Source: an uncultured Candidatus Saccharibacteria bacterium (lineage in GTDB: Bacteria; Patescibacteriota; UBA1384; JAGVHQ01). From it: DNA of 64,000 nucleotides. Each line of letters opens with the position of its first letter. Positions within the stretch are counted from its first letter, which is position 1. The notes beneath the pieces were generated by a model. That model did not search any database, was not told the DNA's origin, and was given only the letters and a program-made list of their open reading frames with translations. The stretch spans positions 4,253-68,252 of the forward strand of contig CAYIGD010000002.1 in the NCBI GenBank assembly GCA_964362865.1, written 5' to 3'. Shown in pieces: positions 1-64,000 of this stretch. A program made the position numbers and the translations under genes.

Positions 1-37
1 TGGGAATCGTGATTACGTCTCGTAAAAAGGAGTAACA

Positions 38-2026
38 ATGGTACATGCGCGCCTCTACTTTATCGCAGTGTGCATCCTTGCCGTACTGGCGTTATTTGCC
101 TATCTGATATTGTGGCGCCCGATAATTTTCACCAGCAACGTGATTATTGACGGGGACTACTCCGTTGGCCGCCGGGCAGTTGTGATGAAAGGCGGGGCAA
201 CGCTGACAGTTAAAGGCAGCTTGACGGTGAATGGGTACCTTGGTTGCAAAGACGGGGGATTAGAGGTAACCGTTGTCGGCGATTTTGTGCTCAACGATAC
301 AATCGCCTGCCAACGTGTTGTATCAGATGACGCAAGTGCCATTGCTCCCCAAGGGGTGGCCCTTGTCGTCGGCGGATCAGCAGAGTTTCAAAGTAATTCA
401 GTGGTAGCAAGTAACGGCCATGTTCAAATTGTACCCACGGCTGAGGATCTTTTAACCGAACAAGAACTTGATCAAGCATTCGACGAGATCGGTGAAGATT
501 CAGGTGATGAACCTCGGATTGGGCCTCTCGGTTCACTGGGTAAGGATAGCGTACCTGACCAAGGGACGCAGACGCGCTCGAAACCGGTCAGTACATTGAA
601 TCATTTGCCAACTCAAATTCTTCCCGGAAAATCCTCGCTGATTGCACGCGTGCGAGCGCAGGGTCCGATCCAGCGGATCCTCATCGGCGGCACGTTGTAT
701 GTTGGTTCGAGGGACAAGCCGCTCCCGAAATGGATTGACGTGAAAAAACTCCCCAAGAAAGTAAAACGGGTTGTCGTGCGGGCGTATTTCCCCAATGGGG
801 ATGTCGAGTTTAGGGACAAGAGCGTGATCCTTTCACCAGATGGGCAAGACGGCCCTGATATCACAGGTGGATGCGACATCAATGTCCCTAAGCAAGAGAG
901 TGAAGCCGATAGAAAGGCACGCGACGCGATGCGCATGCGGGTGATGGCTCGCAACATTACGATTGGGGAGCTCGATTTGTATTTAGGTGATGGTGGACGG
1001 GGCGGGAACGCAACTACCGATCCAGATTGCGACCCGATCGGTAAAGCGATTGCTGGGCACGGTGGCCAATCAGGCAATTTCAAGATGAATACTGCCACTG
1101 GTGGGGCGCTCAAGATTCGAGGTCCGTTTCGAATTCATCCCGGCGTATCAGGCGCTGGCGGGGCTGCGACCGCGTACGGTAGAGATGGCAAAAACGGTGA
1201 AATCGGTGAAAACGGAAAAGCGGCCATAGCCGCCGGGGGGAATGGCGCGGATAACATCAAGGCTTTACGCGCGCGCGGCATAGCTGATTTACAAAATATT
1301 TACATTGATTCCCTCATTGCTGGTGACGGCGGAGACGGCATCGCGAGCCCGGGCGACGGCGGGGACAGTTCCAAATGTGATACGAAAGGCGGATTGCCCG
1401 GTGCGGGCGGCGCAAGCGGAGGGGCAGGTGGAACAGCGCGGCTTGATTACCCACTTCAGGTACGCGACATTCCCAGTGCGGTTGATCAAGATGGCTTGGA
1501 CGGAAATCCAATCATAGACGACGCAAACCCGGGAGCAGATGGTCCCCCCTGTGCGGGTGGGGATGGGAGAGTTCCAGATAAGACAAGCGTAACAGAGCCA
1601 ACAAAGACACCATCCAAAACCGATGGCGGATCCTCGTCAGGAAATGATGCTGTAAAAACGCCCACTCCAGCGCCGACCCCACCAACGCCGACCGTAGTCA
1701 AAGCCCTGGGCAAATTTGAGTTTCTTGATTCGCAATTCCAGCCGATAATTAATCTCCCAACCAGCTCACAGGTAGCGGTCCATATTATTGTTGCCAGTAC
1801 CGGTGGGAACCCCGATATCCGCCTCTACTTGCCGATTACGCTCGAGCTAAAGTCGGACGGCCAAGTTGTCTGGACTGGCACGATCGCCAATGACCCTGTC
1901 CTGAATTGTCGCGGCGCCGATGGCTGTAGTATGGATGGGCCAACAATCAGTGCGGCTTGGATAAAGAAACAATTGAAAGCGACCGGCAAAAACGGGGAGA
2001 TCCTCGCCACGTATTCCGAGCAGTAA
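38..2026 (+). CDS. Hypothetical membrane-anchored surface protein with beta-helix-like repeats, Gly/Asp-rich collagen-like runs, a Pro/Thr linker and a C-terminal domain
   Basis: 662 aa ORF with an N-terminal hydrophobic helix (LYFIAVCILAVLALFAYLILW). Repeats such as TVKGSLTVNGYLGCKDGGLEVTVVGDF are followed by Gly-X-Y-like runs (GKNGEIGENGKA, GDGGDGIASPGDGGDSS, GLPGAGGASGGAGGTA), a TPTPAPTPPTPT linker and a C-terminal domain of about 100 aa. I recognise no family. Confidence 0.6.
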   Translation: MVHARLYFIAVCILAVLALFAYLILWRPIIFTSNVIIDGDYSVGRRAVVMKGGATLTVKGSLTVNGYLGCKDGGLEVTVVGDFVLNDTIACQRVVSDDASAIAPQGVALVVGGSAEFQSNSVVASNGHVQIVPTAEDLLTEQELDQAFDEIGEDSGDEPRIGPLGSLGKDSVPDQGTQTRSKPVSTLNHLPTQILPGKSSLIARVRAQGPIQRILIGGTLYVGSRDKPLPKWIDVKKLPKKVKRVVVRAYFPNGDVEFRDKSVILSPDGQDGPDITGGCDINVPKQESEADRKARDAMRMRVMARNITIGELDLYLGDGGRGGNATTDPDCDPIGKAIAGHGGQSGNFKMNTATGGALKIRGPFRIHPGVSGAGGAATAYGRDGKNGEIGENGKAAIAAGGNGADNIKALRARGIADLQNIYIDSLIAGDGGDGIASPGDGGDSSKCDTKGGLPGAGGASGGAGGTARLDYPLQVRDIPSAVDQDGLDGNPIIDDANPGADGPPCAGGDGRVPDKTSVTEPTKTPSKTDGGSSSGNDAVKTPTPAPTPPTPTVVKALGKFEFLDSQFQPIINLPTSSQVAVHIIVASTGGNPDIRLYLPITLELKSDGQVVWTGTIANDPVLNCRGADGCSMDGPTISAAWIKKQLKATGKNGEILATYSEQ

Positions 2027-2075
2027 CTTTTTTGCTTTTACGGTATTTCCACTACTTTGAAGTACAATACGAACG

Positions 2076-2525
2076 ATGATGAAATTAGTTTCGCCAGATA
2101 TCGGCCACGAAAAGCCTATCATTGCTCAGTTTACCTGCGATGGGAAAAATATCGGGCCTATCCTTGCGATTGAAGGTGTTCCGAAAAGTACAAAAGCTTT
2201 TGCATTAATTCTGCACGACCCCGATGCGGTGAACGGCGACTTTCTGCACTGGAGCGTTTGGAACATTCCGCCCGATACTAAAACCTTTTCCGCGCAGAGT
2301 TTGCCACCCGGATGCCAAGAGGGTACAACTGATTTTAGCAAAGTTGGTTACGGCGGCCCCTGCCCCCCGAGCGGTACCGGAACGCATCGGTATATGTTTG
2401 AACTGTATGCGCTGCGGGAATTGCTTCAATTACCAGAGGGATCAGATCGAAAGACACTCGAAAACGCGCTTGCGACACGCGCGATCGAAAAGACGGTTCT
2501 AACCGGCCTCTATAGTCGAATGTAA
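2076..2525 (+). CDS. YbhB/YbcL-family phosphatidylethanolamine-binding protein (PEBP)
   Basis: Contains LILHDPDAV...HW and GYGGPCPPSGTGTHRYMFELYAL, which match the DPDAP and G-P-PP-G-HRY-F-YAL PEBP signature motifs. Confidence 0.75.
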   Translation: MMKLVSPDIGHEKPIIAQFTCDGKNIGPILAIEGVPKSTKAFALILHDPDAVNGDFLHWSVWNIPPDTKTFSAQSLPPGCQEGTTDFSKVGYGGPCPPSGTGTHRYMFELYALRELLQLPEGSDRKTLENALATRAIEKTVLTGLYSRM

Positions 2526-2543
2526 CAGGTTGCGCTACGATAT

Positions 2544-3059
2544 ATGCACGCAATGATTAAGATTCGCTTTTTTCCGCGGAAAGCATTTACGCTTGTTGAA
2601 CTATTAGTTGTTGTCGCTATAATTGCACTTCTCGCATCACTCATACTTTTTGTCGTCAGCGGGGCAAGGGCAAAAGCGCGCGACAGCGTACGTAAATCGG
2701 AAATCAGCCAGATCGGACAATTCATGTCTCTCTCGTGTTTTGTGCCCCAAGCGGGCGCGGGCGAGTACGACCTAGCAGAAATCGCCCAAGAACTGAAAAC
2801 AAAATACACGGGTTTTGAGCGGTTGTTTAAGAGAATCCCGAAAGACCCGCGGATTGGTACGGATGCACAAACATTTTACCGTTATCTGGTAACTGACGGG
2901 GGTTCTGGTTGCGCGATGTACGCCAATTTAGAAAACAAAAATGAGCCAGTCACGTTGCCCGAACTTACGAACCCTACCGCCGGCGGTGGAAAGGGAGTAT
3001 TCCAGGCAGCCGTTGAGGGCTGGAATAATTCTGACCGCTTTTTTCAGGACTCTAACTAA
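2544..3059 (+). CDS. Type IV pilin / pseudopilin-like protein with a prepilin N-terminal methylation domain
   Basis: Short basic leader followed by FTLVELLVVVAIIALLASLI, with Glu at +5 of the mature protein. Ala rather than Gly sits at -1. Two Cys residues lie in the C-terminal half. The stop codon overlaps the leuS ATG (TAATG). Confidence 0.6.
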   Translation: MHAMIKIRFFPRKAFTLVELLVVVAIIALLASLILFVVSGARAKARDSVRKSEISQIGQFMSLSCFVPQAGAGEYDLAEIAQELKTKYTGFERLFKRIPKDPRIGTDAQTFYRYLVTDGGSGCAMYANLENKNEPVTLPELTNPTAGGGKGVFQAAVEGWNNSDRFFQDSN

Positions 3060-5485
3060 TGGAGCGCTATCGTCCGCAAGAAATCGAAGAAAAATGGCGT
3101 AAGACTTGGGAGCGGGAAAAGCTTTACCGAACTGCCAAAGACCCCAAGAAAAAATATTACTGTTTAGATATGTTCCCCTATCCCTCGGGAGATGGGCTGC
3201 ACGTTGGGCACTGGCGCGGGTACGTACTTTCGGACATGTGGGCGCGTTACCAAAAGATGCGCGGGTATGACGTACTGCATCCGATCGGCTTTGACGCATT
3301 TGGTTTGCCGGCCGAAAATGCGGCGATTCAACGTAAATCCCATCCGAAAAAATTTACGCAAGAAGCGATCGGGCGTATTCGTGGACAACTCAAAGAAATC
3401 GGTACGCTGTATGATTGGGAACGTGAAATTATCACGAGCGATCCCGCCTATTACAAATGGACGCAGTGGCTTTTTCTTATGCTGTATAAACAGGGCCTTG
3501 CCTACCGTAAAAAAGCGCTGGTGAATTGGTGCCCTTCAGACCAAACTGTTCTGGCCAATGAACAGGTTGTGGACGGAAAGTGCGAGCGCTGCGATACGGC
3601 CGTTGAAAAACAAGAGCGCGAGCAGTGGTTTTTCAAGATTACAAAGTATGCCCAAGAATTACTAAATGATTTAGAAAAACTGGAGTGGCCAGAACGAGTA
3701 AAGACCCTGCAGCGTAATTGGATCGGACGCTCTGAGGGCGCGTTATTGAGCTTTGCGATTGCAGATACTAAGGAAAAAATTGAAGTGTTTACTACTCGAC
3801 CGGATACGCTTTTCGGCTGCACATATCTCGTGCTAGCCCCCGAGCATCCGCTTCTTGAAAAAATTACTCTTGCTGCAAATAAACCAAGCGTTGCAGCATA
3901 TCGTAAAACGGCAAGCGCGCTTTCGGAGCTGGAGCGTGTGGCGGAAAAGCGCGAGAAAACGGGAGTTAATCTTGGAGCTTTCGCATTGCATCCCGTAACG
4001 AAAGAGAAACTTCCCATTTTTGTGGCTGATTATGTTGTGATGGGCTACGGTACGGGCGCGATTATGGCCGTGCCCGCGCACGACCTGCGTGATTTTGAGT
4101 TTGCTAAAAAATATAACCTACCGATCAAATTAATCATTGATCCAGTTGTAATGATTTTTCATTCAGGAACTGACAACCACGCTACATTATCAGGAAAAGA
4201 GAAAGAGCCATTCTATCAGGGAGAAAAATGTTATCCCCATCACGGACGAATAATAAATTCGCCATTATTTGAAGGGTATGACTCTTTGGCGAATAAACAT
4301 GAGATTATTTCTATTATCGAAGATAAAAAGATTGGAGAACGAAAAATTATTTATCGCCTGCGCGACTGGCTGATTTCACGCCAGCGCTATTGGGGCGCGC
4401 CGATCCCGATTGTCTATTGTCAAAAGTGCGGCATTCAGCCGGTTGCCGAAAAAGACCTGCCCGTTATTCTGCCGCACGACGCGGATTTTAAGCCTACCGG
4501 CGAATCCCCGCTTGCTCGGCATGCGACTTTTACGAAAACAACGTGCCCGAATTGCAACGGTACGGCGCGGCGCGAAACGGACACAATGGACACGTTTGTG
4601 GACTCCTCGTGGTATTTTTTACGCTATACCGACCCGTACAATACAACAGAAGCATTTTCTCAAGAAGAGCTTAAAAAATGGCTACCTGTAGATATGTACG
4701 TGGGCGGGATCGAGCATGCCATCCTGCACCTTCTATACGCGCGTTTTATTACGAAAGCACTTGCGGATGCTAAGCTCGTTGGGTTCCGAGAACCTTTCAC
4801 GCGCCTGTTTAATATCGGGATTGTGTATTTGCATGGGGCAAAAATGAGCAAGTCGAAGGGTAACGTGGTGAATCCCGATGAGCTCGTCGCGCACTTTGGC
4901 GCAGACACGCTGCGGGGATACGAACTATTTCTGGGTCCGGCGGATAAAGATGTGGAATGGAATCCGCGCGCGATAACGGGAATCTATCGGTTTCTTGAGC
5001 GAATATGGGAGATTAGCGGAAACGTTGGGGACCACACTGATTCGCCTGCGCGCACGAAAAAACTTATTTTTGAGGTGACGCGCGAAATCGAAGGCCTGCG
5101 GCCCAATACCGCCCTTGCGCGCCTCATGTCGATCAGTCATGACTACGCTCACAACACACCGAACAAAGCGGAATTTGCACTTTATGTGCAACTGTTGGCG
5201 CCGTTTTTCCCACATCTTGCCGAAGAGCTGTGGCATGCTCTTGGAAAATCAGATTCAATTTTTAACTCCCGCTGGCCAGAAGGAGAAGAACATCTCGATG
5301 GGCAGTTAACGATTGTGGTGCAAGTAAACGGCAAGTTGCGCGCGACGGTTGCTCTACCCCGCGACATTACACGTAAAGCATTAGAGGAGCGCACACGTGC
5401 GGGTATTGAGCGTCACATTCAGGGCAAATCGGTGAAAAAAGTAATTGTCGTAGATGGTCGTCTAGTTAATTTTGTAGTACAGTAA
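3059..5485 (+). CDS. leuS: Leucyl-tRNA synthetase
   Basis: 808 aa with the class I HVGH motif (HVGHWRGY) and KMSKS (KMSKSKGN). Collinear with bacterial LeuS, including ERKIIYRLRDWLISRQRYWGAPIP. Confidence 0.97.
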   Translation: MERYRPQEIEEKWRKTWEREKLYRTAKDPKKKYYCLDMFPYPSGDGLHVGHWRGYVLSDMWARYQKMRGYDVLHPIGFDAFGLPAENAAIQRKSHPKKFTQEAIGRIRGQLKEIGTLYDWEREIITSDPAYYKWTQWLFLMLYKQGLAYRKKALVNWCPSDQTVLANEQVVDGKCERCDTAVEKQEREQWFFKITKYAQELLNDLEKLEWPERVKTLQRNWIGRSEGALLSFAIADTKEKIEVFTTRPDTLFGCTYLVLAPEHPLLEKITLAANKPSVAAYRKTASALSELERVAEKREKTGVNLGAFALHPVTKEKLPIFVADYVVMGYGTGAIMAVPAHDLRDFEFAKKYNLPIKLIIDPVVMIFHSGTDNHATLSGKEKEPFYQGEKCYPHHGRIINSPLFEGYDSLANKHEIISIIEDKKIGERKIIYRLRDWLISRQRYWGAPIPIVYCQKCGIQPVAEKDLPVILPHDADFKPTGESPLARHATFTKTTCPNCNGTARRETDTMDTFVDSSWYFLRYTDPYNTTEAFSQEELKKWLPVDMYVGGIEHAILHLLYARFITKALADAKLVGFREPFTRLFNIGIVYLHGAKMSKSKGNVVNPDELVAHFGADTLRGYELFLGPADKDVEWNPRAITGIYRFLERIWEISGNVGDHTDSPARTKKLIFEVTREIEGLRPNTALARLMSISHDYAHNTPNKAEFALYVQLLAPFFPHLAEELWHALGKSDSIFNSRWPEGEEHLDGQLTIVVQVNGKLRATVALPRDITRKALEERTRAGIERHIQGKSVKKVIVVDGRLVNFVVQ

Positions 5486-5558
5486 ATATACTGATTCATA
5501 CCGGTTTGGATTGCATGCCTTTGTGTCCAGGCCCCAGTGAGCCAGCAAGGAGAACGCA

Positions 5559-5738
5559 ATGGCAATGCCAAAGAAGCAGATGACCCGGACGCGGTCCGGC
5601 GGTCGCCGCAGCCAAATCCGGCTGCTCGCCCCAGCTCTTACAACGTGTCCCAACTGCCGCAGCGCGATGTACCCGCACCGCGTATGCACGAGGTGTGGCA
5701 TGTACCGCGGGAGAGTTGTGCTTAAGAAACAAAAATGA
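5559..5738 (+). CDS. rpmF: 50S ribosomal protein L32
   Basis: Manual translation in a frame other than the listed 5537..5725 ORF gives MAMPKKQMTRTRSGGRRSQIRLLAPALTTCPNCRSAMYPHRVCTRCGMYRGRVVLKKQK. This has the L32 N-terminal motif and a CxxC..CxxC zinc knuckle, and an AAGGAGAA RBS precedes it. Its stop overlaps the nusB start (ATGA). Confidence 0.85.
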   Translation: MAMPKKQMTRTRSGGRRSQIRLLAPALTTCPNCRSAMYPHRVCTRCGMYRGRVVLKKQK

Positions 5739-6178
5739 ACCGGCATCTTTCGCGCATGATCCTTATGCAGTCGCTCTACGAATGGGATGTGCGACCGAGC
5801 GAAAAACTGGATGAAATAATTGAACGCAACATCGCTCAATACGACGCAGAGGTTGATTTGGATTTCATCAATTCGCTTAAGCTTGGAATCCAAAAAGATC
5901 ATGATAAAATTGATGCCCTATTGATGAAAGCCGCGCCAGAATGGCCGATTGATCAAGTAGCGGTGATTGATAAGGTTATCCTGAGGATTTCGATTTACGA
6001 GCTTTTGTTTGACAACCAAGTTCCTGCAAAGGTTGCAATCAATGAAGCCGTGGAACTGGCGAAATCATTTGGGGGGGAGAACTCATCGAAATTTGTAAAT
6101 GGTGTGCTCGGGACACTCTATCGTGAAAGTGATCGCTTCGTTGCGGAGGATGATGTTAAAGACCGAGCTACTAACTAA
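5735..6178 (+). CDS. nusB: Transcription antitermination factor NusB
   Basis: MQSLYEWDV... and KVAINEAVELAKSFGGENSSKFVNGVLG match the NusB family consensus. Confidence 0.85.
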   Translation: MNRHLSRMILMQSLYEWDVRPSEKLDEIIERNIAQYDAEVDLDFINSLKLGIQKDHDKIDALLMKAAPEWPIDQVAVIDKVILRISIYELLFDNQVPAKVAINEAVELAKSFGGENSSKFVNGVLGTLYRESDRFVAEDDVKDRATN

Positions 6179-6860
6179 AATCGAACCGTTTCAAAAAAAG
6201 ATTCGGCACGCGTTCCGCGATCCAATGCTTTTGCTGCAGGTATTTTTACATCGTTCGTATCTGAATGAGCATCGTGATTTTCAACTTGAGCATAACGAAC
6301 GACTCGAGTTTTTAGGGGATGCCGTTTTGGAGCTGATTGTAACTGAACACCTGTATCTTACATACCCTAATCCTGAGGGTGAGCTTACTAACTGGAGAAG
6401 CGCTTTGGTAAAAGGCGAAACTCTTTCGGAAGTTGCGCGCGAGCTTGGGATCGAAGAATACCTCCTACTTTCAAAGGGAGAATCCAAGAGCCATGGTAAG
6501 GCACGGCAACTCATATTAGCCAACGCGTTTGAAGCATTGGTAGGGGCGCTTTATTTGGACGCGGGATTTAAAGGAACAAAAAGCTTCATCAAGCGCGTAT
6601 TGATCGTGCGCCTGGAAGAAATCTTCTCAAAGCAGCTTTATATTGACCCCAAAAGTAAATTACAAGAATTAATGCAAGAATTGCGCGGTCAGACTCCACT
6701 GTATCGCGTCTTAAAAGAAATCGGGCCGGATCATAATAAAGTATTTACTGTCGGCGTGTATGTTAAGCGTGAATTACTTGGAAAAGGTGAAGGTGCTTCA
6801 AAGAATAAAGCGCAGCAAGCAGCGGCAAAAATAGCACTTGATAACTTTGAACGCAATTAG
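6150..6860 (+). CDS. rnc: Ribonuclease III
   Basis: RNase III signature ERLEFLGDAVLEL plus a C-terminal dsRBD (KSKLQELMQE...GEGASKNKAQQAAAKIAL). The start is placed at an internal ATG (6150/6153) because the longer ORF overlaps nusB. Confidence 0.9.
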   Translation: MMLKTELLTKIEPFQKKIRHAFRDPMLLLQVFLHRSYLNEHRDFQLEHNERLEFLGDAVLELIVTEHLYLTYPNPEGELTNWRSALVKGETLSEVARELGIEEYLLLSKGESKSHGKARQLILANAFEALVGALYLDAGFKGTKSFIKRVLIVRLEEIFSKQLYIDPKSKLQELMQELRGQTPLYRVLKEIGPDHNKVFTVGVYVKRELLGKGEGASKNKAQQAAAKIALDNFERN

Positions 6861-7567
6861 CTCCCTCGCGCAAGTGGGCGGAGTTTTTCGTAGAGGGCAA
6901 ATGCCTTTGTGGCCGGCCAATCTTTGGGTAAGAGTGATTCTTCAATATTGGGATTAGAACCAGTGATAAGTGCGAAATCGAAAATCAGTTCTTTCGCGCT
7001 CATTCGAGTGTTTTCAGATCCACCTTTTTTTAACAGAGTCCCAGCGGCACGATTAAAGCGATTGTAACGGCTTGCAAGTTTCTTTATGTTCCATACTCGG
7101 GCAATGATTGTGGGCTGCACGTCCCATTTTGAGACTGATAAAATATGAATTCGGTGGGAAAGATTATGTTTGAGCGCAAATTGTTCAATTTTTTCGGTAT
7201 TGCCGATTGTTGAAATCCAAACGCTCGGTTGTAATGTTCCGTATCCAAGATGAGTAAGGAGTGCGCGTAACTGGGCCCGGAGTCCACGGCGTTTTTCCGG
7301 GATGTCAAACATTACGAATGTCCAGTGATCACTGATGGGTTTATCCCGTAATTGGCTTAACGTTGAATCAATGAATTGTTGACCTGCAGGTGTGAGTACA
7401 TATTTTTTTTGGTTCGTTTCAACAGTTTTTTTTACCCACCCCCTCTTCTCAAGCTGCCCGAGCGCACCGTATATCTTGCGAGAAGGCGCAAGGCGTGTGA
7501 GTTCGATCTCCACCATTGCCTTTGCGTCTTCAAGGTGGATTAAGATTTCATACGTTAAATTAAGCAT
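6857..7567 (-). CDS. PaaX-like transcriptional regulator (N-terminal winged HTH plus Cas2-fold middle domain)
   Basis: The N-terminus looks like a wHTH (ILIHLEDAKAMVEIELTRLAPSRKIYGALGQLEKRGW). The middle segment FVMFDIPEKRRGLRAQLRALLTHLGYGTLQPSVWIS matches the PaaX/Cas2-like pattern. Its stop is convergent with and overlaps the rnc stop. Confidence 0.5.
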   Translation of the reverse strand: MLNLTYEILIHLEDAKAMVEIELTRLAPSRKIYGALGQLEKRGWVKKTVETNQKKYVLTPAGQQFIDSTLSQLRDKPISDHWTFVMFDIPEKRRGLRAQLRALLTHLGYGTLQPSVWISTIGNTEKIEQFALKHNLSHRIHILSVSKWDVQPTIIARVWNIKKLASRYNRFNRAAGTLLKKGGSENTRMSAKELIFDFALITGSNPNIEESLLPKDWPATKAFALYEKLRPLARGS

Positions 7568-7603
7568 AGCCCAACACTATATGCTTAATGGACGCCCGTC
7601 AAG

Positions 7604-8413
7604 TTAGTTCTGCAATATTCCTTGGCGTAGCAACTGGTTCAATAACAAAGAAGTTTGTTGGAAGCGTTCTGCCTGGGTGGGTGTGCCCATCACAAGGGTA
7701 ATGATCGCAGGATCTGATTCGGTAAGGCCGAGCAAGTGAGCTCCAGTTTCAGGTAAATAGCCCGTTTTTATCCCTGAAAGTCCCTTACCGAGAAGTTGAT
7801 TTGTGCTTGAGTAAACTCGATTTTCGAACGTGAATGTTTTCTGAGAGACAATTTCTTTGAGCAAGGGGTTTCGCACTACAAGAGCGCCGATTAATAGCAT
7901 ATTTTGAACAGAGCTTATGTTGTGCGGATTAAGTCCGGTTGGCTCGACGATTTCAGTTGCAGTTAAACCGAGTTGTTGCGGAAGTTCTCGAGCAGCAGAA
8001 AAATTAACGCTTCCAAGAATTGCAGCGGCGTCGTTGCCGGATGAGATGAGGGTGGCCTGCAATGCATCGGAAAACGTAATGTTTGATTTTGGTATAAACC
8101 CAATCAAGGGAGCAGGAGTTGGCAGTTCTTCTGGTACCAAAAGCTGATCTGGGTGCGAGGTGTTTTTCAAGGCGGCCAGTGCCGTGAATAATTTTGTAAG
8201 ACTTGCGATTCCGATTGCATCCTGTGAAGAAGAGATGATTTGACCGCTTTGGGGAATATATACACCCCACAGTGGAGCATCCACAGTGAGCGCCGGCTTA
8301 TTAATGATTGATTTTGAATATGAAAAGCGATTTTGAGCAGGGACTGGTTTTGCGGGGAAATTAGTAAGAAGCAGTATCAGGGTTAGGGCGGTGAGCGCAC
8401 CGATTTTTATCAT
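7604..8413 (-). CDS. Secreted D-alanyl-D-alanine carboxypeptidase (peptidase S11 / PBP5-like)
   Basis: Signal peptide, then the three PBP active-site motifs: SxxK (ASLTK), SxN (SSGND) and KTG (IKTGY). Confidence 0.7.
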   Translation of the reverse strand: MIKIGALTALTLILLLTNFPAKPVPAQNRFSYSKSIINKPALTVDAPLWGVYIPQSGQIISSSQDAIGIASLTKLFTALAALKNTSHPDQLLVPEELPTPAPLIGFIPKSNITFSDALQATLISSGNDAAAILGSVNFSAARELPQQLGLTATEIVEPTGLNPHNISSVQNMLLIGALVVRNPLLKEIVSQKTFTFENRVYSSTNQLLGKGLSGIKTGYLPETGAHLLGLTESDPAIITLVMGTPTQAERFQQTSLLLNQLLRQGILQN

Positions 8414-10599
8414 CGCAGGGTTATGCCCTTGATTGTGCGAAAAATATTCAGTATTGAAGATTGTGTCTGGGCAAGCTCTTTTTGAGTCGGCGTATGCGTT
8501 TTAAAATCAAGTTCAAATCGGATGGTAATACTCTCCCCTTTTTCAGATGAGAATGCATCAATAACGTAATACCCTCGAACGTTGGCAGTAATTTTTTTAT
8601 CGAGTTCAGCTTGTATGGCGTAAAATAAAACGCGGCCTGTGAAAAATGACACATCAAAAATACTGACCGGGTACGAAGACGGTTCTTTAATTCCCAGAAC
8701 AGGTTGGAATGGGTCATGTAATGCGTTCAACTCTATTTTCAGGGATGCAATCTGAGGGTGGTTTTTGGCGGTGTGAGAACGTGGGAGAGTAAGGTATCCC
8801 AAGCTGATTTTTTCTGAATTCTGTTTCCAAGCAAAGGACGATCGAGCATCGAATTCAGCGGATGCGGGTTCTGCTGAAGGGCTGCCCGCCCCACACAGTA
8901 GTGTTCTCAATTGCTGGAGCACAGGCATTTTTGGGGCAGTGGGCGTGAACATAACCGCAGTTCGTTCCGACCCCCTATGAAAAATTGTGCCGATTTCAAA
9001 CAGCATCGGATCGTCAACCGACTGTAGCAGGGTACCAATCGCCTTTAAATGGGCTTGCGCAAAATTAGCGCGCAGGGCTTGTTTGCCGGTGGGGACATTT
9101 TCGGGAATGACTACGCCAATCTTTACAAAACTTGTTGTCAGGATTTCAGAAAAACCATAAGCAATCGCCAGGGCGCGAATGTATTCCGCCTTTAAATAAG
9201 AGGTGTTTTGCTGCGGGAGGGTGGTTGTAATGGTTAACGGCGCTTCTGGAATCGCGTCATACCCAATATCACGCGCAATTTCTTCCGCTAAATTAGAGCT
9301 ATGTTCGAGGTCATTGCGAAAACTCGGCGAATTAACACTCCTGCCATGTAGCTCACATCCGATTCTTTTTAGAGCAATCCGCATTCTAGATTCCCGGATT
9401 CGCGTACCCAGTAACGCATTGATAGCATCGGGATGAAAGGGTATCGCCTTCTTCGGGACAGGCCCCTTAATCGTTTCGTACCCCTCGATGCTCGCCCCGA
9501 TTTTTTGTAAAAGCACAATTAAGTAGCCGAGCGCCCGATCAATATTGGCAGTGTCTGCGCCTCTTCGAAAACGAAGACTACTTGCAGTCTGAAGGTTCAA
9601 TCTGATTGAGGTGCGGGCAATCGGCTCAGGCGCAAATGTTGCCAGTTCGATTGCGATCCGTTTTGTATTGAAAGAGACTGCTCCCGCGCGAGCGCCAATT
9701 ATTCCTGCCAGTGCAAGCACGTCGTGTCCGTCAGTTGTGACTACATCACCTTTTTGCAGCAGATATTGTTGGCCATCAAGGGCTTCAAATGCCTGTTTTT
9801 TTGTTACCGTTTTAACTAATAGACTCGAAAGTAAATCAGCATCATAGGCATGCGCGCTTTGGCCTGTGGCTAGCATGGTGAGGTTGAGAATGTCCACGAT
9901 CGGATGTACTCTCTTCAGAACCGTATGTGTGATAAGCTCCGATAATTGATCGGGAATAGTAATGTTTTTTAGATTGATTAGTAAAACATCAAGCCGTGCC
10001 GCGCTCCCACGTGCGATCGGGAATCCGAGCGGGATCTCTTTTTTAAGCGGGTTGGTAATCGCTTTCAAGCGTGTACGTGTCTTAACACTTATTTCGCGCG
10101 CTAAGCCATATGCCCCCAAGATGTCATGCCGTGGACTTTTCGTGTCAACTTCTAGCATGCGTCCGGTCTCAAAAGGTGCGCCGATCTCATCTTCCGGGGA
10201 GAGGATATGGATTCCCGTAGTTTCGTGACCAATCCCTATTTCCTTTTGTGAAAGTAGCATCCCTTCTGACTCAATCCCTCGGATTTTTTTGGGGGTAACG
10301 GTTAACGCAGGTAGGCGCGCCCCGGTAAGAGCGAGCGGAACTTTCTGCCCGAGGGCGATATTAGGCGCGCCGCACACCACTTCCAGCGGGCGTGTTGCGC
10401 CATAATCAACTACTGCAAGTCGCAGTCGCAAAACGTTCGGGTGCGCTCGGATGGAAATGATTTTTCCGACTACGACCCCTTCAAGACGTTGCGCAAGGTA
10501 CTCTGTTTCAATTCCACGCTGCGTCAGGGTGCGGGCCGCCTCCTCTCCAGAGAGAGCAGGTGTTAGAAATTGATTTACAAGCGCCAGCGGAATTCTCAT
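8410..10599 (-). CDS. pheT: Phenylalanyl-tRNA synthetase beta subunit
   Basis: 729 aa with an N-terminal tRNA-binding fold (VVVGKIISIRAHPNVLRLRLAVVDYG) and the B3/4, B5 and C-terminal domain architecture. Overlaps pheS by 4 nt. Confidence 0.9.
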   Translation of the reverse strand: MRIPLALVNQFLTPALSGEEAARTLTQRGIETEYLAQRLEGVVVGKIISIRAHPNVLRLRLAVVDYGATRPLEVVCGAPNIALGQKVPLALTGARLPALTVTPKKIRGIESEGMLLSQKEIGIGHETTGIHILSPEDEIGAPFETGRMLEVDTKSPRHDILGAYGLAREISVKTRTRLKAITNPLKKEIPLGFPIARGSAARLDVLLINLKNITIPDQLSELITHTVLKRVHPIVDILNLTMLATGQSAHAYDADLLSSLLVKTVTKKQAFEALDGQQYLLQKGDVVTTDGHDVLALAGIIGARAGAVSFNTKRIAIELATFAPEPIARTSIRLNLQTASSLRFRRGADTANIDRALGYLIVLLQKIGASIEGYETIKGPVPKKAIPFHPDAINALLGTRIRESRMRIALKRIGCELHGRSVNSPSFRNDLEHSSNLAEEIARDIGYDAIPEAPLTITTTLPQQNTSYLKAEYIRALAIAYGFSEILTTSFVKIGVVIPENVPTGKQALRANFAQAHLKAIGTLLQSVDDPMLFEIGTIFHRGSERTAVMFTPTAPKMPVLQQLRTLLCGAGSPSAEPASAEFDARSSFAWKQNSEKISLGYLTLPRSHTAKNHPQIASLKIELNALHDPFQPVLGIKEPSSYPVSIFDVSFFTGRVLFYAIQAELDKKITANVRGYYVIDAFSSEKGESITIRFELDFKTHTPTQKELAQTQSSILNIFRTIKGITLR

Positions 10600-11615
10600 C
10601 TGAGTACCCCAGGAAATTGCTCCATCACAAAGCGATCGGGTGTAAGAAAGGAACGGATGTCAGTAATTTTGTATTTGATCATTGCCAGCCGCTCGACACC
10701 TACACCAAATGCAAATCCCGAAATATGAGCGGGATTATAGCCGACATTTTGAAGAACTTGGGGGTGGATCATTCCTGCTCCGAGAATCTCAAGCCAACCG
10801 GTTTGTTTACAAATCGCACACCCTTCTCCTTCGCACTGAATGCAGGCAAGATCGACCTCCAGCGACGGCTGCGTAAACGGGAAATAACTCGGTCGGAATC
10901 GCAACTTTACGGAGCGCCCGAATATCGCTTCGAGCGCCGCATGGAGTGTCCACTTCAAATTCGCCACAGTTGTCCCCTGTTGCACAACAAACCCCTCCAC
11001 TTGGTGGAAAACACTCGCATGGGTCGCATCTTCTGCTTCGTAGCGATAGACCCGCCCCGGGACAATCACCCTCAGGGGTGGTTTTGACTCTGCCATCACG
11101 CGGATTTGCATGGGAGAGGTATGTGTGCGCAAGAGTGTTCCTTTTCGACGATTAATCCAAATCGTGTCGTGCGCTTCGCGGGCAGGATGTAAAGGAGGGA
11201 TATTTAATAAATCAAAATTGTACTTCGCGGTCTCAATTTCGGTGCCTTCCAGTACTTGAAAGTTTATTTTAGTAAAAAAAGAAACAATTTCGTTAATAAT
11301 TATTCCGACAGGATGGCGATGGCCGGCTTGAGATTTTTCGCCGGGAAACGTTGGGTCAAAATAGGGAGGGGCTCCCGCATCTTTTTGTGTTATGTCTGGA
11401 ATTGAATCTAGAAGAGTCTTCGCCCGAGTTTCTCGTTCGTGCAGCGCCTTCCCGAGGTTACGCCGCTCAGTTTGAGGAAGAGCCTTTAGTTGGTGATAGG
11501 CGCGGCGTAAAAGACCTTCCTTTCCTAACAGGAGCCCTCGGGCATCTTGGGAGCGTGCCCCGTGGGTGAGAACACGATCGATTTCATTCAGCAGCGCAGG
11601 GATTGACTGTGTCAT
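10596..11615 (-). CDS. pheS: Phenylalanyl-tRNA synthetase alpha subunit
   Basis: Class II motifs HPAREAHDT, FRPSYFPFTQPS and GAGMIHPQV. Confidence 0.92.
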   Translation of the reverse strand: MTQSIPALLNEIDRVLTHGARSQDARGLLLGKEGLLRRAYHQLKALPQTERRNLGKALHERETRAKTLLDSIPDITQKDAGAPPYFDPTFPGEKSQAGHRHPVGIIINEIVSFFTKINFQVLEGTEIETAKYNFDLLNIPPLHPAREAHDTIWINRRKGTLLRTHTSPMQIRVMAESKPPLRVIVPGRVYRYEAEDATHASVFHQVEGFVVQQGTTVANLKWTLHAALEAIFGRSVKLRFRPSYFPFTQPSLEVDLACIQCEGEGCAICKQTGWLEILGAGMIHPQVLQNVGYNPAHISGFAFGVGVERLAMIKYKITDIRSFLTPDRFVMEQFPGVLR

Positions 11616-11977
11616 TTTCCACCCTGAAAAAATAGTTCAACTAAAAATAAGATACTGACCGCGAGTAATGCATTCCAGACTGTTAGAATCTGTAATGTAT
11701 TAAGAACTAAGATAAATGTAATCCCGCCACCGATCAAAAGACCAGTCCGAATTGATGGGATAATCGAGCCAAGAATCATTTCCTTGTTGGATTGCGCAAC
11801 GCGCATACGATAGACGATCAGTGTTGCCCCGGAAGAAGAAATCAAAAAAAGACTCGCGAAAAAACTACCCATTAAAAGTTGATCACTGGAATTTGGCGGA
11901 AATCCGAATACAATCAAGCTGAAAATAATAAGCGAGCCGATCAGCGCGGATCGTACTGAGGAAAGGAGCTTTTTCAT
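11612..11977 (-). CDS. Hypothetical small integral membrane protein
   Basis: 121 aa with about four predicted hydrophobic helices. Overlaps pheS and rbfA by 4 nt each, which suggests translational coupling. Confidence 0.45.
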   Translation of the reverse strand: MKKLLSSVRSALIGSLIIFSLIVFGFPPNSSDQLLMGSFFASLFLISSSGATLIVYRMRVAQSNKEMILGSIIPSIRTGLLIGGGITFILVLNTLQILTVWNALLAVSILFLVELFFQGGK

Positions 11978-12336
11978 TGATGCCGTAGGCGTGAAAGCGC
12001 GGCATCAATCTTCACGCTCTGCTCATCCAGGCGCCACTCGAGCTGCGGGATATAGCGCAGGACCATCTTTGCATGTAATTTTTCCCGAATGTTCGGTAAG
12101 GATTGATTGAGGACGCGCAGGACGCGCCTTGTATTCTCGGGTACGCTAATAAAAACAGTCGCGGACCGTTTGTCTGTTCTCACAACCAAACCCGAGATTG
12201 TGATAAATCCAAGTGCAGGAAAGTTTTCAGCAATGATCGCTTGTAACGATTCTTGTAGCTGCCGTGTGAAACGTTCACGTTCATACATTACCATTACTGT
12301 AACAGCTTGAACCATGTTACTCAACGGATAGAACAA
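11974..12336 (-). CDS. rbfA: Ribosome-binding factor A
   Basis: ITISGLVVRTDKRSATVFISV matches the RbfA core (V-V---DL--A-VY-S). The true start is probably at an internal Met around 12288-12294. Confidence 0.7.
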   Translation of the reverse strand: MFYPLSNMVQAVTVMVMYERERFTRQLQESLQAIIAENFPALGFITISGLVVRTDKRSATVFISVPENTRRVLRVLNQSLPNIREKLHAKMVLRYIPQLEWRLDEQSVKIDAALSRLRHQ

Positions 12337-12359
12337 GAAATATCAGATTAAAGGGTGTG

Positions 12360-12734
12360 TTAGCGCTTGGCCCACTGCGGTGCTCGACGCGCACGTTTTA
12401 AGCCGGGTTTTTTACGTTCTTTGACACGCGAATCAGAGGTGAGAAATCCAGCGGCGCGCAGAACGGAGCGATATTCGGGGTTGAGCTCGATGAGCGCATG
12501 TGCGCTACCGCCACGAATCGCTTCCAGCTGCGATACCTTTCCTCCGCCTCGAACGTGGGCGCTCAGATGATATGCACCCTCTTTTCCAATGATTGAGAAG
12601 GCTGCTTGGACAATCGGAGAAAGTTCCACTTCTTTCTCGTTGATTGTGGAAATACCGGCGCCCGAATACACCCGCACTTGCGCCACAGCGCTCTTACGGC
12701 GTCCTGTTCCGTAATAGTAGTGGTTAGTCGCCAT
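12360..12734 (-). CDS. rpsI: 30S ribosomal protein S9
   Basis: GTGRRKSAVAQV and the C-terminal KKPGLKRARRAPQWAKR. Confidence 0.95.
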   Translation of the reverse strand: MATNHYYYGTGRRKSAVAQVRVYSGAGISTINEKEVELSPIVQAAFSIIGKEGAYHLSAHVRGGGKVSQLEAIRGGSAHALIELNPEYRSVLRAAGFLTSDSRVKERKKPGLKRARRAPQWAKR

Positions 12735-13089
12735 TTTCCACTCGAATGAACTGAAGATTTTTTAAGTATCGCGCCCTTAAACGGTTATTTGGCAGCATCC
12801 GGCGAACAGCATCTTTCAATACGTTTTCCGGCTCTTTCTGAAGCCGTTCCCCCAGTGTTTTGGATGTCAGCGCGCCCGGGTAGCCCGAATGGCGGTAATA
12901 GCGTTTTGTACTTAGCTTCCCACCGGTCACTTGGATTGAGCGGACTCCTGCGACCAATACTTTGACCGCAGGGACACGATTGGCAAGGAAGTCCGGGCGG
13001 TCTTTTCCGCGCAGCTTTACGGCGATTTCCGTTGCGACGCGCCCTAAAATTTTACCCGCGACGTTGATCGTAACCGTATTTTCGTTCAC
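12724..13089 (-). CDS. rplM: 50S ribosomal protein L13
   Basis: GRVATEIAVKLRGKDRPDF...RMLPNNRL matches L13. Confidence 0.93.
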   Translation of the reverse strand: MNENTVTINVAGKILGRVATEIAVKLRGKDRPDFLANRVPAVKVLVAGVRSIQVTGGKLSTKRYYRHSGYPGALTSKTLGERLQKEPENVLKDAVRRMLPNNRLRARYLKNLQFIRVENGD

Positions 13090-13490
13090 TGCTTACTCCG
13101 CGGAGTTATTTTTGGTTTAGGTTCTTTTTTTGCGGGTGCCTTTTGAGAGGCGACCGGCTCTTTCGCAATCAGCTCCACTCGGGCGAGCGGAGCATTATCT
13201 CCGCTGCGCGTACCAATTGAAGTAATCCGAAGCGCTCCCGACGAATCTTCCAATCGCGCGCCCAGGTTTTCTTGCATTTTCTTTGCGGCGGGGCCTGTTA
13301 GAGAGGCGCGCAACTGCCGGTATCCGGAAAGTGTTTTGGTACGTGCAATTGAGTGTACGCGCGCGAATACTCGTCGAACTTCTTTTGAGCGTGCGTGCGT
13401 GGTGGTTATACCTTCATACAGAATTAGTGAAGAAACAAGATTCTTCAGGAGGTGTTTTCGGGGGCCGCGTTGGCGGGAAAGTTTACGCAT
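13086..13490 (-). CDS. rplQ: 50S ribosomal protein L17
   Basis: RKLSRQRGPRKHLLKNLVSSL...TTTHARSKEVRR...SGDNAPLARVEL matches L17. Carries a lysine-rich C-terminal tail. Confidence 0.9.
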   Translation of the reverse strand: MRKLSRQRGPRKHLLKNLVSSLILYEGITTTHARSKEVRRVFARVHSIARTKTLSGYRQLRASLTGPAAKKMQENLGARLEDSSGALRITSIGTRSGDNAPLARVELIAKEPVASQKAPAKKEPKPKITPRSKQ

Positions 13491-14289
13491 CAGACGCTAC
13501 TTTTCCTTTTTTCTTATCGGAGGCAGGTGCTTTTTCTTTTTTCGGCGATAATTTTCGTTCAGATCGTTTGGGCGCGGCCGGTTCGGTAACCTGAGACTGA
13601 ATATGTTCGAGGTGATCACCAAGGATTGTAATCGCTGCCTTGACGGCGTTAATCGGAGGAATCGTTTGGTCAGTTTCAAGCGTAAGCGTTAAACGATCAA
13701 AGTTTGTCATTCCCTCTACGCGCGTGTTTTCAACCTCATAATGGACTTTACGGATCGGCGTAAAAATGCTGTCAATCGCGATCACCCCAATCGGTAGCTT
13801 TTCATCCACGCGCTTCTCCGTCGGAACATAGCCACGGCCATGCTCGACTGTCACTTCCAAGTTAATCGCCCCGCCTTTTTCAAGGTTGCAGATGACAAAA
13901 TCGCGGTCAACAAACTCTGAACGTGCGTTGGGAGTAAAATCAGATACCTTAACCGGACCGGGTGTTTTTTTGGAAAGGGTGAGAGTGACACCTTCTTCTC
14001 CTTCGAGTTTCAAGCGCACGCCTTTAAGATTCAGAATAATATTGACGATATCTTCTCGAACACCTTTAATGGTTGAGAATTCGTGGGTCGCATCTTCAAA
14101 TCGGACGGTTGTGATAGCGGCCCCACCGAGAGACGAGAGTAAAACTCGGCGCAGCGCGTTACCGATCGTGACTCCAAAACCGGGTAAAAGCGGCTCAATT
14201 ACAATTTCGGCTGCTCCCCGGGAAGCGTGCTGCGTGGTTACCTTAACAATTTCAGTCTCTGGGAGTTGATACATCTGTTCCTTTCTCAC
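13483..14289 (-). CDS. rpoA: DNA-directed RNA polymerase alpha subunit (N-terminal dimerisation domain only, Lys-rich tail)
   Basis: The alpha NTD is clear (IEPLLPGFGVTIGNALRRVLLSSL, GVREDIVNIILNLKGV, VPTEKR). After about residue 232 comes a 36 aa tail (PKRSERKLSPKKEKAPASDKKKGKVASDA) with no recognisable alpha-CTD HhH. rplQ starts immediately afterwards. Confidence 0.9.
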   Translation of the reverse strand: MRKEQMYQLPETEIVKVTTQHASRGAAEIVIEPLLPGFGVTIGNALRRVLLSSLGGAAITTVRFEDATHEFSTIKGVREDIVNIILNLKGVRLKLEGEEGVTLTLSKKTPGPVKVSDFTPNARSEFVDRDFVICNLEKGGAINLEVTVEHGRGYVPTEKRVDEKLPIGVIAIDSIFTPIRKVHYEVENTRVEGMTNFDRLTLTLETDQTIPPINAVKAAITILGDHLEHIQSQVTEPAAPKRSERKLSPKKEKAPASDKKKGKVASDA

Positions 14290-14861
14290 CGAGAATAATA
14301 CTCGACGATAAGTTGTTCATTAATTTCTGTTGGCATCTGCTCACGCTCGGGCAGAGCACTCACGGTTACTTCTTTTTTGGTGGCGTTGGCTTTGAGCCAT
14401 TTTTCAACCTGGCCCTCGGACTCTCGCATTCCCTTTTTCAGCGTCAGAGTGTCACTGATCTTTAAGTGCGCGGAAGGAATATTCATCCGTTTTCCATTTA
14501 AGAGTACAAGGCCATGCGTAATCAGCTGGCGCGCATGAGCGCGAGAGCGCGTAAACCCTGATCGGTACAAGACATTATCGGCGCGTTGTTCCAGGATTTT
14601 TAGCAGTGCCTCTCCGGTATTAGTGGTAGAGCGGGCTGCAATTTTAAACATTCGACGCAATTGGGCCTCTTTGAGTCCGTACAGCGCCTTAATTTTTTGT
14701 TTTTCTTTCAGCTGAAGGGAAAAGTTACTCTCTTTCATACGAACGCGGCTTGTTCCGTGTTGGCCTGGCCGGTATGGACGGCGTTGAAATGCCTTTACCG
14801 ATCCGGTGAGGTACGTCCCAAGGCGTCGTGAAATTTTTGTCTTCGCGCGGCGCAAATCCAT
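14286..14861 (-). CDS. rpsD: 30S ribosomal protein S4
   Basis: Canonical S4 N-terminus and S4 domain (LESRLDNVLYRSGF-like: LEQRADNVLYRSGF). Confidence 0.95.
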   Translation of the reverse strand: MDLRRAKTKISRRLGTYLTGSVKAFQRRPYRPGQHGTSRVRMKESNFSLQLKEKQKIKALYGLKEAQLRRMFKIAARSTTNTGEALLKILEQRADNVLYRSGFTRSRAHARQLITHGLVLLNGKRMNIPSAHLKISDTLTLKKGMRESEGQVEKWLKANATKKEVTVSALPEREQMPTEINEQLIVEYYSR

Positions 14862-15244
14862 CAGACTCTCCTCGGTTTCTTCGCCCGTACGCCGTTGTGC
14901 GGGATGGGCGTCACGTCTTGGATTGAATGCACGATAATACCGACGCCTTGGAGCGCGCGGATTGAAGCATCGCGGCCTGATCCGGCACCGGAAACAAAAA
15001 TATCCACTGCTGCAATTGTGTATGGGCGTGCGCGCTCTAAAGCATTTCGCATTGTGACCTGTGCGGCATAGGGCGTGGCCTTGCGGCCACCTTTAAATCC
15101 AGAAGAGCCGGCACTGGCCCAGGAGACGACGTTTCCGAGCTGATCGGCAATGGAAATAATGACATTATTAAACGTGGACTGAATTGTGATTCGGCCGCGT
15201 TGAATTGGAGCAATGATCTTTTTCTTTTTGCGTTGGAGCGCCAT
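14861..15244 (-). CDS. rpsK: 30S ribosomal protein S11
   Basis: IQSTFNNVIISIADQLGNVVSWASAGSSGFKGGRKATPYAAQ matches S11. Confidence 0.95.
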   Translation of the reverse strand: MALQRKKKKIIAPIQRGRITIQSTFNNVIISIADQLGNVVSWASAGSSGFKGGRKATPYAAQVTMRNALERARPYTIAAVDIFVSGAGSGRDASIRALQGVGIIVHSIQDVTPIPHNGVRAKKPRRV

Positions 15245-15245
15245 T

Positions 15246-15629
15246 TTATGTCTTTTCTGATGCTTTCTTACGGCCTGATCCGACCGTCACCCGTTTGCCG
15301 CGTTTCGTACGGGCATTTGTTTTTGTGCGCTGCCCGCGCACGGGAAGGTTGCGCGCATGCCGCAGTCCGCGATAAGCGTGGATTTCTTTGAGACGTTTAA
15401 TGTTTTGTCCGATCGTCACTTTGAGGTCTCCTTCAACCTTGTAGGCGGAAATTCGTGTTCGAATGCGCTCCACCTCTTCACTAGTGAGGTCTTTGAGCCG
15501 CACGTCTTCTTTCACGCGCGCATCTCGTAATATCTTGCGTGAAAGGGATGGTCCAATCCCGTAGATGGCGGTAATGCCCACCACGACCCTTTTTCCCATC
15601 GGTAAAAGTGTGCCCGCAATTCGAATCAT
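15246..15629 (-). CDS. rpsM: 30S ribosomal protein S13
   Basis: [26 protein letters not shown] and the basic C-terminal tail. Confidence 0.95.
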   Translation of the reverse strand: MIRIAGTLLPMGKRVVVGITAIYGIGPSLSRKILRDARVKEDVRLKDLTSEEVERIRTRISAYKVEGDLKVTIGQNIKRLKEIHAYRGLRHARNLPVRGQRTKTNARTKRGKRVTVGSGRKKASEKT

Positions 15630-15742
15630 TATCCCTGTCTTTGTTTATGTTTCGGGCTCGTGCAGATTACCCGAACAACACCCGCTCTGCGGATTATTTT
15701 ACAGTTACGGCACATTTTCTTAACCGATGGCCTTACCTTCAT
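15629..15742 (-). CDS. rpmJ: 50S ribosomal protein L36
   Basis: Not in the ORF track. Reverse-complement translation gives [37 protein letters not shown] (37 aa, C-x2-C...C-x4-H zinc ribbon). Its TAA stop shares 1 nt with the rpsM ATG, and the infA stop overlaps its start. Confidence 0.85.
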
Positions 15743-15975
15743 TGTACTGTTCCATTCTGGAGATTGAGACGGCGGCTGATGCGACCTTTCGACAAGTCGT
15801 ACGGAGTCAGTTCGACCGTGACGGTGTCGCCGGGAAGAATTTTGATGCGGTGGAGGCGCATTTTGCCGGAAATATGGCCTAAGATTTCATGCCCATTATC
15901 TAACACTACCTTAAATAAGGCGTTTGGCAGTGCCTCAAGCACTCTGCCTTGAGCTTCGATAACATCTTTATTCAT
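15739..15975 (-). CDS. infA: Translation initiation factor IF-1
   Basis: [31 protein letters not shown]...[21 protein letters not shown] matches the IF-1 S1-like fold. Confidence 0.93.
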
Positions 15976-16786
15976 GCGTGGGCTCTACCTCAACTCTTCC
16001 AATTCGCCCGAGAATTCGAGCGTACGCCTCTAGTGTAGCGTTTTGAGGGCGTTTCGTCAAGATCTCAGCCCCTTTTTTGGTAACTAGTATCGTATGTTCG
16101 AAATGAGCGGCGTTTTTTCCGTCGGCCGTTCGCACTGTCCAAGCGTCCGGGTCAGTCACAACGTGCCAGTCACCCAGAGTGACCATCGGTTCGATCGCTA
16201 ATGCCATTCCCGCTGCCAGGATAGGGCCTGTTCCAATTTCTCCAAGATTCAGGATCCGCGGATCCATCTGAAGTGCGGGTCCGATCCCGTGTCCGCACAG
16301 GTCCCGCACAATCCCGAGCCGAGCTTGCGTGATTACATCTGCAATCGCGGCCTGTACGTCGCCGAGGTGAACCCCATCCCGTACCTTCGCGATTCCCGCC
16401 ATCAGAGCAGATTCGGTCACTTGGAGGAGTCGGGCGTCTTCCAAGCGAGGTTTTCCAATAATTATGGTAAGGGCGGAGTCAACAAATACACCTTTGTTCT
16501 TCAAGCCGATGTCAATTCCCAAAACATCGCCAGTGCGGATACGTTCGTTATTCGGGATGCCATGCACCAGGGCGTCATTGCGTGAAAGACAGGTTGCATA
16601 ACGGTATCCTTGATGATTAAGGAATGCGGCCTTGACCCGCGCTTGTTTTATGCGCGCGTAGGCGAACGTGTCCAAAGCGATAAGAGTTACGCCGGGTTTT
16701 GCGGCCTGTGCGGTGAGAGCAAGGATATATCCTAAAAGCGGACCAAGTTCGCGCATGGCATTTATTTGTTTTTGGGAAAGAATCAT
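15968..16786 (-). CDS. map: Methionine aminopeptidase type I
   Basis: Metal-binding residues of the pita-bread fold (D...D...H...E...E pattern) with [14 protein letters not shown] and FEHTILVT. Confidence 0.92.
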
Positions 16787-17445
16787 CGTGCCTCTTTTTT
16801 TAAAAAAGTGTTGATTTCAGTAAGCAAAGCGCGCGTGACATCTTTAATCGGCGGGGTGCCGTCTACGCTTACTAAGCGGCCTTGTACGCGATAATGGTCA
16901 ATTACCGGAAGGGTTTGACGCCGAAAAATATCAAGCCGTTTTCGAATTGACTGTTCGGTATCGTCATGGCGAACCACAAGCGTCCCCCCGCATTTTTTGC
17001 ACTGTTCGGCAAATTCTTCGGACGAAGAAGGGGCTTTGATTGTGGCAACCAACTTGCAATTCGTGCAAATACGACGGTTTTTTATGCGTTCAAGGGAAAT
17101 TTTTTCGGGTAGCGTAATATAGACCGCGAACGGCTCCGCTCCTTTATATTTCTTCAACAGGAAGTTGAAATCGTTATACTGGCGCATATCACGCGGAAAT
17201 CCGTCAAAGACTATTCCATTAGCCTGATGGGTTTTAAAGTAATCCTCCATCAACTGGAAAATGAATCCATCCGGAATAAGCTTTCCTTGCGAAAGTATCC
17301 GTTCGATTTCTGGGTCGTGATGAGTGCGGGCAAATTCCCGCAGAACGTCTCCCGTGGAAAAAACTCGATATCCAAAATGCTTGGCGAGCTCCTTAGTTTG
17401 CGTTCCCTTCCCGCTTCCTTGCGGGCCGAATAAAGCAATGTTCAT
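16783..17445 (-). CDS. adk: Adenylate kinase
   Basis: P-loop GPQGSGKGTQ and a Zn-binding LID (CTNCK...CKKCGG). Confidence 0.93.
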   Translation of the reverse strand: MNIALFGPQGSGKGTQTKELAKHFGYRVFSTGDVLREFARTHHDPEIERILSQGKLIPDGFIFQLMEDYFKTHQANGIVFDGFPRDMRQYNDFNFLLKKYKGAEPFAVYITLPEKISLERIKNRRICTNCKLVATIKAPSSSEEFAEQCKKCGGTLVVRHDDTEQSIRKRLDIFRRQTLPVIDHYRVQGRLVSVDGTPPIKDVTRALLTEINTFLKKEAR

Positions 17446-18425
17446 TGAATGTTGAGGATGTTAGTTGCCGGCCCGAGGGTTGTGTTGTTGAGGAAAAGGG
17501 TGGTGGGTGTGTCAATTTTTGCGCGACTAATATTAAGTAGGCCAGTTGGGGTTTCGTGGGCATCGGAGAAGATCCGGTCAAACTCGCCATAGTCTTTCAA
17601 AAGCTGTCCGGTTAGGGAAAATGTCTGAACGCTTGTTTTCAGATCGGTTACTTTGAAGGATACAAGCACTCGTTCGCCCGTTACCCGTAGCGCGCGTACC
17701 GGCTGTGTAAAAGTTTTTAAAACAATCGGATCAGCAGGCGTTGTGGGAACTCGCTTCAGCAGGTATTGGGAGTTGCTGGGCGCGATATAATAGACCGCAC
17801 TTGCGTCCCCCGACCACTGGGGGAAGAGAATGCCTTCCTGTTCTTGGGCAAGTATGGAGGGTCCACTGTTGCCGAGTGAGTTTTTCATAAGATCAAATGA
17901 CGCGCCCTGCGCGTTCTGATTAAATTGAACGGTAAGATATGCGCTTCGGTCGGAAGATACACTCGGTGGTTGCACAGAAGAAACCGATTCGGCAAGCACC
18001 GTTGCCTGCGCGCTCCCTGCTTTTGGAAAGAGCACTAAGTCGACAACAGCTCCCATAAGATCCGTATTTTCTCGAGCGCGAGTTGCAATGATGGAATCGG
18101 AGCTGGAATAGACCACTTCCAAATACCCGCTCCCAGGTCCACGGGTAATGATTTGGGAGTTTTTCTGTGTTAGATTATAGGCGATCACTTCGCCGGTCGG
18201 AGCCGAGAATGCGTAAATAATCTGCTCGACGGGCGTTTTCTCTGGCTCAGGACTACTGCTCGGTGAACTCTGGTTCTCTGGTGTTGGACTCGCGTTCGAT
18301 ATAATCACGCTTGAGCTTGTTTCGCTCGTCGGCTTTGTCGTATCGGCGCGTACGACCAAATACCCGAAGCTGGCCAAGGCAAGCATGAAAATCACGGTTG
18401 AGAATGTTTTTCGTGCGCGTTTCAT
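17442..18425 (-). CDS. Hypothetical secreted protein inserted between secY and adk
   Basis: 327 aa with a signal peptide or anchor (VIFMLALASFGYLVVRA) and a Ser/Thr/Pro-rich linker, then a beta-rich domain with no motif I recognise. Its stop overlaps the adk start by 4 nt, and its start abuts the secY stop. Confidence 0.55.
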   Translation of the reverse strand: MKRARKTFSTVIFMLALASFGYLVVRADTTKPTSETSSSVIISNASPTPENQSSPSSSPEPEKTPVEQIIYAFSAPTGEVIAYNLTQKNSQIITRGPGSGYLEVVYSSSDSIIATRARENTDLMGAVVDLVLFPKAGSAQATVLAESVSSVQPPSVSSDRSAYLTVQFNQNAQGASFDLMKNSLGNSGPSILAQEQEGILFPQWSGDASAVYYIAPSNSQYLLKRVPTTPADPIVLKTFTQPVRALRVTGERVLVSFKVTDLKTSVQTFSLTGQLLKDYGEFDRIFSDAHETPTGLLNISRAKIDTPTTLFLNNTTLGPATNILNIQ

Positions 18426-18426
18426 C

Positions 18427-19698
18427 TTACGAAAACGTATCGTACGTGCGCATCACGACTTGGGCCTTGAGTTGGCGGGTGGTTTCGATAATAACGGAAA
18501 CCAAAATAAGAATACTAGTCCCACCCAGCACCAGAGTCTGGACCTTCGTGAGTGACTGTACAATAAACGGCAGAACCGCAACCAGCGCGATAAATAACCC
18601 CCCCAAAGTGGTAATGCGGATTAAGCTCGTGCGCAGATACGTGGCAGTCTCGTTCCCGGGCCGGATGCCGGGGATGAACCCCCCCTGTTTTTGGAGATTT
18701 TCCGCCACCTGAGGGGGCTGGAAGACAACGAATGTATAGAAAAAAGTAAACGCAAAAACAAACACGAAATACAGGATTCCATATACGGTTTGATTTTCAA
18801 GCAATCGCGTGAGCGTGTTCGCGGCATTCGCAATCCATTCGGTTTTAGCTAGAGCAAAGAAGCGCGCGACTACGGTTGGGAAGATCAACATTGAAAGCGC
18901 AAAAATAATCGGGATTACGCCGGCGGAATTCACCTTGAGCGGAATATGGGTATTCACGCCCGCCCAACTGCGTTGCCCTCTTACTCGGCGGGCATACGTT
19001 ACCGGAATTTGGCGTTCGCCCTGCGTAATAAATACAATCGCGGCGACCGTTGCGATCCCGATTGCGGCAAACGCAACCAGGCCAAAAATTTTACCGGTAT
19101 CCACAACCGCCAATGTATTGCGTACTTGAGTTGGGAGGCCGGACACGATCCCGAGCGCGATTAACATCGAGATTCCATTGCCAATACCGTTTTCAGAAAT
19201 AATTTCTCCAAGCCACATTAAAAGCATGGTCGTGGCGGTCGTGACCGCGAGCATGGTTGCGATCTGGATTCCATCCCATTCTGGCAGGATCCCTTGCTGT
19301 CGGAATAAAAGCAATGTTCCGATCCCTTGTAAGATCGCCATCGGAACGGTTAGGAGCCGCGTGTATTGGGTGATTTTTTTGCGGCCAAACTCCCCTTCTT
19401 TCTGGAGCGCCTCGAGCGATGGGACCACGTAGGTCATCAGCTGCACGACAATCGATGCGGTAATATAGGGGCCGACTCCCATCAACATGATTGAGAAATT
19501 ACTGAGTGTCCCGCCCGAGAAGAGATCCAGTAATCCAAAAAGCTGGTTTTGGGAGAAAAATTGTGAAAGTTGGCGGATGTCCACGCCCGGCAAAGGAACG
19601 TGCGCAATAAAGCGGGTTAAAATAAGAATCCCGACCGTTATCAGGGCTTTGCGCCGCAGGTCAGGTAAGCGCCAGATTTTGACAAGGAAATTGAACAT
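18427..19698 (-). CDS. secY: Preprotein translocase subunit SecY
   Basis: 423 aa, 10-TM SecY pattern with an N-terminus of the form L...DLRRK-L-T-L-L--R and a C-terminus ending RTYDTF. Confidence 0.93.
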   Translation of the reverse strand: MFNFLVKIWRLPDLRRKALITVGILILTRFIAHVPLPGVDIRQLSQFFSQNQLFGLLDLFSGGTLSNFSIMLMGVGPYITASIVVQLMTYVVPSLEALQKEGEFGRKKITQYTRLLTVPMAILQGIGTLLLFRQQGILPEWDGIQIATMLAVTTATTMLLMWLGEIISENGIGNGISMLIALGIVSGLPTQVRNTLAVVDTGKIFGLVAFAAIGIATVAAIVFITQGERQIPVTYARRVRGQRSWAGVNTHIPLKVNSAGVIPIIFALSMLIFPTVVARFFALAKTEWIANAANTLTRLLENQTVYGILYFVFVFAFTFFYTFVVFQPPQVAENLQKQGGFIPGIRPGNETATYLRTSLIRITTLGGLFIALVAVLPFIVQSLTKVQTLVLGGTSILILVSVIIETTRQLKAQVVMRTYDTFS

Positions 19699-19708
19699 AT
19701 ATCAAGAA

Positions 19709-20335
19709 TCAATTATACCCGAACAGAGTTTCGTTTACACTGGATGCGCTCTTTCTGCCAAACTCGGGAGCACGTTCGTAGCGGGGGTGTTGCGATCTAT
19801 ACGCAGTATTGAGTGCGATAATTTCAGATAGCTCTTTACGCTGCAGCTTATTTTTTGAAAACGGCGTACTCGGGTATCCCACCGCTAATAAAACAATCAC
19901 GCGCCCGCTATGGGGTATTCCGATCAGCTCGGCGATTGGTTTTTGTTTAAATCCGGCAATTTGATTAACGATTAAACCGCGCTCAAGCGCTGCGAGTGTG
20001 AACGCCATAACAGCCGCGCCTACATCGTATAAATAAAATAAGGTGTTGCCGATACGGTCGTCAAAAGCCGGATCTGACCAGACGGCAATCATAAGCGGTG
20101 CCTCTGCCCCCCATTCGTTTCCCGGATGAAGATTTTCATGAATTTTCGTGCGCACCGGTTTATCTCGGAGTATTACAAATCGCCACGGTTGTGTGTTGTG
20201 GGATGAGGGTGCCCATTGTGCGGCTTCAAAAAGTGCTTTCATGACAGATTTCAGCGGAATTCTTGTCAAAAAAAATCGTGAGCGAACCCTTTGCTTCAAA
20301 ATTGTGGGCAGCCCCAGGCGCGCTCGCACTCGCAT
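19709..20335 (-). CDS. Nitroreductase-family protein (NAD(P)H-flavin oxidoreductase-like) inserted between rplO and secY
   Basis: RVRSRFF...PLKSVMKALFEAAQWAPSSHNTQPWRFVIL is the nitroreductase N-terminal signature (RRS-R-F ... A-SS-N-QPW-F). The ATG at 20333-20335 sits 4 nt after the rplO stop. Confidence 0.7.
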   Translation of the reverse strand: MRVRARLGLPTILKQRVRSRFFLTRIPLKSVMKALFEAAQWAPSSHNTQPWRFVILRDKPVRTKIHENLHPGNEWGAEAPLMIAVWSDPAFDDRIGNTLFYLYDVGAAVMAFTLAALERGLIVNQIAGFKQKPIAELIGIPHSGRVIVLLAVGYPSTPFSKNKLQRKELSEIIALNTAYRSQHPRYERAPEFGRKSASSVNETLFGYN

Positions 20336-20339
20336 ACGT

Positions 20340-20750
20340 TTAGACCCGCTGCGCGTGCTTTTTAGTAAGTTTGATATGCTCTCCCAGTGTGAATCCGGTG
20401 GGAAGCGGTCCGCCAATCAGCTTCACTGCACTTACGCTTGTTTTAAGCAGGCCGGCTTGGCGTAATTTTTCGAGCGTAACTTGAGTAGGCTTTAATTTTT
20501 GGGTGAGCGCTTGGATCGTCACCGCAATCGGTTTTGTGCCTTGGCGCATCTGCCGCGAGAGTGAGCCGCGTTTTTTAGGGATTCTACGGATCAGGGGGGT
20601 TTGCCCGCCTTCAAACCGCGCAGATACCCTATATCGGGCTCTTTGACCTTTGGTACCTCGTCCGGCAGTTTTACCTTGCCCGGCTGCAATCCCCCGCCCG
20701 ACCCGGACCCTATTTTTTATTTGTCTTTTTGGAAGCTCGGTTAGATTCAT
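20340..20750 (-). CDS. rplO: 50S ribosomal protein L15
   Basis: [24 protein letters not shown] matches L15. Confidence 0.9.
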
Positions 20751-21276
20751 GTTTCTCTTCTTTCTGCTTTTGATTTTTAGCTTTCACGGTAACGCGTTGC
20801 GTTGGATTTTGATATGCGATGCGGGATTTTTCAGGTCGAAACGAAAGCAGCGCCTGTTGGGTGGCCCGAATCGTATTCAATTTATTTGAAGATCCCATAC
20901 TCTTCGTAATAATGTTTTTAATCCCGGCCACTTCCGCAATCGCCCGCACCGGGCCTCCCGCGATCACCGATGTTCCTGCTCTGGCGGGTTTTAACATGAC
21001 GGTCACGCCAGAAAAGAAACCAGTTGTCGGATGTGGGATTGTACCAGCGTGAAGCGGGATTGAAAACAGACTTCGCTTTGCTTGGGTAAAGGCTTTTTTT
21101 ACGGCAGCTTGCACTTCCGCCGCCTTTGCCACGCCGATCCCGACTGAACCTTGATGGTTACCAATCACAACGACGGCACGGAAACGGATCCGTCGACCGC
21201 CTTTTACGGTGCGAGCGACACGATTGATTTCGATCACTCGCTCTTCAAACTCTGGTTTTTCGGGTGAATCTTGCAT
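20710..21276 (-). CDS. rpsE: 30S ribosomal protein S5 (with Lys-rich C-terminal tail)
   Basis: [42 protein letters not shown] matches S5. Start chosen at MQDSPEK just after the rplR stop. The tail is [24 protein letters not shown]. The 3' end overlaps rplO by about 41 nt. No rpmD (L30) lies between. Confidence 0.9.
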
Positions 21277-21283
21277 TTTACTC

Positions 21284-21607
21284 CTATATCGTAAGGCCCG
21301 TGCTACGCGCCCCGTCGCAAATTCGTTGTACGTTGCCATGGTATGCGCGTGCTCCGCGGTCGAATACAACGCGTGTAATTTTTTTGGCAAGTGCTGCTTT
21401 ACCAATCGTCTCCCCAAGCTTAGTTGCCGCTTGGGCGGCTTCGCCTTTGGCGGGACGCACCAGTTGCGCGGCTAAGACCCGACCACCGTGATCGATTACT
21501 TGTGTATAGAAACTCCGGTTTGAAATTGTGACTACAAGGCGCGGGTAGAGCGCGGATTTAGCCCGCGCACGAACTTTTTGTTTTCGTCGAATACTTGAAA
21601 AACTCAT
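21284..21607 (-). CDS. rplR: 50S ribosomal protein L18
   Basis: RKQKVRARAKSALYPRLVVTISNRSFYTQVID...RVVFDRGARAYHGNVQRICDGAR matches L18. Confidence 0.9.
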   Translation of the reverse strand: MSFSSIRRKQKVRARAKSALYPRLVVTISNRSFYTQVIDHGGRVLAAQLVRPAKGEAAQAATKLGETIGKAALAKKITRVVFDRGARAYHGNVQRICDGARSTGLTI

Positions 21608-22161
21608 TACGCTCCTTTAGTCGCGGCACCTTTGCCTGCTTTTCCGGGTTTCAGGATAACACGTTCGTTGGAATAGCGGAGCCCTTTGCCTTTGTACGGC
21701 TCCACGGGACGCAAGCGCCGAATGCTTGCCGCTACCTCGCCCACTTTCTGCTTATCAATGCCAGAAATTACAATCGTATTCTTTTCCATTTTAAGCGTGA
21801 CCCCTTCGGGTGGGGAGTAATGTACAGGATGAGAAAAGCCGAGGTTCAGTGACAGGGTAACGCCCTCGAGTGTTGCCCGCATTCCAACCCCTTTGATTTC
21901 AATCCGGCGAACATACCCGTCTTTAACCCCGATGGCCGCGTTGGAAATAAGTCGTTGCCAGAGGCCATGCTGCGCTTTTGCGGTCCGCGTGTCGTCTTTG
22001 CGATTCACAACGATTTCTGACTCCGTTATGCTCGGCACGATTGTGCTCGTTGGGGAAAGCGTAATCGTTCCCAAAGGACCGCTCAGAGATAGCTCGTTAC
22101 CCAGAAGCTGGGCGTGTACGCCCTCAGGGAGTTTGATTGGAATTTTTCCGAGTCGTGACAT
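21607..22161 (-). CDS. rplF: 50S ribosomal protein L6
   Basis: MSRLGKIPIKLPEGV and two L6 alpha/beta repeats. Confidence 0.93.
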   Translation of the reverse strand: MSRLGKIPIKLPEGVHAQLLGNELSLSGPLGTITLSPTSTIVPSITESEIVVNRKDDTRTAKAQHGLWQRLISNAAIGVKDGYVRRIEIKGVGMRATLEGVTLSLNLGFSHPVHYSPPEGVTLKMEKNTIVISGIDKQKVGEVAASIRRLRPVEPYKGKGLRYSNERVILKPGKAGKGAATKGA

Positions 22162-22171
22162 TTAACCTTCT

Positions 22172-22579
22172 TTAAGAGACTTCACACAACAGTTCGCCGC
22201 CCAGTCCTTTGGAGCGCGCTGTTTCTCCAGCCATCACTCCTTTCGGAGTGGAAATGACGATTAACCCATATCCACCGAGCGGAATCGGGATCTGAGTTGC
22301 TTTCGCGTAGCGACGTAAACCCGGTCGACTAAGGCGTTTTATTGCTCTCAAAACCGGTTTTCTTGTTCCGCCGAGCAACCCCACTTTGAGTAATCCGGGT
22401 TTATCTTTGGGTTTTAATTCTTCGATTTCAAATACATACCCTGCGTCTTTCAAGATTTTCAGAATCGCGGCACTGAGTTTGCTTTTAGGTACGCTCACAA
22501 ACTCTGCCCGCCGGGCAGTGCCGTTTCTAAGCGTGGTTAACATTGCACCAATTGGATCGCTTGTCATAATTCCTACCAA
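22172..22579 (-). CDS. rpsH: 30S ribosomal protein S8
   Basis: [14 protein letters not shown]...[14 protein letters not shown] matches S8. Confidence 0.93.
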
Positions 22580-22758
22580 CTCGCTTTCGTTACTCCCGGA
22601 ATTTCACCCCGAGAGGCGTGCTCTCGAAAACAGATTCGGCACATGCCGAACATGCGCATATATCCGCGCCCTCTTCCACAAATATTGCAGCGCCGGATGG
22701 TGCGACTTGTGTACTTCGGTTTTCTTTTTGCTTTTTCAATCAGAGATTTTTTTGCCAT
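22573..22758 (-). CDS. rpsZ: 30S ribosomal protein S14 type Z (zinc-binding)
   Basis: 61 aa with two CxxC pairs ([23 protein letters not shown]). Confidence 0.92.
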
Positions 22759-22766
22759 AATTTTCC

Positions 22767-23303
22767 TTACTCATGTGTACGAAACGGGATCCCCAGGGCC
22801 TTGATGACGGCCTCACCCTCATGGCGTGTTTTAGCACTCGTTGCGATTGCGATCGACAAGCCGTGAGTTTCTTGTACTTGCTCGGCGGCAATTTCCGGTA
22901 ATGTCGTTTGTTCTGTAAATGCGATCGTAATTGCTCCGGTATCGGAAATGCTTGATTGCTTGAACCCGCGAAAATCACGGATTCGCGGAAGGCCGATTGC
23001 CACAAGTTTTTTCAGAAAATCCCACATTCGTGTGCCCCGTAACGTCACCATGTAGCCCACTTCATCTCCGGCACGGACTTTGAAGCCCGCGATCGCTTTA
23101 CGGGCCCGCGTGCTTATTGGTTTCTGGCCAGTGATCAGTGTCAGAGTTTTTTGGACCTCATCCGTAAATCGTTTGTTTGCACGCATTTTGCCGATCCCGA
23201 CAGATACGACTACTTTTTTAATGCGCGTTCCTGCGTGCGGGTTGCGATTCACAATCAGCTCCCCCAACTTGCGTGTAAATTCTTTTTGCGCGAGATTAGT
23301 CAT
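22767..23303 (-). CDS. rplE: 50S ribosomal protein L5
   Basis: [11 protein letters not shown]...[13 protein letters not shown] matches L5. Start placed at the internal MTNLAQKEF. Confidence 0.92.
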
Positions 23304-23607
23304 ACAGGGCTTCTTTGCATTTAGCGCAAATCCGCGTCCGTCCACCTGCATGAATTTTCACGTGCGCACGCGTTGGGCGGGAGCAGCGTGGGCAGACAAG
23401 CATAAGATTTGAAACGTGTAGCGAGGCTGCTTTATCAATTATTCCACCTTGTGGATGCGATCGGCCGGGCTTCAAGTGGATTTTTGCAATATTAAGGCCA
23501 CCCACAATCGCCCGTGACGTTTGGCGGTTGATTTGTTCCACTTTTCCGACCTTTGTGCGGTCTTTTCCGGTTCGAATTGTAACTGTGTCACCAACTTTAA
23601 AATGCAT
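23296..23607 (-). CDS. rplX: 50S ribosomal protein L24 with C-terminal zinc-ribbon extension
   Basis: KOW motif HFKVGDTVTIRTGKDRTKVGKV, then a C-terminal CPRCSRPTRAHVKIHAGGRTRICAKC (CxxC...CxxC). Confidence 0.85.
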   Translation of the reverse strand: MHFKVGDTVTIRTGKDRTKVGKVEQINRQTSRAIVGGLNIAKIHLKPGRSHPQGGIIDKAASLHVSNLMLVCPRCSRPTRAHVKIHAGGRTRICAKCKEALYD

Positions 23608-23612
23608 ATGTC

Positions 23613-23981
23613 CTACCATACCTCTGGCGCTAGAGAGAGAATCTTTGTATATCCGCGCTCGCGCAACTCGCGCGCGACCGGTCCGAAAACACGGGTCCCA
23701 CGGGGCGTTCCATCGGGCTGAATCATCACCACCGCGTTATCGTCAAAGCGAATCGTTGACCCATCCCGCCGCTTAAACGGTTTTTTCTGGCGGACTACAA
23801 CCGCATGCGCTACTTCTTTGGATTTTACTCCAGCATTTGGTAACGCGGATTTGACCGTCACGACAACCCGATCGCCGAGCTGGGCCGCAGAGCGGGGGGC
23901 GCCGCGTGAAACATGAATGCAGACAACCCTCTTAGCCCCGGAGTTATCCGCAACAACAAGATGGGATTGAGGCTGGATCAT
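23613..23981 (-). CDS. rplN: 50S ribosomal protein L14
   Basis: [17 protein letters not shown] matches L14. Confidence 0.95.
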
Positions 23982-24220
23982 GAGCGCTCCTTAGCCTTCG
24001 TGACAACTTTCCATGCTACCAGACGAGATCGACGCGCAGTAGCTTCGATTGTCACATTTTCTCCGATCCCAAATGTTCCCTTTTCTACGTGTGCGAGGTA
24101 GCGGCGGGAAACGATTCGACGTTTTCGGTATAAAGGATGAATAATTGATCGCTCAACAGCGATTTTTACCGTTGAGTCCCCGATCAAGCCCACGATTACT
24201 CCTTTTTTACGCTGTAACAT
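23978..24220 (-). CDS. rpsQ: 30S ribosomal protein S17
   Basis: [29 protein letters not shown] matches the S17 OB fold. Confidence 0.9.
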
Positions 24221-24416
24221 TAGATTTCTCCCTTAAAATCGTCCAGGTACGAGCCAATTTCTTGCGCAGCGCGCGTACTTTTTTTGTATTCTTTTGCTTA
24301 CCGAGGCCGATTTCGTGGATTGTTTTTATAATTTCAGATCTTGTGGTCACAATCACTTCCCCCAATGCTTGCAAAGGGATTTCTCGGATTTTTTTTAGCT
24401 CGTCACGGGTTTTCAT
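24207..24416 (-). CDS. rpmC: 50S ribosomal protein L29
   Basis: 69 aa, helical, of the form EL...E...L.E....LR. Confidence 0.85.
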
Positions 24417-24826
24417 CGATTATCTTTCACGAGGAACGTTGTTTTTACCATGAGCTTATGGGCTGCAAGTCGCATCGCCTCTTTGGCTACTGGCTCAGAT
24501 ACACCGTCCATCTCAAACAGTATCCGTCCTGGCCGTACTCGTGCGACAAAGTGGTCGAGCCCGCCCTTTCCGCCACCCATGCCAGTTTCTGCGGGTTGGC
24601 TCGTAACCGGCGTGTGAGGGAAAATTCGAATCCAAATCTCGCCTCCGCGTTTGACATAACGAGTCATTGCTCGGCGGGCCGCCTCGATTTGACGCGCGCT
24701 CAGGCGCCCTCTTTCAATCGCTTTTAAGCCATATTTGCCGAACGCTAGGTCTACTCCGCGTGAAGCGTTTCCGGGTAAAACACCGCGGAAAACCTTCCGA
24801 TGTTTTAATTTACGCGGCATGAGCAT
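24413..24826 (-). CDS. rplP: 50S ribosomal protein L16
   Basis: [15 protein letters not shown] matches the L16 N-terminus. Start placed at the internal Met, overlapping the rpsC 3' end. Confidence 0.92.
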
Positions 24827-25481
24827 GGATACTCTCCTCGCTATATTGGCCGCGATGAATCCAGACCTTAACTCCAATGACGCCATAGGTCGTACGGGCG
24901 TGCTCGACAGCAAAATCAATATCGGCCCTAAAGCTCGATAGCGGTAAAGTGCCGATCGTTACAGTTTGGGTACGGGCGATTTCGACCCCGCCCAGTCTTC
25001 CTGAAAGTTGGATTCGAACACCTTTTGCGCCGGCGCTCATGACTTTTTCACTTGCTAAGCGCATCGCACGTTTATACGCGATTCTCTTTTTAAGCTGATT
25101 GGAAATATTTTGGGCGACTAAGCTTGCGTGTAGGTCCGGTTTTTTGATTTCAAGAATATTAATTTTACATTTCACTAACGCGCCCGCAGTGCGTGTTAGG
25201 TGTGCTTCAATTTTAGTTCTCAGTGCGATAATTTCCTGCCCACTGCGGCCAATGAGCAAACCTGGTTTGGAGGTTGAAAGCGTGAGGGTAATGTCGGCTG
25301 GTCCACGTTCAATCTCCACGAGCGCAATCCCGGCGTTAGTGGAAAAGTGGGCACGGATGAAGCGTCGAATCTCCAGATCCTGTAGGAGGTTGCGCGTATA
25401 ATTGCGACCACTGAACCAGCGGCTGCGCCAGGCGCGCGTTAAAAGTGTACGCATTGCAATCGGATTTACTTTTTGGCCCAT
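24810..25481 (-). CDS. rpsC: 30S ribosomal protein S3
   Basis: [11 protein letters not shown] and the KH domain. Confidence 0.93.
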
Positions 25482-25831
25482 CGCGTTCCTTTTGGTTTTG
25501 GCTCACTCTCGTCGCTGAGCTCAATGTGGATGTGACTCATTTTTTTCATCATCGGTGCACTGCGCCCGCGTGAGTGGAGAATGCGCCGCTTGAGGGCTGG
25601 TCCCTCATCTACTCGGGCAATCACGCGTGCTTTTTCAATATCCATTTCCCGATCTTTTGCAAGCGCTGTGGCAGCCTTAAGCGTCTTGAGCAGTATAAGC
25701 GCCGCGTGATTGGGAATAAAGGTCAGGCGATCCAAAGCCTCCTGAGCGCGCACGCCCCGGATCGTTGTCGCGATTAAACGAACTTTGCGCGGCGCAATCC
25801 GTTGAAATCGAGAAACAGTGTGCACTTTCAT
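25466..25831 (-). CDS. rplV: 50S ribosomal protein L22
   Basis: [16 protein letters not shown]...[21 protein letters not shown] matches L22. Confidence 0.9.
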
Positions 25832-26109
25832 GAATTCACCTGTCGCTTTTCTTGCTCGCGGGCCATTTTCCCTCCATGTCGGCGAAACGTGCGCGTGCTT
25901 GCAAATTCTCCAAGTCGATGGCCAACCATGTCTTCCGTGATCTTGACAGGAATGAAGATTTTACCGTTGTGGACCGCGAACTGCACCCCGATCATTTCCG
26001 GTGTAATAACACTTGCCCTCGCCCAGGTTTTAATCGGTCCATTTCCAGCGGTTATTTTTTTCAATAATCGCTGGTCTATGTATGGCCCTTTTTTTAGTGA
26101 ACGTGACAT
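25828..26109 (-). CDS. rpsS: 30S ribosomal protein S19
   Basis: [12 protein letters not shown]...[17 protein letters not shown] matches S19. Confidence 0.95.
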
Positions 26110-26111
26110 AT

Positions 26112-26936
26112 CTATTTCCTTTTTCGCACGATTAACTGTGCCAGGGGGTTGCGCCGACGAGTTTTAAAGCCAAGCGCCGGTTTGCCCCACGGGGTTTTGG
26201 GGTGTTTCAATCCGATTGGGCTATTACCTTCACCTCCACCGTGAGGATGAGCGGCTGGGTACATTGCTTTTCCGCGCACAGTCGGACGCTTCCCCATCCA
26301 GCGCCCCCTCCCGGCTTTGCCGATTCTGATCGTCGAATGGGATAGATTACCGATTTTTCCGATCGATGCATGCGAACGAAGCTGGATTTTGCGGATTTCT
26401 CCAGATGGAAAACGCACTTGCGCATAGTCGCCTTCTTTGGAAACGATTACCGCGGCTGCCCCGGCAGATTGCGCAACCCGGACTCCTCCTTGGGGAAAGA
26501 GTTCCACACTATGAATTTCAATTCCGCTTGGAATCGCGTTTAGGCTCATTCGATTTCCAACTGAGATTTCTGCTTTTTCGTTCGATTCAATGATGTGCCC
26601 CACTTGTAAACCATCCGGCGCGAGGATATAAATCATCTTCCCGCTTTCGGCTTTTACCAACGCAATCCGCGCGCTACGATTCGGGTCATATTCGATTGTC
26701 GTAACTGTTCCGGTGTGCCGACCGAGTTGTTCAAGGGTGGAGATAATTCGAAATCGACGTCGTACCCCACCACCTCGGTGGCGGATCGAAATTGTACCCG
26801 ATTGATCGCGGCCAGAATGCACTCTGAGCGCCCTTGTCAGACTTTTGAGCGGTGTGCGCTTCGTGAGCTCCTTAAAATCAGGGTACGTGATGGCTCGAGA
26901 ACCGGCAGCATTTGGTTTAACTGTGCGTAAAGCCAT
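26112..26936 (-). CDS. rplB: 50S ribosomal protein L2
   Basis: 274 aa with the conserved His-containing C-terminus (PHGGGEG...). Confidence 0.95.
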
Positions 26937-27304
26937 TACTTCTCCGTATCCTTGCCTTTATCTGGACGGTCATTTGTGGTGCTGTTTTTTAATTTCTTTT
27001 TTTCGTTTTTTTCGCGCGATTCATGTCCCGCGGGGGATGAAAATTCAAATCCGGGAATTGTCATTCCCTTTTTTAAGTGGATGTAGGCAAACTTAACCGC
27101 GGAAACCGCCCCCTTGATTCGCTTGAAACGTCGGGCTTTTGGTTTTCTCGTGGAGGTCGTAATTTTAGTAACCACTACATCAAAAAGTTTACTAATCGTC
27201 CGTACAATTTCAGGTTTGCTCCTCGAAAGAGGAACCGCGAACGTGTAGATTGCAGTTCCTGCGCGGTGTAATGATTTTTCCGTTAAGTGCGGTCTCAGTT
27301 TCAT
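26936..27304 (-). CDS. rplW: 50S ribosomal protein L23 (with Lys/Glu-rich C-terminal extension)
   Basis: L23 core (PHLTEKS...YTFAV...K-EI...LF-V-V--IT) plus the tail REKNEKKKLKNSTTNDRPDKGKDTEK. Confidence 0.88.
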   Translation of the reverse strand: MKLRPHLTEKSLHRAGTAIYTFAVPLSRSKPEIVRTISKLFDVVVTKITTSTRKPKARRFKRIKGAVSAVKFAYIHLKKGMTIPGFEFSSPAGHESREKNEKKKLKNSTTNDRPDKGKDTEK

Positions 27305-27978
27305 AGCGTTTTCCTCTTGAGCGCAAGGCGCTTCTCAAGTTGAGGGAGGGCGTTTTTAGTAATTACGACCCAGTTATGCGTGAGGACATCCAAGGCGTTC
27401 ACTTCGGCAACCGTGCGGCATGTAGTGAAAGCTAGATTCCGGGTTGCCCTCAGCATCATTGGGTCTGGTGTAATATCAATAAAAAGGATTGAGCCCTCAT
27501 CAATCGGCAAACTTGCAAGTGCCGCAAGGGCTTCTTTTGTTCGAGGTGCGTTCAATGTTAGTGCGTTTACGACAATCACTTTTTTTTCTTTCGTGTGATC
27601 CGTTAATGCGCCGATAAGCGCTCTGCGACGCAGCGTCGGCGAAATCTTTTGCGCATCAGCGGAATTTGTACGCGGCCCAAATGTGATCCCGCCACCTTTC
27701 CAAAGTGGAGAGCGAATCGAGCCGGCACGGGCTCGTCCGGTTCCTTTTTGACGCCATGGTTTTCGCCCTCCGCCTGAAACCTCGGCGCGCGTTTTAGTAT
27801 GGGCGGTGTTCTGCTTGAGACGGGCTCCATACATTACGACCACCTGTTTGGTTAATTCCGGGTTGGCCGAAGCGTGAAACACAGTTTTAGGTAACGTTTC
27901 CGCGCCTAATTTCACAAGCGTAAACGCGCTGCGTGTTCCGGTACTACTCATCGCTTCCTCGTGCGGGTTCGATCTCAA
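27301..27978 (-). CDS. rplD: 50S ribosomal protein L4
   Basis: GGGRKPWRQKGTGRARAGSIRSPLWKGGG matches L4. Confidence 0.9.
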   Translation of the reverse strand: MRSNPHEEAMSSTGTRSAFTLVKLGAETLPKTVFHASANPELTKQVVVMYGARLKQNTAHTKTRAEVSGGGRKPWRQKGTGRARAGSIRSPLWKGGGITFGPRTNSADAQKISPTLRRRALIGALTDHTKEKKVIVVNALTLNAPRTKEALAALASLPIDEGSILFIDITPDPMMLRATRNLAFTTCRTVAEVNALDVLTHNWVVITKNALPQLEKRLALKRKTL

Positions 27979-28570
27979 GCGTTATCCATGTGCCGCGTGG
28001 ACCCGGAAGAGGGCCTTTAAGCAAAATCGTCGGAGGATTCGTAGTATCTTGTACGGCGATAACTTCGCGTTCGTGGAGCGTAATCTGCGTATGGCCGAGG
28101 TGGCCGGGAAGGCGTCGTCCGCGCACAACGCGTTGTGGGAACGCGGAACCGATCGAGCCCGGAGCGCGATGATGATCCGATCCATGCGTTTGGGGCCCTC
28201 GGTGAAAACCGTGCCGTTTGATAACCCCGGCAAAACCCTTCCCTTTTGAGATCCCCTGTATCCTTACCCGGTCGCCTACTTTGAATTGAGTGGGCGTAAG
28301 TTTAGTACCGACTTCAAGGAGTGTTTTAATCTTAAATTCTTTAAGAATCCGGGTTTTCGCGCCCGATTTTTTCAGATGACCCCTGAGCGGCTTCGAGTTG
28401 TTTTTTGTATTTCCCGCGCCGATCTGCGCTGCCCGATAGCCATCTTTTTCCAGTGTTTTTACTTGAGTAACCGTATTTTCAGGTACGCTCAAAACAGTCA
28501 CGGGAATTTCTCGTCCCGAGCTCGTAAAGATACGTGTCATGCCAATTTTTTGAACTAGTAAATAACTCAT
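27944..28570 (-). CDS. rplC: 50S ribosomal protein L3
   Basis: KIGMTRIF...GKGFAGVIKRHGF.GPQTHGS matches L3. Start placed at the internal MSYLLVQK. Confidence 0.9.
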   Translation of the reverse strand: MSYLLVQKIGMTRIFTSSGREIPVTVLSVPENTVTQVKTLEKDGYRAAQIGAGNTKNNSKPLRGHLKKSGAKTRILKEFKIKTLLEVGTKLTPTQFKVGDRVRIQGISKGKGFAGVIKRHGFHRGPQTHGSDHHRAPGSIGSAFPQRVVRGRRLPGHLGHTQITLHEREVIAVQDTTNPPTILLKGPLPGPRGTWITLEIEPARGSDE

Positions 28571-28694
28571 ATACTCCAGTACTAAAACGTGTCCGGAACC
28601 ATCCCTCCGCCAGCTGGCGGATACTCGGGACGTTTTCCTGACCTCTGGAGTTAATATAGCTGATATTCCATTCGTGGTCAATATGCGTAAAACC

Positions 28695-28724
28695 GATCAA
28701 CTCCGGCTCAGTCCGGAGTTGATC
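28695..28724 (-). other. Perfect 12-bp inverted repeat (hairpin) in the rpsJ-rplC intergenic region
   Basis: GATCAACTCCGG-ctcagt-CCGGAGTTGATC. On the transcribed (minus) strand it is followed by GGTTTTAC, a weak T-tract. Confidence 0.4.
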
Positions 28725-28771
28725 AAACGACGTAAAGCAAGAGCAGTAGTCCCGCTACAGTTGCAACTGTT

Positions 28772-29095
28772 TTAGGTCTTAATTTCGATATCCACGCCAG
28801 CAGGCAGGTCTAAACTCATGAGGGAGTCGATCGTTTTAGCGGAGGGTTCCACTATGTCAATCAGGCGTTTGTGGATCCGCATTTCAAACTGCTCCCGCGC
28901 GTCTTTATGCACAAACGTCGAGCGATTCACAGTAAATAACTTCCGTTCTGACGGAAGCGGGACCGGCCCGATTACTTTTGCCCCGGTCCGTTCGGCGGTT
29001 TCAATGATTTTTTTCGCAGATCGGTCAATAATACGGTAATCATAGGCGCGTAAACGGACTCTGATTCGTTGTGTTGATTTTTCTGTAGTTGCCAC
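28772..29095 (-). CDS. rpsJ: 30S ribosomal protein S10
   Basis: [38 protein letters not shown] matches S10. Confidence 0.95.
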
Positions 29096-29144
29096 GCTCT
29101 TTGGATTTCCTAAGGTGCGAATACGCAGTTCGCCAGTTGGCGGA

Positions 29145-30329
29145 TTACTTGTTGATCTTTGTTACGACTCCCGCGCCGACAGTTCGACCACCTTCACGAA
29201 TTGCGAAGCGCAGGCCATCTTCCATTGCAATCGGAACAATCAGTTTGACTTTGAAGCTGATCGTATCTCCCGGAACTACCATTTCGGTACCTTCCGGCAG
29301 TTCGACTTCGCCTGTTACGTCCGTTGTCCGAAAATAAAACTGGGGTTTGTAGCCTTTAAAAAAGGGAGTATGCCGTCCACCTTCGTCTTTGGTAAGGATA
29401 TACACCTCGGATTCAAATTCTGTGTGCGGGGTAGCGGTACCGGGTTTGGCAAGCACTTGTCCGCGTTCGATATCAGTGCGCTCGATACCGCGCAGTAACA
29501 CGCCCACATTATCGCCGGCTTGACCTTGGTCAAGCAGCTTCTTGAACATTTCCACGCCGGTTACGACGCTCTTTTTAGTGGGGCGGATTCCAACAATTTC
29601 GATTTCTTCGTTGACCTTTACGATCCCTCGCTCGATTCTTCCGGTTGCAACCGTTCCGCGCCCTTTGATTGAAAAGACGTCTTCAACCGGCATTAGAAAC
29701 GGCTTGTCAGTTTCCCGCGTCGGTTCGGGAATGTACGCATCCAAGGCGTCGATCAACTCCAGGATGGATTTTTCCGCTTCTGGGTCGCCTTCCAGTGCCT
29801 TGAGGGCAGAACCCTTAATCACGGGCACTTCATCGCCCGGGAATTTATATTTTGTGAGCAATTCGCGCACTTCGACTTCAACGAGGTCCAGGAGCTCTTT
29901 GTCGGTGACTTGATCAATTTTATTGAGATATACGACCATTCGCGGTACGCCTACTTGGCGGGCCAAAAGAATGTGTTCGCGGGTCTGGGGCATGGGGCCG
30001 TCGGCAGCAGACACAACCAAGATCGCCGCGTCCATCTGGGCCGCGCCGGTAATCATGTTTTTGACGTAATCAGCGTGTCCAGGGCAGTCAACGTGCGCAT
30101 AGTGGCGCTTTTCGGATTCGTACTCCTGATGCGAGGTGGCAATCGTAATCCCCCGCGCGCGCTCTTCAGGCGCATTATCAATCTCTTCGTACTTCTTTTC
30201 TTTTGCTAAACCCTTTTTTGCGAGCACTTTCGTAATTGCCGAGGTTAGGGTCGTTTTTCCGTGGTCAACGTGCCCGATTGTTCCGACATTGATGTGCGGC
30301 TTGGTTCTCTCAAATTTTCCTTCTGCCAT
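29145..30329 (-). CDS. tuf: Elongation factor Tu
   Basis: [19 protein letters not shown] and NKID. Confidence 0.98.
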
Positions 30330-30423
30330 CGATTACTCCTTTCACTGTAAATAGTGTTTCAGGCCACCTTAAACTTCCCCCAAAAACAATGCGTTTTTAT
30401 TATATGGGTGCATTCGGGTTCCG

Positions 30424-32508
30424 TCAAGCGGTTTTCGGGCTGCGGCGTTGGATAATTGATTGCGCTACACTTGTTGGAACAGGTTCATAGTGGTCGAATT
30501 CCATTGTGTAAGATGCCCTTCCGGTCGTCATGCCGCGCACTGTAGTCGCATATCCGAACATCTGCCCCAGTGGAACTAAAGCTTCAATCGTTTTAATTCC
30601 TACCCGTTCGCCGGTTGCAAGAATTTGTCCGCGTTTCGAATTCAAATCCCCGACCACATCACCGAAAAACGATTCAGGAGTAAGGACTTCGACTTTCATA
30701 ATCGGCTCCAGCAGAACCGGCGTGCCGGATTTAAAACCGTCTTGAAGGGCCATCGAGCCCGCAATCTGGAAAGCCATTTCAGATGAGTCTACGTCATGGT
30801 ACGTGCCATCGTATAAGGTAACTTGTATGTCGACAATCGGGTAATGAGCGATTACGCCGCGGTCCAAAGCCCCCCGGATACCTTTTTCGACAGCGGGTAT
30901 AAACTCGCGCGGAATTGCGCCACCGACAATTTTATTGACGAATTCAAAGCCTTGACCGCGTTCACGAGGTTCCAGCTTGAGAAAGACGTGTCCATATTGC
31001 CCACGGCCTCCGGTTTGTCGAATATATTTCCCTTCAGCTTTCGAAGGCTTCGTAATTGTTTCCTTGTACGCCACTTCCGGCGCGCCGACGTTCGCTGCCA
31101 CATTGAACTCGCGTTTCATGCGGTCCACCAGTACCTCGAGGTGTAATTCCCCCATCCCCGCGATGATTGTTTGAAGCGTTTCTTCGTTGGTGGTAATACG
31201 AAACGTCGGGTCTTCTTCAGCCAGTTTTTGCAGGGCGATCCCCATTTTCTCTTGATCTGCTTTCGTTTTCGGTTCAATCGCAACTGAAATCACCGGGTCA
31301 GGGAATTGAATCGATTCCAAGATGGCTGGACGCAAAGGATCGCAGATCGTTTGGCCGGTCATTACGTTTTTAAGGCCGACTACGGCCGCGATCTCACCCG
31401 CAAAAACTTCCTTTAATTCCTCTCGATGGTTGGCATGCAGACGCACAATCCGTCCCACACGTTCCTTCGAGTTACTCGAGGCATTCAGAATATAGGAGCC
31501 TGCTACAAGTTTTCCCGAATAGGCCCGAAAAAACGCAAGCCGCCCGACAAACGGGTCGGTTGCAATCTTAAACACAAGCGCTAAGAACGGTTCGTCGTCG
31601 TCGGTTTTGATTGCGATTAGCTCATCGGTGTTTGGCGCTTTTGCATGAATCGCCGGCACGTCTAGTGGAGAAGGAAGATAATCGACAACGCCGTCAAGCA
31701 GCTTTTGTACACCCGTATTTTTTAGGGCTGAACCACACAAGACCGGGACAATTTTATACTCAATCGTTGCGCTGCGCAGAGCGGATTTGAGCTGTTCAGC
31801 AGAAGGGTGTGTGCCTTCAAGGTATGCGTGCAGCAGCGTGTCGTCAGTCTCAACAATCTTTTCTACCAGTTCGGTGCGGACCGCACGCACCTCTGCCTTC
31901 ATCTCAGATGGTATTTCGATTTCTAAAACGTCTTCCCCTAATTTTCCACCCCAAGCAAAAGCTTTCTCTCGAATGAGGTCCACTAAACCATGAAAATTTG
32001 CTTCCGTACCGATTGGCAATTGGACTCTGACGGCGTGGGGACCAAGGCGCTCTTTAATCGAAGCGTATGCCTTATTAAAGTCCGCTCCCATGCGATCGAG
32101 CTTATTAATAAAGCAAATCCGGGGAACTTTGTATTTATCGGCTTGACGCCACACTGTTTCAGATTGGGGTTCGACACCAGCCACACCGTCGAAAACAACT
32201 ACGCCCCCATCTAATACCCTCAGGGATCGCTCAACTTCGACGGTGAAGTCTACGTGCCCGGGAGTATCAATAATGTTGATGCGGGTCTTATTCCAAAAGC
32301 AGGTGGTAGCGGCAGCGGTAATCGTAATGCCACGCTCCCGTTCCTGCTCCATCCAGTCCATCACGGCTTCGCCCTCGTGCACCTCACCGATTTTGTGTGT
32401 TTTGCCGGTATAGTACAGTACCCGTTCCGTGACAGTGGTTTTACCGGCGTCAATATGGGCAATAATGCCAATATTACGGGTGTTCTCAAGAGAGTATTCG
32501 CGGGGCAT
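30424..32508 (-). CDS. fusA: Elongation factor G
   Basis: [22 protein letters not shown] and domains II-V. Start placed at MPREYSLE (32508), immediately after the rpsG stop. Confidence 0.97.
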
Positions 32509-32509
32509 C

Positions 32510-32980
32510 TTACATTCGGGCAAAATGGGCAAAGGCGCGGTTTGCTTCTGCCATTTTATGCATTGTGTCGCGGCGTTTAACTGCCGTACCGGTATTGTTG
32601 TAGGCGTCCATGAGTTCAGAGGCTAAACGGATAGCCATTGTTTGGGATTTTCGCGCACGCGCGCTATCCAATATCCAGCGCAGCGCTAAAGCCTGCTTGC
32701 GGTTTGGCCGGACTTCAACCGGTACTTGATACGTTGCTCCACCGATCCGTTTGCTGCGGACTTCTAACACAGGGCCGATGTTTTGGACTGCTCGTTCAAA
32801 AACCGTGAGGGGGTCGGTTTTCAGTTTCGCCGCCGCCTCTTCAAGGGCGGAATACACAATTGAGCGCGCAGTCATTTTCTGCCCTGAGAGCATTGTTTTA
32901 TTAATCAACTGTTCGATTTGGATCGAATGATATTTTTGATCGGGCTTAATTGCACGGCGATTGGTTGCTGGTCGTCGCAT
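32510..32980 (-). CDS. rpsG: 30S ribosomal protein S7
   Basis: S7 fold with a C-terminal tail ending [11 protein letters not shown]. Confidence 0.95.
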
Positions 32981-32982
32981 AA

Positions 32983-33396
32983 TTACGCTCGCTTGGCGCC
33001 GTACAGGGAACGACCCTGTTTGCGATCTTTTACGCCTTCTGTATCGAGTTTACCGCGTACAATGTGGTAGCGCACACCCGGAAGGTCCTTGACCCTACCA
33101 CCGCGAATCAGCACCACAGAGTGCTCTTGTAAGTTATGCCCAACACCTGGAATGTAGGCCGTGACTTCAGTGCCGGATGTTAAACGTACCTTGGCGATTT
33201 TGCGTAACGCCGAGTTTGGTTTTTTGGGCGTAATCGTGGTTACCTTGATGCATACTCCCCGCTTGAGGGGCGCACCAATCCTGTTCCAAGTAGACCGGTT
33301 TTTCATAAAATTCATCCCACGCTTAAGAGCGGGCGTCGCCGGGGCTGCGACGATCCGTTTTCGTCCCTTACGAATTAACTGTGCAATGGTTGGCAT
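32983..33396 (-). CDS. rpsL: 30S ribosomal protein S12
   Basis: [12 protein letters not shown]...[19 protein letters not shown]. The start shares 1 nt with the rpoC stop. Confidence 0.95.
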
Positions 33397-36300
33397 CAGC
33401 GTGTTCCGTGGATCGCTTTTTTACGAGCACTGCTCGGGTCAAAACCGGTACCCGCGGGAATTAATTTTCCAATAATCACATTTTCCTTCATTCCGTTGAG
33501 GTGGTCAACCGCCCCCCGTGCGGCGGCCTCAATCAACACTCCTGTGGTTTCTTGGAAGCTCGCGGCGGAAAGGAAACTCTGGGTTTTTAAAGAAACGCGC
33601 GTAATGCCCATCACGACGTCTTCAACTTGCACAAGCCGGCGCCCCTTTTTTGTAAGCTCTGCGTTGACAATCCCGGCATGCAGACTGTCAATAATTTGCC
33701 CAGGTAGAAACTCGGAATCGCCTTCGTCGGTCACGCGCACTTTTGAAAACATTTGACGTACGATCATCTCAATGTGTTTCGGGTTGATTGTTTGCCCCTG
33801 GGAAGAATAAATCGAAAGCACGTCATTGATGATATAGGCTTGCGTCGCAACTCGACCGCGGAACTTGAGTGATTCCCCGAGGTCAAAGTGACCATCAGTT
33901 AATTGCTGCCCGATGCCAACGACGTCGCCGTCTTTGACAAGCACAGTTTCGTTTGCCCTGAGCGGGAAACTGATTGACGTAAATTCCGAAGAAATAACCT
34001 TTATCTGGCGTTCTTTCACACGAACTGTCCCGGGAATTTTGGTTCGGATTGCCTTGGCGTCTTTGGCATTGCCCAGTATTTGCTTGGCTACAACCGGCGC
34101 GCCGTTTTTGACGGTTATTTCGTAGCCTTCGGGGATTTCATATACTTCTTCCATTTTTTGGTTCGTGACGATTTGGAGTGTTCGACGTCCTTTTTCGGTA
34201 AAGATTTTAACCGTTCCGGCGATTTGCGCGAGTGTCGCCGGATTCTGTGGGGTACGCGCTTCGAATAATTCCTCGACCCTCGGCAGACCACTCGTGATGT
34301 CTTCGCCGACGACACCGCCCGAGTGGAACGTTTTCATCGTCAACTGCGTACCTGGTTCGCCGATCGCTTGCGCAGCCATAATTCCGACTGCTTCACCGTG
34401 CTTTACCATCTCTCCTGTGGCCAAATCGCGCCCATAACAATTTTGGCAGACGCCCCACCGGGCTTGGCAATAGAGGATCGAACGCACGATTACATCAAAG
34501 GGCTCGTTCGTGTTCAGCTGCCGTAGGCGTTCTTCTGAAATCAAAGTGTTAGCGGGGACGATCGTTTTACGAGCGAGCATTATCGGTTTGACCGTGACTC
34601 GGTCAATAAGGTGACGGAAATGCTTCGGATCAGCATGGAACCGAAGCCCCTCTTTTGTTCCACAATCCTCTAGGGCAACGACCATATCCTGCGAGACGTC
34701 CACAAGGCGGCGCGTAAGATATCCCGCATCTGAGGTTCGAAGCGATGTATCAGATTTTCCCTTGCGCGCTCCATGGGTGGAAATAAAGTATTCAAACACG
34801 CTCAATCCTTCGCGATAGTTGGATTTAATTGGTAATTCAATGATCTCTCCGGCAGGGTTTACCACGAGGCCTTTCATACCGCCGAGCTGCGTGACCTGGG
34901 TTACGGAGCCACGGGCACCGGACAACATCATGACGTTTACCGGGTTATGCAAGTTAAACAGAGCAAGCATTTCTTTTTCGATTTTCGCCCGAGCACTTGT
35001 CCATTGTTCGATGATTTTCAGGCGACGCTCATGATTGGTAATCAGTCCGCGGCGATATTGCATTTCGATTTCTTCTACGAGTAGATCGGTTGCCTTGATG
35101 ATCTCGCTTTTTTTGGCTGGAACATTGATATCTGAAATCGAAATCGTCATTCCTGAGAGAGTCGCGTGTCGGAAGCCGACCTTTTTAATCTCATCACTGA
35201 CAGTGGTTGTGGCTTCGGCGCCTTCTGTTTTGAAAATGTGTTCTACCAGCTCACGCAACGACTTCGAATCCATAGCATAGTTTCGAAAACGTGCAGATTT
35301 CGGCAGAATTGCATTCAAGATAATGCGCCCGATACTCGTTTCGACTAAATCACCTGCTTTTACTTCTGGGTCGGGAGAATTTTCTTTGGTGATAAAGCCA
35401 TCCTCTAGTCGAACCTTAATTGACGCCCGTACATGTAGTTGCCCATTTTGATAGGCAAGCATTGCCTCATCACTGGAAGCAAAAGTTCTGCCGTTACCTT
35501 TGACACCGTCTTCGATCGTCGTGAGGTAATAGCAGCCAAAGACAATGTCCAAACGTGGGGTAATCACAGGTTCACCGGAGGCGGGTTTTAATACGTTTTT
35601 AGTGGAAAGCATGATGTCGCGCGCTTCTATATGTGCCTGCTTGGAAAGCGGGACATGTACTGCCATCTGGTCTCCGTCAAAGTCGGCGTTAAAAGCGTAA
35701 CAAACCAGAGGATGCAGCTGGATTGCTTTTCCTTCGATCAATACTGGTTGAAAGGCCTGGATTCCCAACCGGTGTAAGGTTGGGGCGCGGTTCAAGAGTA
35801 CGTATTGTTCGGAAGTGATCCGTTCAAGAATATCCCATACTTCTGGTGTGGCACGCTCGATCAGGCGCGTAGCGTTTTTAACGTTGTGGACATACCCTTC
35901 GGAAATCATTTTAGAGATGACAAACGGTTTGAATAGTTCAAGCGCCATGCCCTTGGGTAATCCGCACTGGTGCAATTTAAGGTTCGGGCCGACTACAATC
36001 ACCGAGCGTCCGGAATAGTCAACGCGTTTTCCTAAAAGGTTTTGACGGAATCGGCCTTGTTTACCGCGTAGCATGTCCGAAAGTGAACGCAGTTTGCGCT
36101 GAGCAGCTGTTGTCGAGACTGCTTTGCCCCGGCGTACACTGTTATCAATTAGGGCATCTACTGCCTCCTGCAACATACGTTTTTCATTGCGGCAAATGAC
36201 ATCTGGTGCGCCCAGAGAAATCAGTTTCTTCAAGCGATTATTGCGGTTGATGACACGTCGGTAAAGGTCGTTCAGGTCGGAGGCGGCAAATCGCCCTCCG

Positions 36301-37214
36301 TCTAGTTGGACCATTGGCCGCAGATCCGGGGGGATCACTGGCAGGCGCGTCGTAATCAGCCATTTCGGATCGATTTTTGCCTTTAGCATATCCTTAAGGA
36401 CCCGGATACGTTTCAAGATCCGGCGGCGCTGGCTTCCTTGGGAGTTCTCGACTTCCTTTTCCAAATTGCGCACGACCTCAACAAAATCTATATCTTTAAG
36501 GAGTTGATGGAAGGCCTCTGCCCCGATCCCGACCTTGATAATTGAGCCGTACTTCAAACTGATTTCATGGTAGCGCTGCTCAGTAATGATTTTATATTTA
36601 GCAAGCGAAGTGATCTCATTTTTTGTAGTTCGGTACATCCCTTCGAGCTCGGTGAGAGGAGTTGATTGTTTAAGGTCGGGTTTTGCAGTTGCGTGGTTGT
36701 TTTTTAATCTGCCGCGCAGTTCGCGATATTCATTTTCCAACTGGCTCAGCGCCTCGGTGCGGATTGTCTCGTCTACTGCCAGAACGATAAATCCGGCAAA
36801 GTAAATCACTTTCTCCAGATCATTAACCGAAAGATTGAGCGCTAGACCAAGAATAGACGGTACGCTACGTACAAACCATACATGAGCAACAGGGACGGCA
36901 AGCTCAATGTGTCCCATACGTTCTCGGCGTACGGCCGCTCGAGTTACTTCGACGCCGCATTTATCACAGATGACACCTTTGTAACGAATTTTTTTATATT
37001 TACCGCAATAACACTCCCAGTCTTTAATCGGTCCGAAGATGCGTTCGTCAAACAGGCCGTCGCGTTCTGGTTTTTGTGTGCGGTAGTTAATTGTTTCCGG
37101 CTTTGTGACTTCGCCGTAAGACCAGTTATACACATCTTCGGGGGACGCAATCGAAATTCGTATCGCGTTGAAATCAGCAACACGCGTGTCCTGGCGGGTC
37201 AGAGTTTCTTGCAT
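33396..37214 (-). CDS. rpoC: DNA-directed RNA polymerase beta' subunit
   Basis: 1272 aa. The catalytic [12 protein letters not shown] motif is present as [19 protein letters not shown], and a zinc-binding N-terminus is present. Confidence 0.98.
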
Positions 37215-40200
37215 TATGCCTCCTCCACCGGTTCGGATACCGGTTCTGGTTCGTCAAGTTTCAACTCGGTTAGTTCCCGGTCTAACGTTTCTTCCTGGTC
37301 CTCCTCATGTTCCGGTGTCGCTCGTGCAGACGCCCGGACGGCTTTGGGCTTCTCTTCTGCTCCAATTTTGGTTGAACCCTGCTGGGAAAGGAGCTCGATG
37401 TTCAACCCTAAACTTTGCAATTCGCGGGTTAAGACGAAGAACGAGGCTGGGACGGAAGGCTTCTGGATTTCCTCGCCCCGGATAATTGCCTCATACGCTT
37501 TACTGCGTCCGATGACATCATCTGATTTCAGGGTGAGCATTTCCTGCAGCGAATGAGCTGCCCCATATGCTTCAAGTGCCCAGACTTCCATCTCGCCAAA
37601 GCGTTGGCCGCCGAACTGCGCCTTGCCTCCCAAAGGTTGCTGGGTTACCATAGAATATGGTCCGGTGGAGCGGGCATGCATTTTGTCGTCCACTAAATGG
37701 TTCAATTTCATCATGTAAATGATGCCGACCGTTGTCTTTTGGTCAAACGGTTCTCCGGTGCGGCCGTCGCGGAGCTGAATTTTTCCGGTCTCGGGCAGAC
37801 CCGCTTTTTTGAGCTCGGCTTCGATCTGATTCACGCTCACGCCTTCAAAAACCGGAGTCGCAACCTTGTAATTAAGCGCTTGCGCGGCCCATCCTAAATG
37901 GGTTTCGAGGATCTGCCCGAGGTTCATGCGAGAGACGACTCCCAAAGGGTTCAATACGATATCAACGGGGGTACCATCTGGCAAATATGGCATCTCTTCC
38001 TCGGGGAGGATCACTGAAATCACACCTTTATTCCCGTGACGGCCGGCGAGTTTATCCCCCACTGAAATTTTTCTCAGTTGTGCAACTGAGATTTGAATCA
38101 TTTGATACACACCGGAAGAGAGCTCGTCCCCCTGGTCTTTCGAGAAGAGTTTGATGCCGACGACTTTTCCCCGTTCCCCGTGCGGCAATCGCAGCGACGT
38201 GTCTTTGACGTCCTTTGCTTTTTCGCCGAAAATTGCCCGCAGCAGCTTCTCTTCGGCGGACAACTCGGACTCTCCTTTCGGAGAGATTTTACCGACCAAG
38301 ATGTCGCCCGCGGATATTTCTGCGCCGATTCGAATCACACCCACCTCATCAAGGTTTGCAAGCGCCTCGTCCCCCACGTTTGGAATATCGCGCGTGACGA
38401 TTTCCGGCCCTAACTTCGTGTCCCGTACCTCAATGGAATATTCTTCAATGTGAATTGAGGAGAAGCGGTCATCTTTAACCAAACGCTCGGAGATCGCGAT
38501 TGCGTCTTCGAAGTTGGTACCCCAGAAAGACAAAAACGCAACGAGTACATTTTGCCCCAACGCGAGCTCGCCCCCGTCCACGGAAGCCCCGTCCGCAATT
38601 ACGTCATTCTTTTTTACTTTGTCTCCCACGTAAACGATCGGAGTTTGATTCATGCATGTTGCTTGATTAGAACGGACAAATTTCTCGAGTTTTTGGCGGT
38701 GGATTTTACCGGATTTGTCGCTTAAGTGGATTTCATTGCCATCCACGTAGCGCACTAAACCGTCAAAGGGGGCGACGCATACCTGACCTGAATTTTGAGC
38801 GGCTGTCGCTTCCAGTCCGGTACCCACTAAAGGAGCCGAGGCGCGCACGAGCGGTACTGCTTGGCGTTGCATGTTGGAACCCATCGAGGCGCGGGTGGCG
38901 TCGTCATGCTCGACAAACGGAATGAGTCCGGTTGTAACCGAAACAATTTGGCACGCTGAAACGTCAATATATTGAATCTTTTCTACTTTTTCTTTGGATG
39001 GCTTACCGAACTTTCGCACAACCACCCTTGCTTCAGTGATGTACCCATCCTTATCTACGTGAGTGGAAGCAGGCGCGATAATATAGCGTTCTTCCTCCAT
39101 TGCGTCCATATAGACAATTTTTTTCGTAAGGCGCGGTTTGTGGCCTGGTTTTTGAACGACCTCCAGATATGGTGTTTCTATAAAACCGTATTCATTTACC
39201 TTGCCGTACGTTGCGAGATATCCAACTAATCCAATGTTTGGACCTTCGGGAGTTTCAATCGGGCATACACGACCATAGTGTGAAGCGTGGACATCGCGCA
39301 CTTCAAAGCCGGCTCGCTCGCGGGAAAGGCCACCCGGACCGGTAGAAGAAAGTGTCCGCTTATGCTCCAATTCAGCCAGGGGGTTGGTTTGGTTCATAAA
39401 TTGGGAGAGCTGTGAGGAAGCAAAGAACTCTTGCAGGACTGCCGCAACCGGGCGGGAGTTTACCAGCTGCGCCGCGGTTACTGTTAAGGGGTCTACGACG
39501 CTCATGCGGTCGCGAATAATGCGCTCCATTCTTAAGAATCCAACTCGTAACCGGGCTTGTACAAGTTCCCCAACAGCCCTCACGCGGCGATTGCGTAAAT
39601 GGTCGATATCATCCGGCTGGGCGGTGGGGTCATTATTAAGGCGAATTACCTCTTTCACGATTTCAATGATGTCTTCGAGTCGAAGGATGCGGTCGCGGGC
39701 AGAATCTTTACCGGCAAGATTGAGCCGTTGGTTTAGCTTATAGCGGCCTACCTTACCGAGGTCGTAGCGTTTCGGATTGAAGAAAAGGGCTTCGAGGAAC
39801 GTTTTTGCGGTATCAGCGGTGGTGAGGTCTCCGGGGCGAATACGCTTATAGACTTCCGTGAAGCTTTCCGCGCGTGTTTTTGCGGGATCTTTTAAAAGCG
39901 TTGCCTTGATGTAATCGTGGTCAGCATTGTCGTTGACATCTTTGAAGGTATTGAGAATACTTTCGTCTTTTTCGAGTCCAAGTGATTTTAAAAATGTGGT
40001 AATCGGAATTTTCCGTTTCCGATCAACTTTGACGGAGATGATATCGCGGTTTGAAGTCTCAATTTCGAGCCAAGCGCCACGGGCCGGAATGAGTTTTGCG
40101 CCGAATAACGTTCGCCCAGCAGATTCTTCGCCCGTAAACAGCACTCCATACGAGCGCACAATCTGAGAAACCACGACCCGTTCGACACCGTTAATAATAA

Positions 40201-40549
40201 AGGTCCCGCGGTTCGTCATAACCGGGAAATCACCAAGAAAGATGGCAGATTCTTTTTGCTTCCCGGTTACTTTATTATAAAGAATCGCTTTGCACTTTAA
40301 GGGCGCTTTATAGGTGAGGTTTTTTTCCCGGGCAGTCGTTTCGTCTACGCGGGGCGCTTCAAGGGCATAATCGCCGAATTCAAGACGTAAGTTTTTTCCC
40401 GTAAAATCATCAACTGGAGAGATTTCGTTAATAATCTCTCGAATACCCTCGTCAAAGAGCCATCGGTATGAATCAAGCTGCAGTTGAATAAGGTTGGGAA
40501 AGGAAATGTTCGTTTTCCCTTCTTTCCCTTGAGAGAAGTATTTGCGCAT
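37214..40549 (-). CDS. rpoB: DNA-directed RNA polymerase beta subunit
   Basis: 1111 aa, collinear with bacterial RpoB (rifampicin cluster region [33 protein letters not shown]). Confidence 0.98.
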
Positions 40550-40672
40550 ATTTTTCTCCTCATGTTAAAATATTCCACACAAGATGGAACTTCAGTTAAG
40601 TACTGCTTTTTAATTCGCTGCGATTTGTATAGCTGACACCTTTGCCTTTGTACTGTCTATAGGATCATTTTT

Positions 40673-40701
40673 ACTCTATCGAACAGTTTTTGATTTGTCA
40701 A
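40673..40701 (-). promoter_or_regulatory. Candidate sigma70-type promoter upstream of rpoB
   Basis: On the minus strand: TTGACA (plus 40696-40701), a 17 nt spacer, then TAGAGT (plus 40673-40678). This lies about 120 nt upstream of the rpoB ATG. Consensus match only. Confidence 0.25.
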
Positions 40702-40722
40702 GTCCTACACCAAATAAGGAAA

Positions 40723-41679
40723 TTATAATTTTTCGCGCACGTACAGCTCTCGAATCCCTTGTTTTAATTGAGTAATTCCCCGATGAGTTTTACTAGAAAC
40801 TATGTAGTCGTGCGCGATTTTCGGGGGGGTGTGAACAAGATCACTCTTTGTGATGACCACTATATATGGACGGCGGATTAAGATGGGGGAAAAGGTGCGC
40901 AGCTCCTGTTTTAAGACCTTGAATTGATCTTGTAAATCATCTTGGGTAGCGTCAAAAACATATACGAGGGCCCGGGTGCGCTCTATATGCTTCAGAAACC
41001 GGATTCCGAGTCCCTTTCCGGTTGATGCGCCGCCAATTAAGCCTGGAATATCAGCGATTACAATCCGAGGGCGACCTTCCAGTACACCGAGGCTGGGTCG
41101 GATTGTAGTAAACGGGTAGGCACCAACCTCCGGGTGGGCGTTTGTTAACGCGGTGATTAGGGAAGATTTCCCCGCGTTCGGGAATCCGACAAGACCAACA
41201 TCGGCGAGCAGTTTCAGCTTTAGTTCCAGCGTGCATTTTTCGCCCTTACCCGGTGGACGCGATTCTCGCGGTGCTCGGTTAGTTGAAGAGCGAAAATGGC
41301 GATTTCCCAATCCCCCCGCCCCCCCGCGGACAACTAAAAGTCTTTCGCCCGTATGGATCAGGTCGGAACGTATGCCGTTTCCCGATATTTGTGTCCCGAT
41401 TGGAACGGGAATGATCAGATCAGGCGCATTCGCGCCGGTTTTGTTGGAAGATCCGCCGTTTTCACCATTTTGGGCCTTAAAATGTCGAATTCGTACACAA
41501 TTATCGAGCGAGGTTAGGGATGAGTTCACTTCAAGAAACACATCGCCGCCTTTACCCCCGTCGCCGCCGTCTGGCCCGCCTCGGGGGACAAAGCGTTCAC
41601 GTCGAAATGAAACACAACCCATCCCTCCCGTGCCAGCGCTGAGCTCAATCTGCGCTTCGTCAATTAAGCGATATGCCAT
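40723..41679 (-). CDS. obg: GTPase Obg (short form lacking a C-terminal extension)
   Basis: Gly-rich Obg fold (GGPDGGDGGKGGDV) plus G-domain motifs GFPNAGKSSL, DIPG and TKSD. Only 318 aa. Confidence 0.9.
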   Translation of the reverse strand: MAYRLIDEAQIELSAGTGGMGCVSFRRERFVPRGGPDGGDGGKGGDVFLEVNSSLTSLDNCVRIRHFKAQNGENGGSSNKTGANAPDLIIPVPIGTQISGNGIRSDLIHTGERLLVVRGGAGGLGNRHFRSSTNRAPRESRPPGKGEKCTLELKLKLLADVGLVGFPNAGKSSLITALTNAHPEVGAYPFTTIRPSLGVLEGRPRIVIADIPGLIGGASTGKGLGIRFLKHIERTRALVYVFDATQDDLQDQFKVLKQELRTFSPILIRRPYIVVITKSDLVHTPPKIAHDYIVSSKTHRGITQLKQGIRELYVREKL

Positions 41680-41717
41680 CTTTGATTTTTTGGGAGGGAT
41701 ATTGATAGAAGCGAAGC

Positions 41718-42746
41718 TTATATACCCGGATCAAACGGTCGGCCGTTTCGTTCTGTTTGTAAATGCAGATGCGGTCCGGTAGAGTTTCCGGTGTCACCGA
41801 CGCCGCCGATTACTTCCGCTTGTCCGACTGTTTGTCCGATGCCCACATAGACTTGATTAAGGTGAGCGTACCGAGAAGTAAGGCCACCACCGTGGCTGAC
41901 CACAATTGATTTTCCGAATCCGCTCCCCCAACCACCCGTAATTTCTATCACAGTCCCGCTTGAAATCGCTCGAACCGGAGCGTTCGTATCCGCGCGATAG
42001 TCTACTCCGGCGTGGGAACGGGTTAAGCGACGTGAAACACCCTGAAACCCGCTTGACAAGGGGAAAACAAAATTTGTGTCTGCTGGCCCCTCTCCTGGGT
42101 CATCAATTCGTTCACGGGTTACTACTCGGCGAGAGGTACTTGTTGCGAGCGCAAGGCGCTTTTCGCGTGCCCTGCGATCTTCCTCTTTCTTTTTATTGAG
42201 GGCGATGAGCCAATCTTGGGAGGTTGAAATGTCTTTGCTGGCGATTTTTAACTCTTGACCGGGGGTCAAATCATTAACCTGGTCATTGGAAAGGCCATTG
42301 GCTTCTTGGACCGAGGCAACATGCAGATCAAACTTGTTCGCCACTGTGCTCGCGGTATCCCCTGCTTGGACAATGTAGGTTGTGTAGGCAACAGGGGCGT
42401 CTGAACGGTCTGATGCGTCAACGGGGATTGCGCTCGTGATCGTTTCTTCTTCGCGAAAATGAGCCGCAACGTTATTTCGGGATTCTCCCAGATAGGGGGT
42501 GTATGGGCCGACTGACTCCACAATGTCAGCCGCTTGCCCTGATGAGGTCAGTAGAATTCCTTGTTCAAGTTGAATTAGTTCCGCGTGCACAGTGATGCGC
42601 TGGAAAACGAGCAGGGCTAAAGCCGTACACAAAAAAGCAGCGTATTGACCGCCCAGACGGATACGACGCATAGGAATTGCTCGCATTCTTTCAGTGACAC
42701 GCCAGACTTCTTTCAGGGCCTTTATTACCCACTGTTGTAAGCTCAC
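41718..42746 (-). CDS. LysM-domain M23 family metallopeptidase
   Basis: N-terminal TM, a LysM domain (YIVQAGDTASTVANKFDL...ANGL) and the M23 motifs HAGVDY and GDTGNSTGPHLHL. Confidence 0.8.
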   Translation of the reverse strand: MSLQQWVIKALKEVWRVTERMRAIPMRRIRLGGQYAAFLCTALALLVFQRITVHAELIQLEQGILLTSSGQAADIVESVGPYTPYLGESRNNVAAHFREEETITSAIPVDASDRSDAPVAYTTYIVQAGDTASTVANKFDLHVASVQEANGLSNDQVNDLTPGQELKIASKDISTSQDWLIALNKKKEEDRRAREKRLALATSTSRRVVTRERIDDPGEGPADTNFVFPLSSGFQGVSRRLTRSHAGVDYRADTNAPVRAISSGTVIEITGGWGSGFGKSIVVSHGGGLTSRYAHLNQVYVGIGQTVGQAEVIGGVGDTGNSTGPHLHLQTERNGRPFDPGI

Positions 42747-42814
42747 GTTGTTCTTATACTACTCAAATTAGTTTAATCAGTCAATCCCAAATCATCTTTC
42801 GTATAGAGGGAGCG

Positions 42815-44026
42815 TTACTGAAGTTCGATCACAACGGATTGTATCGGTATTCCAACAACCGCGATGCCCGAGGGCGCCACAACGGAACGGGAAGTAAGTT
42901 CAACCGTGTAGCTACCGGGGTTTGCGTAACTTGCTAGATCAACTCGAACCCGTACGTCGCTTGCCGAAAGTGCTGTAAGCGCAGTAGCAGGGCCGCTGAC
43001 AATCACCTTAATACTTGAAGGATTCGTGCTTGCTATACGACGATTCGGGTTGAGGTTTACGGGCTCAAAATTCGCAATAATTTCCCGCTCGAGCACGATT
43101 GGCGCAAGGCTGATAGTGACCAGAACTTCAGGTTGATTGCTGTTCACTAAGCTAATTCCAGGCGGGAGATGAACGGCAAGTCTTTGCGTCAGCGATTCAC
43201 TGATCCCGTTCAGGTTGACTCTTGCCGTTTCGAGAGCGTTTGTTCCGGCCAATACGGCGGGCTCGCCTGTAACCTCTAGCGTTGATGGGTTGGTGGTGAT
43301 CGCTGTAACGACAAATCCAGGAGCAGTTCTGCCTTCGAGTGGAACTCGAATACCGACGGTTTTAGATTGCGTGCTGTCAACGATCGGGACGCGTACCTCA
43401 ACACTCGCTGGATTAAAGCTGATTGCCCCATATGGATTCCCACTCCCGTCTAAAGTCATAACAGGTACAATCCGCTCTACCTCTTCCGCTTCTCCCGCTA
43501 AAGTGATCAAGGCTGTGGCGGACTCAATTTTATCAATCAGACTTTGGGGACCGCGGGCAGTCACTACGCTGGGTTCGATGAGCGCTTGCGCGGGAATTTT
43601 TCCTTCCGCGGCGCTGCCATCGAAACGGACCCGTACCGGGATCTTTTTTTCACTTACTTTTTCGATCGTAACAAATGTTCGCTCCGGTGTTACGCGAACG
43701 ACTTGCACCCCCGCTTCTTTGCTCACGACGTTGATTTGAATTTCGTGCGTACCTTCCGCAATCCCGCGCAAATCGAGATATGCTCGAAACGAACGGGCGG
43801 TCAGTTCCCTGAGACGGATCGTTTCGGTCGAAATTGAGATTTTTACGGCTTTTACCTCAATGAGTGCCGCAAGATCAGGTTGGACATTCTCGATTTCAAC
43901 CGGAATTTCAACTGGGAATTGGCTGCGCGATATCGTACCGGACGCAATCAAAAACCAAACAATACTCGCCACAGCGATACTGATGAGCTTTAAGGGCTGA
44001 TTTTGAGTAAAACGCATCGACATCAT
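42815..44026 (-). CDS. cdaR: YbbR-domain protein (CdaR-like regulator of diadenylate cyclase)
   Basis: N-terminal TM followed by repeated YbbR-like beta domains. Lies immediately downstream of cdaA and overlaps it. Confidence 0.7.
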   Translation of the reverse strand: MMSMRFTQNQPLKLISIAVASIVWFLIASGTISRSQFPVEIPVEIENVQPDLAALIEVKAVKISISTETIRLRELTARSFRAYLDLRGIAEGTHEIQINVVSKEAGVQVVRVTPERTFVTIEKVSEKKIPVRVRFDGSAAEGKIPAQALIEPSVVTARGPQSLIDKIESATALITLAGEAEEVERIVPVMTLDGSGNPYGAISFNPASVEVRVPIVDSTQSKTVGIRVPLEGRTAPGFVVTAITTNPSTLEVTGEPAVLAGTNALETARVNLNGISESLTQRLAVHLPPGISLVNSNQPEVLVTISLAPIVLEREIIANFEPVNLNPNRRIASTNPSSIKVIVSGPATALTALSASDVRVRVDLASYANPGSYTVELTSRSVVAPSGIAVVGIPIQSVVIELQ

Positions 44027-44856
44027 CCCTCTTTCCGGTGCGCTGTATTAAACTCTCGTTTTAACAGGCGCTCTAAGCCTTTTAAATCGAGTCGGCGCAG
44101 TTGACTCCCCATTGCAACCGAAATGCTTCCTTTTGCTTCAGAAGTGACGATCACCAGCGCGTCCGTTTGCGATGATAGCCCGAGTGCTGCACGGTGACGA
44201 GTACCTAATTCGGTGTCGAAGATGGAATCCGAGAGGGGGAGTACGACGCTTGCCGCCGCGATTTGATTTCCGACCAGTACAACCGCGCCGTCGTGTAGCG
44301 GACTGTGGGGTTGGAAAATACTCATTAAAAGTTGGGCCGAAAGGCGCGCATTCAAGAGCATTCCGGATTCAATATAATCGCGTAACCCTGTCAAACGGCT
44401 TAAAACAATCAGGGAGCCGGTTTTAGTTTTTGCCAAGCGTTCCACCGCAAATAGAATCTCATGCATTACGTATTCCTGTTCCGGGGCTTTCAGGCGGGAA
44501 AAATCACCTGTAAAACGCGTTCGCCCCAGTCGTTCAAGCGCGGAGCGGATTTCGGGCTGGAATATAACGGGAATCGCGATTAAAAGCGTTGTCGCAAGGG
44601 CACGGAAAATGTAGTTTACGGCAATTAATTCAAACGCTATGCCGATAAAATAGACAATCGCAAGCAATCCGAGGCCGTATACAATTCTGAGCGCCCGCGT
44701 CTCTTTGGCCAGTAAAATTATATAGTAGATGAAGATCGAGACAATCAGGATATCGGCAATAATAATGAACGGGTCTTTGACTAAGTTAAACTGCCCGAAG
44801 AGCGTGTCAACTTTTGTCGCGGCCCCCAAAATTTTATTCGACAGTGTTTCCTGCAA
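44023..44856 (-). CDS. cdaA: Diadenylate cyclase CdaA (c-di-AMP synthase)
   Basis: Three N-terminal TM helices plus a DAC domain (TGSLIVL, HDGAVVL, GTRHRAALGLSSQTDALVIVTSEAKGSISV). Confidence 0.85.
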   Translation of the reverse strand: MQETLSNKILGAATKVDTLFGQFNLVKDPFIIIADILIVSIFIYYIILLAKETRALRIVYGLGLLAIVYFIGIAFELIAVNYIFRALATTLLIAIPVIFQPEIRSALERLGRTRFTGDFSRLKAPEQEYVMHEILFAVERLAKTKTGSLIVLSRLTGLRDYIESGMLLNARLSAQLLMSIFQPHSPLHDGAVVLVGNQIAAASVVLPLSDSIFDTELGTRHRAALGLSSQTDALVIVTSEAKGSISVAMGSQLRRLDLKGLERLLKREFNTAHRKEG

Positions 44857-46687
44857 CCGCGCTCCTTACCGTTTTTTCTCTTACGATCAGCATATCCCCT
44901 GCCAAGGGCTCAATGCTAGCATTCTCAATTCCGATTCCAGCTTCTGTCCCTTGGGAAATCGTAGTCACAGTTTCCGGGCCAATTCGAAGAGTTGCAATCA
45001 CAAGCGAACCGACACGTTCGCCTTCACGATCTATCTGAACTTGGCCGGTACGTAATTGCCCTTCCTCTACCGCGACACCGACGATTCCCTTCCCATTTTT
45101 GAAACGAAAAATCTTGAGGATCGTCGCTTTCCCAAGAGTTTTTGGACCGGCCGGTACTGTCAGCGCATCTTTCGTCTGATTAACAATGTCATAAATGATG
45201 TCGGATTCAATCACGCGGATGGAATGCAATTGGGCAAGTTGTGCGGCTGGTTTTGTAATGCCGCTTCGAAACCCGATCACAAGCGCGCTTGATGCAATCG
45301 CGACGTTAATATCAGACTCACTGACCGGGCCAACGCCTTCGAGGACATAGGTGATTGGCCGTTCTGCTAAAATGCCTTTAATCGCATTTTTTAGTGCGGG
45401 TAAAGAGCCCCCCACATCTGCCTTCAAAATGCAGGTTACTCCAGTCCCTCCGATTACATCGGAACTGTGACGCTGGGCGTGTGTGGTTTTAGCCCGGTCA
45501 ACACTTATCCGAGCGTCATCGGTATTTTCTACAACGGTGATTTGGTCCCCGACAGAGGGCAGCGTCGAAAGACCTGCAATCAGAACCGGCATTCCCGGGA
45601 GCGCTTGATCGATGCGTTTACCCGCATCATCTTCCATAAATCGGATTTTTCCGTAACTGAGAGCTGCGGTAACGACATCTCCTGTGCGAAAATGACCATC
45701 CTGTACAATTACCGTTGCGAGCGGTCCTTTTCCGGGGCTCATTTGACTCTCGAGAATTACCCCGAGACCAGGACGTTTTGGATTAACAGGGCGGGAGCGC
45801 ATGCTGGCGACAAGCTGGATGTATTCTAGCAGGGTATCAAGCCCTGTTCCAAGTTTTGCTGAGATGGGAACGACAACCGTATCTCCGCCCCAATCCTCGG
45901 GATTTAACCCGTGTTGTCCAAGCTCCTGCTTAAGACGTTCTAAGTCTGCACCGGGGGTATCCATCTTGGTTGCCGCAACGATGATCGGAACGTGCGCTAA
46001 GCGTGCATGTTGAATTGCTTCTTCGGTTTGGGGCTTAACTCCCTCGTCAGCGGCCACAACCAATACCACAACATCGGTTACGTTCGCTCCGTGGGCACGC
46101 ATTGCCGCGAAAGCCTCATGGCCGGGGGTATCAATAAACGTGAGCGCCACATCCCCGCCTGTTTTAGTGGGCACCTGAATCTGGTAGGCGCCGATGTGCT
46201 GCGTGATTCCCCCTGATTCGCCTTCTGCTACGCGTGTTTTGCGTAAACTATCAAGTAAGGTTGTTTTGCCGTGATCAACATGTCCCATCACGGTCACAAT
46301 CGCGCTCCGCTCGACACTCCCCTTTCGGCCAAGTACGGGTTCTTTACGGGACTCTACTTCGAGAGTTTTTTCTTTTTGATGTGGAGCAAAACCAAGTTCG
46401 TGCGCGGCGATTGCGGCGCTGTCGTAATCCACGCGCTCGTTCAAGGTTGCCAGTACGCCGTTATCTAAAAGCGCACGAATTACGGCGGTTACCGGTACTT
46501 CCAAAATGTCGGAAAGCTCTTTCACCCCCACCTCGGAAGGAATATTGACATCTTTTTTGAGGATGATTTTAGGGGCTTCAACGGATCTCTCGGAGTCGCG
46601 CGCAGCTTGAAGCACCTCGGCCTTTTTGAGGGCTTTGGCCTGCTTCTTGGAAATCTTTCTTTTTCGGACTTTATTCGTAAGCGCCAT
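44834..46687 (-). CDS. infB: Translation initiation factor IF-2 (short N-terminus)
   Basis: G-domain motifs [20 protein letters not shown] and ATKMD, plus a C-terminal beta-barrel. 617 aa. Confidence 0.95.
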
Positions 46688-46759
46688 TACATGAAGTGTA
46701 GCACTAACCTGTTATCAGGGCAAGAAAAGAGATCCCCAGGGCAGATCCCCTGATCGAGC

Positions 46760-49294
46760 TTAAGCCTTGTTCGGAGCCTGCTCTTGGGGCGTTTGAGGCG
46801 CCAAACCGTCGGGCTGCGTTTTAACAAGAGCGGCAGATGCGACACGGTCGCCTTCGCGCAAGCGCATTAAAATCACGCCCTGCGTGTCGCGTCCGATTCG
46901 TCGGACACGTTTCAAGGGGAGTCTAATCATTGTTCCCTTAATCGAGAGCATGATGAGATCGCCCTCGTCGCCCGTGCTAACATGCATCGCAATCAACGCC
47001 CCGGTTTTGCCGGTCACTTTCGCAACTCGAATTCCCACCCCGCCGCGGTGTTGATTGCGAAAATTGGAAAGGCGCGTCCGTTTCCCAAGACCTTTCTCTA
47101 ATACGACCAAGACATCTGTTTGGTTAGTCAGTTGTTCCTGTCCGATCACGTCCACGCCGATCACCAGATCATCACTGCGCAACTTAATCGCTCGCACGCC
47201 TTCTGCGCCTCGGCCGATCGGGCGGACCTCGGTTTCGTTAAACAAAATCGCCTGGCCCTTGGCGGTTGCGATGAAGATTTCATCGCCCCCTCGTACAACG
47301 CGCACCCACTGCAACTGATCTTTGGCCCGCAGCGAAATCGCGATAATTCCGGATTTACGTACGTTTTGATACAAGCTGATCAAGGTTTTTTTGATCATTC
47401 CCCGCGAAGTTACGAACAAGATATAACTTTCAGTGAGGTTCTTCCCGCGACGTAAAGGGATCGTTGCTGTGACGCGCTCCTCAGGGGCGAGCTGGATAAT
47501 GTTTTGAACCGCAATCCCTTTTGCTTGGCGAGAGGCCGCGGGAATGTCATACACATTCGCGATAAACAGACGCCCACGATCGGTAAATAACCACATCTGG
47601 TCGTGAGTGTTTGCACCGACAACATCCAAAAGTATATCTTCTTCTTTCGGGGTCATGCCGGTGACGCCCACCCCTCCGCGTTCTTGTGCTCGGTATCCGC
47701 TCACCGGCTGTCGTTTTAAGTATCCTCCCCGCGTGAGAGTGACGATTACTTCCTCGTTCGGAATGAGATCTTCAGTGGTGAAACCTTTAAGAGCCGCGCT
47801 GACTACCCCTGTACGCCGCGGGTCGGAAAATTTATTTTTTAATTGCGTAAACTCTTTTTTGATAAGCGCCAGTATTTTTTTTGGATCTTCAAGCAACTCT
47901 TTTAGACGCGCGATTGTTTGCAGGATTTCGTCGTATTCAGCCTTGATTTTTTCGCGTTCCAACGCGGCAAGGGTTGCAAGCCGCATGTCCAGAATGGCAG
48001 TTACCTGGCGATCTGAAAGCTGAAAGGTTTTCTTGAGCGCTTGATGCGCGTCTTCCCGACTTGCTGATGCCTTAATCGTTGCGATTACGGCATCAATCTG
48101 CTGGAGGGCTTTAGTGAGCCCTTCTAAAATGTGAGCGCGATCTTGGGCGACTTTTAATTCATACTCGGCGCGCGCCTTCACTACGACCGTACGATGTTTT
48201 ATGTATTCTTCAAGAACACTCTTCAGGTTCAGTAACCTTGGTTGACGGCCGTCAACCAAGGTTACCATGTTCATATGAAAAGCGTTGTTAAGTGGGGTTA
48301 ATTCATAAAGGGCATTTAATACTTTTTTGGGATACGCAGAGCCTTTAAGATCAATCACTATTCGGACAGGATCTGTACGGTCCGATTCGTCTCGCAAGTC
48401 AGTTACCCCTTGGATTTTTTTATTTTTTACTAAATCGGCAATCTTAAGGACTAGATCCGCTTTGTTCACTTGGTATGGGAGTTCGGAAATAATAATCTTG
48501 AAATCCCCTTTTTTGTCCTGCGTGATCTCTGCCTTACCCCGCACGGTAATTCGCCCTCGGCCGGTAACATAAGCGCTCACGATTTCGGCTCGGCCGTAAA
48601 TCACCCCGCCCGTTGGGAAATCCGGCCCTTGAATGAATTGCATAAGATCTTCAACGGAAGCGGTCGGATGATCGATTAAGTGCACTGTCGCGTCGAGTAC
48701 TTCCCCCAGGTTGTGGGGGGGAATGTTGGTGGCCATCCCGACTGCGATTCCGAGCGTTCCGTTCAAAAGCAAGTTGGGGAGTTTACCGGGCAGAACCGCC
48801 GGTTCTTTGCGCGTGGCGTCATAGTTGTCAACGAAGGCCACCGTTTCTTTTTCGATGTCAAAGAGCAATTCCTCCGCCAAAGCGGTCATGCGCGCTTCGG
48901 TGTAGCGCATCGCGGCTGCGTTATCTCCATCGATCGAACCGAAGTTTCCCTGCCCTTGAACCAAGGGATAGCGCATCGAAAAGTTTTGAGCCATACGCAC
49001 CATTGAGTCGTATACCGCAACGTCTCCATGGGGATGGAATTTACCGAGAACCTCTCCCACCACGGTGGCTGATTTGCGCAGTTTCGCGCCGGAGCGCAAG
49101 CCCATCTCCCACATCGCCCATAAGATTCGACGGTGCACTGGTTTGAGGCCATCGCGCACGTCGGGTAGCGCGCGTGCGACAATCACGCTCATCGCGTATT
49201 CAAGGTAGGAACGCTCCATTTCGGGCACGATCCCACGCTCGGTTACGTTCGGGTTCTCGTTTTTTCGAGGAGTTAGTTTATGCTCTTCTGGCAT
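46760..49294 (-). CDS. gyrA: DNA gyrase subunit A
   Basis: AMRYTEARM, active-site Tyr region, GKFHPHGD, and a C-terminal beta-pinwheel. Confidence 0.97.
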
Positions 49295-49296
49295 TC

Positions 49297-51267
49297 TTAG
49301 ATATCCAAATTTTCTACGCTACGGGCATGAGTTTGGATAAAGCGCTTGCGCGGCTCGACTTCGTTACCCATGAGCATTGAGAATGTAACGTCCGCTTTCA
49401 AGCTATCGTCAATCGTTACGTTTAAGAGCATCCGATTTTCCGGGTTCATTGTCGTTTCCCACAGTTGTTCGGCGTTCATCTCTCCCAACCCTTTATAACG
49501 TTGGATTGTTGGTGGTTTGTGCTCTTTTCCTTTGGGCATGTCGGTTTCCATTTCAGAAAGTATGAGATTTTTTTCCTCTTCCGAGTACGCATACGTGGTT
49601 TTCCCCGAGCGCGTGATCGCATACAGAGGCGGCTGGGCGATATAGAGGTATCCATTTTTAATCACGTCCGGGTAATGGCGGAACAAGAAGGTTAAAAGCA
49701 GAGTGCGGATATGGGCGCCGTCCACGTCCGCGTCGGTCATAATCACAATTCGGTGATAACGCAATTTCGAATAATCTACCTGCTCACCCGCCCCGATTCC
49801 CATGGAGACAATCAGGGCTTTAATTTCTTCTGATGAAAGGATGCGGTCGAGTCGGGCACGCTCCACATTCAGGATTTTCCCCCGCAAGGGTAAAATTGCT
49901 TGAAAACGCCGGTCGCGCCCCTGTTTAGCGGTTCCTCCCGCGGAATCGCCTTCGACAATAAAGAGTTCAGTTTCGGCGGGGTTGCGATTGCTGCAGTCGG
50001 CCAGCTTACCAGGGAGCGTCATCCCTTCCAACGCCCCCTTGCGAATGATTGTTTCACGCGCTGCCCGCGCCGCAAGGCGGGCCCGTAACGAAAGGGTTGC
50101 TTTTTCGATAATACGCCGAGCGTCAGATGGGTGTTCGTCCAGATAATACGTGAGCGCTTCCGCCGTAGCTGATTCAACAGCCGTGCGTACCTCAGGATTT
50201 CCGAGGCGTGTTTTAGTTTGTCCCTCAAATTGGGGGTCGCGCAACTTCACCGATACAATCGCGGTTAATCCTTCGCGGACGTCTTCGCCCGTGAGCACGT
50301 GCGATGTATCTTTTGCGCCGAGCGTGCGGCGTAAATAATCATTCAGGGCGCGCGTTAGGGCCGATTTGAAACCAGTAAGATGTGTACCGCCTTCGGTTGT
50401 ATGAATGTTGTTGGCGAATGTAAATAAATGCTCGTTAAAGTCGTCAGTGTAGGCGAGCGCGACCTCCACGAGGATGTCATCGAGCAATTTTGAGACAAAA
50501 AATGGGGGGTCATTAAATGCGGTGCGCTCTTTGTTGAGATGGCGAACATACGATGCGATTCCACCTTCAAAATGAAACGTGTATGGGAACGCTGCAGCTC
50601 TCTCGCGCCGATCCGTAATCGTAAGCCAGATCCCTTTGGTCAGGTAGGCCTGTTGGCGGGCGTGGTCAAGGATATTTTTCAGATTAAATGAAATCTCCGT
50701 AAAGATTATCGGATCAGGTTCGAATGTAACGGTTGTCCCGGTTTTGGCATGCTCGGCAGGAGCGAGCTTCTCTTTCGTTACTTTGCTTTTTACCTTTCCT
50801 CGTTCGTACGTTTGGGTATAGCGTGTCCCGGCACGGTAGACATCAACTTGCATCCAGCTGGAGAGTGCGTTTACGACTGAGACGCCCACGCCGTGCAGGC
50901 CGCCGGATACCTTATATCCGCCTGTGCCGAACTTACCGCCGGCATGCAAGGTCGTCATCACGGTTTCGAGCGCGCTGAGCTTGGTTTGTGCGTGGGTATC
51001 CACGGGGATGCCGCGTCCGTTGTCGGTTACCTCAACGCGGGAATCCGGCAATAGGGTGACGCTGATGTGGCTAGCATGTCCGGCCATGGCTTCGTCAATC
51101 GCATTATCAAGCACTTCCCAAACCAAATGGTGGAGGCCTTCCAGGCCCGTACCGCCGATGTACATTCCCGGGCGTTTACGGACCGGTTCCAACCCCTCAA
51201 GTACGACGATTTGTTTGGCTGTATATTCGCTGTGGGCGTTCACCTGGATCCTTTTTAATACCGACAA
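49297..51267 (-). CDS. gyrB: DNA gyrase subunit B
   Basis: GHKL ATPase ([16 protein letters not shown]), Toprim (EGDSAGG) and [10 protein letters not shown]. Confidence 0.97.
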
Positions 51268-51335
51268 AATAAATTGCGAGTAGTTCGCAAAAAATAGTCT
51301 TTCGAACTAATTATAACAGATTTCAGTCTTGGTTT

Positions 51336-52664
51336 CTAGCGCGTGAAATCGGCCTCGAGTGCACCGTCAAAGAGCACGCGATCGTCACGGATGAGGCGTA
51401 GCGTTTCCTCAGTTGCGCCAACCTGCTTCAATACGCGGGTTTTTGAACGGATGGATATGGATGAGGCGTATGAAAGTTCAACGACAGTTGATTGCCCAAC
51501 CGCCGTATCAGCCCAAAAACCGATTATTTTTTGACCATAGCGCAGCGTTGAAGATACTTTTTGCATAATTGGAAACCCCTGCGGGTTCGTTTCAAGCAGA
51601 AACGGATTCTTGCCGATATCTGCTCCGTTTACTAAAATTGCATTCAGTTGGGCGTCAGAGGGCACGATTATCTCCAGATAATTCGCGTCATCTCCATCGG
51701 GCCAAGAATATGAGCCAACATGGGTTCTGGTAATCCGTACATTTGTGAATCGAGCAGCGCCGACTGTTTGTTCATCAATATCTGTGTGCTGTCGAATCGA
51801 CCGCGAACTTTTTGCCTGATCAAGGTTTGCGTTGACAACTGCGAATATGGGTTCGGGGTCGGTCGGGACTCTTCCGGCCCAATTCCACTTCTCGACTCGT
51901 TGCTGATTTTGCGCGTTCCCAAACCAAAAGACGATTTGCTTTTCGCGTGCGAGGCGCGCGACATACCGAGCCAGCGTAACCGCATTTGTTTTTTTTATTT
52001 TTTCCAAGAATGGTGGGATGAGATTAGCAATGATGGTCTTCGGCTCGTTCATGTTAATATTTTCTTCTTGGGCGTAATATCCTTTTTCGACCTCATACTG
52101 AATTTGCGCAAAAAAATTCTCATGCGTTACTGTAAGGTTTTGTTCTGGAATGTAGATCGGCCCGGTGAGCTTCACAAGGGCTTCAGCAGCAGTGAGGGTG
52201 ATACCAATCACTCCATCAATTGATTCGCTCTTCGGCGCACCGTGCTCGTAAAACCACTGAACATGTTGAGCCGAATCGGCAAAGTCGGGATACCAGTTAG
52301 CGTCATGGAGTGCCCATCGGCCTTCATGATTAACGCGGCGAAGTGGTTCAGGGGGCTCCACTATATTTTCGGTAATAAAAGCGTTGTCACGTTTGTAGAT
52401 GTTTGTTTCAACTGCTAGATCTTTAATTGCGCCGTCTTCAAACTGAACACGAGCAAAACTACCAATAAATCCCCCGCCCGGGCGAATCTCACTATTGTTG
52501 AGAAATAATAAGAGGTACTTGCCAGATTTTGTATTCTGGTATAAACCATACAGATCGACAACCGGGGTAGCGAGCGCAAAAGTCGAGGTGCCCAACGCTA
52601 AAATTATCAGAGTGAGAAGCCCCTTGAGTACGAAGTGCGCGCCCAACCTAGGAGCACGTGCCAT
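51336..52664 (-). CDS. Secreted DUF4012-like protein
   Basis: N-terminal anchor followed by LLLFLNNSEIRPGGGFIGSFA, which resembles the DUF4012 signature (NNAE-R-TGGFIGS). Lies adjacent to polysaccharide-synthesis genes. Confidence 0.55.
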   Translation of the reverse strand: MARAPRLGAHFVLKGLLTLIILALGTSTFALATPVVDLYGLYQNTKSGKYLLLFLNNSEIRPGGGFIGSFARVQFEDGAIKDLAVETNIYKRDNAFITENIVEPPEPLRRVNHEGRWALHDANWYPDFADSAQHVQWFYEHGAPKSESIDGVIGITLTAAEALVKLTGPIYIPEQNLTVTHENFFAQIQYEVEKGYYAQEENINMNEPKTIIANLIPPFLEKIKKTNAVTLARYVARLAREKQIVFWFGNAQNQQRVEKWNWAGRVPTDPEPIFAVVNANLDQAKSSRSIRQHTDIDEQTVGAARFTNVRITRTHVGSYSWPDGDDANYLEIIVPSDAQLNAILVNGADIGKNPFLLETNPQGFPIMQKVSSTLRYGQKIIGFWADTAVGQSTVVELSYASSISIRSKTRVLKQVGATEETLRLIRDDRVLFDGALEADFTR

Positions 52665-52670
52665 CGCCGA

Positions 52671-53282
52671 CTACGCTTCGCGGACGATGTAGAGAACCGT
52701 CCCCCATAAAACGAGTACCGCTAGAGCGGCTCCTAAAAAGCCGGTTAGGGCGAGAAGGCCGATATTAACTTGATTGGCAGAGGTGTACACGGGGGAGGCA
52801 ATAATTTGATATGTATCCTGTTCACCTTGCGATATTTGAGCAAGGCGCTCGCTAAAGATTGTGTGGCTCGCCAGGGCTAGGCGATCAGCATCATCTTTGC
52901 TGCCAGAGCGAAAACGGACAGCTAGGTTTGCCGGGGGGCGTTTTGTAGCGCGGATTAGCTTGCCAACTTTAGCGGGCTTTACGCTCGGTAATTCAACTTG
53001 TGCCGCTCGATATACTTGCTCAACAATTCCAGGGCTTACAAACCACGCTTGAATAATGTCGGCATACTGCTGACTCGCAAGCGTAATGTAATACTGGTCA
53101 TACAGATAGTAATCGGTTTTTTGCTGCGAAAGTGCTGACGATTTACTAACCGTCCAGGTCGTTGCGGCGTCATAGGTTGTGGCAAGACGACTCGTGATGA
53201 CGAATATTAAACCTGCAACAACGATTCCCACACCAACCGCAATCGGAATTGACTTTAGAAATGATTGAAAATCCTTTTTCAT
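52671..53282 (-). CDS. Putative Wzz/CpsC-like polysaccharide chain-length determinant
   Basis: 203 aa with one TM near each terminus and a periplasmic middle. Sits between the DUF4012 gene and a glycosyltransferase. Called on topology and context only. Confidence 0.4.
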   Translation of the reverse strand: MKKDFQSFLKSIPIAVGVGIVVAGLIFVITSRLATTYDAATTWTVSKSSALSQQKTDYYLYDQYYITLASQQYADIIQAWFVSPGIVEQVYRAAQVELPSVKPAKVGKLIRATKRPPANLAVRFRSGSKDDADRLALASHTIFSERLAQISQGEQDTYQIIASPVYTSANQVNIGLLALTGFLGAALAVLVLWGTVLYIVREA

Positions 53283-53286
53283 GCGT

Positions 53287-54378
53287 TTATTTTTTCACAA
53301 GCGGGGCGTACTCGTAAACAGCGCTGCGAACTTCATTTTGAAATCGCCTCCGAGCAAAGCGGCGTGCCGCTTGAACCAGTGCCCCACGATCCCATATCCT
53401 GCGCTGCTCGCGCTCTAAGGCACGAGTTAGTGAAGAAATCGTCGGTTCGGGGAAAAATACTCCGGTCTGGGAGCTTAGGATTTCTTGAGCTCCGCCAGCT
53501 TGATACGCAATTACCGGTCTGCCAGAGGCAAGTGCTTCCACGGCTGTGATCCCAAAGTCTTCTTCTTGGGGGAAGATCAGGGCGCGTGATTTCTTGTATA
53601 GTTGGGGAATCTGTCGGTCCGAGACAAAGCCAAGGAATTTAACGGAGGGTCCCGCATCGTGTTCAAGCGCAGTGCGGCTGCTCCCAATACCAGCAACGAT
53701 GAGCTTGGCGTTGGTCCTCTTGACTGCCCCAATCGCTAGATCAACGCGTTTGTGAGGTTCTAAACGGCTGATTATGAGATACGGCGCGTTAGTTGGAATG
53801 GGAGTAGGTTTGAAACGTTCAATATCTACAGGCGGGTAGATAACGCGCGCGGTACGCCGATAGAACTTTTTGATCCGCTGGGCAACAGTATGGGAATTAG
53901 CAATGAAATGATCTACGCGTTGGGCGGCGTTGTAATCCCACGCGCGAAAAAACGTCGCGCCCAGCGGTAAAAATCGCTCCAGAAGCCGTCCAACATGCTG
54001 GAGCGCCTCATCTCTTTGGTGCCACAAGTACCGTGTTGGGGTGTGACAGTAACAAATGTGTACGGTTTCGGGTTGCGTAATAATGCCTTTGATGAAGCTG
54101 TGGGCACTCGAAATCACGACATCGTATCCGGCAAGGTCGAACTGTTCTACGTGATACGGCATCAGAGCTCGTGCGCGGTTGATGTGGAGGCGGGCCCAGC
54201 GGTGCCGATTCAAGTTGCTCGGGATAATTTTTGCCGCACGAATTCGAGCACTGGTTGTTTTTGGTTCGTACAAAAGCGTAAAGACTGGGGCATCCGGAAA
54301 GACGTCCAGTAGGGCCTCCAGGACACGCTCAGCGCCTCCGTATTTAACTAAGTAGTCATGAACCAGCGCCACGCGCAC
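53287..54378 (-). CDS. Glycosyltransferase family 4 (GT-B, RfaB-like)
   Basis: EDFGITAVEALASGRPVIAYQAGGAQEIL matches the GT4 E-G---EA-A-G-PVI motif. Confidence 0.8.
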   Translation of the reverse strand: MRVALVHDYLVKYGGAERVLEALLDVFPDAPVFTLLYEPKTTSARIRAAKIIPSNLNRHRWARLHINRARALMPYHVEQFDLAGYDVVISSAHSFIKGIITQPETVHICYCHTPTRYLWHQRDEALQHVGRLLERFLPLGATFFRAWDYNAAQRVDHFIANSHTVAQRIKKFYRRTARVIYPPVDIERFKPTPIPTNAPYLIISRLEPHKRVDLAIGAVKRTNAKLIVAGIGSSRTALEHDAGPSVKFLGFVSDRQIPQLYKKSRALIFPQEEDFGITAVEALASGRPVIAYQAGGAQEILSSQTGVFFPEPTISSLTRALEREQRRIWDRGALVQAARRFARRRFQNEVRSAVYEYAPLVKK

Positions 54379-55800
54379 CTAATACGCCCCTTTACCTTTT
54401 AGGACAATCCAGATCGTTTTCAAAAGAATCGTTATATCGAGCCAAATTGACCAGTTCTCAATGTACGTGAGATCGAGTCGGACCCATTCGTCAAATGGGA
54501 TGTCGCTACGGCCGGAAACCTGCCAGAGACCGGTAAGTCCGGGCTTAATATGCAATCGCCGACGTTGCCAGGAAGTATAATGCTCGACTTCTTCCACCAT
54601 CGGGGGGCGGGGGCCGACAAGGCTCATTTCTCCCCGCACGACATTCCATAACTGCGGCAGCTCGTCCAGGCTGGAGCGGCGCACGTAAGAGCCAAAGCGC
54701 GTTACCCTTGGATCCTCTTTCAGTTTAAACATCACCCCGTGGCGTTCCATCAATTCCTGGTGCTGCTCGTTTGCTCCGACGCGCATCGTACGGAACTTAT
54801 AGCAATTGAATGTTTTACGCTCCGAGATGCGCTTCTGAGAGAAAAAGATCGGACCAGAAGAGGTGAGTTTGATCCCCAGCGCGATCGTAAGAAAAACAGG
54901 AAGAAGCAGGAGGATACCGAGCAGTGCCCCGACTAGATCAAAGATGCGTTTGAACACCCGCCCCCAGCCGTCCAATGGAGTCCGCAGGTACGTTACGATT
55001 GGAACCCGGCCGATGGTGGAGGGCTCGACGTTTGTGGCCCGTACCTCATATAAGCTGGGTACGATTCTCACAGTCGCGTGCTCATGCTCGGCGGTTTCCA
55101 GCAGGTTCACGTTCGTTGTTATTGGTAATTGCGGATCCGCGACAAGTACCTCGTCAATTGCGCGAGAGTGTAAGATCTCCTTCAGATCTTCCAGTTTTCC
55201 GATAATCGGGATGCCTTTGAGATTGGCGTTGCTCACGCCTGCTCGGGAACGAATGAGGCCCTTAAGGCGCATCCCTAAAGAGCGATCCGCAAGAATTTCC
55301 TTGACGAGCGCAGCTGCGGTTCCGTTAGTGCCAATGATTACGACACTGCGTACTCCCACCCCATAACGATATAAAAAGCGTTCCAGCGCGAGTAAAAGAA
55401 TGCGTGCCAGCATTACAATCACAATCGAAAAGATCCAAAAATACCCAACAACAAGCCGCGAACTTAAGGTTTGATTGGTGAAGAAGAGGTAACCCACGAT
55501 GAGCGCCACACCGGTTGCGATTCCTAAAAAAAGCCCGGCGAATAGATCAAATCCGCGACGGGACTGCTTGACATTATACAAACCGGCAAGCGCAAAAATA
55601 GCAATCAGGATCGGAATAAAACCGGCGATTAAGCGCAAGAAATCCGGTAGCGGTGCGATTTCAGACAATGGAAAACGCAGCACTCCCCCAAACAATTCGG
55701 GCTGAACGCGCAATTTATACGCTAAAAAAGCCGCTGCAAAGATGCTGAGGGCATCCACGGGGACCTCTAGAACTCGAAAGAAGAGCGCAGATCTTTTCAT
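54379..55800 (-). CDS. Polyprenyl-phosphate sugar phosphotransferase (WbaP/exopolysaccharide priming transferase family)
   Basis: Multi-TM N-terminus plus the C-terminal bacterial sugar transferase domain (GPIFFSQKRISERKTFNCYKFRTM...DELPQLWNVVRGEMSLVGPRP). Confidence 0.85.
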   Translation of the reverse strand: MKRSALFFRVLEVPVDALSIFAAAFLAYKLRVQPELFGGVLRFPLSEIAPLPDFLRLIAGFIPILIAIFALAGLYNVKQSRRGFDLFAGLFLGIATGVALIVGYLFFTNQTLSSRLVVGYFWIFSIVIVMLARILLLALERFLYRYGVGVRSVVIIGTNGTAAALVKEILADRSLGMRLKGLIRSRAGVSNANLKGIPIIGKLEDLKEILHSRAIDEVLVADPQLPITTNVNLLETAEHEHATVRIVPSLYEVRATNVEPSTIGRVPIVTYLRTPLDGWGRVFKRIFDLVGALLGILLLLPVFLTIALGIKLTSSGPIFFSQKRISERKTFNCYKFRTMRVGANEQHQELMERHGVMFKLKEDPRVTRFGSYVRRSSLDELPQLWNVVRGEMSLVGPRPPMVEEVEHYTSWQRRRLHIKPGLTGLWQVSGRSDIPFDEWVRLDLTYIENWSIWLDITILLKTIWIVLKGKGAY

Positions 55801-55856
55801 ACAAATTTCTTTATTGAGTGTAGCGCATCTTGTTCATCAGGTTCAAGTTTAATACG

Positions 55857-55888
55857 CAAGAAAATCCAACTTTCGTTGGATTTTCTTG
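55857..55888. other. Perfect 14-bp AT-rich inverted repeat with a 4-nt loop
   Basis: CAAGAAAATCCAAC-tttc-GTTGGATTTTCTTG, lying between the small ORF 55910..56113 and the sugar-transferase start. Confidence 0.45.
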
Positions 55889-55909
55889 CTCCACTCGGAA
55901 TTGAATCTG

Positions 55910-56113
55910 TTATCGGGCTTTTCTAAGCATAGGAAGACCAGTGCGAGAGTTTTCCATGACTTCGTATCCTGCGGGAAGACTATCGAGGGCACCGTCTTTG
56001 ACTTGGCGGCCAAAAAAGTAAATCGTCTGCAGACGCCCACCGCGCAGCGTAACGTCACGAGAGTGCAGGTAATAGGTTTCACCAGTCTTTTTCGAAGCGA
56101 CTGAATATGCCAT
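55910..56113 (-). CDS. Hypothetical small protein (67 aa)
   Basis: Open frame MAYSVASKKTGETYYLHSRDVTLRGGRLQTIYFFGRQVKDGALDSLPAGYEVMENSRTGLPMLRKAR, co-directional with its neighbours. No family recognised. Confidence 0.4.
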   Translation of the reverse strand: MAYSVASKKTGETYYLHSRDVTLRGGRLQTIYFFGRQVKDGALDSLPAGYEVMENSRTGLPMLRKAR

Positions 56114-56216
56114 CTTGATTCACCTCCCCTCTTAACCTGTTATGCTAATTCCCCCTTATCATGGGTGTCAGTTACAGGTATGTCAAGAGGAGAGTCAAAA
56201 AAACTCATCTGGGTGA

Positions 56217-56828
56217 TTATTGACCCCGAGCTGTATCGGGCGTGTGCGTTAGATAAAGAAGCCCGATCTTGGTCAGTTCTGATTTTAAGATTTCGCGACT
56301 GCGTTGATCTTGCCACCACAGATCTTGCTGGTACCAACTCGCTCGGGCGGGCACGCTCACGACCGTAACATTTTTACCCAACGCACGTCTAAACGAAATC
56401 AATGCACGGCGCTGATGGTAGGCGGAACTGACTAAAATTATGGAATTAAGATGACGCTCTTTCACAATCTGGGCGACGTTGCGGGCGTTTTCAAACGTGT
56501 CCCGCGCATTTTCTTCCATGAGAATGTGGTCGTTACTTACGCCTTGTTTTCGGGCGAGAGCCCCCATTGCTTCGGCGTTTGAAACCTCTCCTGCGCGTGC
56601 CGCTCCGGAAAAGATGAGCAGCGGGGCAAAGCCCTCCTTGTACAAAGCGATCCCTTTTTCCGGCCGTTCCAAACCACCCCCTGAGATCACAACAATCGCA
56701 TCGGCCGCGTGCACAGCGTCTTCTGCCGCGATCCAGTTGCCTAACTTAGCGTAAAAAATATGCCGGCTCAGATACAGCACGGCGGTAAGAGCTAAAAAAA
56801 ATATAAAAATAAGAGCGAGTTTTTTCAT
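56217..56828 (-). CDS. DUF218 (YdcF/ElyC/SanA-like) membrane-anchored protein
   Basis: Signal or anchor peptide, then AIVVISGGG, DTFENA and LVSSAYHQRRA. Start placed at the internal MKKLALIF, 3 nt after the sufU stop. The longer ORF would overlap sufU. Confidence 0.7.
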   Translation of the reverse strand: MKKLALIFIFFLALTAVLYLSRHIFYAKLGNWIAAEDAVHAADAIVVISGGGLERPEKGIALYKEGFAPLLIFSGAARAGEVSNAEAMGALARKQGVSNDHILMEENARDTFENARNVAQIVKERHLNSIILVSSAYHQRRALISFRRALGKNVTVVSVPARASWYQQDLWWQDQRSREILKSELTKIGLLYLTHTPDTARGQ

Positions 56829-57190
56829 TTTTGCAGGACAGAGTGCAAAGCTAAAATAGGTAAGAACGTACATTGAGCGCGTGCCGGGTTTGGAGAAATA
56901 CCAAGTTCTTTTAAGAGCGTGCCCGGCGTAATCGTAGCAATTTCTGTTTGCGATTTTCCAACAATCATATCGGAAAGCACAGAGGCCGCCGCAATCGAAA
57001 CTGCGCATCCTGAGGTCAAAAAAGCGACCTCCGCTAAGATATCTTTTTCCCAACGCACTTGGATTCTCACAGAGTCGCCACAGGCCTCATTTGTTTTGAT
57101 CGCTTCAGCATCCGCTTTGCTCAACGCTTGTGCGTGATGCGGAGTGCGAAAGTGGTCGAGAATGATTTGGCGGTACAGTTCTGAGCTCAT
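56825..57190 (-). CDS. sufU: SUF system Fe-S cluster scaffold, NifU/SufU-like
   Basis: ILDHFRTPHHAQ...EACGDSVRIQV...LTSGCAVSIAAAS is the three-Cys IscU/SufU fold. Confidence 0.8.
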   Translation of the reverse strand: MSSELYRQIILDHFRTPHHAQALSKADAEAIKTNEACGDSVRIQVRWEKDILAEVAFLTSGCAVSIAAASVLSDMIVGKSQTEIATITPGTLLKELGISPNPARAQCTFLPILALHSVLQK

Positions 57191-58392
57191 CTAAAAACTC
57201 GGTGTACTTTCTCAAGTCCTTCAATCAGCCGGTCTACATCGGTTTTACTGGTATACACATGGATTGATGCGCGTACACTGGGGGGAAGCCGATACGCTTC
57301 ATGCAGAGGTTGGGCGCAATGAAAACCAGCTCTGACGGCCACCGTGTACTCGTCCAAAATACTTGCCACATCATGCGCTGGAACACCATCGAGTTGAAAT
57401 GCGAATACCCCCAGTCGCTCCTGTGCCTCCGATGGGCCGAATAACGTAATAAACGGCAACTGTTTCAGTTGCGCGAGGGTATAGACTATAATTTCTTGTT
57501 CATGCTCTTTCAGTGCGTCCAAGCCCAAATGAGCCATGTATTCAACAGCAGCGCCTAAGCCAATCGCCTCTGCGATCGGGGGCGTACCTGCCTCATAGCG
57601 CAGAGGAGCGTCATTCAAGCTAAATTCATCCGCGTGCACTTGGCCAATCATGGAGCCGCCATAGGTAACGGGGCTTAATTGCTCCAAGTATTTTTCCTTT
57701 ACCCAAAGAATTCCGATCCCACTGGGGCCAAGCATTTTATGTCCTGAAAAAAAAGCGAAATCAGGATTAAGCGCGCCCACGTCAATCCCCATGTGGGGAA
57801 CGCTTTGACTGATGTCCAACAGCACCACTGCCCCGGCGCGGTGCGCGGCTGCGATTAAGCTCTGAACATCATTGACCGTCCCGAGCACGTTCGAAGCGTG
57901 TATCAGAGCAACAAAATCTGGTTTTTTCTCAAGAAGTTTGTAAAACTCTTTCACGTTGATTCGGAAGTGACTTGTTAAAGGGGCGATATCAAGCGTTGTC
58001 CCGAACTCTTGCGCGAATTCCAGAGCAGGCACGAAATGGGCATGGTGTTCCATCATTGTGATTAGAATTCTGCTCTTTTGGTTAAGGAATTTCCCCGCCC
58101 ACCCACGAAACACCATATTCGACGATTCAGTCGCGTTACGCGTAAAAATGATCTGCCTAGCGGTGGGCGAACCGATAAATGCCGCGATTTTCTCGCGGGC
58201 GTTTTCGTACCTTTGAGTAGCATATTCACTCAAGTGGTATATACCGCGGTGCACGTTGGCGCTGTAGTGCTCATAGTACTTATCCATCGCTTCGATTACA
58301 GATTGCGGCCGCAAAGAGCTGGCGGCTGAATCGAGATAGATCAAGCCGGTGTTGTTTTTGAGAACACTAAAATCTCCTCGTACATCAAGCAT
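57187..58392 (-). CDS. sufS: Cysteine desulfurase SufS (class V aminotransferase)
   Basis: The PLP Lys is in FSGHKMLGPSGIG, and the catalytic Cys is in RAGFHCAQP. Confidence 0.9.
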   Translation of the reverse strand: MLDVRGDFSVLKNNTGLIYLDSAASSLRPQSVIEAMDKYYEHYSANVHRGIYHLSEYATQRYENAREKIAAFIGSPTARQIIFTRNATESSNMVFRGWAGKFLNQKSRILITMMEHHAHFVPALEFAQEFGTTLDIAPLTSHFRINVKEFYKLLEKKPDFVALIHASNVLGTVNDVQSLIAAAHRAGAVVLLDISQSVPHMGIDVGALNPDFAFFSGHKMLGPSGIGILWVKEKYLEQLSPVTYGGSMIGQVHADEFSLNDAPLRYEAGTPPIAEAIGLGAAVEYMAHLGLDALKEHEQEIIVYTLAQLKQLPFITLFGPSEAQERLGVFAFQLDGVPAHDVASILDEYTVAVRAGFHCAQPLHEAYRLPPSVRASIHVYTSKTDVDRLIEGLEKVHRVFR

Positions 58393-58427
58393 CGCACGTT
58401 CATTTTACCCTACATCTAAGCAACGCT

Positions 58428-59012
58428 CTAGGGTAAACCGGCAATAATCTGACGGTGTGTTTTTCGGGGTGCAATTTGAGACGCCTCGAAAAGAAACGCT
58501 TCTGCCACAAAACGCTCGGCAGCCTTACGTGAAATTCCGCGCGATTGAAGATAAAAAAGGTACTCGGGATTGATCGGAGCGGCAGTGGCGGCATGCGAGG
58601 CCTTCACCTCGTTTGCTTCGATCTCGAGCGACGGGAAAGCATTTGCGCTCGCCCCCTCGCTTAAAATGAGCGAGTCCTGGCGTAGAAAATCAACGGAGTG
58701 TTGGGCCTGTTTTTCTATTTTAATCATTCCTGCAAAATCAAATTGTGCTGTGTCAGTGACAATTGCCTTTACAAGCGTTTCACTTTTGGTATGGGGGGCT
58801 TTGTGAACTGTATCAACGCGTAGCTTCAGCTCGTTTTGCCCGTTGAGTACTCCCGCTCCGAAGACGCGGCACTGCGCGGCTTCCGCTTTCAGAACTAGCG
58901 TACAACTAAAATTACCGCTAAGTCCAGTAAACGGGATAAAGAAATCCACGGGATTCTGATCGGTAATCGTAATTGTTTGTGAGGGTTTGCTCAGTGCGAG
59001 TACTTTAACCAA
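58428..59012 (-). CDS. sufD: Fe-S cluster assembly protein SufD (short form)
   Basis: SufB/D C-terminal beta-helix. Gene order is sufC-sufB-this-sufS. Only 194 aa. Confidence 0.7.
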   Translation of the reverse strand: MVKVLALSKPSQTITITDQNPVDFFIPFTGLSGNFSCTLVLKAEAAQCRVFGAGVLNGQNELKLRVDTVHKAPHTKSETLVKAIVTDTAQFDFAGMIKIEKQAQHSVDFLRQDSLILSEGASANAFPSLEIEANEVKASHAATAAPINPEYLFYLQSRGISRKAAERFVAEAFLFEASQIAPRKTHRQIIAGLP

Positions 59013-60414
59013 CGCTACCTTCCATTTCCAACAAGATTAGGCGGTTGAGCTCGATGGCGTACTCAAGCGGTAAGGTTTTCACGATCGGCTCAATGAAGCC
59101 GTTGACGACCATCGCGGATGCCTCCGTTTCCGAAAGACCCCTCGAGCGCAGATAAAACAGCTGTTCATCCCCGATTTTACTGACGGTTGCCTCGTGTCCG
59201 ATTGTAACGTTTTTAGCGCGTACCTCAATCGTGGGGTAGGTATCGGAACGGCTTAGCTTGTCCAAGATTAAGGCGTCGCAACGCACTGTTGAGCGCGCGC
59301 TGTCGGCTTGGGGCGTGATATGGAGCAAGCCGCGATATGAGGTGCGTCCACCGCCTTTAGAGATTGACTTAGAGGTAATAAGCGAGGTTGTTTCAGGTGC
59401 GACGTGAATTGCCTTGCCGCCGGCGTCTTGATGCTGACCCGCTCCCGCAAACGCGAGCGATAATACCTCGCCGTGTGCCTTGCGGCCCACCAAATATACA
59501 CTGGGGTATTTCATCGTAACCCGAGAGCCCAAATTCCCGTCAATCCACTCCATAACGCCTTCTTCTTCCACCCGGGCGCGCTTAGTGACAAGGTTGTACA
59601 CATCTTTCGACCAGTTTTGAATCGTAGTATAACGCACTCGCGCGCCTTTTTTGACAAAGATTTCCACTACGGCCGCGTGTAAAGAGTCCGAGGCATAAAC
59701 GGGCGCGGTACAACCCTCGACATAGTGCACGGATGAGCCCTCTTCCGCGACAATCAGGGTCCGCTCAAACTGCCCCATATTCTTGGCGTTAATGCGGAAA
59801 TAAGCCTGGAGCGGTAATTCAACATGCACGCCTGAGGGAATGTACACAAACGATCCGCCTGACCACGCGGCTGAGTTGAGTGCCGCAAACTTATTGTCGG
59901 AAGCTGGAATGAGCTTTCCAAAGTACTGCTGTACGATTTCCGGGTGTTCGCGCAAGCCGGAATCCATGTCGGTAAAGATCACTCCCTGTTTAGAAAGTTT
60001 CTCGTGCACGGAGTGGTAGATCACTTCCGAGTCATACTGCGCGCCCACACCGGCTAGGTATTTTTGTTCGGCCTGAGGAATTCCCAGCCGGTCGAAAGTG
60101 CGTTTCATGCTTGAAGGGACGTCATCCCACGATTTAAGCTGAACGGAGACTGGTTTGAGGTAGTAGAAAATGGTGTCGAAGTTGATTCGCGAAAGATCAG
60201 CGCCCCAAGTGGGCATTTGTTTAGCCTGAAAGGTTTGATAGCTTTGCAAGCGAAACGCCCTCATCCATGAAGGCTCATGCTTGTGGTTCGAGATTGACTC
60301 GACCACGGTACTCGAAAGCCCACGGGGGGCTTTATACACCGATTCCTCAGGTTCGTTAAAACCGAAGCGGTACGTATCGAGTTCGGCAGCGATTTTGTTC
60401 TGGATGCTTTTCAT
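59005..60414 (-). CDS. sufB: Fe-S cluster assembly protein SufB
   Basis: 469 aa, SufB family with a conserved C-terminus (NGFIEPIVKTLPLEYAIELNRLI). Confidence 0.92.
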   Translation of the reverse strand: MKSIQNKIAAELDTYRFGFNEPEESVYKAPRGLSSTVVESISNHKHEPSWMRAFRLQSYQTFQAKQMPTWGADLSRINFDTIFYYLKPVSVQLKSWDDVPSSMKRTFDRLGIPQAEQKYLAGVGAQYDSEVIYHSVHEKLSKQGVIFTDMDSGLREHPEIVQQYFGKLIPASDNKFAALNSAAWSGGSFVYIPSGVHVELPLQAYFRINAKNMGQFERTLIVAEEGSSVHYVEGCTAPVYASDSLHAAVVEIFVKKGARVRYTTIQNWSKDVYNLVTKRARVEEEGVMEWIDGNLGSRVTMKYPSVYLVGRKAHGEVLSLAFAGAGQHQDAGGKAIHVAPETTSLITSKSISKGGGRTSYRGLLHITPQADSARSTVRCDALILDKLSRSDTYPTIEVRAKNVTIGHEATVSKIGDEQLFYLRSRGLSETEASAMVVNGFIEPIVKTLPLEYAIELNRLILLEMEGSVG

Positions 60415-61157
60415 CAGCTAATTTTTTGCTCTGCAAGCTGCGCATAACCGGTTTTTTCAAGTTTTTTAGCAAGTCCAAATGTTCCTGAGCGCACGATTGT
60501 CCCACGCAACATAATATGTACAAAATCGGGTTTGATAAAATTGAGCAGCCGCTGGTAGTGCGTAATCAAGACAATTGCGCGCTTTGCACTACGCAAAGCG
60601 TTAATCCCGCTCGCAACGGTGCCAAGCGAATCAATATCCAGCCCGGAGTCGGTTTCGTCTAAAATCGCGTACGCGGGTTCCAGTACGGCCATCTGCAGGA
60701 TTTCGTTGCGCTTTTTCTCTCCACCCGAGAAGTTTTCGTTCAGGGAACGCTCGATGAAGTCGTCTTTAATGTGCAAAGGGCGCGCTTTTTCTTGAACCAA
60801 GCGGCGCAGTTTAATGGGAGTAAGCTTTTCTTTTTTGAGCGAATTGTAGGCAAGGCGTAAAAAAGCGGTAATGCTGACTCCCGGGATTTCAATGGGGTAC
60901 TGAAATCCCAAAAATAAGCCCAGTTGGGCGCGCTTCTCAGGCATTAGGCGGTTGATTATTTTTCCATCCAAGATGATTTTCCCCTTAGTAATCGCGTAAC
61001 TTGGATGTCCCATGAGTACGTGTGCCAAGGTTGATTTACCGCTCCCATTCGGGCCCATGATCGCGTGCACTTCACCCTTGTTCACCGTAAGGTCAAGCCC
61101 ATGCAGGATCGCTACTTTTCCTGCGCTTACGTGCAGGTTGGAAATCGCTAGACTCAT
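60414..61157 (-). CDS. sufC: Fe-S cluster assembly ATPase SufC
   Basis: Walker A GPNGSGKST, ABC signature FSGGEKKR and Walker B AILDETDSGLD. Confidence 0.93.
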   Translation of the reverse strand: MSLAISNLHVSAGKVAILHGLDLTVNKGEVHAIMGPNGSGKSTLAHVLMGHPSYAITKGKIILDGKIINRLMPEKRAQLGLFLGFQYPIEIPGVSITAFLRLAYNSLKKEKLTPIKLRRLVQEKARPLHIKDDFIERSLNENFSGGEKKRNEILQMAVLEPAYAILDETDSGLDIDSLGTVASGINALRSAKRAIVLITHYQRLLNFIKPDFVHIMLRGTIVRSGTFGLAKKLEKTGYAQLAEQKIS

Positions 61158-61396
61158 TTTTTTTCAGGTTGCTTTGTATTTTTCTCAACTGCCTGGTTTA
61201 TTTCCTCTAACATTTCGTCTACCTCTTGGTCGCTCATCCCGTGCAGTTTGGCCCCGTTTTCCACGCTATCAAACCGATTCGCAAAACAACCCACACAATG
61301 CAGGCCATATTCCAGCATTACTTTTGCGGCCTCGGGGTGTTTGGCGGCCAGCTCCCCCAGATTTTGCTCCCGTTTAATCTCTAGCATCTCTATCAC
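61154..61396 (-). CDS. DUF1858-type redox-disulfide small protein (hybrid-cluster-protein-associated domain)
   Basis: 80 aa with a GLHCVGC motif. Overlaps the sufC start by 4 nt. Confidence 0.6.
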   Translation of the reverse strand: MIEMLEIKREQNLGELAAKHPEAAKVMLEYGLHCVGCFANRFDSVENGAKLHGMSDQEVDEMLEEINQAVEKNTKQPEKK

Positions 61397-61522
61397 AACT
61401 CTACCTTAAAATAAGGCAAGTAGCCAATCAAAGCAGCGTCATACGAACCTAGAGATTCCTCAATAACTAACCATGGGATATACTGAAAAAGATTTCCAAC
61501 GACCTTTGATAAGGGGTGAGAA

Positions 61523-62455
61523 ATGTCGACATTGGTTTCCGATATTGGACGGGGGATATTCGGCGGTCAAATGTCGATATTCCTGTATGTGAAAAAGGGG
61601 GGGCGGCTCACTTTTTCGGTAGTTCGCTACCTAGGATTCATCGGTGTGCACCTACCGATGCTCTATGCCCTACTCTGGGTGCTCGACCGTGGCGGGTTAG
61701 AACGCAACCTAGGGGCTGCCTGGTGGGCAATGCTGTTCACCTTTATTGGGATGCGAGTGGGGATGTCACTTGCGGAGTACTTGTTCCACCGGGACATTCT
61801 CCACGCGGCTCCCTGGCCGTGGGTCAACCGCTTTTATAGAGCGCATGAACTCCATCATGCGCTCACGCCGGCCAAGGCCTACGCCATTGAGAAAGAAGAA
61901 CAACTCGAGGCGGCCGTGTTTCCCGCCTACACGCTCCTCGCGTTTTGGGCTGTGTTCAGTTGCCTGATTGTGCCAGGGCAACTGTTAATCCCTCAGGTCC
62001 CCATCTATCTCGGCGGATATATGGCGATCGTTTCGGCGCTGGTTGACTATGAGATCATGCACGCCGCCTTCCATCGGCCCTATGCGTGGTGGCAGCGGTA
62101 CCTGGAGCATTCCCTGCCCTGGGTGCGTTGGATGGCTGACCGAGCATACAAGTACCACCTCATGCACCATGAGTGCAATACGTGCAATGAAGCCATTGCC
62201 GGATGCGGCTATTACGCGGTCTGGGACAAGTGGTTCAAAACACTCAAGATGCCAAAACACCCGCTTGTGGAGGGCACACTCGATCCGCGCGAAGATCTCG
62301 AGGCGCCGATTGCCTCGAGATTTATCCGCAGGCTTGATTGTGCGGTAGCAATTCATCAAGCGATATGGAAGTTGGAAGAAAGTACGGGACAAAAGCTAAC
62401 CCGTGAGGAAAAAAGCAAAATTGTCGCACAAAAAAGAGTTCGCTGCGCGTTGTAG
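61523..62455 (+). CDS. Fatty acid hydroxylase / sterol desaturase superfamily integral membrane protein
   Basis: Hydrophobic N-terminal half with four His boxes: HRDILH, HELHH, HAAFH and HLMHH. A strong RBS (AAGGGGTGAG) lies 6 nt upstream of the ATG. A rho-independent terminator follows immediately. Confidence 0.7.
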   Translation: MSTLVSDIGRGIFGGQMSIFLYVKKGGRLTFSVVRYLGFIGVHLPMLYALLWVLDRGGLERNLGAAWWAMLFTFIGMRVGMSLAEYLFHRDILHAAPWPWVNRFYRAHELHHALTPAKAYAIEKEEQLEAAVFPAYTLLAFWAVFSCLIVPGQLLIPQVPIYLGGYMAIVSALVDYEIMHAAFHRPYAWWQRYLEHSLPWVRWMADRAYKYHLMHHECNTCNEAIAGCGYYAVWDKWFKTLKMPKHPLVEGTLDPREDLEAPIASRFIRRLDCAVAIHQAIWKLEESTGQKLTREEKSKIVAQKRVRCAL

Positions 62456-62471
62456 TGAGAAAGGGGTGTCG

Positions 62472-62503
62472 CGGCCGGGGCAGAGTGCCCCGGCCGTTTT
62501 TTT
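62472..62503 (+). terminator. Rho-independent terminator
   Basis: CGGCCGGGG-cagagtg-CCCCGGCCG followed by TTTTTTT. It also sits 3' of the convergent ferredoxin gene and could act bidirectionally. Confidence 0.7.
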
Positions 62504-62508
62504 ATTTG

Positions 62509-62751
62509 TTACGGATAGATCTGTTTACCGCTTTTATCTTTGAGGATAATCGCGTTCACCGGGCAGGATTGAGCTGCGTCGCGAATGGTTTTGGAATCCG
62601 CTCCATTTGGGTTTTTGACAATCGCAATTCCTTCACTGTCGAGCTCAAAAACGTCGGGCGCGATCGCCACACAACTGGCAGAGCCAATGCACAGCTTTCG
62701 ATCAACCTCAACCGAGCCGATTTCTTCAGAGTTCGCGCTGGGATCTGCCAT
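62509..62751 (-). CDS. Small ferredoxin (single [3Fe-4S]/[4Fe-4S] cluster type)
   Basis: 80 aa with CIGSASCVAIAPDVFE...CPVNAI, the Cys pattern of single-cluster ferredoxins. Confidence 0.8.
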   Translation of the reverse strand: MADPSANSEEIGSVEVDRKLCIGSASCVAIAPDVFELDSEGIAIVKNPNGADSKTIRDAAQSCPVNAIILKDKSGKQIYP

Positions 62752-63153
62752 CTAATCCTCGACGTTCACTGTGCCAATCGCCGACGGATTTAAGTGGTTA
62801 TGGTATCCGAACGAACCGACCTTGTCAAAGGTAAAAGAATAGGTAGCACCCGCTTGAAGTTCATCCGATTCAAATCCGCTCAATCCCGTATGAGCGGGGT
62901 GGGGGTTAGAGGCAACCTGCACCGTGCCGCCGTTGACGGTCCAGGTAACGGTTGTTTCCCTTTTCACGATAATGGTCGCAGGGTTAAAATTGTTGGATGT
63001 CGCACTCACTTCGTTTACAAATGCGTTTGGCTCTTGTTGTTCCTCGGTAGTAACTGGCCCCTCTAAAGTAGGATTACTGCGATTTTTGGCAAAAAACCAA
63101 ATCCCGACGGCCACAACAAGCACGATCACGATCACAAGCCATATTTTAGACAC
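62752..63153 (-). CDS. Membrane-anchored cupredoxin-like domain protein (no Cys ligand)
   Basis: N-terminal TM followed by the cupredoxin-type pattern FNPATIIV...TVTWTVNGG...H...GATYSFTF...GSFGYHNHLNPSAIGTVNV. His residues are retained but the type-1 copper Cys is absent. Its stop abuts the ferredoxin start. Confidence 0.45.
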   Translation of the reverse strand: MSKIWLVIVIVLVVAVGIWFFAKNRSNPTLEGPVTTEEQQEPNAFVNEVSATSNNFNPATIIVKRETTVTWTVNGGTVQVASNPHPAHTGLSGFESDELQAGATYSFTFDKVGSFGYHNHLNPSAIGTVNVED

Positions 63154-63162
63154 TTTGACCTC

Positions 63163-64000
63163 CTAATGTACTTTGACTATAACAGAACGGTTTGGAATTT
63201 TGCGCAGAAGCCCTGCGGTTGATCCGACGTGGCGGACAACACTGGCGGAATTGAGGGTTGCCTTGCGTAGGGCATTGCGCGGGTCTTCTTGGGTAAGCAG
63301 CGTAGCGAAAAACGTAGACGCGAACGCGTCTCCGGCACCCGTGGAATCCACCATCGGGACGCGGGGAGCTACAGCTTCGAGCGTGAGCCCGTCGAACAAG
63401 AGCAGTGAACCATATTTTCCCTTGGTAATGACGCAATACGGCGTGCTAAGATCGCGGAAAAACTGCTCTGCTTGGCGCAAAGTTTCCTCACCGCTCACGC
63501 GTGCTGCTTCGGATTCGTTCAAAATTAAGACATCAACAAGTTCGGCGTTCGCTTGAAATCGGCGTTGATCGGCAAAGTCAAGCGCCCCGGGCGTCCAGCA
63601 GATCTTCATTCTGTGCCCTCGCGCGCTTTTGAAGATTCGGTATGTTTGCGTCGGCGCAAGATGATGCGCGCTGTAGTAGAGTGCCGTGCCATTGTGCAAA
63701 CGCACCAGCATATCCTGAGCACTCAGCGCATGCGAGCCGACATCATAGGTAAAGATCGTGCGCTCTCCTGATTTAGTGAGGATGATGAACGATTCCCCAG
63801 TCGGCTGGTGGGAAACTTCTGCGAGAGACCGGATCCTTTCTTTGTGGCAGTGGGCCAACACATCCACCCGTGCGTGATCTTCGCCTACCGTGGAAATCAG
63901 GTAGGGCGTATGGCCGAGACGCGCAAAACAGGTCGCGGCATTCAGCGCTCCGCCCCCGACCGTGCGGGTAACACGGGTAAGGTCAATTTTTGCCCCGAGC
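63163..64000 (-). CDS. PfkB-family carbohydrate kinase (ribokinase-like), 5' end beyond the window
   Basis: C-terminal DSTGAGDAFASTFFATLL motif. Manual minus-strand translation upstream of 63867 continues open to the window edge and contains GGGALNAATCFARLGH, a Gly-rich sugar-binding motif. Confidence 0.8.
   Translation of the reverse strand, partial: LGAKIDLTRVTRTVGGGALNAATCFARLGHTPYLISTVGEDHARVDVLAHCHKERIRSLAEVSHQPTGESFIILTKSGERTIFTYDVGSHALSAQDMLVRLHNGTALYYSAHHLAPTQTYRIFKSARGHRMKICWTPGALDFADQRRFQANAELVDVLILNESEAARVSGEETLRQAEQFFRDLSTPYCVITKGKYGSLLLFDGLTLEAVAPRVPMVDSTGAGDAFASTFFATLLTQEDPRNALRKATLNSASVVRHVGSTAGLLRKIPNRSVIVKVH

Follow-up and report, generated by a model that had tools for sequence, protein, structure and literature searches.

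Few bacterial gene orders are as rigid as that of the ribosomal protein cluster, and in the canonical spc operon secY directly follows rplO. The locus described here breaks this order with an additional gene, which raises the questions of what the gene encodes, how long it has been retained at this position, and how the operon accommodates it. Our analysis covers the whole 64,000-nucleotide stretch of DNA that contains the locus (the window). A sequence-only reading of this DNA had placed a gene for a nitroreductase-like protein 4 nt after rplO and 10 nt before secY. Both distances are exact, and both rplO and secY pass their NCBIfam equivalog cut-offs. The features of the junction and its surroundings, with the evidence for each in parentheses, are as follows.

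20340-20750, minus strand: rplO, ribosomal protein L15, 136 amino acids (TIGR01071, E 4e-27, 94.8 bits against a cut-off of 77.95)
20340-20342, minus strand: TAA stop codon of rplO
20336-20339, minus strand: 4-nt spacer ACGT, from the rplO TAA to the NTR ATG (sequence)
19709-20335, minus strand: NTR gene, nitroreductase superfamily, 208 codons plus TGA (PF00881, AF2, Foldseek, orthologs)
20333-20335 and 19709-19711, minus strand: ATG and TGA, respectively, of NTR
19820-20335, minus strand: conserved core of NTR, codons 1-172 (dN/dS, pLDDT, retained invariant residues)
19709-19819, minus strand: C-terminal tail of NTR, codons 173-208, variable and disordered (dN/dS, pLDDT, indels)
19712-19739, minus strand: conserved block TGTAAA-16 nt-TATAAT, candidate secY promoter (alignment of ortholog 3' ends)
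19699-19708, minus strand: 10-nt spacer TTCTTGATAT, from the NTR stop to the secY ATG (sequence)
18427-19698, minus strand: secY, 423 amino acids, with its ATG at 19696-19698 (PF00344, E 6e-101; TIGR00967, 383.6 bits)
17442-18425, minus strand: 327-amino-acid protein, N-terminally anchored and all-beta, between secY and adk
16783-17445, minus strand: adk, the usual neighbour downstream of secY (Pfam ADK, E 2.5e-31)

The rplO gene shares 41 nt with the 3' end of rpsE, and there is no L30 gene between these two genes, an absence that is typical of CPR bacteria. In the window, rplO and secY are 637 nt apart, a distance that comprises NTR and both spacers; in the orthologs described below it is 636-641 nt. 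Beyond adk, the gene order continues with map, infA, rpmJ, rpsM, rpsK, rpsD, rpoA, and rplQ, which were recognized by their Pfam families or, for infA and rpmJ, as ORFs.

Two other start sites for NTR were considered and ruled out. One is an upstream TTG at 20416, which appears in the list of ORFs and is located inside rplO, and the other is Met82, where a public gene call of 127 amino acids (P0007) begins. In both cases, the orthologs conserve the ATG at 20335 and the N-terminus that it specifies. The N-terminal 81 residues hold core motifs of the family, and the full ORF is intact in the contig of P0007, which is 99.99% identical to the window. A practical gain from this comparison is the correction of a truncated public gene call.

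The membership of NTR in the nitroreductase family, which had been proposed from a short signature, is borne out by the agreement of Pfam, structure prediction, and Foldseek. The match to PF00881 scores 64.9 bits (gathering score 23.5, E 1.3e-17), and residues 14-154 of the protein align to positions 2-167 of the 167-position profile. PF00881 and PF14512 are the only Pfam domains found on the protein. The A-PSS-N-QPW signature itself is present as AQWAPSSHNTQPW. An AF2 model built with 27 homologs as input has a mean pLDDT of 80, with most of the core above 90 and residues 180-208 below 50. In a Foldseek comparison with the PDB, all 50 of the 50 matches listed (198 have E <= 0.001) belong to the nitroreductase superfamily with a probability of 1.0, and the best of those listed are 4dn2 from Geobacter and 4eo3 (probability 1.0, TM 0.69-0.73). 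In a sequence profile search of the PDB, 4eo3 is also the top match (E 4.8e-23), and 3e39 is matched at E 2.7e-5. As modelled, the protein has the characteristic alpha+beta nitroreductase fold. Alignment to 3ge5, 8cqt, and 3koq, which have 163-176 residues, covers 166-172 columns with TM values of 0.81-0.84 normalised to target length. By structural superposition, the predicted core of approximately 172 residues resembles a minimal 'hub'-type scaffold that superposes without extra insertions.

None of the models for characterised subgroups reaches its NCBIfam cut-off, and all matches to these models are partial and N-terminal. Specifically, the scores and corresponding cut-offs are 55.1 and 150 for BluB, 51 and 152 for the RutE-type model PRK05365, 30.4 and 249.55 for the FbiB C-terminal domain, 22 and 227 for PRK11053 (oxygen-insensitive NAD(P)H nitroreductase, NfsB-type), 17 and 78.4 for SagB, and 32.7 and 199 for Acg. 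Judged against the 27 homologs, the protein keeps the invariant or nearly invariant residues of the superfamily, including R16, W41, P43, S44, N47, Q49, P50, and W51, followed by D104, G106, G120, A151, G153, Y154, and P155, and the near-invariant R166. Only the Ser of the N-terminal R-x-S-x-R flavin-phosphate motif is missing: Arg18 stands in its place, followed by Ser/Thr19, so that NTR carries QRVRSRFF where the family carries RRWSPRAF.

Enzymes of the nitroreductase superfamily are homodimers that hold two FMN cofactors at their interface and conduct NAD(P)H-dependent catalysis (PMC8668982). The retained residues make FMN binding by NTR likely, with a measure of uncertainty because the Ser of the flavin-phosphate motif is replaced by Arg. 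Overall, NTR is a divergent yet ordinary nitroreductase-superfamily enzyme that occupies an unusual, lineage-specific operon slot, and it represents neither a new mechanism nor a new protein family.

The host of this gene belongs to Candidatus Berkelbacteria, a groundwater lineage of the CPR. The window is 99.99% identical to a contig from a Hainich groundwater metagenome (L002), another of the loci (L003) derives from the MAG Candidatus Berkelbacteria bacterium DeMMO2_25, and several of the nearest SecY homologs are likewise named Berkelbacteria. Elsewhere in the window are housekeeping genes that include rpoBC, the str, S10, spc, and alpha ribosomal clusters, adk, map, infA, and rpmJ, as well as pheST, leuS, gyrAB, infB, obg, SUF genes, and cdaA. 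No matches came from scanning the window in full for Rfam families and tRNAs.

The 327-amino-acid protein encoded between secY and adk is a second lineage-specific resident of the operon. The copy in the window has no Pfam match, and a single-sequence AF2 model of it is unusable (pLDDT 35). Relatives of this protein are found in the same slot in L016, L020, L022, L042, and L075. PD40 repeats are present in the relatives from L020, L022, and L075, and absent from the one in L016.

The distribution of NTR was examined by a word-indexed search of 5.8 billion proteins and by an exhaustive HMM search of 1.84 billion cluster representatives. The first search yielded only seven close clusters (64-74% identity, plus a truncated self-match), and the next matches are at most 39% identical. 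In the second search, just two representatives score better than E 1e-30, and both are members of the same clade. Every close homolog with a readable contig occupies the same slot. The order rplO-NTR-secY is found in the window, on the 790-867 kb contig represented by L001 and L012, and in L003, L004, L005, L006, and L007. The gap between rplO and NTR is 2-4 nt throughout (4 nt in the window and 2 nt in the orthologs). SecY proteins within this set are 91-96% identical, and the next SecY, from L008, is 74% identical. An apparent gap of 172 nt between NTR and secY in L005 (rplO to secY, 795 nt) was rejected as a scaffold artefact that involves a run of N and a duplicated strain variant. Across these sequence collections, the insertion is confined to one narrow Berkelbacteria lineage. 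A literature search found no publication on a nitroreductase in Berkelbacteria, and among the papers listed for the Candidate Phyla Radiation none was relevant to judge by title and abstract.

A broader SecY alignment provided 80 metagenome loci for an outgroup survey, with identities of 49-59% except for two copies of known loci. Together with the L009 lineage (SecY 62%), approximately 67 CPR outgroup loci are informative, and the number of them with an NTR gene at the rplO-secY junction is zero. The rplO gene is located within 150 nt of secY in 46 loci, and in another 11 the space between rpsE and secY fits rplO alone, in a form too diverged for detection by tblastn. The two genes are 151-400 nt apart in two loci, unrelated insertions separate them in three (L019, L022, and L026), and secY is detached from the ribosomal cluster in five (L009, L015, L018, L027, and L033). 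In sum, rplO adjoins secY in about 57-59 of the approximately 67 loci. The ORFs inserted in L019, L022, and L026 have no Pfam match. The nearest homologs of NTR outside the clade are not adjacent to ribosomal genes, and their neighbours are instead genes for an MFS transporter or for acyl-CoA metabolism.

These data refine the earlier view that NTR breaks a near-universal junction. The interruption is real and rare, but the junction is less rigid in this group than had been assumed, since about 8 of the 67 loci are altered in one way or another. An insertion common to many bacterial phyla, which would have spoken against that view, did not emerge from a sample of CPR relatives plus the closest homologs of NTR, which is narrower than the full range of bacterial phyla.

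Several measures bear on the age of the gene and on the selection acting upon it. The GC content of NTR (48.6%), its GC3 (46.4%), and its synonymous codon usage all fall within the range of the neighbouring genes, in a comparison that the sequence-only reading had recommended. Around NTR there are no inverted repeats, only short direct repeats of the kind expected by chance, and no insertion scars. Its immediate neighbours are rplO and secY only, with no mobility genes or transposase. Pairwise Nei-Gojobori estimates of dN/dS between orthologs are 0.11-0.31 for the whole gene, 0.08-0.22 for codons 1-172, and about 0.3-1.35 for codons 173-208. For comparison, the values are about 0.02 for secY, 0.04-0.08 for rplO and adk, and 0.12-0.16 for the gene of the 327-amino-acid neighbour. 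Between the window and the other orthologs, synonymous substitutions have reached saturation (dS 1.2-2.3). The low dN/dS of the core in combination with saturated dS indicates that the gene has long been kept intact, and that purifying selection acts on the core and not on the tail. On these sequence characteristics, NTR looks like an old, fixed, and functional gene, and neither a selfish nor a recent insert.

The 36-residue tail is basic, disordered, and near-neutral in its evolution, with indels between orthologs, and it harbours a DNA feature of a different kind. When the 3' ends of NTR from five orthologs are aligned, they are poorly conserved except for TGTAAAC and, 10-11 nt further on, TTCGGGTATAAT (19712-19723 in the window). 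Both sequences are invariant in the five orthologs and end 11-13 nt before the secY ATG. The reading frame across this block differs among representatives. The window reads GTA AAC ... TTC GGG TAT AAT TGA, L001 reads GTA AAC ... ATT CGG GTA TAA, and L003 reads TGT AAA ... TAT TCG GGT ATA ATA AAT TCT TAG. Because the block is read in three frames, it is conserved as nucleic acid and not as protein. The 12-nt run is the sole long invariant stretch of the region outside strongly conserved coding segments, and a run of at least 12 invariant columns in the tail has a probability of approximately 1.6e-4 under a simple independence model that uses the background conservation of the tail.

The block has the arrangement TGTAAA-16/17 nt-TATAAT, which occurs once in the window compared to zero occurrences expected in shuffled sequences. 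Its −10 element is a perfect and invariant TATAAT, which in the window closes the block 13 nt before the secY ATG. The spacer, 17 nt long in the orthologs, has 16 nt in the window. The putative −35 element, TGTAAA, matches the sigma-70 consensus at three of six positions, yet it is invariant. The conserved block was missed by a scan for consensus promoters, and the counts from consensus scans for promoters and terminators are at chance level. Relatives with a detached secY gene carry TTGAtt-17 nt-TATAGT or TATATT located 7 nt before the ATG, and other genes in the window also have −10-like boxes very near their start codons. Given these boxes close to the ATGs of detached secY genes and of other window genes, promoters with short leaders or none are apparently normal in this group. 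The conserved block is probably an internal promoter for secY embedded in the 3' end of NTR, although it could alternatively be a translation-initiation or other regulatory element. A role as structured RNA was considered and rejected, because only four weak pairs can form and there is no covariation.

Taken together, we propose that NTR entered the spc operon a single time, in an ancestor of this narrow Berkelbacteria lineage, and has been kept between rplO and secY ever since. The case for a single origin draws on a handful of metagenome contigs, and the sister locus L008 differs in that its NTR homolog is fused to a NUDIX domain. NTR would share a transcript with the ribosomal genes and be coupled to rplO in translation, and thus be expressed constitutively and in step with growth. 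Such co-transcription and coupling are most likely given the gap to rplO of only 2-4 nt and the lack of a terminator. A point against the proposal is that the ATG has no Shine-Dalgarno-like motif ahead of it. The suggestion that this oxidoreductase is expressed with the ribosomal operon remains plausible in light of the short gap in all orthologs and of promoter and terminator signals that do not exceed chance.

NTR is most likely an FMN-binding enzyme. By analogy with its family, its substrate would be a small electrophile (a quinone, nitro compound, flavin, or O2, for example) that it reduces at the expense of NAD(P)H, and it would serve a housekeeping role in redox or detoxification in an organism whose genome measures approximately 0.8-0.9 Mb. 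SecY production would be sustained by transcriptional read-through combined with initiation at the internal TGTAAA-16/17 nt-TATAAT promoter, and the disordered tail of NTR might be a by-product of translation across this promoter block. We consider this explanation as a whole, comprising a functional nitroreductase, a single entry, co-expression with the operon, and an internal secY promoter, to be somewhat better than an even prospect.

Other explanations for the presence of NTR account for some of the same data. For example, the gene could be a neutral or decaying passenger that lacks any function of its own, inserted selfishly or by accident and tolerated only since secY continues to be expressed. 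Consistent with such an origin, the tail is near-neutral and differs in frame between orthologs, the public call P0007 treats NTR as a 127-amino-acid fragment, and other CPR lineages carry unrelated ORFs as insertions at this junction. However, the 172-codon core has a dN/dS of only 0.08-0.22 while dS exceeds 1, it is intact in every ortholog, and it retains the residues that are invariant in the family. This evidence largely refutes the passenger hypothesis, which we regard as very improbable. The sequence-only reading had mentioned a selfish insertion as one possibility, and this idea is contradicted by the purifying selection on the core, by a position that has stayed fixed despite the saturation of dS, and by the lack of repeats, transposase or other mobility genes, and compositional anomaly around NTR. 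A recent gain by horizontal transfer into one genome would agree with the observation that, beyond the clade, even the closest homologs share just 30-39% identity with NTR and belong to unrelated bacteria, and for this reason NTR is likely to be ultimately foreign in origin. Yet the insertion is common to lineages whose synonymous sites are saturated, and probably also to the sister lineage with a 74% identical SecY, and the composition of NTR is fully ameliorated. A recent transfer is therefore the hardest of these possibilities to credit, with scarcely any chance of being correct.

The remaining alternatives assign NTR a partner. In L008, a single ORF directly upstream of secY joins the NTR homolog (56% identity over the part present) to a NUDIX domain (PF00293, E 1.2e-19), with 14 nt left between the end of this domain and secY. 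NTR might accordingly be one half of a nitroreductase-NUDIX pair that acts on or with FAD, NADH, or ADP-ribose-type molecules, with the NUDIX half lost or relocated in the lineage of the window. This fusion is known from one 2.6-kb contig (contig 33119 of SRR22387811), however, and no second NTR-NUDIX fusion was found among 5.8 billion proteins, nor was any NUDIX sequence found in the window or the remaining loci. Moreover, distant relatives of NTR are fused to other partners, namely an AhpC/TSA peroxiredoxin (P0159 and P0166), a 4HBT thioesterase, or a second NTR domain. The scaffold behaves as a promiscuous redox module, and its fusion partners are diverse and therefore not specific, so that they point to no one substrate. 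We consider such a pair unlikely. Another proposal is that NTR was recruited as a ribosome- or translocon-associated factor, perhaps one free of flavin, and that its position reflects a functional partnership. The strict conservation of the rplO-secY slot, the replacement of Ser by Arg in the flavin-phosphate motif, and the basic C-terminal tail are all compatible with this proposal. Against it, all other family invariants are kept, the tail is conserved neither in sequence nor in frame, and the closest homologs, either stand-alone or redox-fused, are ordinary enzymes whose gene neighbourhoods are metabolic. The spc operon of other CPR lineages also carries small enzymes of unrelated kinds, such as DJ-1/PfpI in L030, which favours hitch-hiking for expression over partnership. 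We give the recruited-factor proposal very little weight. Considered more broadly, a partnership of NTR with translation or secretion (through which a ribosomal protein, a nascent chain, or SecY would be chemically modified or come under flavin-dependent redox control), or with NUDIX-based salvage of flavin or nicotinamide nucleotides, also seems quite improbable. If a partnership did exist, selection for stoichiometric co-expression would explain why NTR became fixed between rplO and secY, and if salvage were the function, the host would be unable to make flavin or nicotinamide nucleotides.

As a conserved non-ribosomal enzyme gene within the spc operon, NTR can serve as a useful marker of this Berkelbacteria lineage. 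The locus is also a small case study of how an essential operon can tolerate an insertion, apparently by coupling the inserted gene tightly to its upstream neighbour and by gaining or keeping a promoter for the essential gene secY.

Among known systems, the peroxiredoxin-nitroreductase fusion of Thermotoga maritima (4EO3) is the best profile match of solved structure, over residues 18-156. Its nitroreductase domain, which contains FMN (PMC8113037), is 33% identical to NTR with a TM of 0.73 in the fold search, and the two proteins have the PS-x-N-x-QPW, GN-x-W, and AVGYP motifs in common. Unlike 4EO3, NTR has no AhpC/TSA peroxiredoxin domain, and it has an Arg in place of the motif Ser, a unique disordered tail, and a slot in a ribosomal operon. 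The hub nitroreductases 4DN2 from Geobacter, 3GE5, 3G14, 3KOQ, 8CQT (BT_1316), and 3E39 have the same compact alpha+beta scaffold of approximately 165-190 residues. They superpose on the NTR model with TM values of 0.75-0.84 (normalised to target length), whereas sequence identity is just 22-31%. The hub concept, as relayed in PMC8668982 with citation of Akiva et al. 2017, denotes a minimal FMN-binding homodimer. None of the hub proteins listed here has a defined physiological substrate, and the comparison thus assigns NTR no specific function.

With regard to genomic setting, insertions into the ribosomal super-operon have been documented for tusDCB, bfd-bfr, nrdHEF, and ilv-leu (Brandis 2021, PMC8046335), and these show no sign of long-distance transfer (PMC8046335). 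The rplO-secY junction is somewhat more rigid in Gammaproteobacteria and Bacilli than in the phylum studied here. In those two groups, insertions are mostly between operons, and secY is displaced in one species only (PMC8046335). Most of these insertions are located between operons, with nrdHEF situated within the rpoBC operon. In contrast, NTR is a single gene inside the spc operon, placed between the last ribosomal gene and secY, in a CPR phylum. A closer parallel is found in L030, a related CPR locus in which a DJ-1/PfpI gene, also encoding a small enzyme of the stress or detoxification type, lies on the same strand inside the spc operon. This single instance differs from NTR in protein family, in slot (rpsE-rplO), and in lineage. 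Small stress enzymes may nevertheless recur in the spc operon across CPR genomes, and the two cases, a nitroreductase in one lineage and a DJ-1/PfpI protein in another, hint that CPR bacteria with reduced genomes put small enzymes of redox or stress metabolism under the control of ribosomal operons.

The full-length ORF of the nitroreductase-superfamily gene (NTR), with its 208 codons, is unbroken and conserved. The public gene call at this locus (P0007; 19709-20335, minus strand) comprises only 127 aa with Met82 as its start, which leaves approximately 250 nt downstream of rplO without annotation, and a 208-aa call is found on another ENA contig (P0315). In the closest sister lineage (L008), where SecY identity is 74%, the NTR homolog located 5′ of secY continues in the same reading frame into a NUDIX hydrolase domain at the C terminus (positions 1-783). 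This fusion is known from a single 2.6-kb contig, and a search for further NTR-NUDIX fusions among 5.8 billion proteins gave none. An apparent 172-nt intergenic gap in another relative (L005) is not real but an artefact of assembly, in which strain variants were merged. Specifically, a run of N in this scaffold is followed by a second, slightly divergent copy of the NTR tail and the start of secY (positions 4200-4360).

Three further features concern the composition of spc operons in the window and in another CPR contig (L030):

20710-21417, minus strand: rpsE ORF as listed, beginning at an upstream TTG
17442-18425, minus strand: gene for a 327-aa protein, flanked by secY and adk
L030 2637-3179: DJ-1/PfpI family gene between rpsE and rplO (PF01965, E 8e-31)

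The rpmD gene encoding L30 is absent between rpsE and rplO in the window, and rplO begins inside the end of rpsE, the two sharing 41 nt (20710-20750, minus strand), an overlap that is kept in the orthologs. The true start of rpsE is likely the ATG at 21276 rather than the listed TTG. The DJ-1/PfpI insertion is a second instance of a small stress-type enzyme within the spc operon.

Beside NTR, the gene for the 327-aa protein is the second non-canonical member of the operon. Its product, for which Pfam gives no match, carries a hydrophobic helix at the N terminus, then a linker rich in Ser and Pro, and a body that is all-beta. Relatives are encoded immediately 3′ of secY in five other loci (L016, L020, L022, L042, and L075). 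A scan of all of these except L042 revealed PD40 (TolB-like beta-propeller) repeats in L020, L022, and L075, and none in L016. This gene is more widespread than the NTR insertion, and therefore its presence in the operon is probably older.

Although ribosomal-protein clusters are densely packed in the 64-kb window (1-64000), ARAGORN reported no tRNA genes in it, and there were zero Rfam matches at gathering thresholds. The scans picked up none of the known ribosomal leader RNAs. For a number of sizeable ORFs, one of them 662 aa long, no Pfam match was obtained at E <= 0.001:

38-2026, plus strand: ORF without match
5462-5902, minus strand: ORF without match
11612-11977, minus strand: ORF without match
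52671-53282, minus strand: ORF without match
62455-62793, plus strand: ORF without match

In five loci (L009, L018, L019, L029, and L033), where secY is separated from rplO or lies behind inserted genes, the 70 nt located 5′ of secY carry TTGAtt, a 17-nt spacer, and TATAGT or TATATT, ending 7 nt 5′ of the secY ATG. Such an arrangement has the geometry of a promoter for a leaderless mRNA.

Follow-up and report, generated by a model that had tools for sequence, protein, structure and literature searches.

A conserved 67-codon gene and a putative intrinsic terminator upstream of a sugar-transferase operon

Genes and expression signals at the locus

The stretch of DNA analysed here, hereafter the window, is 64 kb in length. 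All genes neighbouring a small open reading frame (ORF) in this window lie on the minus strand. Read in that direction, the order is SufC, SufB, SufD, SufS, SufU, DUF218, the small ORF, a hairpin, a Bac_transf protein and a GT4 protein. These are followed by a 203-aa protein, a DUF4012 protein, GyrB, GyrA and IF-2 and, farther on, by rpoB, rpoC, EF-G, EF-Tu and the S10 ribosomal-protein cluster. The order confirms that the hairpin is between the small ORF and the start of the sugar-transferase gene, where a preliminary description had placed it. According to domain matches, the first gene after the hairpin (54379 to 55800, minus strand) encodes a polyprenyl-phosphate sugar transferase, with Bac_transf and CoA_binding_3 domains, and the next (53287 to 54378, minus strand) a GT4 glycosyltransferase. 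These are the first and second conserved downstream neighbours of the small gene. Note that the listed DUF218 ORF (56217 to 57053, minus strand) overlaps the SufU gene. Its true start is probably the ATG at 56828, which gives a 4-nt overlap with the SufU stop codon (ATGA). Translated from this ATG, the DUF218 protein has 203 aa and retains the full DUF218 match.

The small gene occupies positions 55910 to 56113 of the minus strand, beginning with ATG and ending with TAA (55912 to 55910). Its 67-aa product carries the motifs YYLHSR, LRGG and IYFF, and is basic, with 11 K/R versus 6 D/E as counted from the sequence. In these respects, the preliminary description was accurate. It also called the ORF an orphan, which is wrong. 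A search of 5.8 billion proteins found at least 859 clusters of homologues, mostly 66-70 aa in length. The best 120 of these at least 859 clusters are 75-94% identical to the small protein, have lengths of 66-83 aa, and are all unnamed or 'hypothetical'. A GTDB scan, using two narrow peptide patterns, matched 390 species at 67-94% identity. The matches come from Berkelbacteria, genomes labelled Saccharibacteria, Nealsonbacteria and other Patescibacteria; complete 3-Mb Chloroflexota chromosomes and a few Verrucomicrobiota are also among them. The closest is a Berkelbacteria genome, which makes this lineage the probable source of the window. Across candidate-phyla-radiation bacteria (Patescibacteria), the protein is about 80% identical.

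Several measures describe the constraint on this sequence. In an alignment of 28 sequences, 28 of the 67 columns are invariant. Compared with two orthologous loci, L082 and L001, dN is 0.023-0.030 and dS is 0.71-0.76, a dN/dS ratio of about 0.03. Furthermore, small proteins that are 80-88% identical are found beside transferase and GT4 proteins that are only 36-45% identical. Judged by these comparisons, the small ORF is a genuine gene, on which purifying selection is very strong. The earlier opinion that it deserved attention is borne out. It ranks among the most conserved genes of the locus. We also considered a role as a leader peptide or upstream ORF. This was rejected because the product folds confidently in a structural model, and is conserved along its full length.

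For comparison, loci encoding a relative of the small protein were collected, 80 from GTDB species genomes and 80 from metagenomes. In 86 of 124 loci, the gene directly downstream, in the same orientation, is the sugar transferase. A GT4 gene follows within 2.6 kb, again on the same strand, in 78 of 111. Genes upstream of the small gene are not conserved. About 19 loci have the 203-aa and DUF4012 proteins after GT4, and about 24 have gyrB there with nothing in between (all within the set L001-L080). Patescibacteria thus have a conserved block consisting of the small gene, sugar transferase, GT4 and gyrB. The Chloroflexota contexts are different. One group has divergent BirA and a PMT_2/DUF2298 membrane glycosyltransferase, and an FAD oxidase is downstream; in a second group, a ferredoxin gene is downstream of the small gene. 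Adjacency to the transferase was examined as proof of functional coupling and rejected as such. Because the conserved order runs on into gyrB, and is missing in Chloroflexota, we downgraded this reading. Hence, the adjacency is treated as an ancestral Patescibacteria block, and as weak evidence for function. In Bacteroides, the small regulatory genes UpxY and UpxZ are found at the 5' end of polysaccharide loci. The likeness, which we take as a lead only, is that a small gene is kept at the upstream end of a sugar-transferase/glycosyltransferase locus.

Signals for expression of the small gene are readily recognised. A promoter-like site at 56158 to 56186 (minus strand) consists of TTGACA (56186 to 56181), a 17-nt spacer and CATGAT (56163 to 56158), and has 10 of 12 matches to consensus. 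The same TTGACA-17-CATGAT site is present in L001, L081 and L082. More widely, 117 of 147 homologous loci have a TTGAC box in the 140 nt ahead of the gene. A near-perfect Shine-Dalgarno sequence, GGAGGTG (56121 to 56127, minus strand), can be read 7 nt before the ATG at 56113, and GGAGG is found within 25 nt of the start codon in 123 of the 147 loci. This conservation of TTGAC and GGAGG is consistent with strong expression of the small gene. From such signals, we infer that expression is high. The gene that carries them evolves far more slowly than its neighbours.

The leader contains a further motif. The 9-mer TAACAGGTT is found at 56134 to 56142 (minus strand), about 20 nt before the start codon of the small gene. 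Exact copies occur three times in the window (2523 to 2531 on the plus strand, and 46706 to 46714 and 56134 to 56142 on the minus strand), each in the sense strand and about 20 nt ahead of a start codon. When one mismatch was allowed, TAACAGGTT was not enriched in the window compared with shuffled sequences. The copy after gyrA is part of a compact arrangement on the minus strand, in which a hairpin precedes TAACAGGTT, 5 nt, TACACT, 7 nt and the infB start codon (ATG). On this evidence, infB may have a promoter from which transcripts start with little or no leader. Orthologous leaders of the small gene contain a related inverted repeat, AACC-N6-11-GGTT (e.g. TAACCTAATTAACAGGTTA). It is present in 24 of 125 distinct leaders, compared with 1.4% of control windows, and closely follows the -10 box, at 44-82 nt ahead of the small-gene start (L002-L144). 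Such a repeat could be a 5'-terminal stem-loop of the mRNA or an operator. A second sequence, AACCTGTTAA, recurs upstream of the -35 box in orthologous leaders.

The spacer between the hairpin and the transferase contains a weak candidate promoter for the sugar-transferase operon (55817 to 55846, minus strand). It comprises TTGAAC (55846 to 55841), 18 nt and TACACT (55822 to 55817), has 8 of 12 matches, which is under the threshold of our scan, and is 16 nt before the ATG at 55800. TACACT is the hexamer also found ahead of infB. In 28 of 94 spacers between a small gene and a transferase, a site with at least 10 of 12 sigma-70-like matches follows the hairpin; this is true of 2.6% of coding control windows with the same lengths. 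Several of the spacer sites come close to consensus, such as TTGACA-17-TAAAAT in L089.

The hairpin and its conservation

The preliminary description reported a perfect 14-bp hairpin with a 4-nt loop. The repeat is indeed present, as CAAGAAAATCCAAC-tttc-GTTGGATTTTCTTG, at 55857 to 55870 and 55875 to 55888. One extra G-C pair extends the stem to 15 bp, so that the fully complementary arms are at 55856 to 55870 and 55875 to 55889. In minus-strand orientation, the element (55856 to 55889) reads GCAAGAAAAUCCAAC-GAAA-GUUGGAUUUUCUUGC, and begins 20 nt 3' of the small-gene TAA, on the same strand as the gene. The loop, GAAA, is a GNRA tetraloop. The core, UCCAAC/GUUGGA, has an A-tract on one side and a U-rich tract on the other, and is short (6 bp, of which 3 are G-C). 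Its 3' arm, GUUGGA, runs straight into UUUUCUUGC, with 6 U in 9 nt. Since an AAGAAAA run 5' of the core is complementary to this U-rich run, the whole element is a perfect 15-bp palindrome in DNA.

The minus-strand RNA is predicted to fold with an energy of -23.7 kcal/mol, compared with -6.0 +/- 2.0 kcal/mol for 200 shuffles (z -8.76). None of the shuffles matched the hairpin. Only one other 15-bp stem without G.U pairs occurs in the 64-kb window (48232 to 48265). Hence, the hairpin exceeds what is expected by chance. The second stem is a perfect 15-bp palindrome, GTAACCTTGGTTGAC-GGCC-GTCAACCAAGGTTAC, located within the gyrA coding sequence (46760 to 49294, minus strand), and has no T-run after it. 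It had been proposed that further copies of the 14-mer be sought. Allowing up to one mismatch, the two arms alone matched, and the 64-kb window has no further copy. In Rfam 15, searched with permissive E-values, no family reached its gathering threshold over the hairpin. The best overlapping match, 34 nt at the terminator end of a model for an Enterococcus sRNA, scored 15.4 bits (E 0.38), where the threshold is 440.

Our consensus terminator scan extends each stem fully before seeking a T-run. The hairpin is absent from its output because extension of the stem to 15 bp leaves GUAUUAAA, with 3 U in those 8 nt. A second scan, which accepts a U-tract starting within the 3' arm, does list the hairpin. 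Note that, in a terminator reading, the outer portion of the 3' arm therefore has to serve as the U-tract. In the window, this second scan finds only two intergenic terminator-like sites on the minus strand. These are the hairpin described here and a site at 46706 to 46751, which is 9 nt after the gyrA stop codon and ends in UUUUCUUGC. Two other structures in the window can be mentioned. Between rpsJ (28772 to 29095) and rplC (27944 to 28681), in the ribosomal-protein cluster, a hairpin of 12-14 bp at 28693 to 28726 (minus strand) is followed by GGTTTT. On the plus strand, at 62471 to 62497, there is a classic G+C-rich terminator, with a 12-bp stem, 10 G-C pairs and TTTTTTAT after them; it sits 16 nt past the stop codon of a fatty-acid-hydroxylase-like gene (61523 to 62455).

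Conservation was scored in the 67 orthologous loci in which the ORF was identified and the sequence continued far enough beyond it. To be counted, a hairpin needed 10 bp or more, a minimum of 3 G-C pairs, a 3' arm rich in T, and a position no more than 90 nt from the stop codon. A hairpin of the same design is present in 29 of the 67 loci, mostly starting 12-43 nt past the stop codon. Control windows in the same loci pass the test at a rate of 0.29% (29 of 10,160; binomial p about 1e-55). The other 38 loci, including all of the high-G+C Chloroflexota ones, have no hairpin meeting these criteria. What the orthologous hairpins have in common is an A-tract, a G+C core, a loop, the core again and a U-tract. 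The sequence of the core varies, examples being CCCCTTC, CCGCAA, CCGCC and CTCTG. The proposal that the hairpin is a functional element is upheld. The preliminary description had named an unconserved hairpin and an ORF without homologues as grounds for refutation; instead, the hairpin design is conserved and the ORF has many homologues.

Substitutions among relatives are informative. In L082 (96% protein identity) and L001 (94%), the closing G-C pair is replaced by A-U, a compensatory change. An internal G-C pair of the A-tract is likewise A-U, and one A-U pair has become G.U. Despite these changes, the predicted stem energies are -21.2 kcal/mol in L082 and -18.6 kcal/mol in L001. The nearest relative, L081, has an identical small-gene coding sequence and one mismatch in the stem. 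We conclude that constraint on the hairpin is moderate; it is real yet not absolute. Stem length on the two strands was compared in the 34 loci that have a hairpin of 10 bp or more after the small gene. The sense strand has the longer stem in 30 of them and the antisense strand in one. The advantage of the sense strand results from G.U pairs. Hence, function lies in the sense RNA, which counts against an operator in duplex DNA.

Intrinsic termination and alternative readings

The perfect hairpin is, we think with good confidence, an ordinary Rho-independent (intrinsic) terminator of the small gene. We put this forward as a putative assignment, based on the structure, the design shared with orthologous loci, the strand asymmetry and the compensatory changes. 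On the minus strand, a sigma-70-type promoter, a Shine-Dalgarno sequence, the 67-codon gene and the Rho-independent terminator would form a compact, self-contained unit. The core stem, UCCAAC-GAAA-GUUGGA, would form in the nascent RNA, with UUUUCUUGC directly after it, and transcription would stop here. The terminator would then close the small-gene transcript and shield the sugar-transferase/GT4 operon from it, while the operon may be driven by its own, weaker promoter right after the hairpin. Because separate promoter-like sites are found between the hairpin and the transferase, the small gene is probably a monocistronic unit. Placed as it is, the terminator would also reduce any transcription that continues into the sugar-transferase genes.

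E. coli and Bacillus have intrinsic terminators in which an A-tract ahead of the stem can pair with the U-tract, giving a 'bidirectional-looking' form. The hairpin resembles these in having a G+C-containing stem-loop, a stable tetraloop and a U-rich run, here 20 nt past the stop codon. In addition, pairing of the A-tract and U-tract lengthens the stem, and the design is kept while the sequence is not. In contrast to these terminators, the core here is short (6 bp with 3 G-C), and the U-run, UUUUCUUGC, is interrupted and lies wholly within the extended stem. A second useful comparison is the rplL-rpoB attenuator of E. coli, which lies between a strongly expressed gene and a weaker operon that follows it. 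The putative terminator has a similar place: the small gene before it carries strong expression signals, and the operon after it is conserved and has the same orientation. However, many of the loci studied here have a separate promoter-like site after the hairpin.

Three functions for the hairpin had been suggested in the preliminary description: an attenuator, a protein-binding operator, or part of an unannotated small RNA. The attenuator comes nearest, although the evidence points to a plain intrinsic terminator. As an attenuator, the hairpin would terminate conditionally, within a transcript that extends through the sugar-transferase/GT4 operon. The extent of read-through, on which the small protein itself or translation of its ORF might act, would then set the level of envelope-glycan synthesis. 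Such a role gains from the order of small gene, hairpin, sugar transferase and GT4, kept in 86 of 124 loci, from the weakness of the transferase promoter candidate in the window (8 of 12 matches), and from the short core of the hairpin, with which termination may be partial. However, no antiterminator structure is conserved or predicted around the hairpin, and Rfam has no match. A strong separate promoter follows the hairpin in 30% of orthologous spacers, versus 2.6% of controls. Furthermore, the conserved order reaches gyrB, so adjacency need not imply co-regulation, and the stop codon, 20 nt before the stem, is too distant for classical ribosome-coupled attenuation. Regulated read-through is not needed to account for the data, and we regard it as unlikely. 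Nor do we regard the hairpin as a riboswitch.

The operator proposal holds that a dimeric regulator, acting on the sugar-transferase promoter just downstream, binds the palindrome. Its appeal is geometric, since the perfect 15-bp palindrome ends 9 nt upstream of the candidate -35 box. Yet the half-site sequence varies among orthologous loci while the hairpin design persists, and the stems of relatives rely on G.U pairs, which would be mismatched both in duplex DNA and on the opposite strand. The palindrome occurs only once within the 64-kb window, and its arms are mainly A-tract and T-tract, as a terminator would have. We therefore abandon the operator as very improbable. Much the same can be said of a small RNA, or of a terminator for a plus-strand (antisense) transcript. 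The palindrome is terminator-like on the plus strand too, with a UUUC loop and the same U-rich arm, but no plus-strand gene or promoter-like site converges on it. Rfam offers no family, just the generic terminator-like match of 34 nt (E 0.38), and, among relatives, the sense strand gives the better structure in 30 of 34. There is hence little chance that this explanation is correct. A palindrome arising by chance, or a mobile repeat (REP- or MITE-like) without function, is extremely unlikely. That the sequence is unique in the window, so that no repeat family is seen, and that L081 tolerates one mismatch, would fit a chance origin. Conversely, the folding energy has a z of -8.76, and the design is kept at the same position in distant loci, with compensatory changes.

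As an intrinsic terminator, the hairpin is one more example of its kind, and changes nothing by itself. It does show that terminators with an A-tract and a U-tract mark gene ends in these little-studied bacteria, which aids operon prediction in their genomes.

The small protein: fold, family and possible role

The AlphaFold2 model of the small protein is confident (pLDDT 94.8), and has five beta strands and no helix. Searches of the PDB, by sequence and with a profile of 71 diverse family members, gave nothing significant, and the predicted fold has no PDB neighbour. A single uncharacterised phage protein has the same fold as the model (TM 0.73, E 3e-3). No model in Pfam-A, NCBIfam, PHROGs or PADLOC matches the protein, and keyword and peptide-motif searches of the literature found no account of the family. 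Two marginal similarities were noted. The 71-member profile showed local similarity to the glucan-binding repeat of a streptococcal glucosyltransferase (E 0.02), and the WW model was matched in four family members at E values of 1e-4 or above. Both are regarded as analogous tyrosine-rich beta-hairpin motifs. An exhaustive search of 1.8 billion representatives found 633 clusters at E values of 1e-3 or below.

Positions conserved across the wide family are L16, F34, P47, G49, G59, P61 and L63. These are structural, and do not form a catalytic-looking set, which suggests that the small protein is a binding or adaptor module. In the Patescibacteria/Chloroflexota subfamily, almost the entire surface of the protein is conserved. 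Such near-total conservation suggests a macromolecular partner that is itself conserved. As a tentative best guess, reached by inference only, the small protein might bind such a partner, most likely a nucleic acid. Cold-shock proteins (CspA, about 70 aa) are small, abundant, all-beta nucleic-acid binders. The small protein is similar to CspA-type proteins in size, number of beta strands (five), basic charge, conserved strand aromatics and strong expression signals. Unlike them, it has no match to a cold-shock domain or OB-fold above noise.

A broader view, which we hold with equal caution, is that the small protein could represent an undescribed ancient domain, with a fold lacking any solved relative. 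It would serve Patescibacteria and Chloroflexota as a housekeeping factor that binds a conserved target, and would have been recruited in antiphage systems. The target might be a nucleic acid, or the sugar-transferase/GT4 envelope-glycan machinery. In defence proteins, the domain could have been taken up as a sensor or decoy, alongside a TIR-nuclease, KAP NTPase, STAND NTPase or Shedu module.

The small protein belongs to no curated family, and is a moderately interesting lead for work on the candidate phyla radiation. Proteins of this sort from such bacteria are candidates for missing core functions, and a length of 67 aa is suited to direct biochemistry and structure determination.

The 633 clusters of the exhaustive search include larger proteins that contain the domain. 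Tandem copies are present in the archaeal-type proteins P0123, P0135 and P0157, the last of which also has CCCH zinc fingers. In other proteins, the fusion partners of the domain are TIR plus a DUF4365 nuclease, a KAP NTPase, or NB-ARC STAND NTPases. Further fusions are found in trypsin-NB-ARC, pentapeptide-TIR and Shedu SduA (SduA_C) nuclease proteins. The defence-type fusion proteins are P0137, P0150, P0175, P0224, P0229, P0248 and P0258.

Follow-up and report, generated by a model that had tools for sequence, protein, structure and literature searches.

The DNA considered here is a stretch of 64,000 nucleotides from a very small groundwater bacterium of the Candidatus Berkelbacteria, referred to below as the window. 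Its minus strand is densely occupied by core genes, including those for PheST, RpoA, SecY, ribosomal proteins, EF-Tu/G, RpoBC, Obg, IF-2, GyrAB and the SUF system, and the genes that lie downstream of the gene under study are likewise encoded on that strand. Plus-strand ORFs of at least 150 amino acids are present between 6860 and 61523, and each of them is located inside a longer minus-strand ORF. The gene that follows, on the plus strand, encodes a putative membrane hydroxylase. The features of this locus are the following:

61397-61522, no strand: divergent intergenic region between the DUF1858/SUF genes (minus) and the hydroxylase gene (plus); site of an indel
61477-61484, plus: GATATACT, containing a -10-like element (TATACT, 61479-61484) around 39 nt upstream of the ATG; putative promoter
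61511-61520, plus: Shine-Dalgarno-like site AAGGGGTGAG, 2 nt before the ATG
61523-62455, plus: hydroxylase coding sequence, 310 amino acids, ATG start and TAG stop; putative four-TM His-box dimetal membrane oxygenase of the FA_hydroxylase superfamily
61787-61804, plus: His box 1, HRDILH (HX4H; H89, H94), located where predicted TM helix 2 ends; pairs with HRFLFH of Scs7p
61844-61858, plus: His box 2, HELHH (HX2HH; H108, H111, H112); pairs with HGCHH of Scs7p
62060-62074, plus: His box 3, HAAFH (HX3H; H180, H184), located where predicted TM helix 4 ends; pairs with HFFLH of Scs7p
62156-62170, plus: His box 4, HLMHH (HX2HH; H212, H215, H216); pairs with HLEHH...D..FGTY of Scs7p
62471-62504, plus: intrinsic terminator, a 12-bp G+C-rich hairpin (stem at 62471-62497, 10 G-C pairs) followed by T7
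62509-62751, minus: convergent neighbour, an 80-aa single-cluster 4Fe-4S ferredoxin (Pfam Fer4_13, Fer4_15); candidate electron donor

The preliminary description of this DNA had presented the gene as the only one on the plus strand in about 55 kb, preceded by a strong ribosome-binding site and followed by a hairpin plus T7 terminator, and all of this was confirmed. The duplex of AAGGGGTGAG with a generic anti-SD has an energy of -8.5 kcal/mol, which ranks fifth among 44 genes, and the orthologues carry AGGAG at the equivalent position. The 60 nt 3' of the stop codon have a folding energy of -30.1 kcal/mol, and a hairpin with T-run is present at the equivalent position in the sister lineages L001 and L167, although the sequences of stem and loop differ. 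The GATATACT octamer is found upstream of the L001 and L167 orthologues as well, amid otherwise unalignable sequence. A consensus promoter scan returned no full -35/-10 site, and the promoter role of this element is therefore one that we infer. Judged by these signals, the gene is a functional, monocistronic unit with its own -10-like element, Shine-Dalgarno site and terminator.

The same description had identified the product as a four-His-box membrane oxygenase of the fatty-acid-hydroxylase family, and this assignment holds: the boxes can be read directly in the sequence, the predicted fold resembles that of Scs7p, and in an HMM search with PF04116 (FA_hydroxylase) the ORF reached 36.6 bits (E 7.4e-9), above the gathering cutoff of 31, with its residues 77-240 aligned to positions 4-132 of the profile. 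The score is marginal, and most relatives of the ORF fall below the Pfam model entirely, so that by profile score the family is a peripheral subfamily of the PF04116 superfamily. The latter encompasses sterol desaturases, C-4 methyl sterol oxidase, CrtZ-type carotene hydroxylases and CER1, among others. A word-index protein search recovered three relatives with the single protein and five with an 82-sequence profile, and an exhaustive profile search was used instead.

Across 82 representatives of the family the ten histidines show little or no variation, and the ORF retains each of them, together with the invariant Y176 and D235. The former belongs to an invariant pair, Y176-E177, located just before His box 3, and downstream of His box 4 one finds the family motif N222-E-A-I-x-G227 and then D235...T240. 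The protein is predicted to fold into four TM helices with a helical His-rich cap, as in the FA_hydroxylase superfamily. Regions specific to the lineage are the first 30 residues, which are poorly modelled, and a helical tail at the C-terminus. Comparison with the L001 orthologue yielded a dN/dS of around 0.22, which indicates purifying selection.

The closest described family is NCBIfam NF047868 ('TrhA extension/companion domain'), to which the ORF aligned with 158.6 bits, below the curated cutoff of 200, but with an E-value of 2.3e-46 and over model positions 3-260 of 269, which amounts to nearly full-length homology. The L001 orthologue scored 164.7 bits and members from the Opitutales about 380-460. 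On this basis we classify the ORF as a divergent relative of NF047868. The latter is uncharacterised and has its core in the Opitutales (Verrucomicrobiota), and it has the ten histidines, the N-E-A-I-x-G motif, the D...T motif and a C-terminal P..P...LD in common with the ORF. In the Opitutales the domain frequently occurs as a fusion with TrhA/HlyIII, a membrane protein of the PAQR type (44 of 75 Verrucomicrobial homologues), whereas the ORF stands alone, on a separate branch and with its own N-terminal 30 residues and C-terminal tail. An HMM made from the 44 fused domains detected no TrhA-like ORF in the 64-kb window, in L001 or in L081-L086, and no TrhA was found beside stand-alone members of the family. 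TrhA itself has been connected with membrane homeostasis and with the metabolism of unsaturated fatty acids (PMC9017321). The family to which the ORF belongs is small and related to NF047868; besides the Opitutales, it has members in other Patescibacteria and in high-GC soil bacteria.

Sequence searches against PDB entries gave no significant similarity (Scs7p appeared at E 3.1-6.3 with the family profile, and a smaller profile gave no match), so that the fold comparison is the only link to Scs7p. In this comparison the predicted protein matches Scs7p at around 20% identity in structural alignments, and when the family profile is set against 4zr1, the four boxes pair at identical spacing (HX4H, HX2HH, HX3H, HX2HH), as does the D..FGT motif. 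Box spacing and predicted fold are thus most like those of the ceramide/fatty-acid 2-hydroxylase Scs7p/FA2H (PDB 4zr0, 4zr1; myxobacterial homologues). FA2H has four His motifs and four TM helices and receives its electrons from a cytochrome b5 domain or from a separate b5 (PMC10002949). There are clear differences. The FA2H of animals and fungi carries an N-terminal cytochrome b5 domain (absent in plant FAH1/2), whereas in the ORF Pfam detects the FA_hydroxylase domain and no other. Moreover, Scs7p/FA2H hydroxylate the N-acyl chains of ceramide at C-2, and no sphingolipid genes were seen near the ORF. Scs7p was crystallised with two Zn ions (PMC10002949), and the metal of the hydroxylase is therefore not to be assumed.

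The gene is found at the same site, on the same strand and with a terminator in all three sampled Berkelbacteria lineages; L001, L167 and L171 share its position and orientation. The amino-acid identity of the hydroxylase among the sampled lineages is 75-77%, against 74-93% for its neighbours. Outside the group no sequence exceeded 40% identity among 1.8 billion representatives plus metagenome contigs (the latter scanned with an 11-sequence alignment), the best reaching 39-40%. More distant relatives were sought through SufC, whose matches were the sister lineages at 88-100%, followed at around 60% by sequences named Acidobacteria. In an NJ tree, which was poorly resolved and the only type of tree made, the gene lies on a long branch of its own, with identities of 30-39%. 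Close vertical homologues, which the preliminary description had named as evidence against an import, are present in such relatives as the databases contain. The donor lineage that homology search and phylogeny were expected to reveal did not emerge, as the gene is nested in no donor clade of this tree. We conclude that the gene is a resident of the Berkelbacteria lineage and predates the separation of the three branches sampled from it.

The gene had also been described as more GC-rich than its neighbours, which is correct but only to a modest extent. Its GC content of 54.7%, against 50.2% for the window, is the highest of 49 ORFs (z 2.0), with two further ORFs close behind at 54.3% and 54.5%. 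Its GC3 of 0.640 is the window maximum as well (z 3.2, or 3.7 relative to the value predicted from its amino-acid composition), but the core gene sufB deviates at z 4.3, and in codon-usage distance the hydroxylase gene is no outlier, 13 other genes ranking above it. The L001 orthologue is GC3-rich too. Two ORFs of the window with identical GC values (19709-20416 and 20710-21417) were considered as possible duplicates, which was ruled out as their sequences are unrelated.

Given these data, a recent lateral acquisition from a donor outside the CPR, for example from the Verrucomicrobia, which would have left an un-ameliorated insert within a block of core genes, is improbable. It would account for the high GC and GC3 and for the position of a lone opposite-strand gene with its own signals. 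It would also fit the variability beside the gene: in the region of 61397-61522 the sister lineages L001, L167 and L171 contain an orphan ORF of 283-293 aa, fast-evolving and variable, which is absent from the window, and the blastn alignment of L001 with the window stops at 61387 and restarts at 61519. In a scan of species-representative genomes all matches except the Berkelbacteria one were Verrucomicrobial, but that scan used two peptide patterns derived in part from an Opitutales sequence, which biases the taxonomy. In the NJ bootstraps the sister of the gene came from the Opitutales or the high-GC soil clades in 0 of 100 replicates; mid-GC orphan branches took this place instead, the most frequent one (37 of 100) being a sequence from a MAG named 'Patescibacteria group bacterium'. 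The shared site in three lineages at neighbour-like identity, the low identity to anything outside the lineage, the equally deviant GC3 of sufB and the unremarkable codon distance all argue against a recent import as well. The borders of the gene are devoid of an integrase, tRNA or repeats, and the window as a whole contained no tRNA and no Rfam match. What is left of the lateral acquisition that had been proposed is an event that is weakly supported, by the patchy distribution of the family, the nearby orphan ORF and a low synonymous divergence, and that was not recent.

The synonymous divergence has another possible origin. Between the window and L001 the pS of the hydroxylase gene is 0.447, against 0.61-0.78 for nine flanking genes, and identical codons are used at 0.70 of the conserved residues, against 0.41-0.58 in the neighbours and an expected 0.37. 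The gene also has the lowest pS of the locus in the comparisons with L167 and with L171, and between L001 and L167 the values form a mosaic along the locus (PfkB 0.29, cupredoxin 0.70, Fdx 0.33, FAH 0.21, sufC 0.69). Such a pattern could mean that the alleles of a resident gene recombine between related Berkelbacteria populations, in which case the low divergence would reflect a later exchange and not the original acquisition. We regard this as a serious but tentative possibility, considering that three lineages only are involved and that selection on synonymous sites, by a preference for GC3-rich codons or by antisense read-through from the minus-strand operons, could lower pS too. In addition, the pN of the gene is as high as that of the least conserved neighbours, and the gene is therefore not simply 'younger'.

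As to the function, the ferredoxin encoded next to the gene is the obvious candidate for an electron donor, because the protein itself lacks a cytochrome b5 domain. It adjoins the hydroxylase gene in all three Berkelbacteria lineages, in an arrangement that is convergent and not operonic. Outside the Berkelbacteria no homologues of the ferredoxin, the cupredoxin or the DUF1858 protein were found beside other family members, and across 157 loci of the family there was no conserved functional neighbour, apart from clade-level synteny and generic ABC ATPases. Ferredoxin is the electron source of bacterial acyl-lipid desaturases such as those of the cyanobacterial DesA type and Des of Bacillus, which belong to the FA_desaturase family. 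The concept would be a shared one, namely a His-box di-iron enzyme within the membrane that takes its electrons from a ferredoxin, here possibly the one encoded next door, and acts on the acyl chains of existing lipids.

The mechanism we propose is as follows. The two His-rich cytoplasmic segments would form a di-iron centre atop the membrane helices, to which a soluble carrier, with the adjacent 4Fe-4S ferredoxin as candidate, would bring electrons. Activation of O2 would follow, and with it the hydroxylation, or perhaps the desaturation, of a lipid acyl chain in place within the membrane. As the family is without a characterised member, reaction and substrate have been extrapolated from a homologue with around 20% identity. 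Patescibacteria have been reported to lack lipid biosynthesis (PMC9948471), and as the host is thought to take its lipids from outside, the enzyme could serve to retune the acquired lipids. The habitats of the lineage, going by the deep-mine name of a MAG and the groundwater-type names of samples, may be oxygen-poor, which is awkward for an O2-dependent enzyme.

The same His boxes occur in both the hydroxylases and the desaturases of the superfamily (PMC9485055, PMC11921677), so the protein might instead be an acyl-lipid or sterol-type desaturase or a CrtZ-type hydroxylase of carotenoid or isoprenoid rings. The presence of carotenoid genes in some Patescibacteria (PMC9948471) and the ties of TrhA/PAQR to unsaturated-fatty-acid metabolism (PMC9017321) could be taken in the same direction. 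An NCBIfam scan with E-values up to 1, however, yielded NF047868 only and no model of a carotenoid or sterol enzyme, and no carotenoid or sterol genes were seen within the 64-kb window. The third box, moreover, is HX3H, as in Scs7p, whereas that of CrtZ is HX4H, and ERG3/SUR2-type enzymes have three boxes. We consider an enzyme of these other types rather unlikely.

More radically, the oxygenase chemistry could have been lost in an oxygen-poor host, leaving a zinc-type hydrolase or a lipid-binding or regulatory membrane protein. TrhA, the fusion partner in the Opitutales, is a member of the PAQR family of Zn-dependent lipid hydrolases, and the names of the MAG and the samples place the lineage in the subsurface. 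The two Zn ions in the Scs7p crystals (PMC10002949) would agree with such a role. On the other hand, every one of the ten metal-ligand histidines is strictly retained, as is each further invariant residue, and the gene is under purifying selection, which is what one would expect of a canonical catalytic centre. Nor is the superfamily known to include a non-oxygenase member, and a loss of this kind seems highly improbable.

A functional, resident and monocistronic gene for an FA_hydroxylase-type dimetal oxygenase that would hydroxylate the acyl chains of membrane lipids is therefore the explanation that we prefer, and as a whole we think it fairly probable. Its constituents differ in strength. 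The data show the integrity of the gene, its family, fold, conservation and synteny, the purifying selection on it and the fusion partner found elsewhere, while the identity of the metal, the dependence on O2, the electron donor, the substrate and the type of reaction are inferred. Gene, family, fold and residency can be accepted with great confidence, while the specific hydroxylation of lipid acyl chains with ferredoxin is put forward tentatively. In broader terms, the likely activity is that acyl chains of membrane lipids are hydroxylated (or desaturated) with the use of O2 and ferredoxin. More speculative, and in our estimation doubtful, is the generalization that Patescibacteria, unable to make fatty acids, possess a dedicated ferredoxin-fed FA2H-like oxygenase within the membrane that hydroxylates or desaturates lipids acquired from hosts or surroundings, and that this, together with the TrhA coupling in the Opitutales, represents a conserved bacterial module to 'sense and modify' membrane lipids, a counterpart to the eukaryotic PAQR-desaturase axis.

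The gene is real and conserved, but nothing out of the ordinary within a well-known superfamily of enzymes, and the signs of its foreignness are weak. Its interest lies in the question of how CPR/Patescibacteria form and adjust their membranes; lipid biosynthesis is reported to be absent from them (PMC9948471). If the proposed function is true, such cells would have, in a lipid oxygenase that is conserved and looks expressed, one of rather few means to alter acquired lipids, and O2 would have to reach them in some part of their niche. Independently of this, that the uncharacterised domain so often occurs fused to TrhA gives a concrete starting point for the mechanism of the bacterial PAQR proteins (PMC9017321).

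The interval 61397-62508, in which the preliminary description had placed a plausibly laterally acquired fatty-acid hydroxylase gene, comprises three parts, namely an intergenic region, a single ORF and a terminator, with the following features:

Features of the hydroxylase locus
61397-61522: intergenic region, 126 bp
61511-61520, plus strand: ribosome-binding site (RBS) AAGGGGTGAG, ranking 5th of 44 genes by predicted pairing with a generic anti-SD
61523-62455, plus strand: hydroxylase ORF, 310 aa, ATG to TAG
Downstream of the ORF: terminator, 12-bp stem with 10 G-C pairs, then T7

The four His boxes (HRDILH, HELHH, HAAFH and HLMHH) were all found when the ORF was read from the sequence, exactly as described, and the earlier account of the RBS, the terminator and the solitary plus-strand position was equally accurate. 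The hydroxylase is the sole credible plus-strand gene from position 6860 to the end of the window; there, every other plus-strand ORF that measures 150 aa or more is nested in a longer minus-strand ORF. The minus strand carries tightly packed core genes, which encode PheS/T, RpoA, methionine aminopeptidase, SecY, ribosomal proteins, EF-Tu, EF-G, RpoB/C, Obg, a c-di-AMP cyclase, IF-2, GyrA/B, sugar transferases and the SUF operon. An 80-aa single-cluster ferredoxin is encoded on the opposite strand, 53 bp downstream of the hydroxylase, and is its neighbour in all three lineages compared. Directly upstream of the ferredoxin, and likewise kept in all three, lies the gene for a 133-aa membrane-anchored protein (62752-63153, minus strand) with a weak cupredoxin-like match (E 0.004), which may be a further redox protein.

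Several other ORFs of the window deserve mention. A nitroreductase-like ORF (19709-20416, minus strand; motif SHNTQPWRF), flanked by SecY (18427-19698) and an unannotated ORF (20710-21417), is an unusual passenger amid a conserved block of ribosomal-protein-sized ORFs. A 662-aa ORF of fairly high GC (38-2026, plus strand; 54.3%) without a Pfam match is followed by a small protein (2544-3059) with a prepilin-type N-terminal methylation motif. Furthermore, rpoB-rpoC (33396-40549) is preceded by obg (40723-41679) in place of the usual L10-L7/L12 genes; on L082, a contig that carries a family member and looks like that of a small-genome bacterium, rpoB is likewise separate from the L10/L12 pair.

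The assignment to the FA_hydroxylase family proved correct, the Pfam model (PF04116) being passed narrowly (36.6 bits, cutoff 31). The single strong NCBIfam match was to NF047868, 'TrhA extension/companion domain-containing protein' (E 2e-46, nearly the whole model covered), with a score of 158.6 bits that lies below the curated cutoff of 200. The family is small: searched exhaustively with a profile, 1.84 billion representatives yielded 207 clusters at E <=1e-3 and 79 at E <=1e-30. Among 82 full-length representatives H89, H108, H111, H112, Y176, H180, H184, H212, H215, H216 and D235 are invariant and H94, E85, Q127, N222, G227 and T240 nearly so, and the window protein retains every one of these residues. 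With the same alignment as input, AlphaFold2 produced a confident model (pLDDT 91.5, pTM 0.89), in which four long hydrophobic helices are predicted (33-54, 67-93, 137-155 and 161-183) and the His boxes are located at helix ends and in the cap helices that follow. We conclude that the protein is a His-box dimetal membrane enzyme of the FA_hydroxylase superfamily, from a subfamily about which little is known and which is related to NF047868; it is a divergent new member of a known superfamily. A 99% identical allele on a 1442-bp ENA contig (P0001) has a Pro at residue 89, the first His of box 1 (FPRDILH), which reflects a sequencing error or else a natural variant without activity.

The nearest genome is a MAG named Candidatus Berkelbacteria bacterium DeMMO2_25 (contigs L001/L002), which shows ~76% nucleotide identity to the window across 8 kb and an identical gene order, which on the minus strand runs PfkB, cupredoxin-like protein, ferredoxin, the hydroxylase on the opposite strand, DUF1858, sufC, sufB, sufD and sufS. 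The hydroxylase orthologues share 75% protein identity and their neighbours 67-93%, and the arrangement is matched on two contigs of a third lineage (L167 and L171). The position of the hairpin and T-run terminator is kept in the sister lineages while its stem sequence differs, and the upstream regions, otherwise unalignable, have the octamer GATATACT in common. All three sister contigs contain an orphan ORF of 283-293 aa between DUF1858 and the hydroxylase:

Positions of the orphan ORF
L001: 6683-7564
L167: 3147-4004
L171: 884-1735

This ORF evolves fast (54-56% aa identity, pN 0.32), has an N-terminal hydrophobic segment and lacks a Pfam match. Since it is missing from the window at 61397-61522, the spot between DUF1858 and the hydroxylase is structurally variable. 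The residence of the hydroxylase itself in this Berkelbacteria lineage predates the split of the sampled branches. On another sister contig (L168, 1234-3723) SufB measures 829 aa and has a LAGLIDADG_3 match within the SufBD core, so that it resembles a SufB interrupted by an intein; the window SufB (59005-60414) measures 469 aa and has no such match.

Between the window and L001, pN of the hydroxylase is 0.138 and pS 0.447 (dN/dS ~0.22), so the gene is clearly under purifying selection, albeit weaker than that on sufB or the ferredoxin (0.03-0.05). The gene is intact, selected and independently transcribed. Unexpectedly, no other gene of the locus had a pS as low in any of the comparisons:

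Synonymous divergence (pS) of the hydroxylase and flanking genes
Window vs L001: hydroxylase 0.447; flanking 0.61-0.78 (nine genes)
Window vs L167: hydroxylase 0.54; flanking 0.58-0.87
L001 vs L167: hydroxylase 0.21; flanking 0.29-0.70

At residues conserved between the window and L001, 70% of the hydroxylase codons are identical, against 41-58% for the neighbours and 37% expected from codon usage. With three lineages compared, either hydroxylase alleles may have been exchanged later than the flanking genes diverged, or synonymous sites may be constrained. Between L001 and L167 the values form a mosaic (PfkB 0.29, cupredoxin-like 0.70, ferredoxin 0.33, hydroxylase 0.21, DUF1858 0.65, sufC 0.69), which suggests recombination among related Berkelbacteria populations.

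The higher GC content noted in the preliminary description is real, yet small and not unique. Both GC (54.7%, window 50.2%) and GC3 (0.640) are the highest of 49 ORFs, and GC3 exceeds the 0.539 expected from the gene's own amino-acid content and window codon usage (z = 3.7). However, a larger deviation is seen in the core gene sufB (z = 4.3), two further ORFs reach 54.3% and 54.5% GC, and by codon-usage distance at least 12 other genes rank above the hydroxylase (p ~0.04 with length controlled). The sister-genome orthologue is likewise GC3-rich (0.656), as are several other genes there.

Outside the Berkelbacteria lineages the best identity is 39-40%. The lineage itself is very isolated in public data: SufC (60414-61157) has matches of 88-100% in the two or three sister lineages, and the next best among 5.8 billion proteins, named Acidobacteria/Pyrinomonadaceae, reach ~60%. 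Two family members come from MAGs named 'Patescibacteria group bacterium', both from 0.1-µm groundwater samples (P0027, MEK7583777.1, locus L085; P0030, MEK7519322.1, locus L141), and other near branches (P0021, P0032 and P0062) lie on contigs of 46-53% GC whose gene content looks like that of small-genome bacteria. A metagenome scan recovered, in addition, a large clade of ~276-aa stand-alone proteins on contigs of 63-71% GC. In neighbour-joining (NJ) trees the Berkelbacteria pair occupies a long branch outside the Opitutales and high-GC soil clades; of 100 bootstraps, the named Patescibacteria sequence L085 was its sister in 37, P0024 in 16, L083 in 14 and P0036 in 13, and an Opitutales or soil-clade sequence in none. 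From this distance-based, poorly resolved tree little can be drawn beyond the exclusion of a recent Opitutales donor. Near the hydroxylase no mobility gene, tRNA or RNA element was found, and neither a sign of a recent foreign insert nor a donor was detected. At best, the proposed lateral acquisition finds partial support. Given the patchy family and the variable locus, transfer at some time is likely; homologues are also present in other Patescibacteria.

When one genome per GTDB species was scanned, one Berkelbacteria locus was recovered together with 78 others (29-37% identity), whose genomes mostly bear names of Opitutales/Opitutaceae or other Verrucomicrobiota. This taxonomy is biased because the two short peptide patterns used derived from a four-sequence alignment, one sequence of which later proved nearest an Opitutales genome. 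Of the 75 Verrucomicrobial loci, 44 encode the domain as the N-terminal half of a ~505-aa protein whose C-terminal half is TrhA/hemolysin III (PF03006 and the NF011669 equivalog 'PAQR family membrane homeostasis protein TrhA'). None of the 31 stand-alone Verrucomicrobial versions had trhA within 10 kb, and neither the window nor the sister-genome locus contains a TrhA-like ORF. In E. coli, TrhA belongs to the unsaturated-fatty-acid (FabR) regulon and alters fatty-acid profiles and membrane energetics by a mechanism that is not known (PMC9017321). The TrhA fusion is the sole guilt-by-association evidence for a putative role of the family in membrane-lipid homeostasis.

Similarity to the eukaryotic ceramide/fatty-acid 2-hydroxylase Scs7p is not significant at the sequence level (E 3-6). 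In an HMM alignment, HRFLFH, HGCHH, HFFLH and HLEHH of Scs7p pair with boxes 1-4 at identical spacing, and a D..FGT motif after box 4 is aligned as well. FA2H/Scs7p enzymes have four TM helices and a dimetal centre held by four His motifs, receive electrons from a cytochrome b5 domain or separate b5, and have functional homologues in myxobacteria (PMC10002949). A b5 domain is absent from the window protein. By this analogy, Scs7p-like, O2-using acyl-chain hydroxylation (or desaturation) is the most likely mechanism. A soluble carrier, for which the ferredoxin adjoining the hydroxylase in all three lineages is the obvious candidate, would pass electrons to a di-iron centre at the cytoplasmic face, which with O2 would hydroxylate, or possibly desaturate, the acyl chain of a membrane lipid. 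Patescibacteria have been reported to lack lipid synthesis (PMC9948471), and an enzyme for editing lipids that are already part of the membrane is biologically sensible for them. What makes the hydroxylase of interest is its bearing on CPR membrane biology and the TrhA link, and not structural or mechanistic novelty.

Follow-up and report, generated by a model that had tools for sequence, protein, structure and literature searches.

Two small adjoining genes in the 64,000-nucleotide stretch of DNA analysed here (the window) encode a membrane-anchored protein of 133 residues with a cupredoxin fold and a ferredoxin of 80 residues. We propose that they are unrelated genes that close, on its 3' side, a compact operon of housekeeping genes (rpiB, an unknown gene, fba and pfkB). 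The first product would be a cell-surface protein held by its N-terminal helix, with a plastocyanin/amicyanin-like fold in which four invariant His residues, within or next to the former copper site, would bind a single ion, either a non-blue Cu(II) of a type-2-like kind or some other divalent metal. Its task at the surface would be to handle copper, or to oxidise Fe2+, Cu+ or superoxide with the help of its metal, a role nearer to that of the Cys-less Cup-II proteins FtrB and EfeO than to that of an electron shuttle. The second would be a cytoplasmic ferredoxin that, judging from its gene context, gives electrons to Fe-S cluster assembly or repair. The two genes would be neighbours because in two lineages the cupredoxin gene adjoins the cluster for SUF and oxidative stress, and their products would form no direct redox pair. 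We assign this explanation, taken as a whole, a probability of about 0.55.

Organization of the locus

The kinase, cupredoxin and ferredoxin genes form a tightly coupled trio with a hairpin at its end (Table 1), positioned as in the original prediction. That prediction also placed a ribokinase-like sugar kinase upstream, which is confirmed by the Pfam PfkB match. The complete kinase comprises 323 aa in the source contig (L082) and reaches no NCBIfam equivalog at cut-off, the best match being ribokinase with 89.8 bits against 299.65. The gene order in the source contig is rpiB, a 204-aa unknown gene, a class II FBP aldolase and then the kinase, whose gene overlaps that of the aldolase by 26 nt. 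The kinase is part of this rpiB-fba-pfkB sugar-phosphate block, and its link to the two small genes is one of operon packing.

Table 1. Positions in the window of the genes, motifs and signals discussed in the text.
Feature	Position	Strand	Evidence and remarks
PfkB-family sugar kinase	63163..64000, 5' end outside window	-	3' 278 codons; Pfam PfkB 2.3e-35, 122.9 bits (cut-off 25.8)
Shine-Dalgarno AGGAGG of the 133-aa gene	63159..63164	-	overlaps kinase stop TAG (63163-63165); reads CAT TAG GAGGTCAAA GTG
Cys-less four-His cupredoxin-fold protein, 133 aa, membrane-anchored	62752..63153	-	translation
N-terminal transmembrane anchor, residues 4-23, IWLVIVIVLVVAVGIWFFAK	63085..63144	-	AF2 helix 4-23; translation
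Extracytoplasmic cupredoxin domain, residues 46-133	62755..63018	-	
Motif PHPAHT (P84-T89)	62887..62904	-	alignment A1; HMM alignment to amicyanin
Motif GSFGYHNH (G113-H120)	62794..62817	-	alignment A1; amicyanin alignment
Soluble ferredoxin, 80 aa, single cluster, three Cys	62509..62751	-	Fer4_13, Fer4_15, Fer4_19 above cut-off
Cluster motif C21-I-G-S-A-S-C27	62671..62691	-	second canonical Cys is Ser here, Ala in relatives
C63-P64, third cluster ligand (CP motif)	62560..62565	-	
Hairpin, GC-rich, 12 pairs	62471..62497	.	T-run on + strand, A-run on other side; terminator scan and sequence
FA_hydroxylase-superfamily membrane di-iron gene	61523..62455	+	convergent; Pfam FA_hydroxylase 36.6 bits
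SUF operon: DUF1858, sufC, sufB, sufD, sufS, sufU	56825..61396	-	Pfam and NCBIfam matches; L082 gene calls

The cupredoxin gene starts with GTG, 5 nt after its AGGAGG, and the ATG of the ferredoxin gene abuts its TAG stop codon; the two genes are translationally coupled at this locus. The hairpin is a bidirectional terminator common to the ferredoxin operon and to the convergent FA_hydroxylase-superfamily gene. The latter also scores 158.6 bits against NCBIfam TrhA_N_extend, under the cut-off of 200, and is found in the same arrangement in L001, the nearest of the genome loci, and in two ferredoxin loci. Its di-iron product is perhaps a second client of the ferredoxin, on the cytoplasmic face of the membrane. 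The SUF operon is 1.3 kb away. An Rfam scan of the whole window gave no match, and a promoter scan gave nothing beyond the expectation from shuffled sequence. Neither the window nor the source contig encodes CsoR, HMA proteins, SOD, peroxiredoxin, DoxX or AMP phosphorylase, and copper-homeostasis genes are absent from the window.

The cupredoxin fold and its putative metal site

The 133-aa protein is devoid of Cys and of internal Met, and its only His, four in number, are at positions 85, 88, 118 and 120. It has a cupredoxin Greek-key beta-sandwich fold of the plastocyanin/amicyanin kind, as predicted by AF2 (pLDDT 88) and by a match of the family profile to amicyanin in a search of the PDB (2e-9); the membrane-anchored cupredoxin of the original prediction thus holds. 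The amicyanin alignment places H85 on H53, the N-terminal of the His ligands, and N119 on the ligand C92, the blue-copper Cys. In the AF2 model the ligand loop is down to H120-L121, located between strands 113-119 and 122-132, which leaves a two-residue turn where blue-copper proteins carry their second His and the Met. Without Cys, Met or a C-terminal loop His, the protein cannot, as far as its sequence tells, build a type-1 site, which was also the view of the original prediction. It differs in these respects from amicyanin, plastocyanin and the N. maritimus cupredoxins (type 1, PF00127), and further in its membrane anchor and in additional invariant His, one of them three residues after the first His (+3) and one on either side of the former Cys.

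Several members of the family, including a 78%-identical homologue, bear the JGI label 'plastocyanin', and single-domain cupredoxins have been invoked as NirK donors in papers on CPR bacteria (PMC5581439, PMC12931201). Both would fit a classical plastocyanin-type electron carrier, such as a donor to NirK. We regard this reading as extremely improbable: the Pfam Copper-bind score (PF00127) is 14.9 bits, under the cut-off of 21.2 that some relatives pass, and no NirK or Cu-oxidase genes occur among the common neighbours at 80 cupredoxin loci. A carrier of this type is refuted at the sequence level by the three missing ligands.

We performed a genome scan for relatives of the protein. This analysis revealed 423 of them, mostly from CPR bacteria and some from DPANN archaea, according to the names of the records. 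A profile search retrieved 8283 proteins at E<=1e-10, a number to be read as an upper bound since classical Cys-containing repeat proteins also score. H85, P86, H88, G113, Y117, H118 and H120 are invariant in a 53-sequence alignment (A1). A strict regular expression finds the PHPAHT-type motif in 126 of 156 short family members and [YF]H[ND]H in 152, the other four being variants (three with GYHNH after His, one with GFHHH). The former Cys position is Asn or Asp across the family, with [YF]HDH making up 21 of 153 motif occurrences. All 53 aligned members match PF13473 (Cupredoxin_1) at E<=1, several of them with more than 27 bits, the cut-off, against which the window protein scores 17.5 bits. 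Sub-threshold Cu-oxidase matches of family members fall mostly outside the HCH region. The family is not described in the literature that we consulted on cupredoxins of Patescibacteria, CPR and DPANN, on ancestral single-domain MCOs and on Cys-less type-2 proteins. A short five-His cupredoxin-like protein adjoining a nosZ-like gene is reported in a paper on DPANN archaea, and may or may not be kin of the four-His family.

The cupredoxin domain is assigned to the outside of the membrane because homologues carry lipoboxes in place of the N-terminal anchor (LVGC in L014, LSAC in L020, LAGC in P0007) and Cys-pair inserts, indicative of a disulfide, which are present in 48 of 156 members. Relatives carry the domain in fusions with Fn3 and further surface domains. 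These fusions, as well as the lack of a conserved metal-handling partner, would suit a metal-free structural, adhesion or interaction module of the surface, comparable to ephrins and copper-less phytocyanin-like proteins, in which the His residues serve folding or partner binding. The chances of such a module are nevertheless slim, given that the four invariant His cluster together with invariant Pro, Tyr and Gly in the two segments from which homologues form their copper site. The window protein has no His besides these, and a pattern of this kind typically marks a metal site.

The arrangement of these His residues resembles the MCO/NirK motifs HPxHxH and HCH, with H85-P-x-H88 and H118-N-H120 located where those proteins have their T1 His, their T2 His and the pair of His flanking the T1 Cys. 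H85-P-x-H88 matches H-P-F-H-I-H of CueO, and N119, which aligns with the T1 Cys, has a His on both sides, as in A-H-C-H of the same enzyme. H88, H118 and H120 accordingly stand at type-2/type-3 ligand positions, given the CueO ligand roles, which we take to be established. An oligomeric oxidase or reductase could therefore be envisaged, with copper bound between the subunits of a homo-oligomer as in NirK or MCOs, and the protein as a single-domain relative of their presumed ancestor. MCO and NirK proteins have two or more cupredoxin domains per chain, or form a trimer with interfacial copper; the window protein has a single domain. The existence of tandem two-domain members (P0069, P0087) and weak Pfam matches to Cu-oxidase_2 (12 of 53 members) and Cu-oxidase_3 (6 of 53) agree with this idea. 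However, the family HMM (A1) does not match E. coli CueO even with filters off (--max), and the Cu-oxidase_2 matches are sub-threshold (best 19.3 against 20.4 bits), aligning in P0008, P0028 and P0034 at the N-terminal part of the profile, outside the HCH region. In addition, of the four His positions of the TNC type one is lacking. We consider this oligomer quite unlikely.

A non-blue Cu(II) site, as in the explanation that we favour, would have a parallel in the engineered azurin C112D ('type 2' and 'type zero' copper), since a cupredoxin in which Cys is replaced by a carboxylate or amide reportedly still binds Cu(II). That laboratory mutant keeps both native His ligands, whereas the four-His family has lost the C-terminal loop His and draws on other His instead. 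Work on Cys-replaced azurin is cited in PMC11966278. Against the favoured explanation, positional mapping indicates that H85 may lie about 10 Å from H88, H118 and H120.

The Cys-less state is shared with the Cup-II cupredoxins (Pfam PF13473) FtrB (PDB 8VUK) and the N-terminal domain of EfeO (7WGU). The four His of the window protein differ from the ligands of FtrB, which are described as Asp/His for Cu2+ and Glu residues for Fe2+. No significant match was obtained in the PDB profile search to the Bacillus anthracis Cupredoxin_1 protein (4HCF with Cu, 4HCG with Zn).

The ferredoxin and the gene neighbourhoods

The ferredoxin is a single-cluster protein, as the original prediction had it, with 51.4 bits for Fer4_13 (cut-off 24.5) and 50.8 bits for Fer4_15 (cut-off 22.4). 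Its only invariant Cys in an alignment of 11 orthologues (A4) are C21, C27 and C63. By motif it is predicted to be of the [3Fe-4S] type, and it resembles in both motif and size the three-Cys single-cluster ferredoxins of that type (CxxAxxC...CP; Fer4_13, Fer4_15). Neither a signal peptide nor a TM segment is found; the protein is soluble and cytoplasmic.

Within 1.5 kb of the ferredoxin gene, SufU is encoded at 40 of 80 loci, SufS at 39, an Fe/Mn SOD at 38 and the cupredoxin at 8. Among the 46 of these loci with full flanks, the corresponding counts are 26 for SufU, 31 for SufS, 25 for SOD and 4 for the cupredoxin. The usual setting of the ferredoxin is thus a sufS-sufU-fdx-sod cluster. In most relatives its gene belongs to a cluster for Fe-S assembly, as does that of ISC Fdx; the latter differs in being a [2Fe-2S] protein of another fold, and the SUF role suggested for the window ferredoxin derives from gene context.

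The surroundings of the cupredoxin gene are more varied. Unbiased clustering and a Pfam census of the neighbours at 80 cupredoxin loci revealed no dominant partner, the top families being present at 7 loci or fewer, and the function of the family is weakly constrained because of this. Some neighbourhoods connect the family with copper and oxidative stress: DoxX is a direct neighbour in 7 loci, a CsoR or BlaI/CopY-like repressor and an HMA-DsbD-Cupredoxin_1 fusion are encoded about 3 kb downstream in 6 loci, and an Fe/Mn SOD gene stands between the ferredoxin and cupredoxin genes in 5 loci. A second cupredoxin gene accompanies the family gene at no loci other than L020 and L027. The ferredoxin gene is found within 2 kb in 10 loci, which belong to two clades with differing gene orders.

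The original prediction took the pairing of the electron carrier with the cupredoxin as a hint of an extracytoplasmic redox or metal-binding function, and named the lack of co-conservation as grounds to abandon the idea. Co-conservation is borne out to the extent that the pair recurs in two clades, but it fails as a general rule, with only 10 of 80 cupredoxin loci and 8 of 80 ferredoxin loci having both genes. The redox pairing itself is not upheld: the cupredoxin domain lies outside the membrane, the ferredoxin in the cytoplasm, and no nearby gene encodes a conduit for electrons in the membrane. A better explanation of the adjacency is that both genes have their place beside the SUF and oxidative-stress cluster, and the ferredoxin is probably not the redox partner of the cupredoxin. 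Some functional link of the pair is possible, in view of its recurrence in two clades and the translational coupling seen here.

A concrete form of the original idea would be an FtrB/EfeO-like ferroxidase: Fe2+ would be oxidised for uptake by the cupredoxin at the surface, with the ferredoxin as the final acceptor of the electron, and the iron would feed SUF. In the FtrABCD system the electron has reportedly been proposed to pass from FtrB to the polyferredoxin FtrD. FtrB provides a precedent, being a Cu2+ ferroxidase without Cys whose operon also encodes a ferredoxin-like protein (PMC11966278), and the nearby SUF operon, like the recurrent and coupled ferredoxin adjacency, is in line with this scheme. 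The ferredoxin of the window, however, is small, soluble and SUF-associated, with no transmembrane route for electrons, and a membrane polyferredoxin is absent both from the window and from the common neighbours. Ftr1/EfeU permease, P19 and EfeB are absent from the window, the source contig and the top neighbour families of the 80 loci, and the pair occurs in only 10-12% of loci. All this makes the ferroxidase scheme improbable.

Implications for the family and its hosts

The four-His Cys-less cupredoxins of CPR and DPANN could be conceived as a novel class of natural, non-blue copper centres built on one cupredoxin domain, either as a mononuclear His3-4 'type 2' site or as inter-subunit copper at the catalytic positions of MCOs and NirK, with the protein acting as a surface oxidase for superoxide, Fe2+ or Cu+. 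We hold this broader claim to be unlikely. If it is true, such an oxidase would serve organisms without respiratory chains, and in the inter-subunit case the protein would be a present-day counterpart of the single-domain protein from which multicopper oxidases and NirK descend.

The family, which automated pipelines label 'plastocyanin', cannot build a type-1 site, and is therefore unfit for pathway reconstructions that require a NirK donor. A defined metal site, if true, would extend the short list of Cys-less cupredoxins (FtrB, EfeO) by a natural non-blue one, and would also provide a soluble domain of small size that lends itself to testing. In CPR genomes, the recurrence of the sufS-sufU-fdx-sod module points to an electron donor dedicated to Fe-S assembly by SUF. 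The cupredoxin family is large and sharply conserved, and among the loci examined it belongs mostly to ultra-small episymbiotic bacteria and archaea, the surface biology of which is poorly known.

A cupredoxin fold without a blue-copper site

The best Pfam and NCBIfam matches of the 133-aa protein are all below threshold: Cupredoxin_1 (17.5 bits), Copper-bind (14.9 bits) and the halocyanin domain (31 bits). A homologue search returned 66 relatives. The alignment of 53 sequences comprises a variable transmembrane-plus-linker part followed by a domain of roughly 90 residues, with P58, H85, P86, H88, G113, Y117, H118, H120 and V131 invariant and the consensus motifs ASNPHPxHT and GTWGYHNHLNPS. 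Cys and internal Met are absent from the window protein, and the only four His it has are all invariant. A confident AF2 model built from this alignment (pLDDT 88.4) consists of seven strands and a helix at the N-terminus (residues 4-23), and Foldseek matched it only to cupredoxins in the PDB (E 8e-9 to 1e-5). The family profile matches amicyanin (E 1.9e-9), with H85 at ligand H53 and N119 at ligand C92. The register is firm because the conserved G-T-aromatic-x-aromatic run ahead of the Cys position aligns with amicyanin without indels. The loop that normally holds the second His and the Met is shrunk to H120-L121. Thus, the original prediction was right about both the cupredoxin fold and the inability to form a canonical blue-copper site.

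Scanning one genome per species with motif seeds, we identified 423 relatives. Judged by their record titles, most of the top 80 are Patescibacteria (CPR) and about 10 are DPANN-type or other archaeal MAGs; several records have other taxa assigned by automated labeling, 'uncultured Gammaproteobacteria' among them. When 1.84 billion representatives were searched exhaustively with the profile, 1755 proteins reached E<=1e-30 and 8283 reached E<=1e-10. Both counts are upper bounds, since the profile also picks up classical cupredoxin repeat proteins that contain Cys (P0067, P0068 and P0070, for instance, have 7-10 repeats). Of 156 short family proteins, 152 contain [YF]H[ND]H and the remaining four a variant of it. 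The domain is Cys-free in 107 of the 156; 48 have a Cys pair within an insert, for which an extracellular disulfide is the simplest reading. The domain also comes in tandem pairs or joined to other domains, either Fn3 or a Cys/His-rich repeat domain. Examples are P0069, P0080 and P0081 (about 960-1080 aa for the latter two), P0085, P0087 and P0102; among them, the fused proteins have Fn3 domains or a large repeat domain with CxHGxGHG-like Cys/His motifs beside the four-His domain.

Gene arrangement and neighborhoods

The region 62509-64000 holds three co-oriented genes, as originally proposed. The kinase TAG stop overlaps an AGGAGG Shine-Dalgarno sequence, followed after 5 nt by the GTG of the 133-aa ORF, whose own TAG stop immediately abuts the ferredoxin ATG. 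The hairpin is the terminator of this operon and also of an FA_hydroxylase-like gene that converges on it.

Features of the window and of related loci
Feature	Location	Strand	Details
PfkB-family kinase	63163 to beyond window end	minus	Pfam 122.9 bits; 323 aa on source contig
133-aa ORF	62752-63153	minus	GTG start
80-aa ferredoxin	62509-62751	minus	ATG start
Hairpin	62471-62497		12-bp, GC-rich; A-run on one side, T-run on the other
FA_hydroxylase-superfamily gene	61523-62455	plus	Membrane di-iron type; His boxes HRDILH, HELHH, HAAFH, HLMHH
SUF operon	56825-61396	minus	Complete and compact
Copper-homeostasis island	L020:7080-8796		
Copper-homeostasis island	L027:4312-5964		
Copper-homeostasis island	L014:8092-9753		
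Copper-homeostasis island	L002:8300-9733		
Copper-homeostasis island	L026:8399-10096		
Copper-homeostasis island	L037:4488-5924		

Groundwater contigs from the Hainich aquifer encode an identical 133-aa protein. Their operon runs from a thioredoxin-reductase-like gene through a tRNA synthetase, DUF8173, rpiB, a 204-aa unknown gene, class II FBP aldolase and pfkB to cupredoxin and ferredoxin; beyond lie the convergent FA_hydroxylase gene and DUF1858-sufC-sufB-sufD-sufS-sufU. The nearest genome, a Candidatus Berkelbacteria MAG (L001, 78% identity), has the same gene order. On the source contig (L082:4331-7194 and window 63163-64000), pfkB directly follows rpiB and class II FBP aldolase, the latter with a 26-nt overlap. 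The kinase reaches the cut-off of no NCBIfam equivalog. The phosphofructokinase step is often reported missing from CPR glycolysis, and a PfkB-type kinase beside aldolase might be a source of it.

The original prediction expected the ferredoxin and cupredoxin genes to be co-conserved, which proved true only in part. A ferredoxin orthologue lies within 2 kb of the cupredoxin gene in 10 of 80 cupredoxin loci, against a chance expectation of about 0.3 (an estimate assuming a genome of ~1 Mb). These loci fall into two clades of a poorly resolved neighbor-joining tree (~90 residues): a monophyletic group of nine with the order sufS-sufU-fdx-(Fe/Mn SOD)-cupredoxin-AMP phosphorylase, and a Berkelbacteria pair with the order cupredoxin-fdx. 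Conversely, 80 ferredoxin-centered metagenome loci have, within 1.5 kb, SufU in 40, SufS in 39, Fe/Mn SOD in 38, and DUF1858 and the cupredoxin in 8 each; the 46 ferredoxin loci with full flanks have SufS in 31, SufU in 26, SOD in 25 and cupredoxin in 4. For a single-copy gene, such adjacency greatly exceeds chance, yet it is lineage-restricted, and the primary association of the ferredoxin is with SUF and SOD. The recurring sufS-sufU-ferredoxin-Fe/Mn SOD module suggests that SUF has a dedicated three-Cys ferredoxin in these organisms.

Unbiased clustering and a Pfam census of neighbors revealed no dominant partner of the cupredoxin gene. Besides ferredoxin, recurrent minor neighbors are AMP/thymidine phosphorylase (9 loci), DoxX (7) and SOD (5). 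The small DoxX-family membrane protein (~130 aa) is encoded right behind or overlapping the cupredoxin gene, in two clades (L010, L031, L032, L035, L040, L066 and L074); here the cupredoxin may have another redox partner in the membrane, independent of the ferredoxin. In six loci of the SUF-linked clade, genes for an HMA-DsbD-Cupredoxin_1 fusion and for a repressor of the CsoR or BlaI/CopY-like type lie ~3 kb beyond the cupredoxin gene on its downstream side. These copper-homeostasis islands additionally hold HMA-domain proteins, and upstream in L020 are a peroxiredoxin and a classical Cys-containing cupredoxin.

The ferredoxin and the proposed redox pairing

The ferredoxin scores above the Pfam cut-offs of Fer4_13, Fer4_15 and Fer4_19. 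Only three Cys (C21, C27 and C63, followed by P64) are common to 11 orthologues; the second canonical Cys is Ser in the window and Ala in relatives. The CxxAxxC...CP pattern is a [3Fe-4S] signature.

In several cupredoxin homologues, a lipoprotein signal stands in place of the transmembrane anchor (LVGC in L014, LSAC in L020, LAGC in P0007). Taken with the disulfide inserts and with linkers rich in Pro, Thr and Asn, these signals locate the domain on the outer side of the membrane. The ferredoxin (N-terminus MADPSANSEE) has no hydrophobic segment and is therefore cytoplasmic. Since no membrane electron conduit is encoded near the two genes, direct electron transfer between the proteins is implausible, and with their adjacency also lineage-restricted, the redox pairing hinted at originally appears doubtful.

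The SUF operon lies 1.3 kb from the ferredoxin, with one inverted gene between. It is preceded by a gene for a DUF1858/hybrid-cluster-protein-associated redox disulfide domain, which 8 of the 80 metagenome loci have within 300 bp of the ferredoxin. At 194 aa, the SufD of this operon is unusually short and comprises just the core domain. The intervening FA_hydroxylase gene scores 158.6 bits against NCBIfam TrhA_N_extend, under the cut-off of 200; its arrangement with the ferredoxin recurs in L001 and in two of the 80 ferredoxin loci. Because membrane di-iron enzymes of this type require a cytoplasmic electron donor, it could be a ferredoxin client.

Proposed metal site and function

These four histidines, possibly along with N119 and Y117, would coordinate a metal in a non-blue site. 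The likeliest candidate is Cu(II), given the scaffold, a location outside the cytoplasm and neighbors linked to copper and oxidative stress. We mapped the protein onto multicopper oxidases using the CueO sequence and its established ligand assignments: H85 presumably occupies the T1 His position and H88 the T2 His position (HPxH), with H118 and H120 on either side of the former Cys, like the two His of the H-C-H motif. On this mapping, H88, H118 and H120 would point toward the surface at which interdomain copper sites form in multicopper oxidases and NirK. HMM tests revealed no significant similarity to multicopper oxidases, and the site could be either mononuclear or interfacial. The best functional analogues are Cys-less Cup-II cupredoxins such as FtrB, which uses Asp and His close to the old Cys position to bind Cu2+ and oxidizes Fe2+ (PMC11966278), although the partner genes that define the FtrB system are absent from this locus.

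The family has no dedicated model in Pfam or NCBIfam, and we found no description of it in the literature searched. Automated pipelines label its members 'plastocyanin', and NirK electron donors in CPR have been proposed from such annotations (PMC5581439, PMC12931201); for the four-His family, this role is ruled out by sequence. A short cupredoxin-like protein with five conserved His, reported in two DPANN MAGs from oxygen-deficient zones and encoded directly upstream of a CuA-only nosZ-like gene (PMC10936187), may be related. The family belongs within the cupredoxin superfamily, with an unusual ligand set. We propose, at slightly better than even odds (about 0.55), that the 133-aa protein would be tethered to the cell surface, bind type-2-like copper or another metal, and take part in metal handling or oxidation, while the ferredoxin would serve Fe-S assembly or repair in the cytoplasm.
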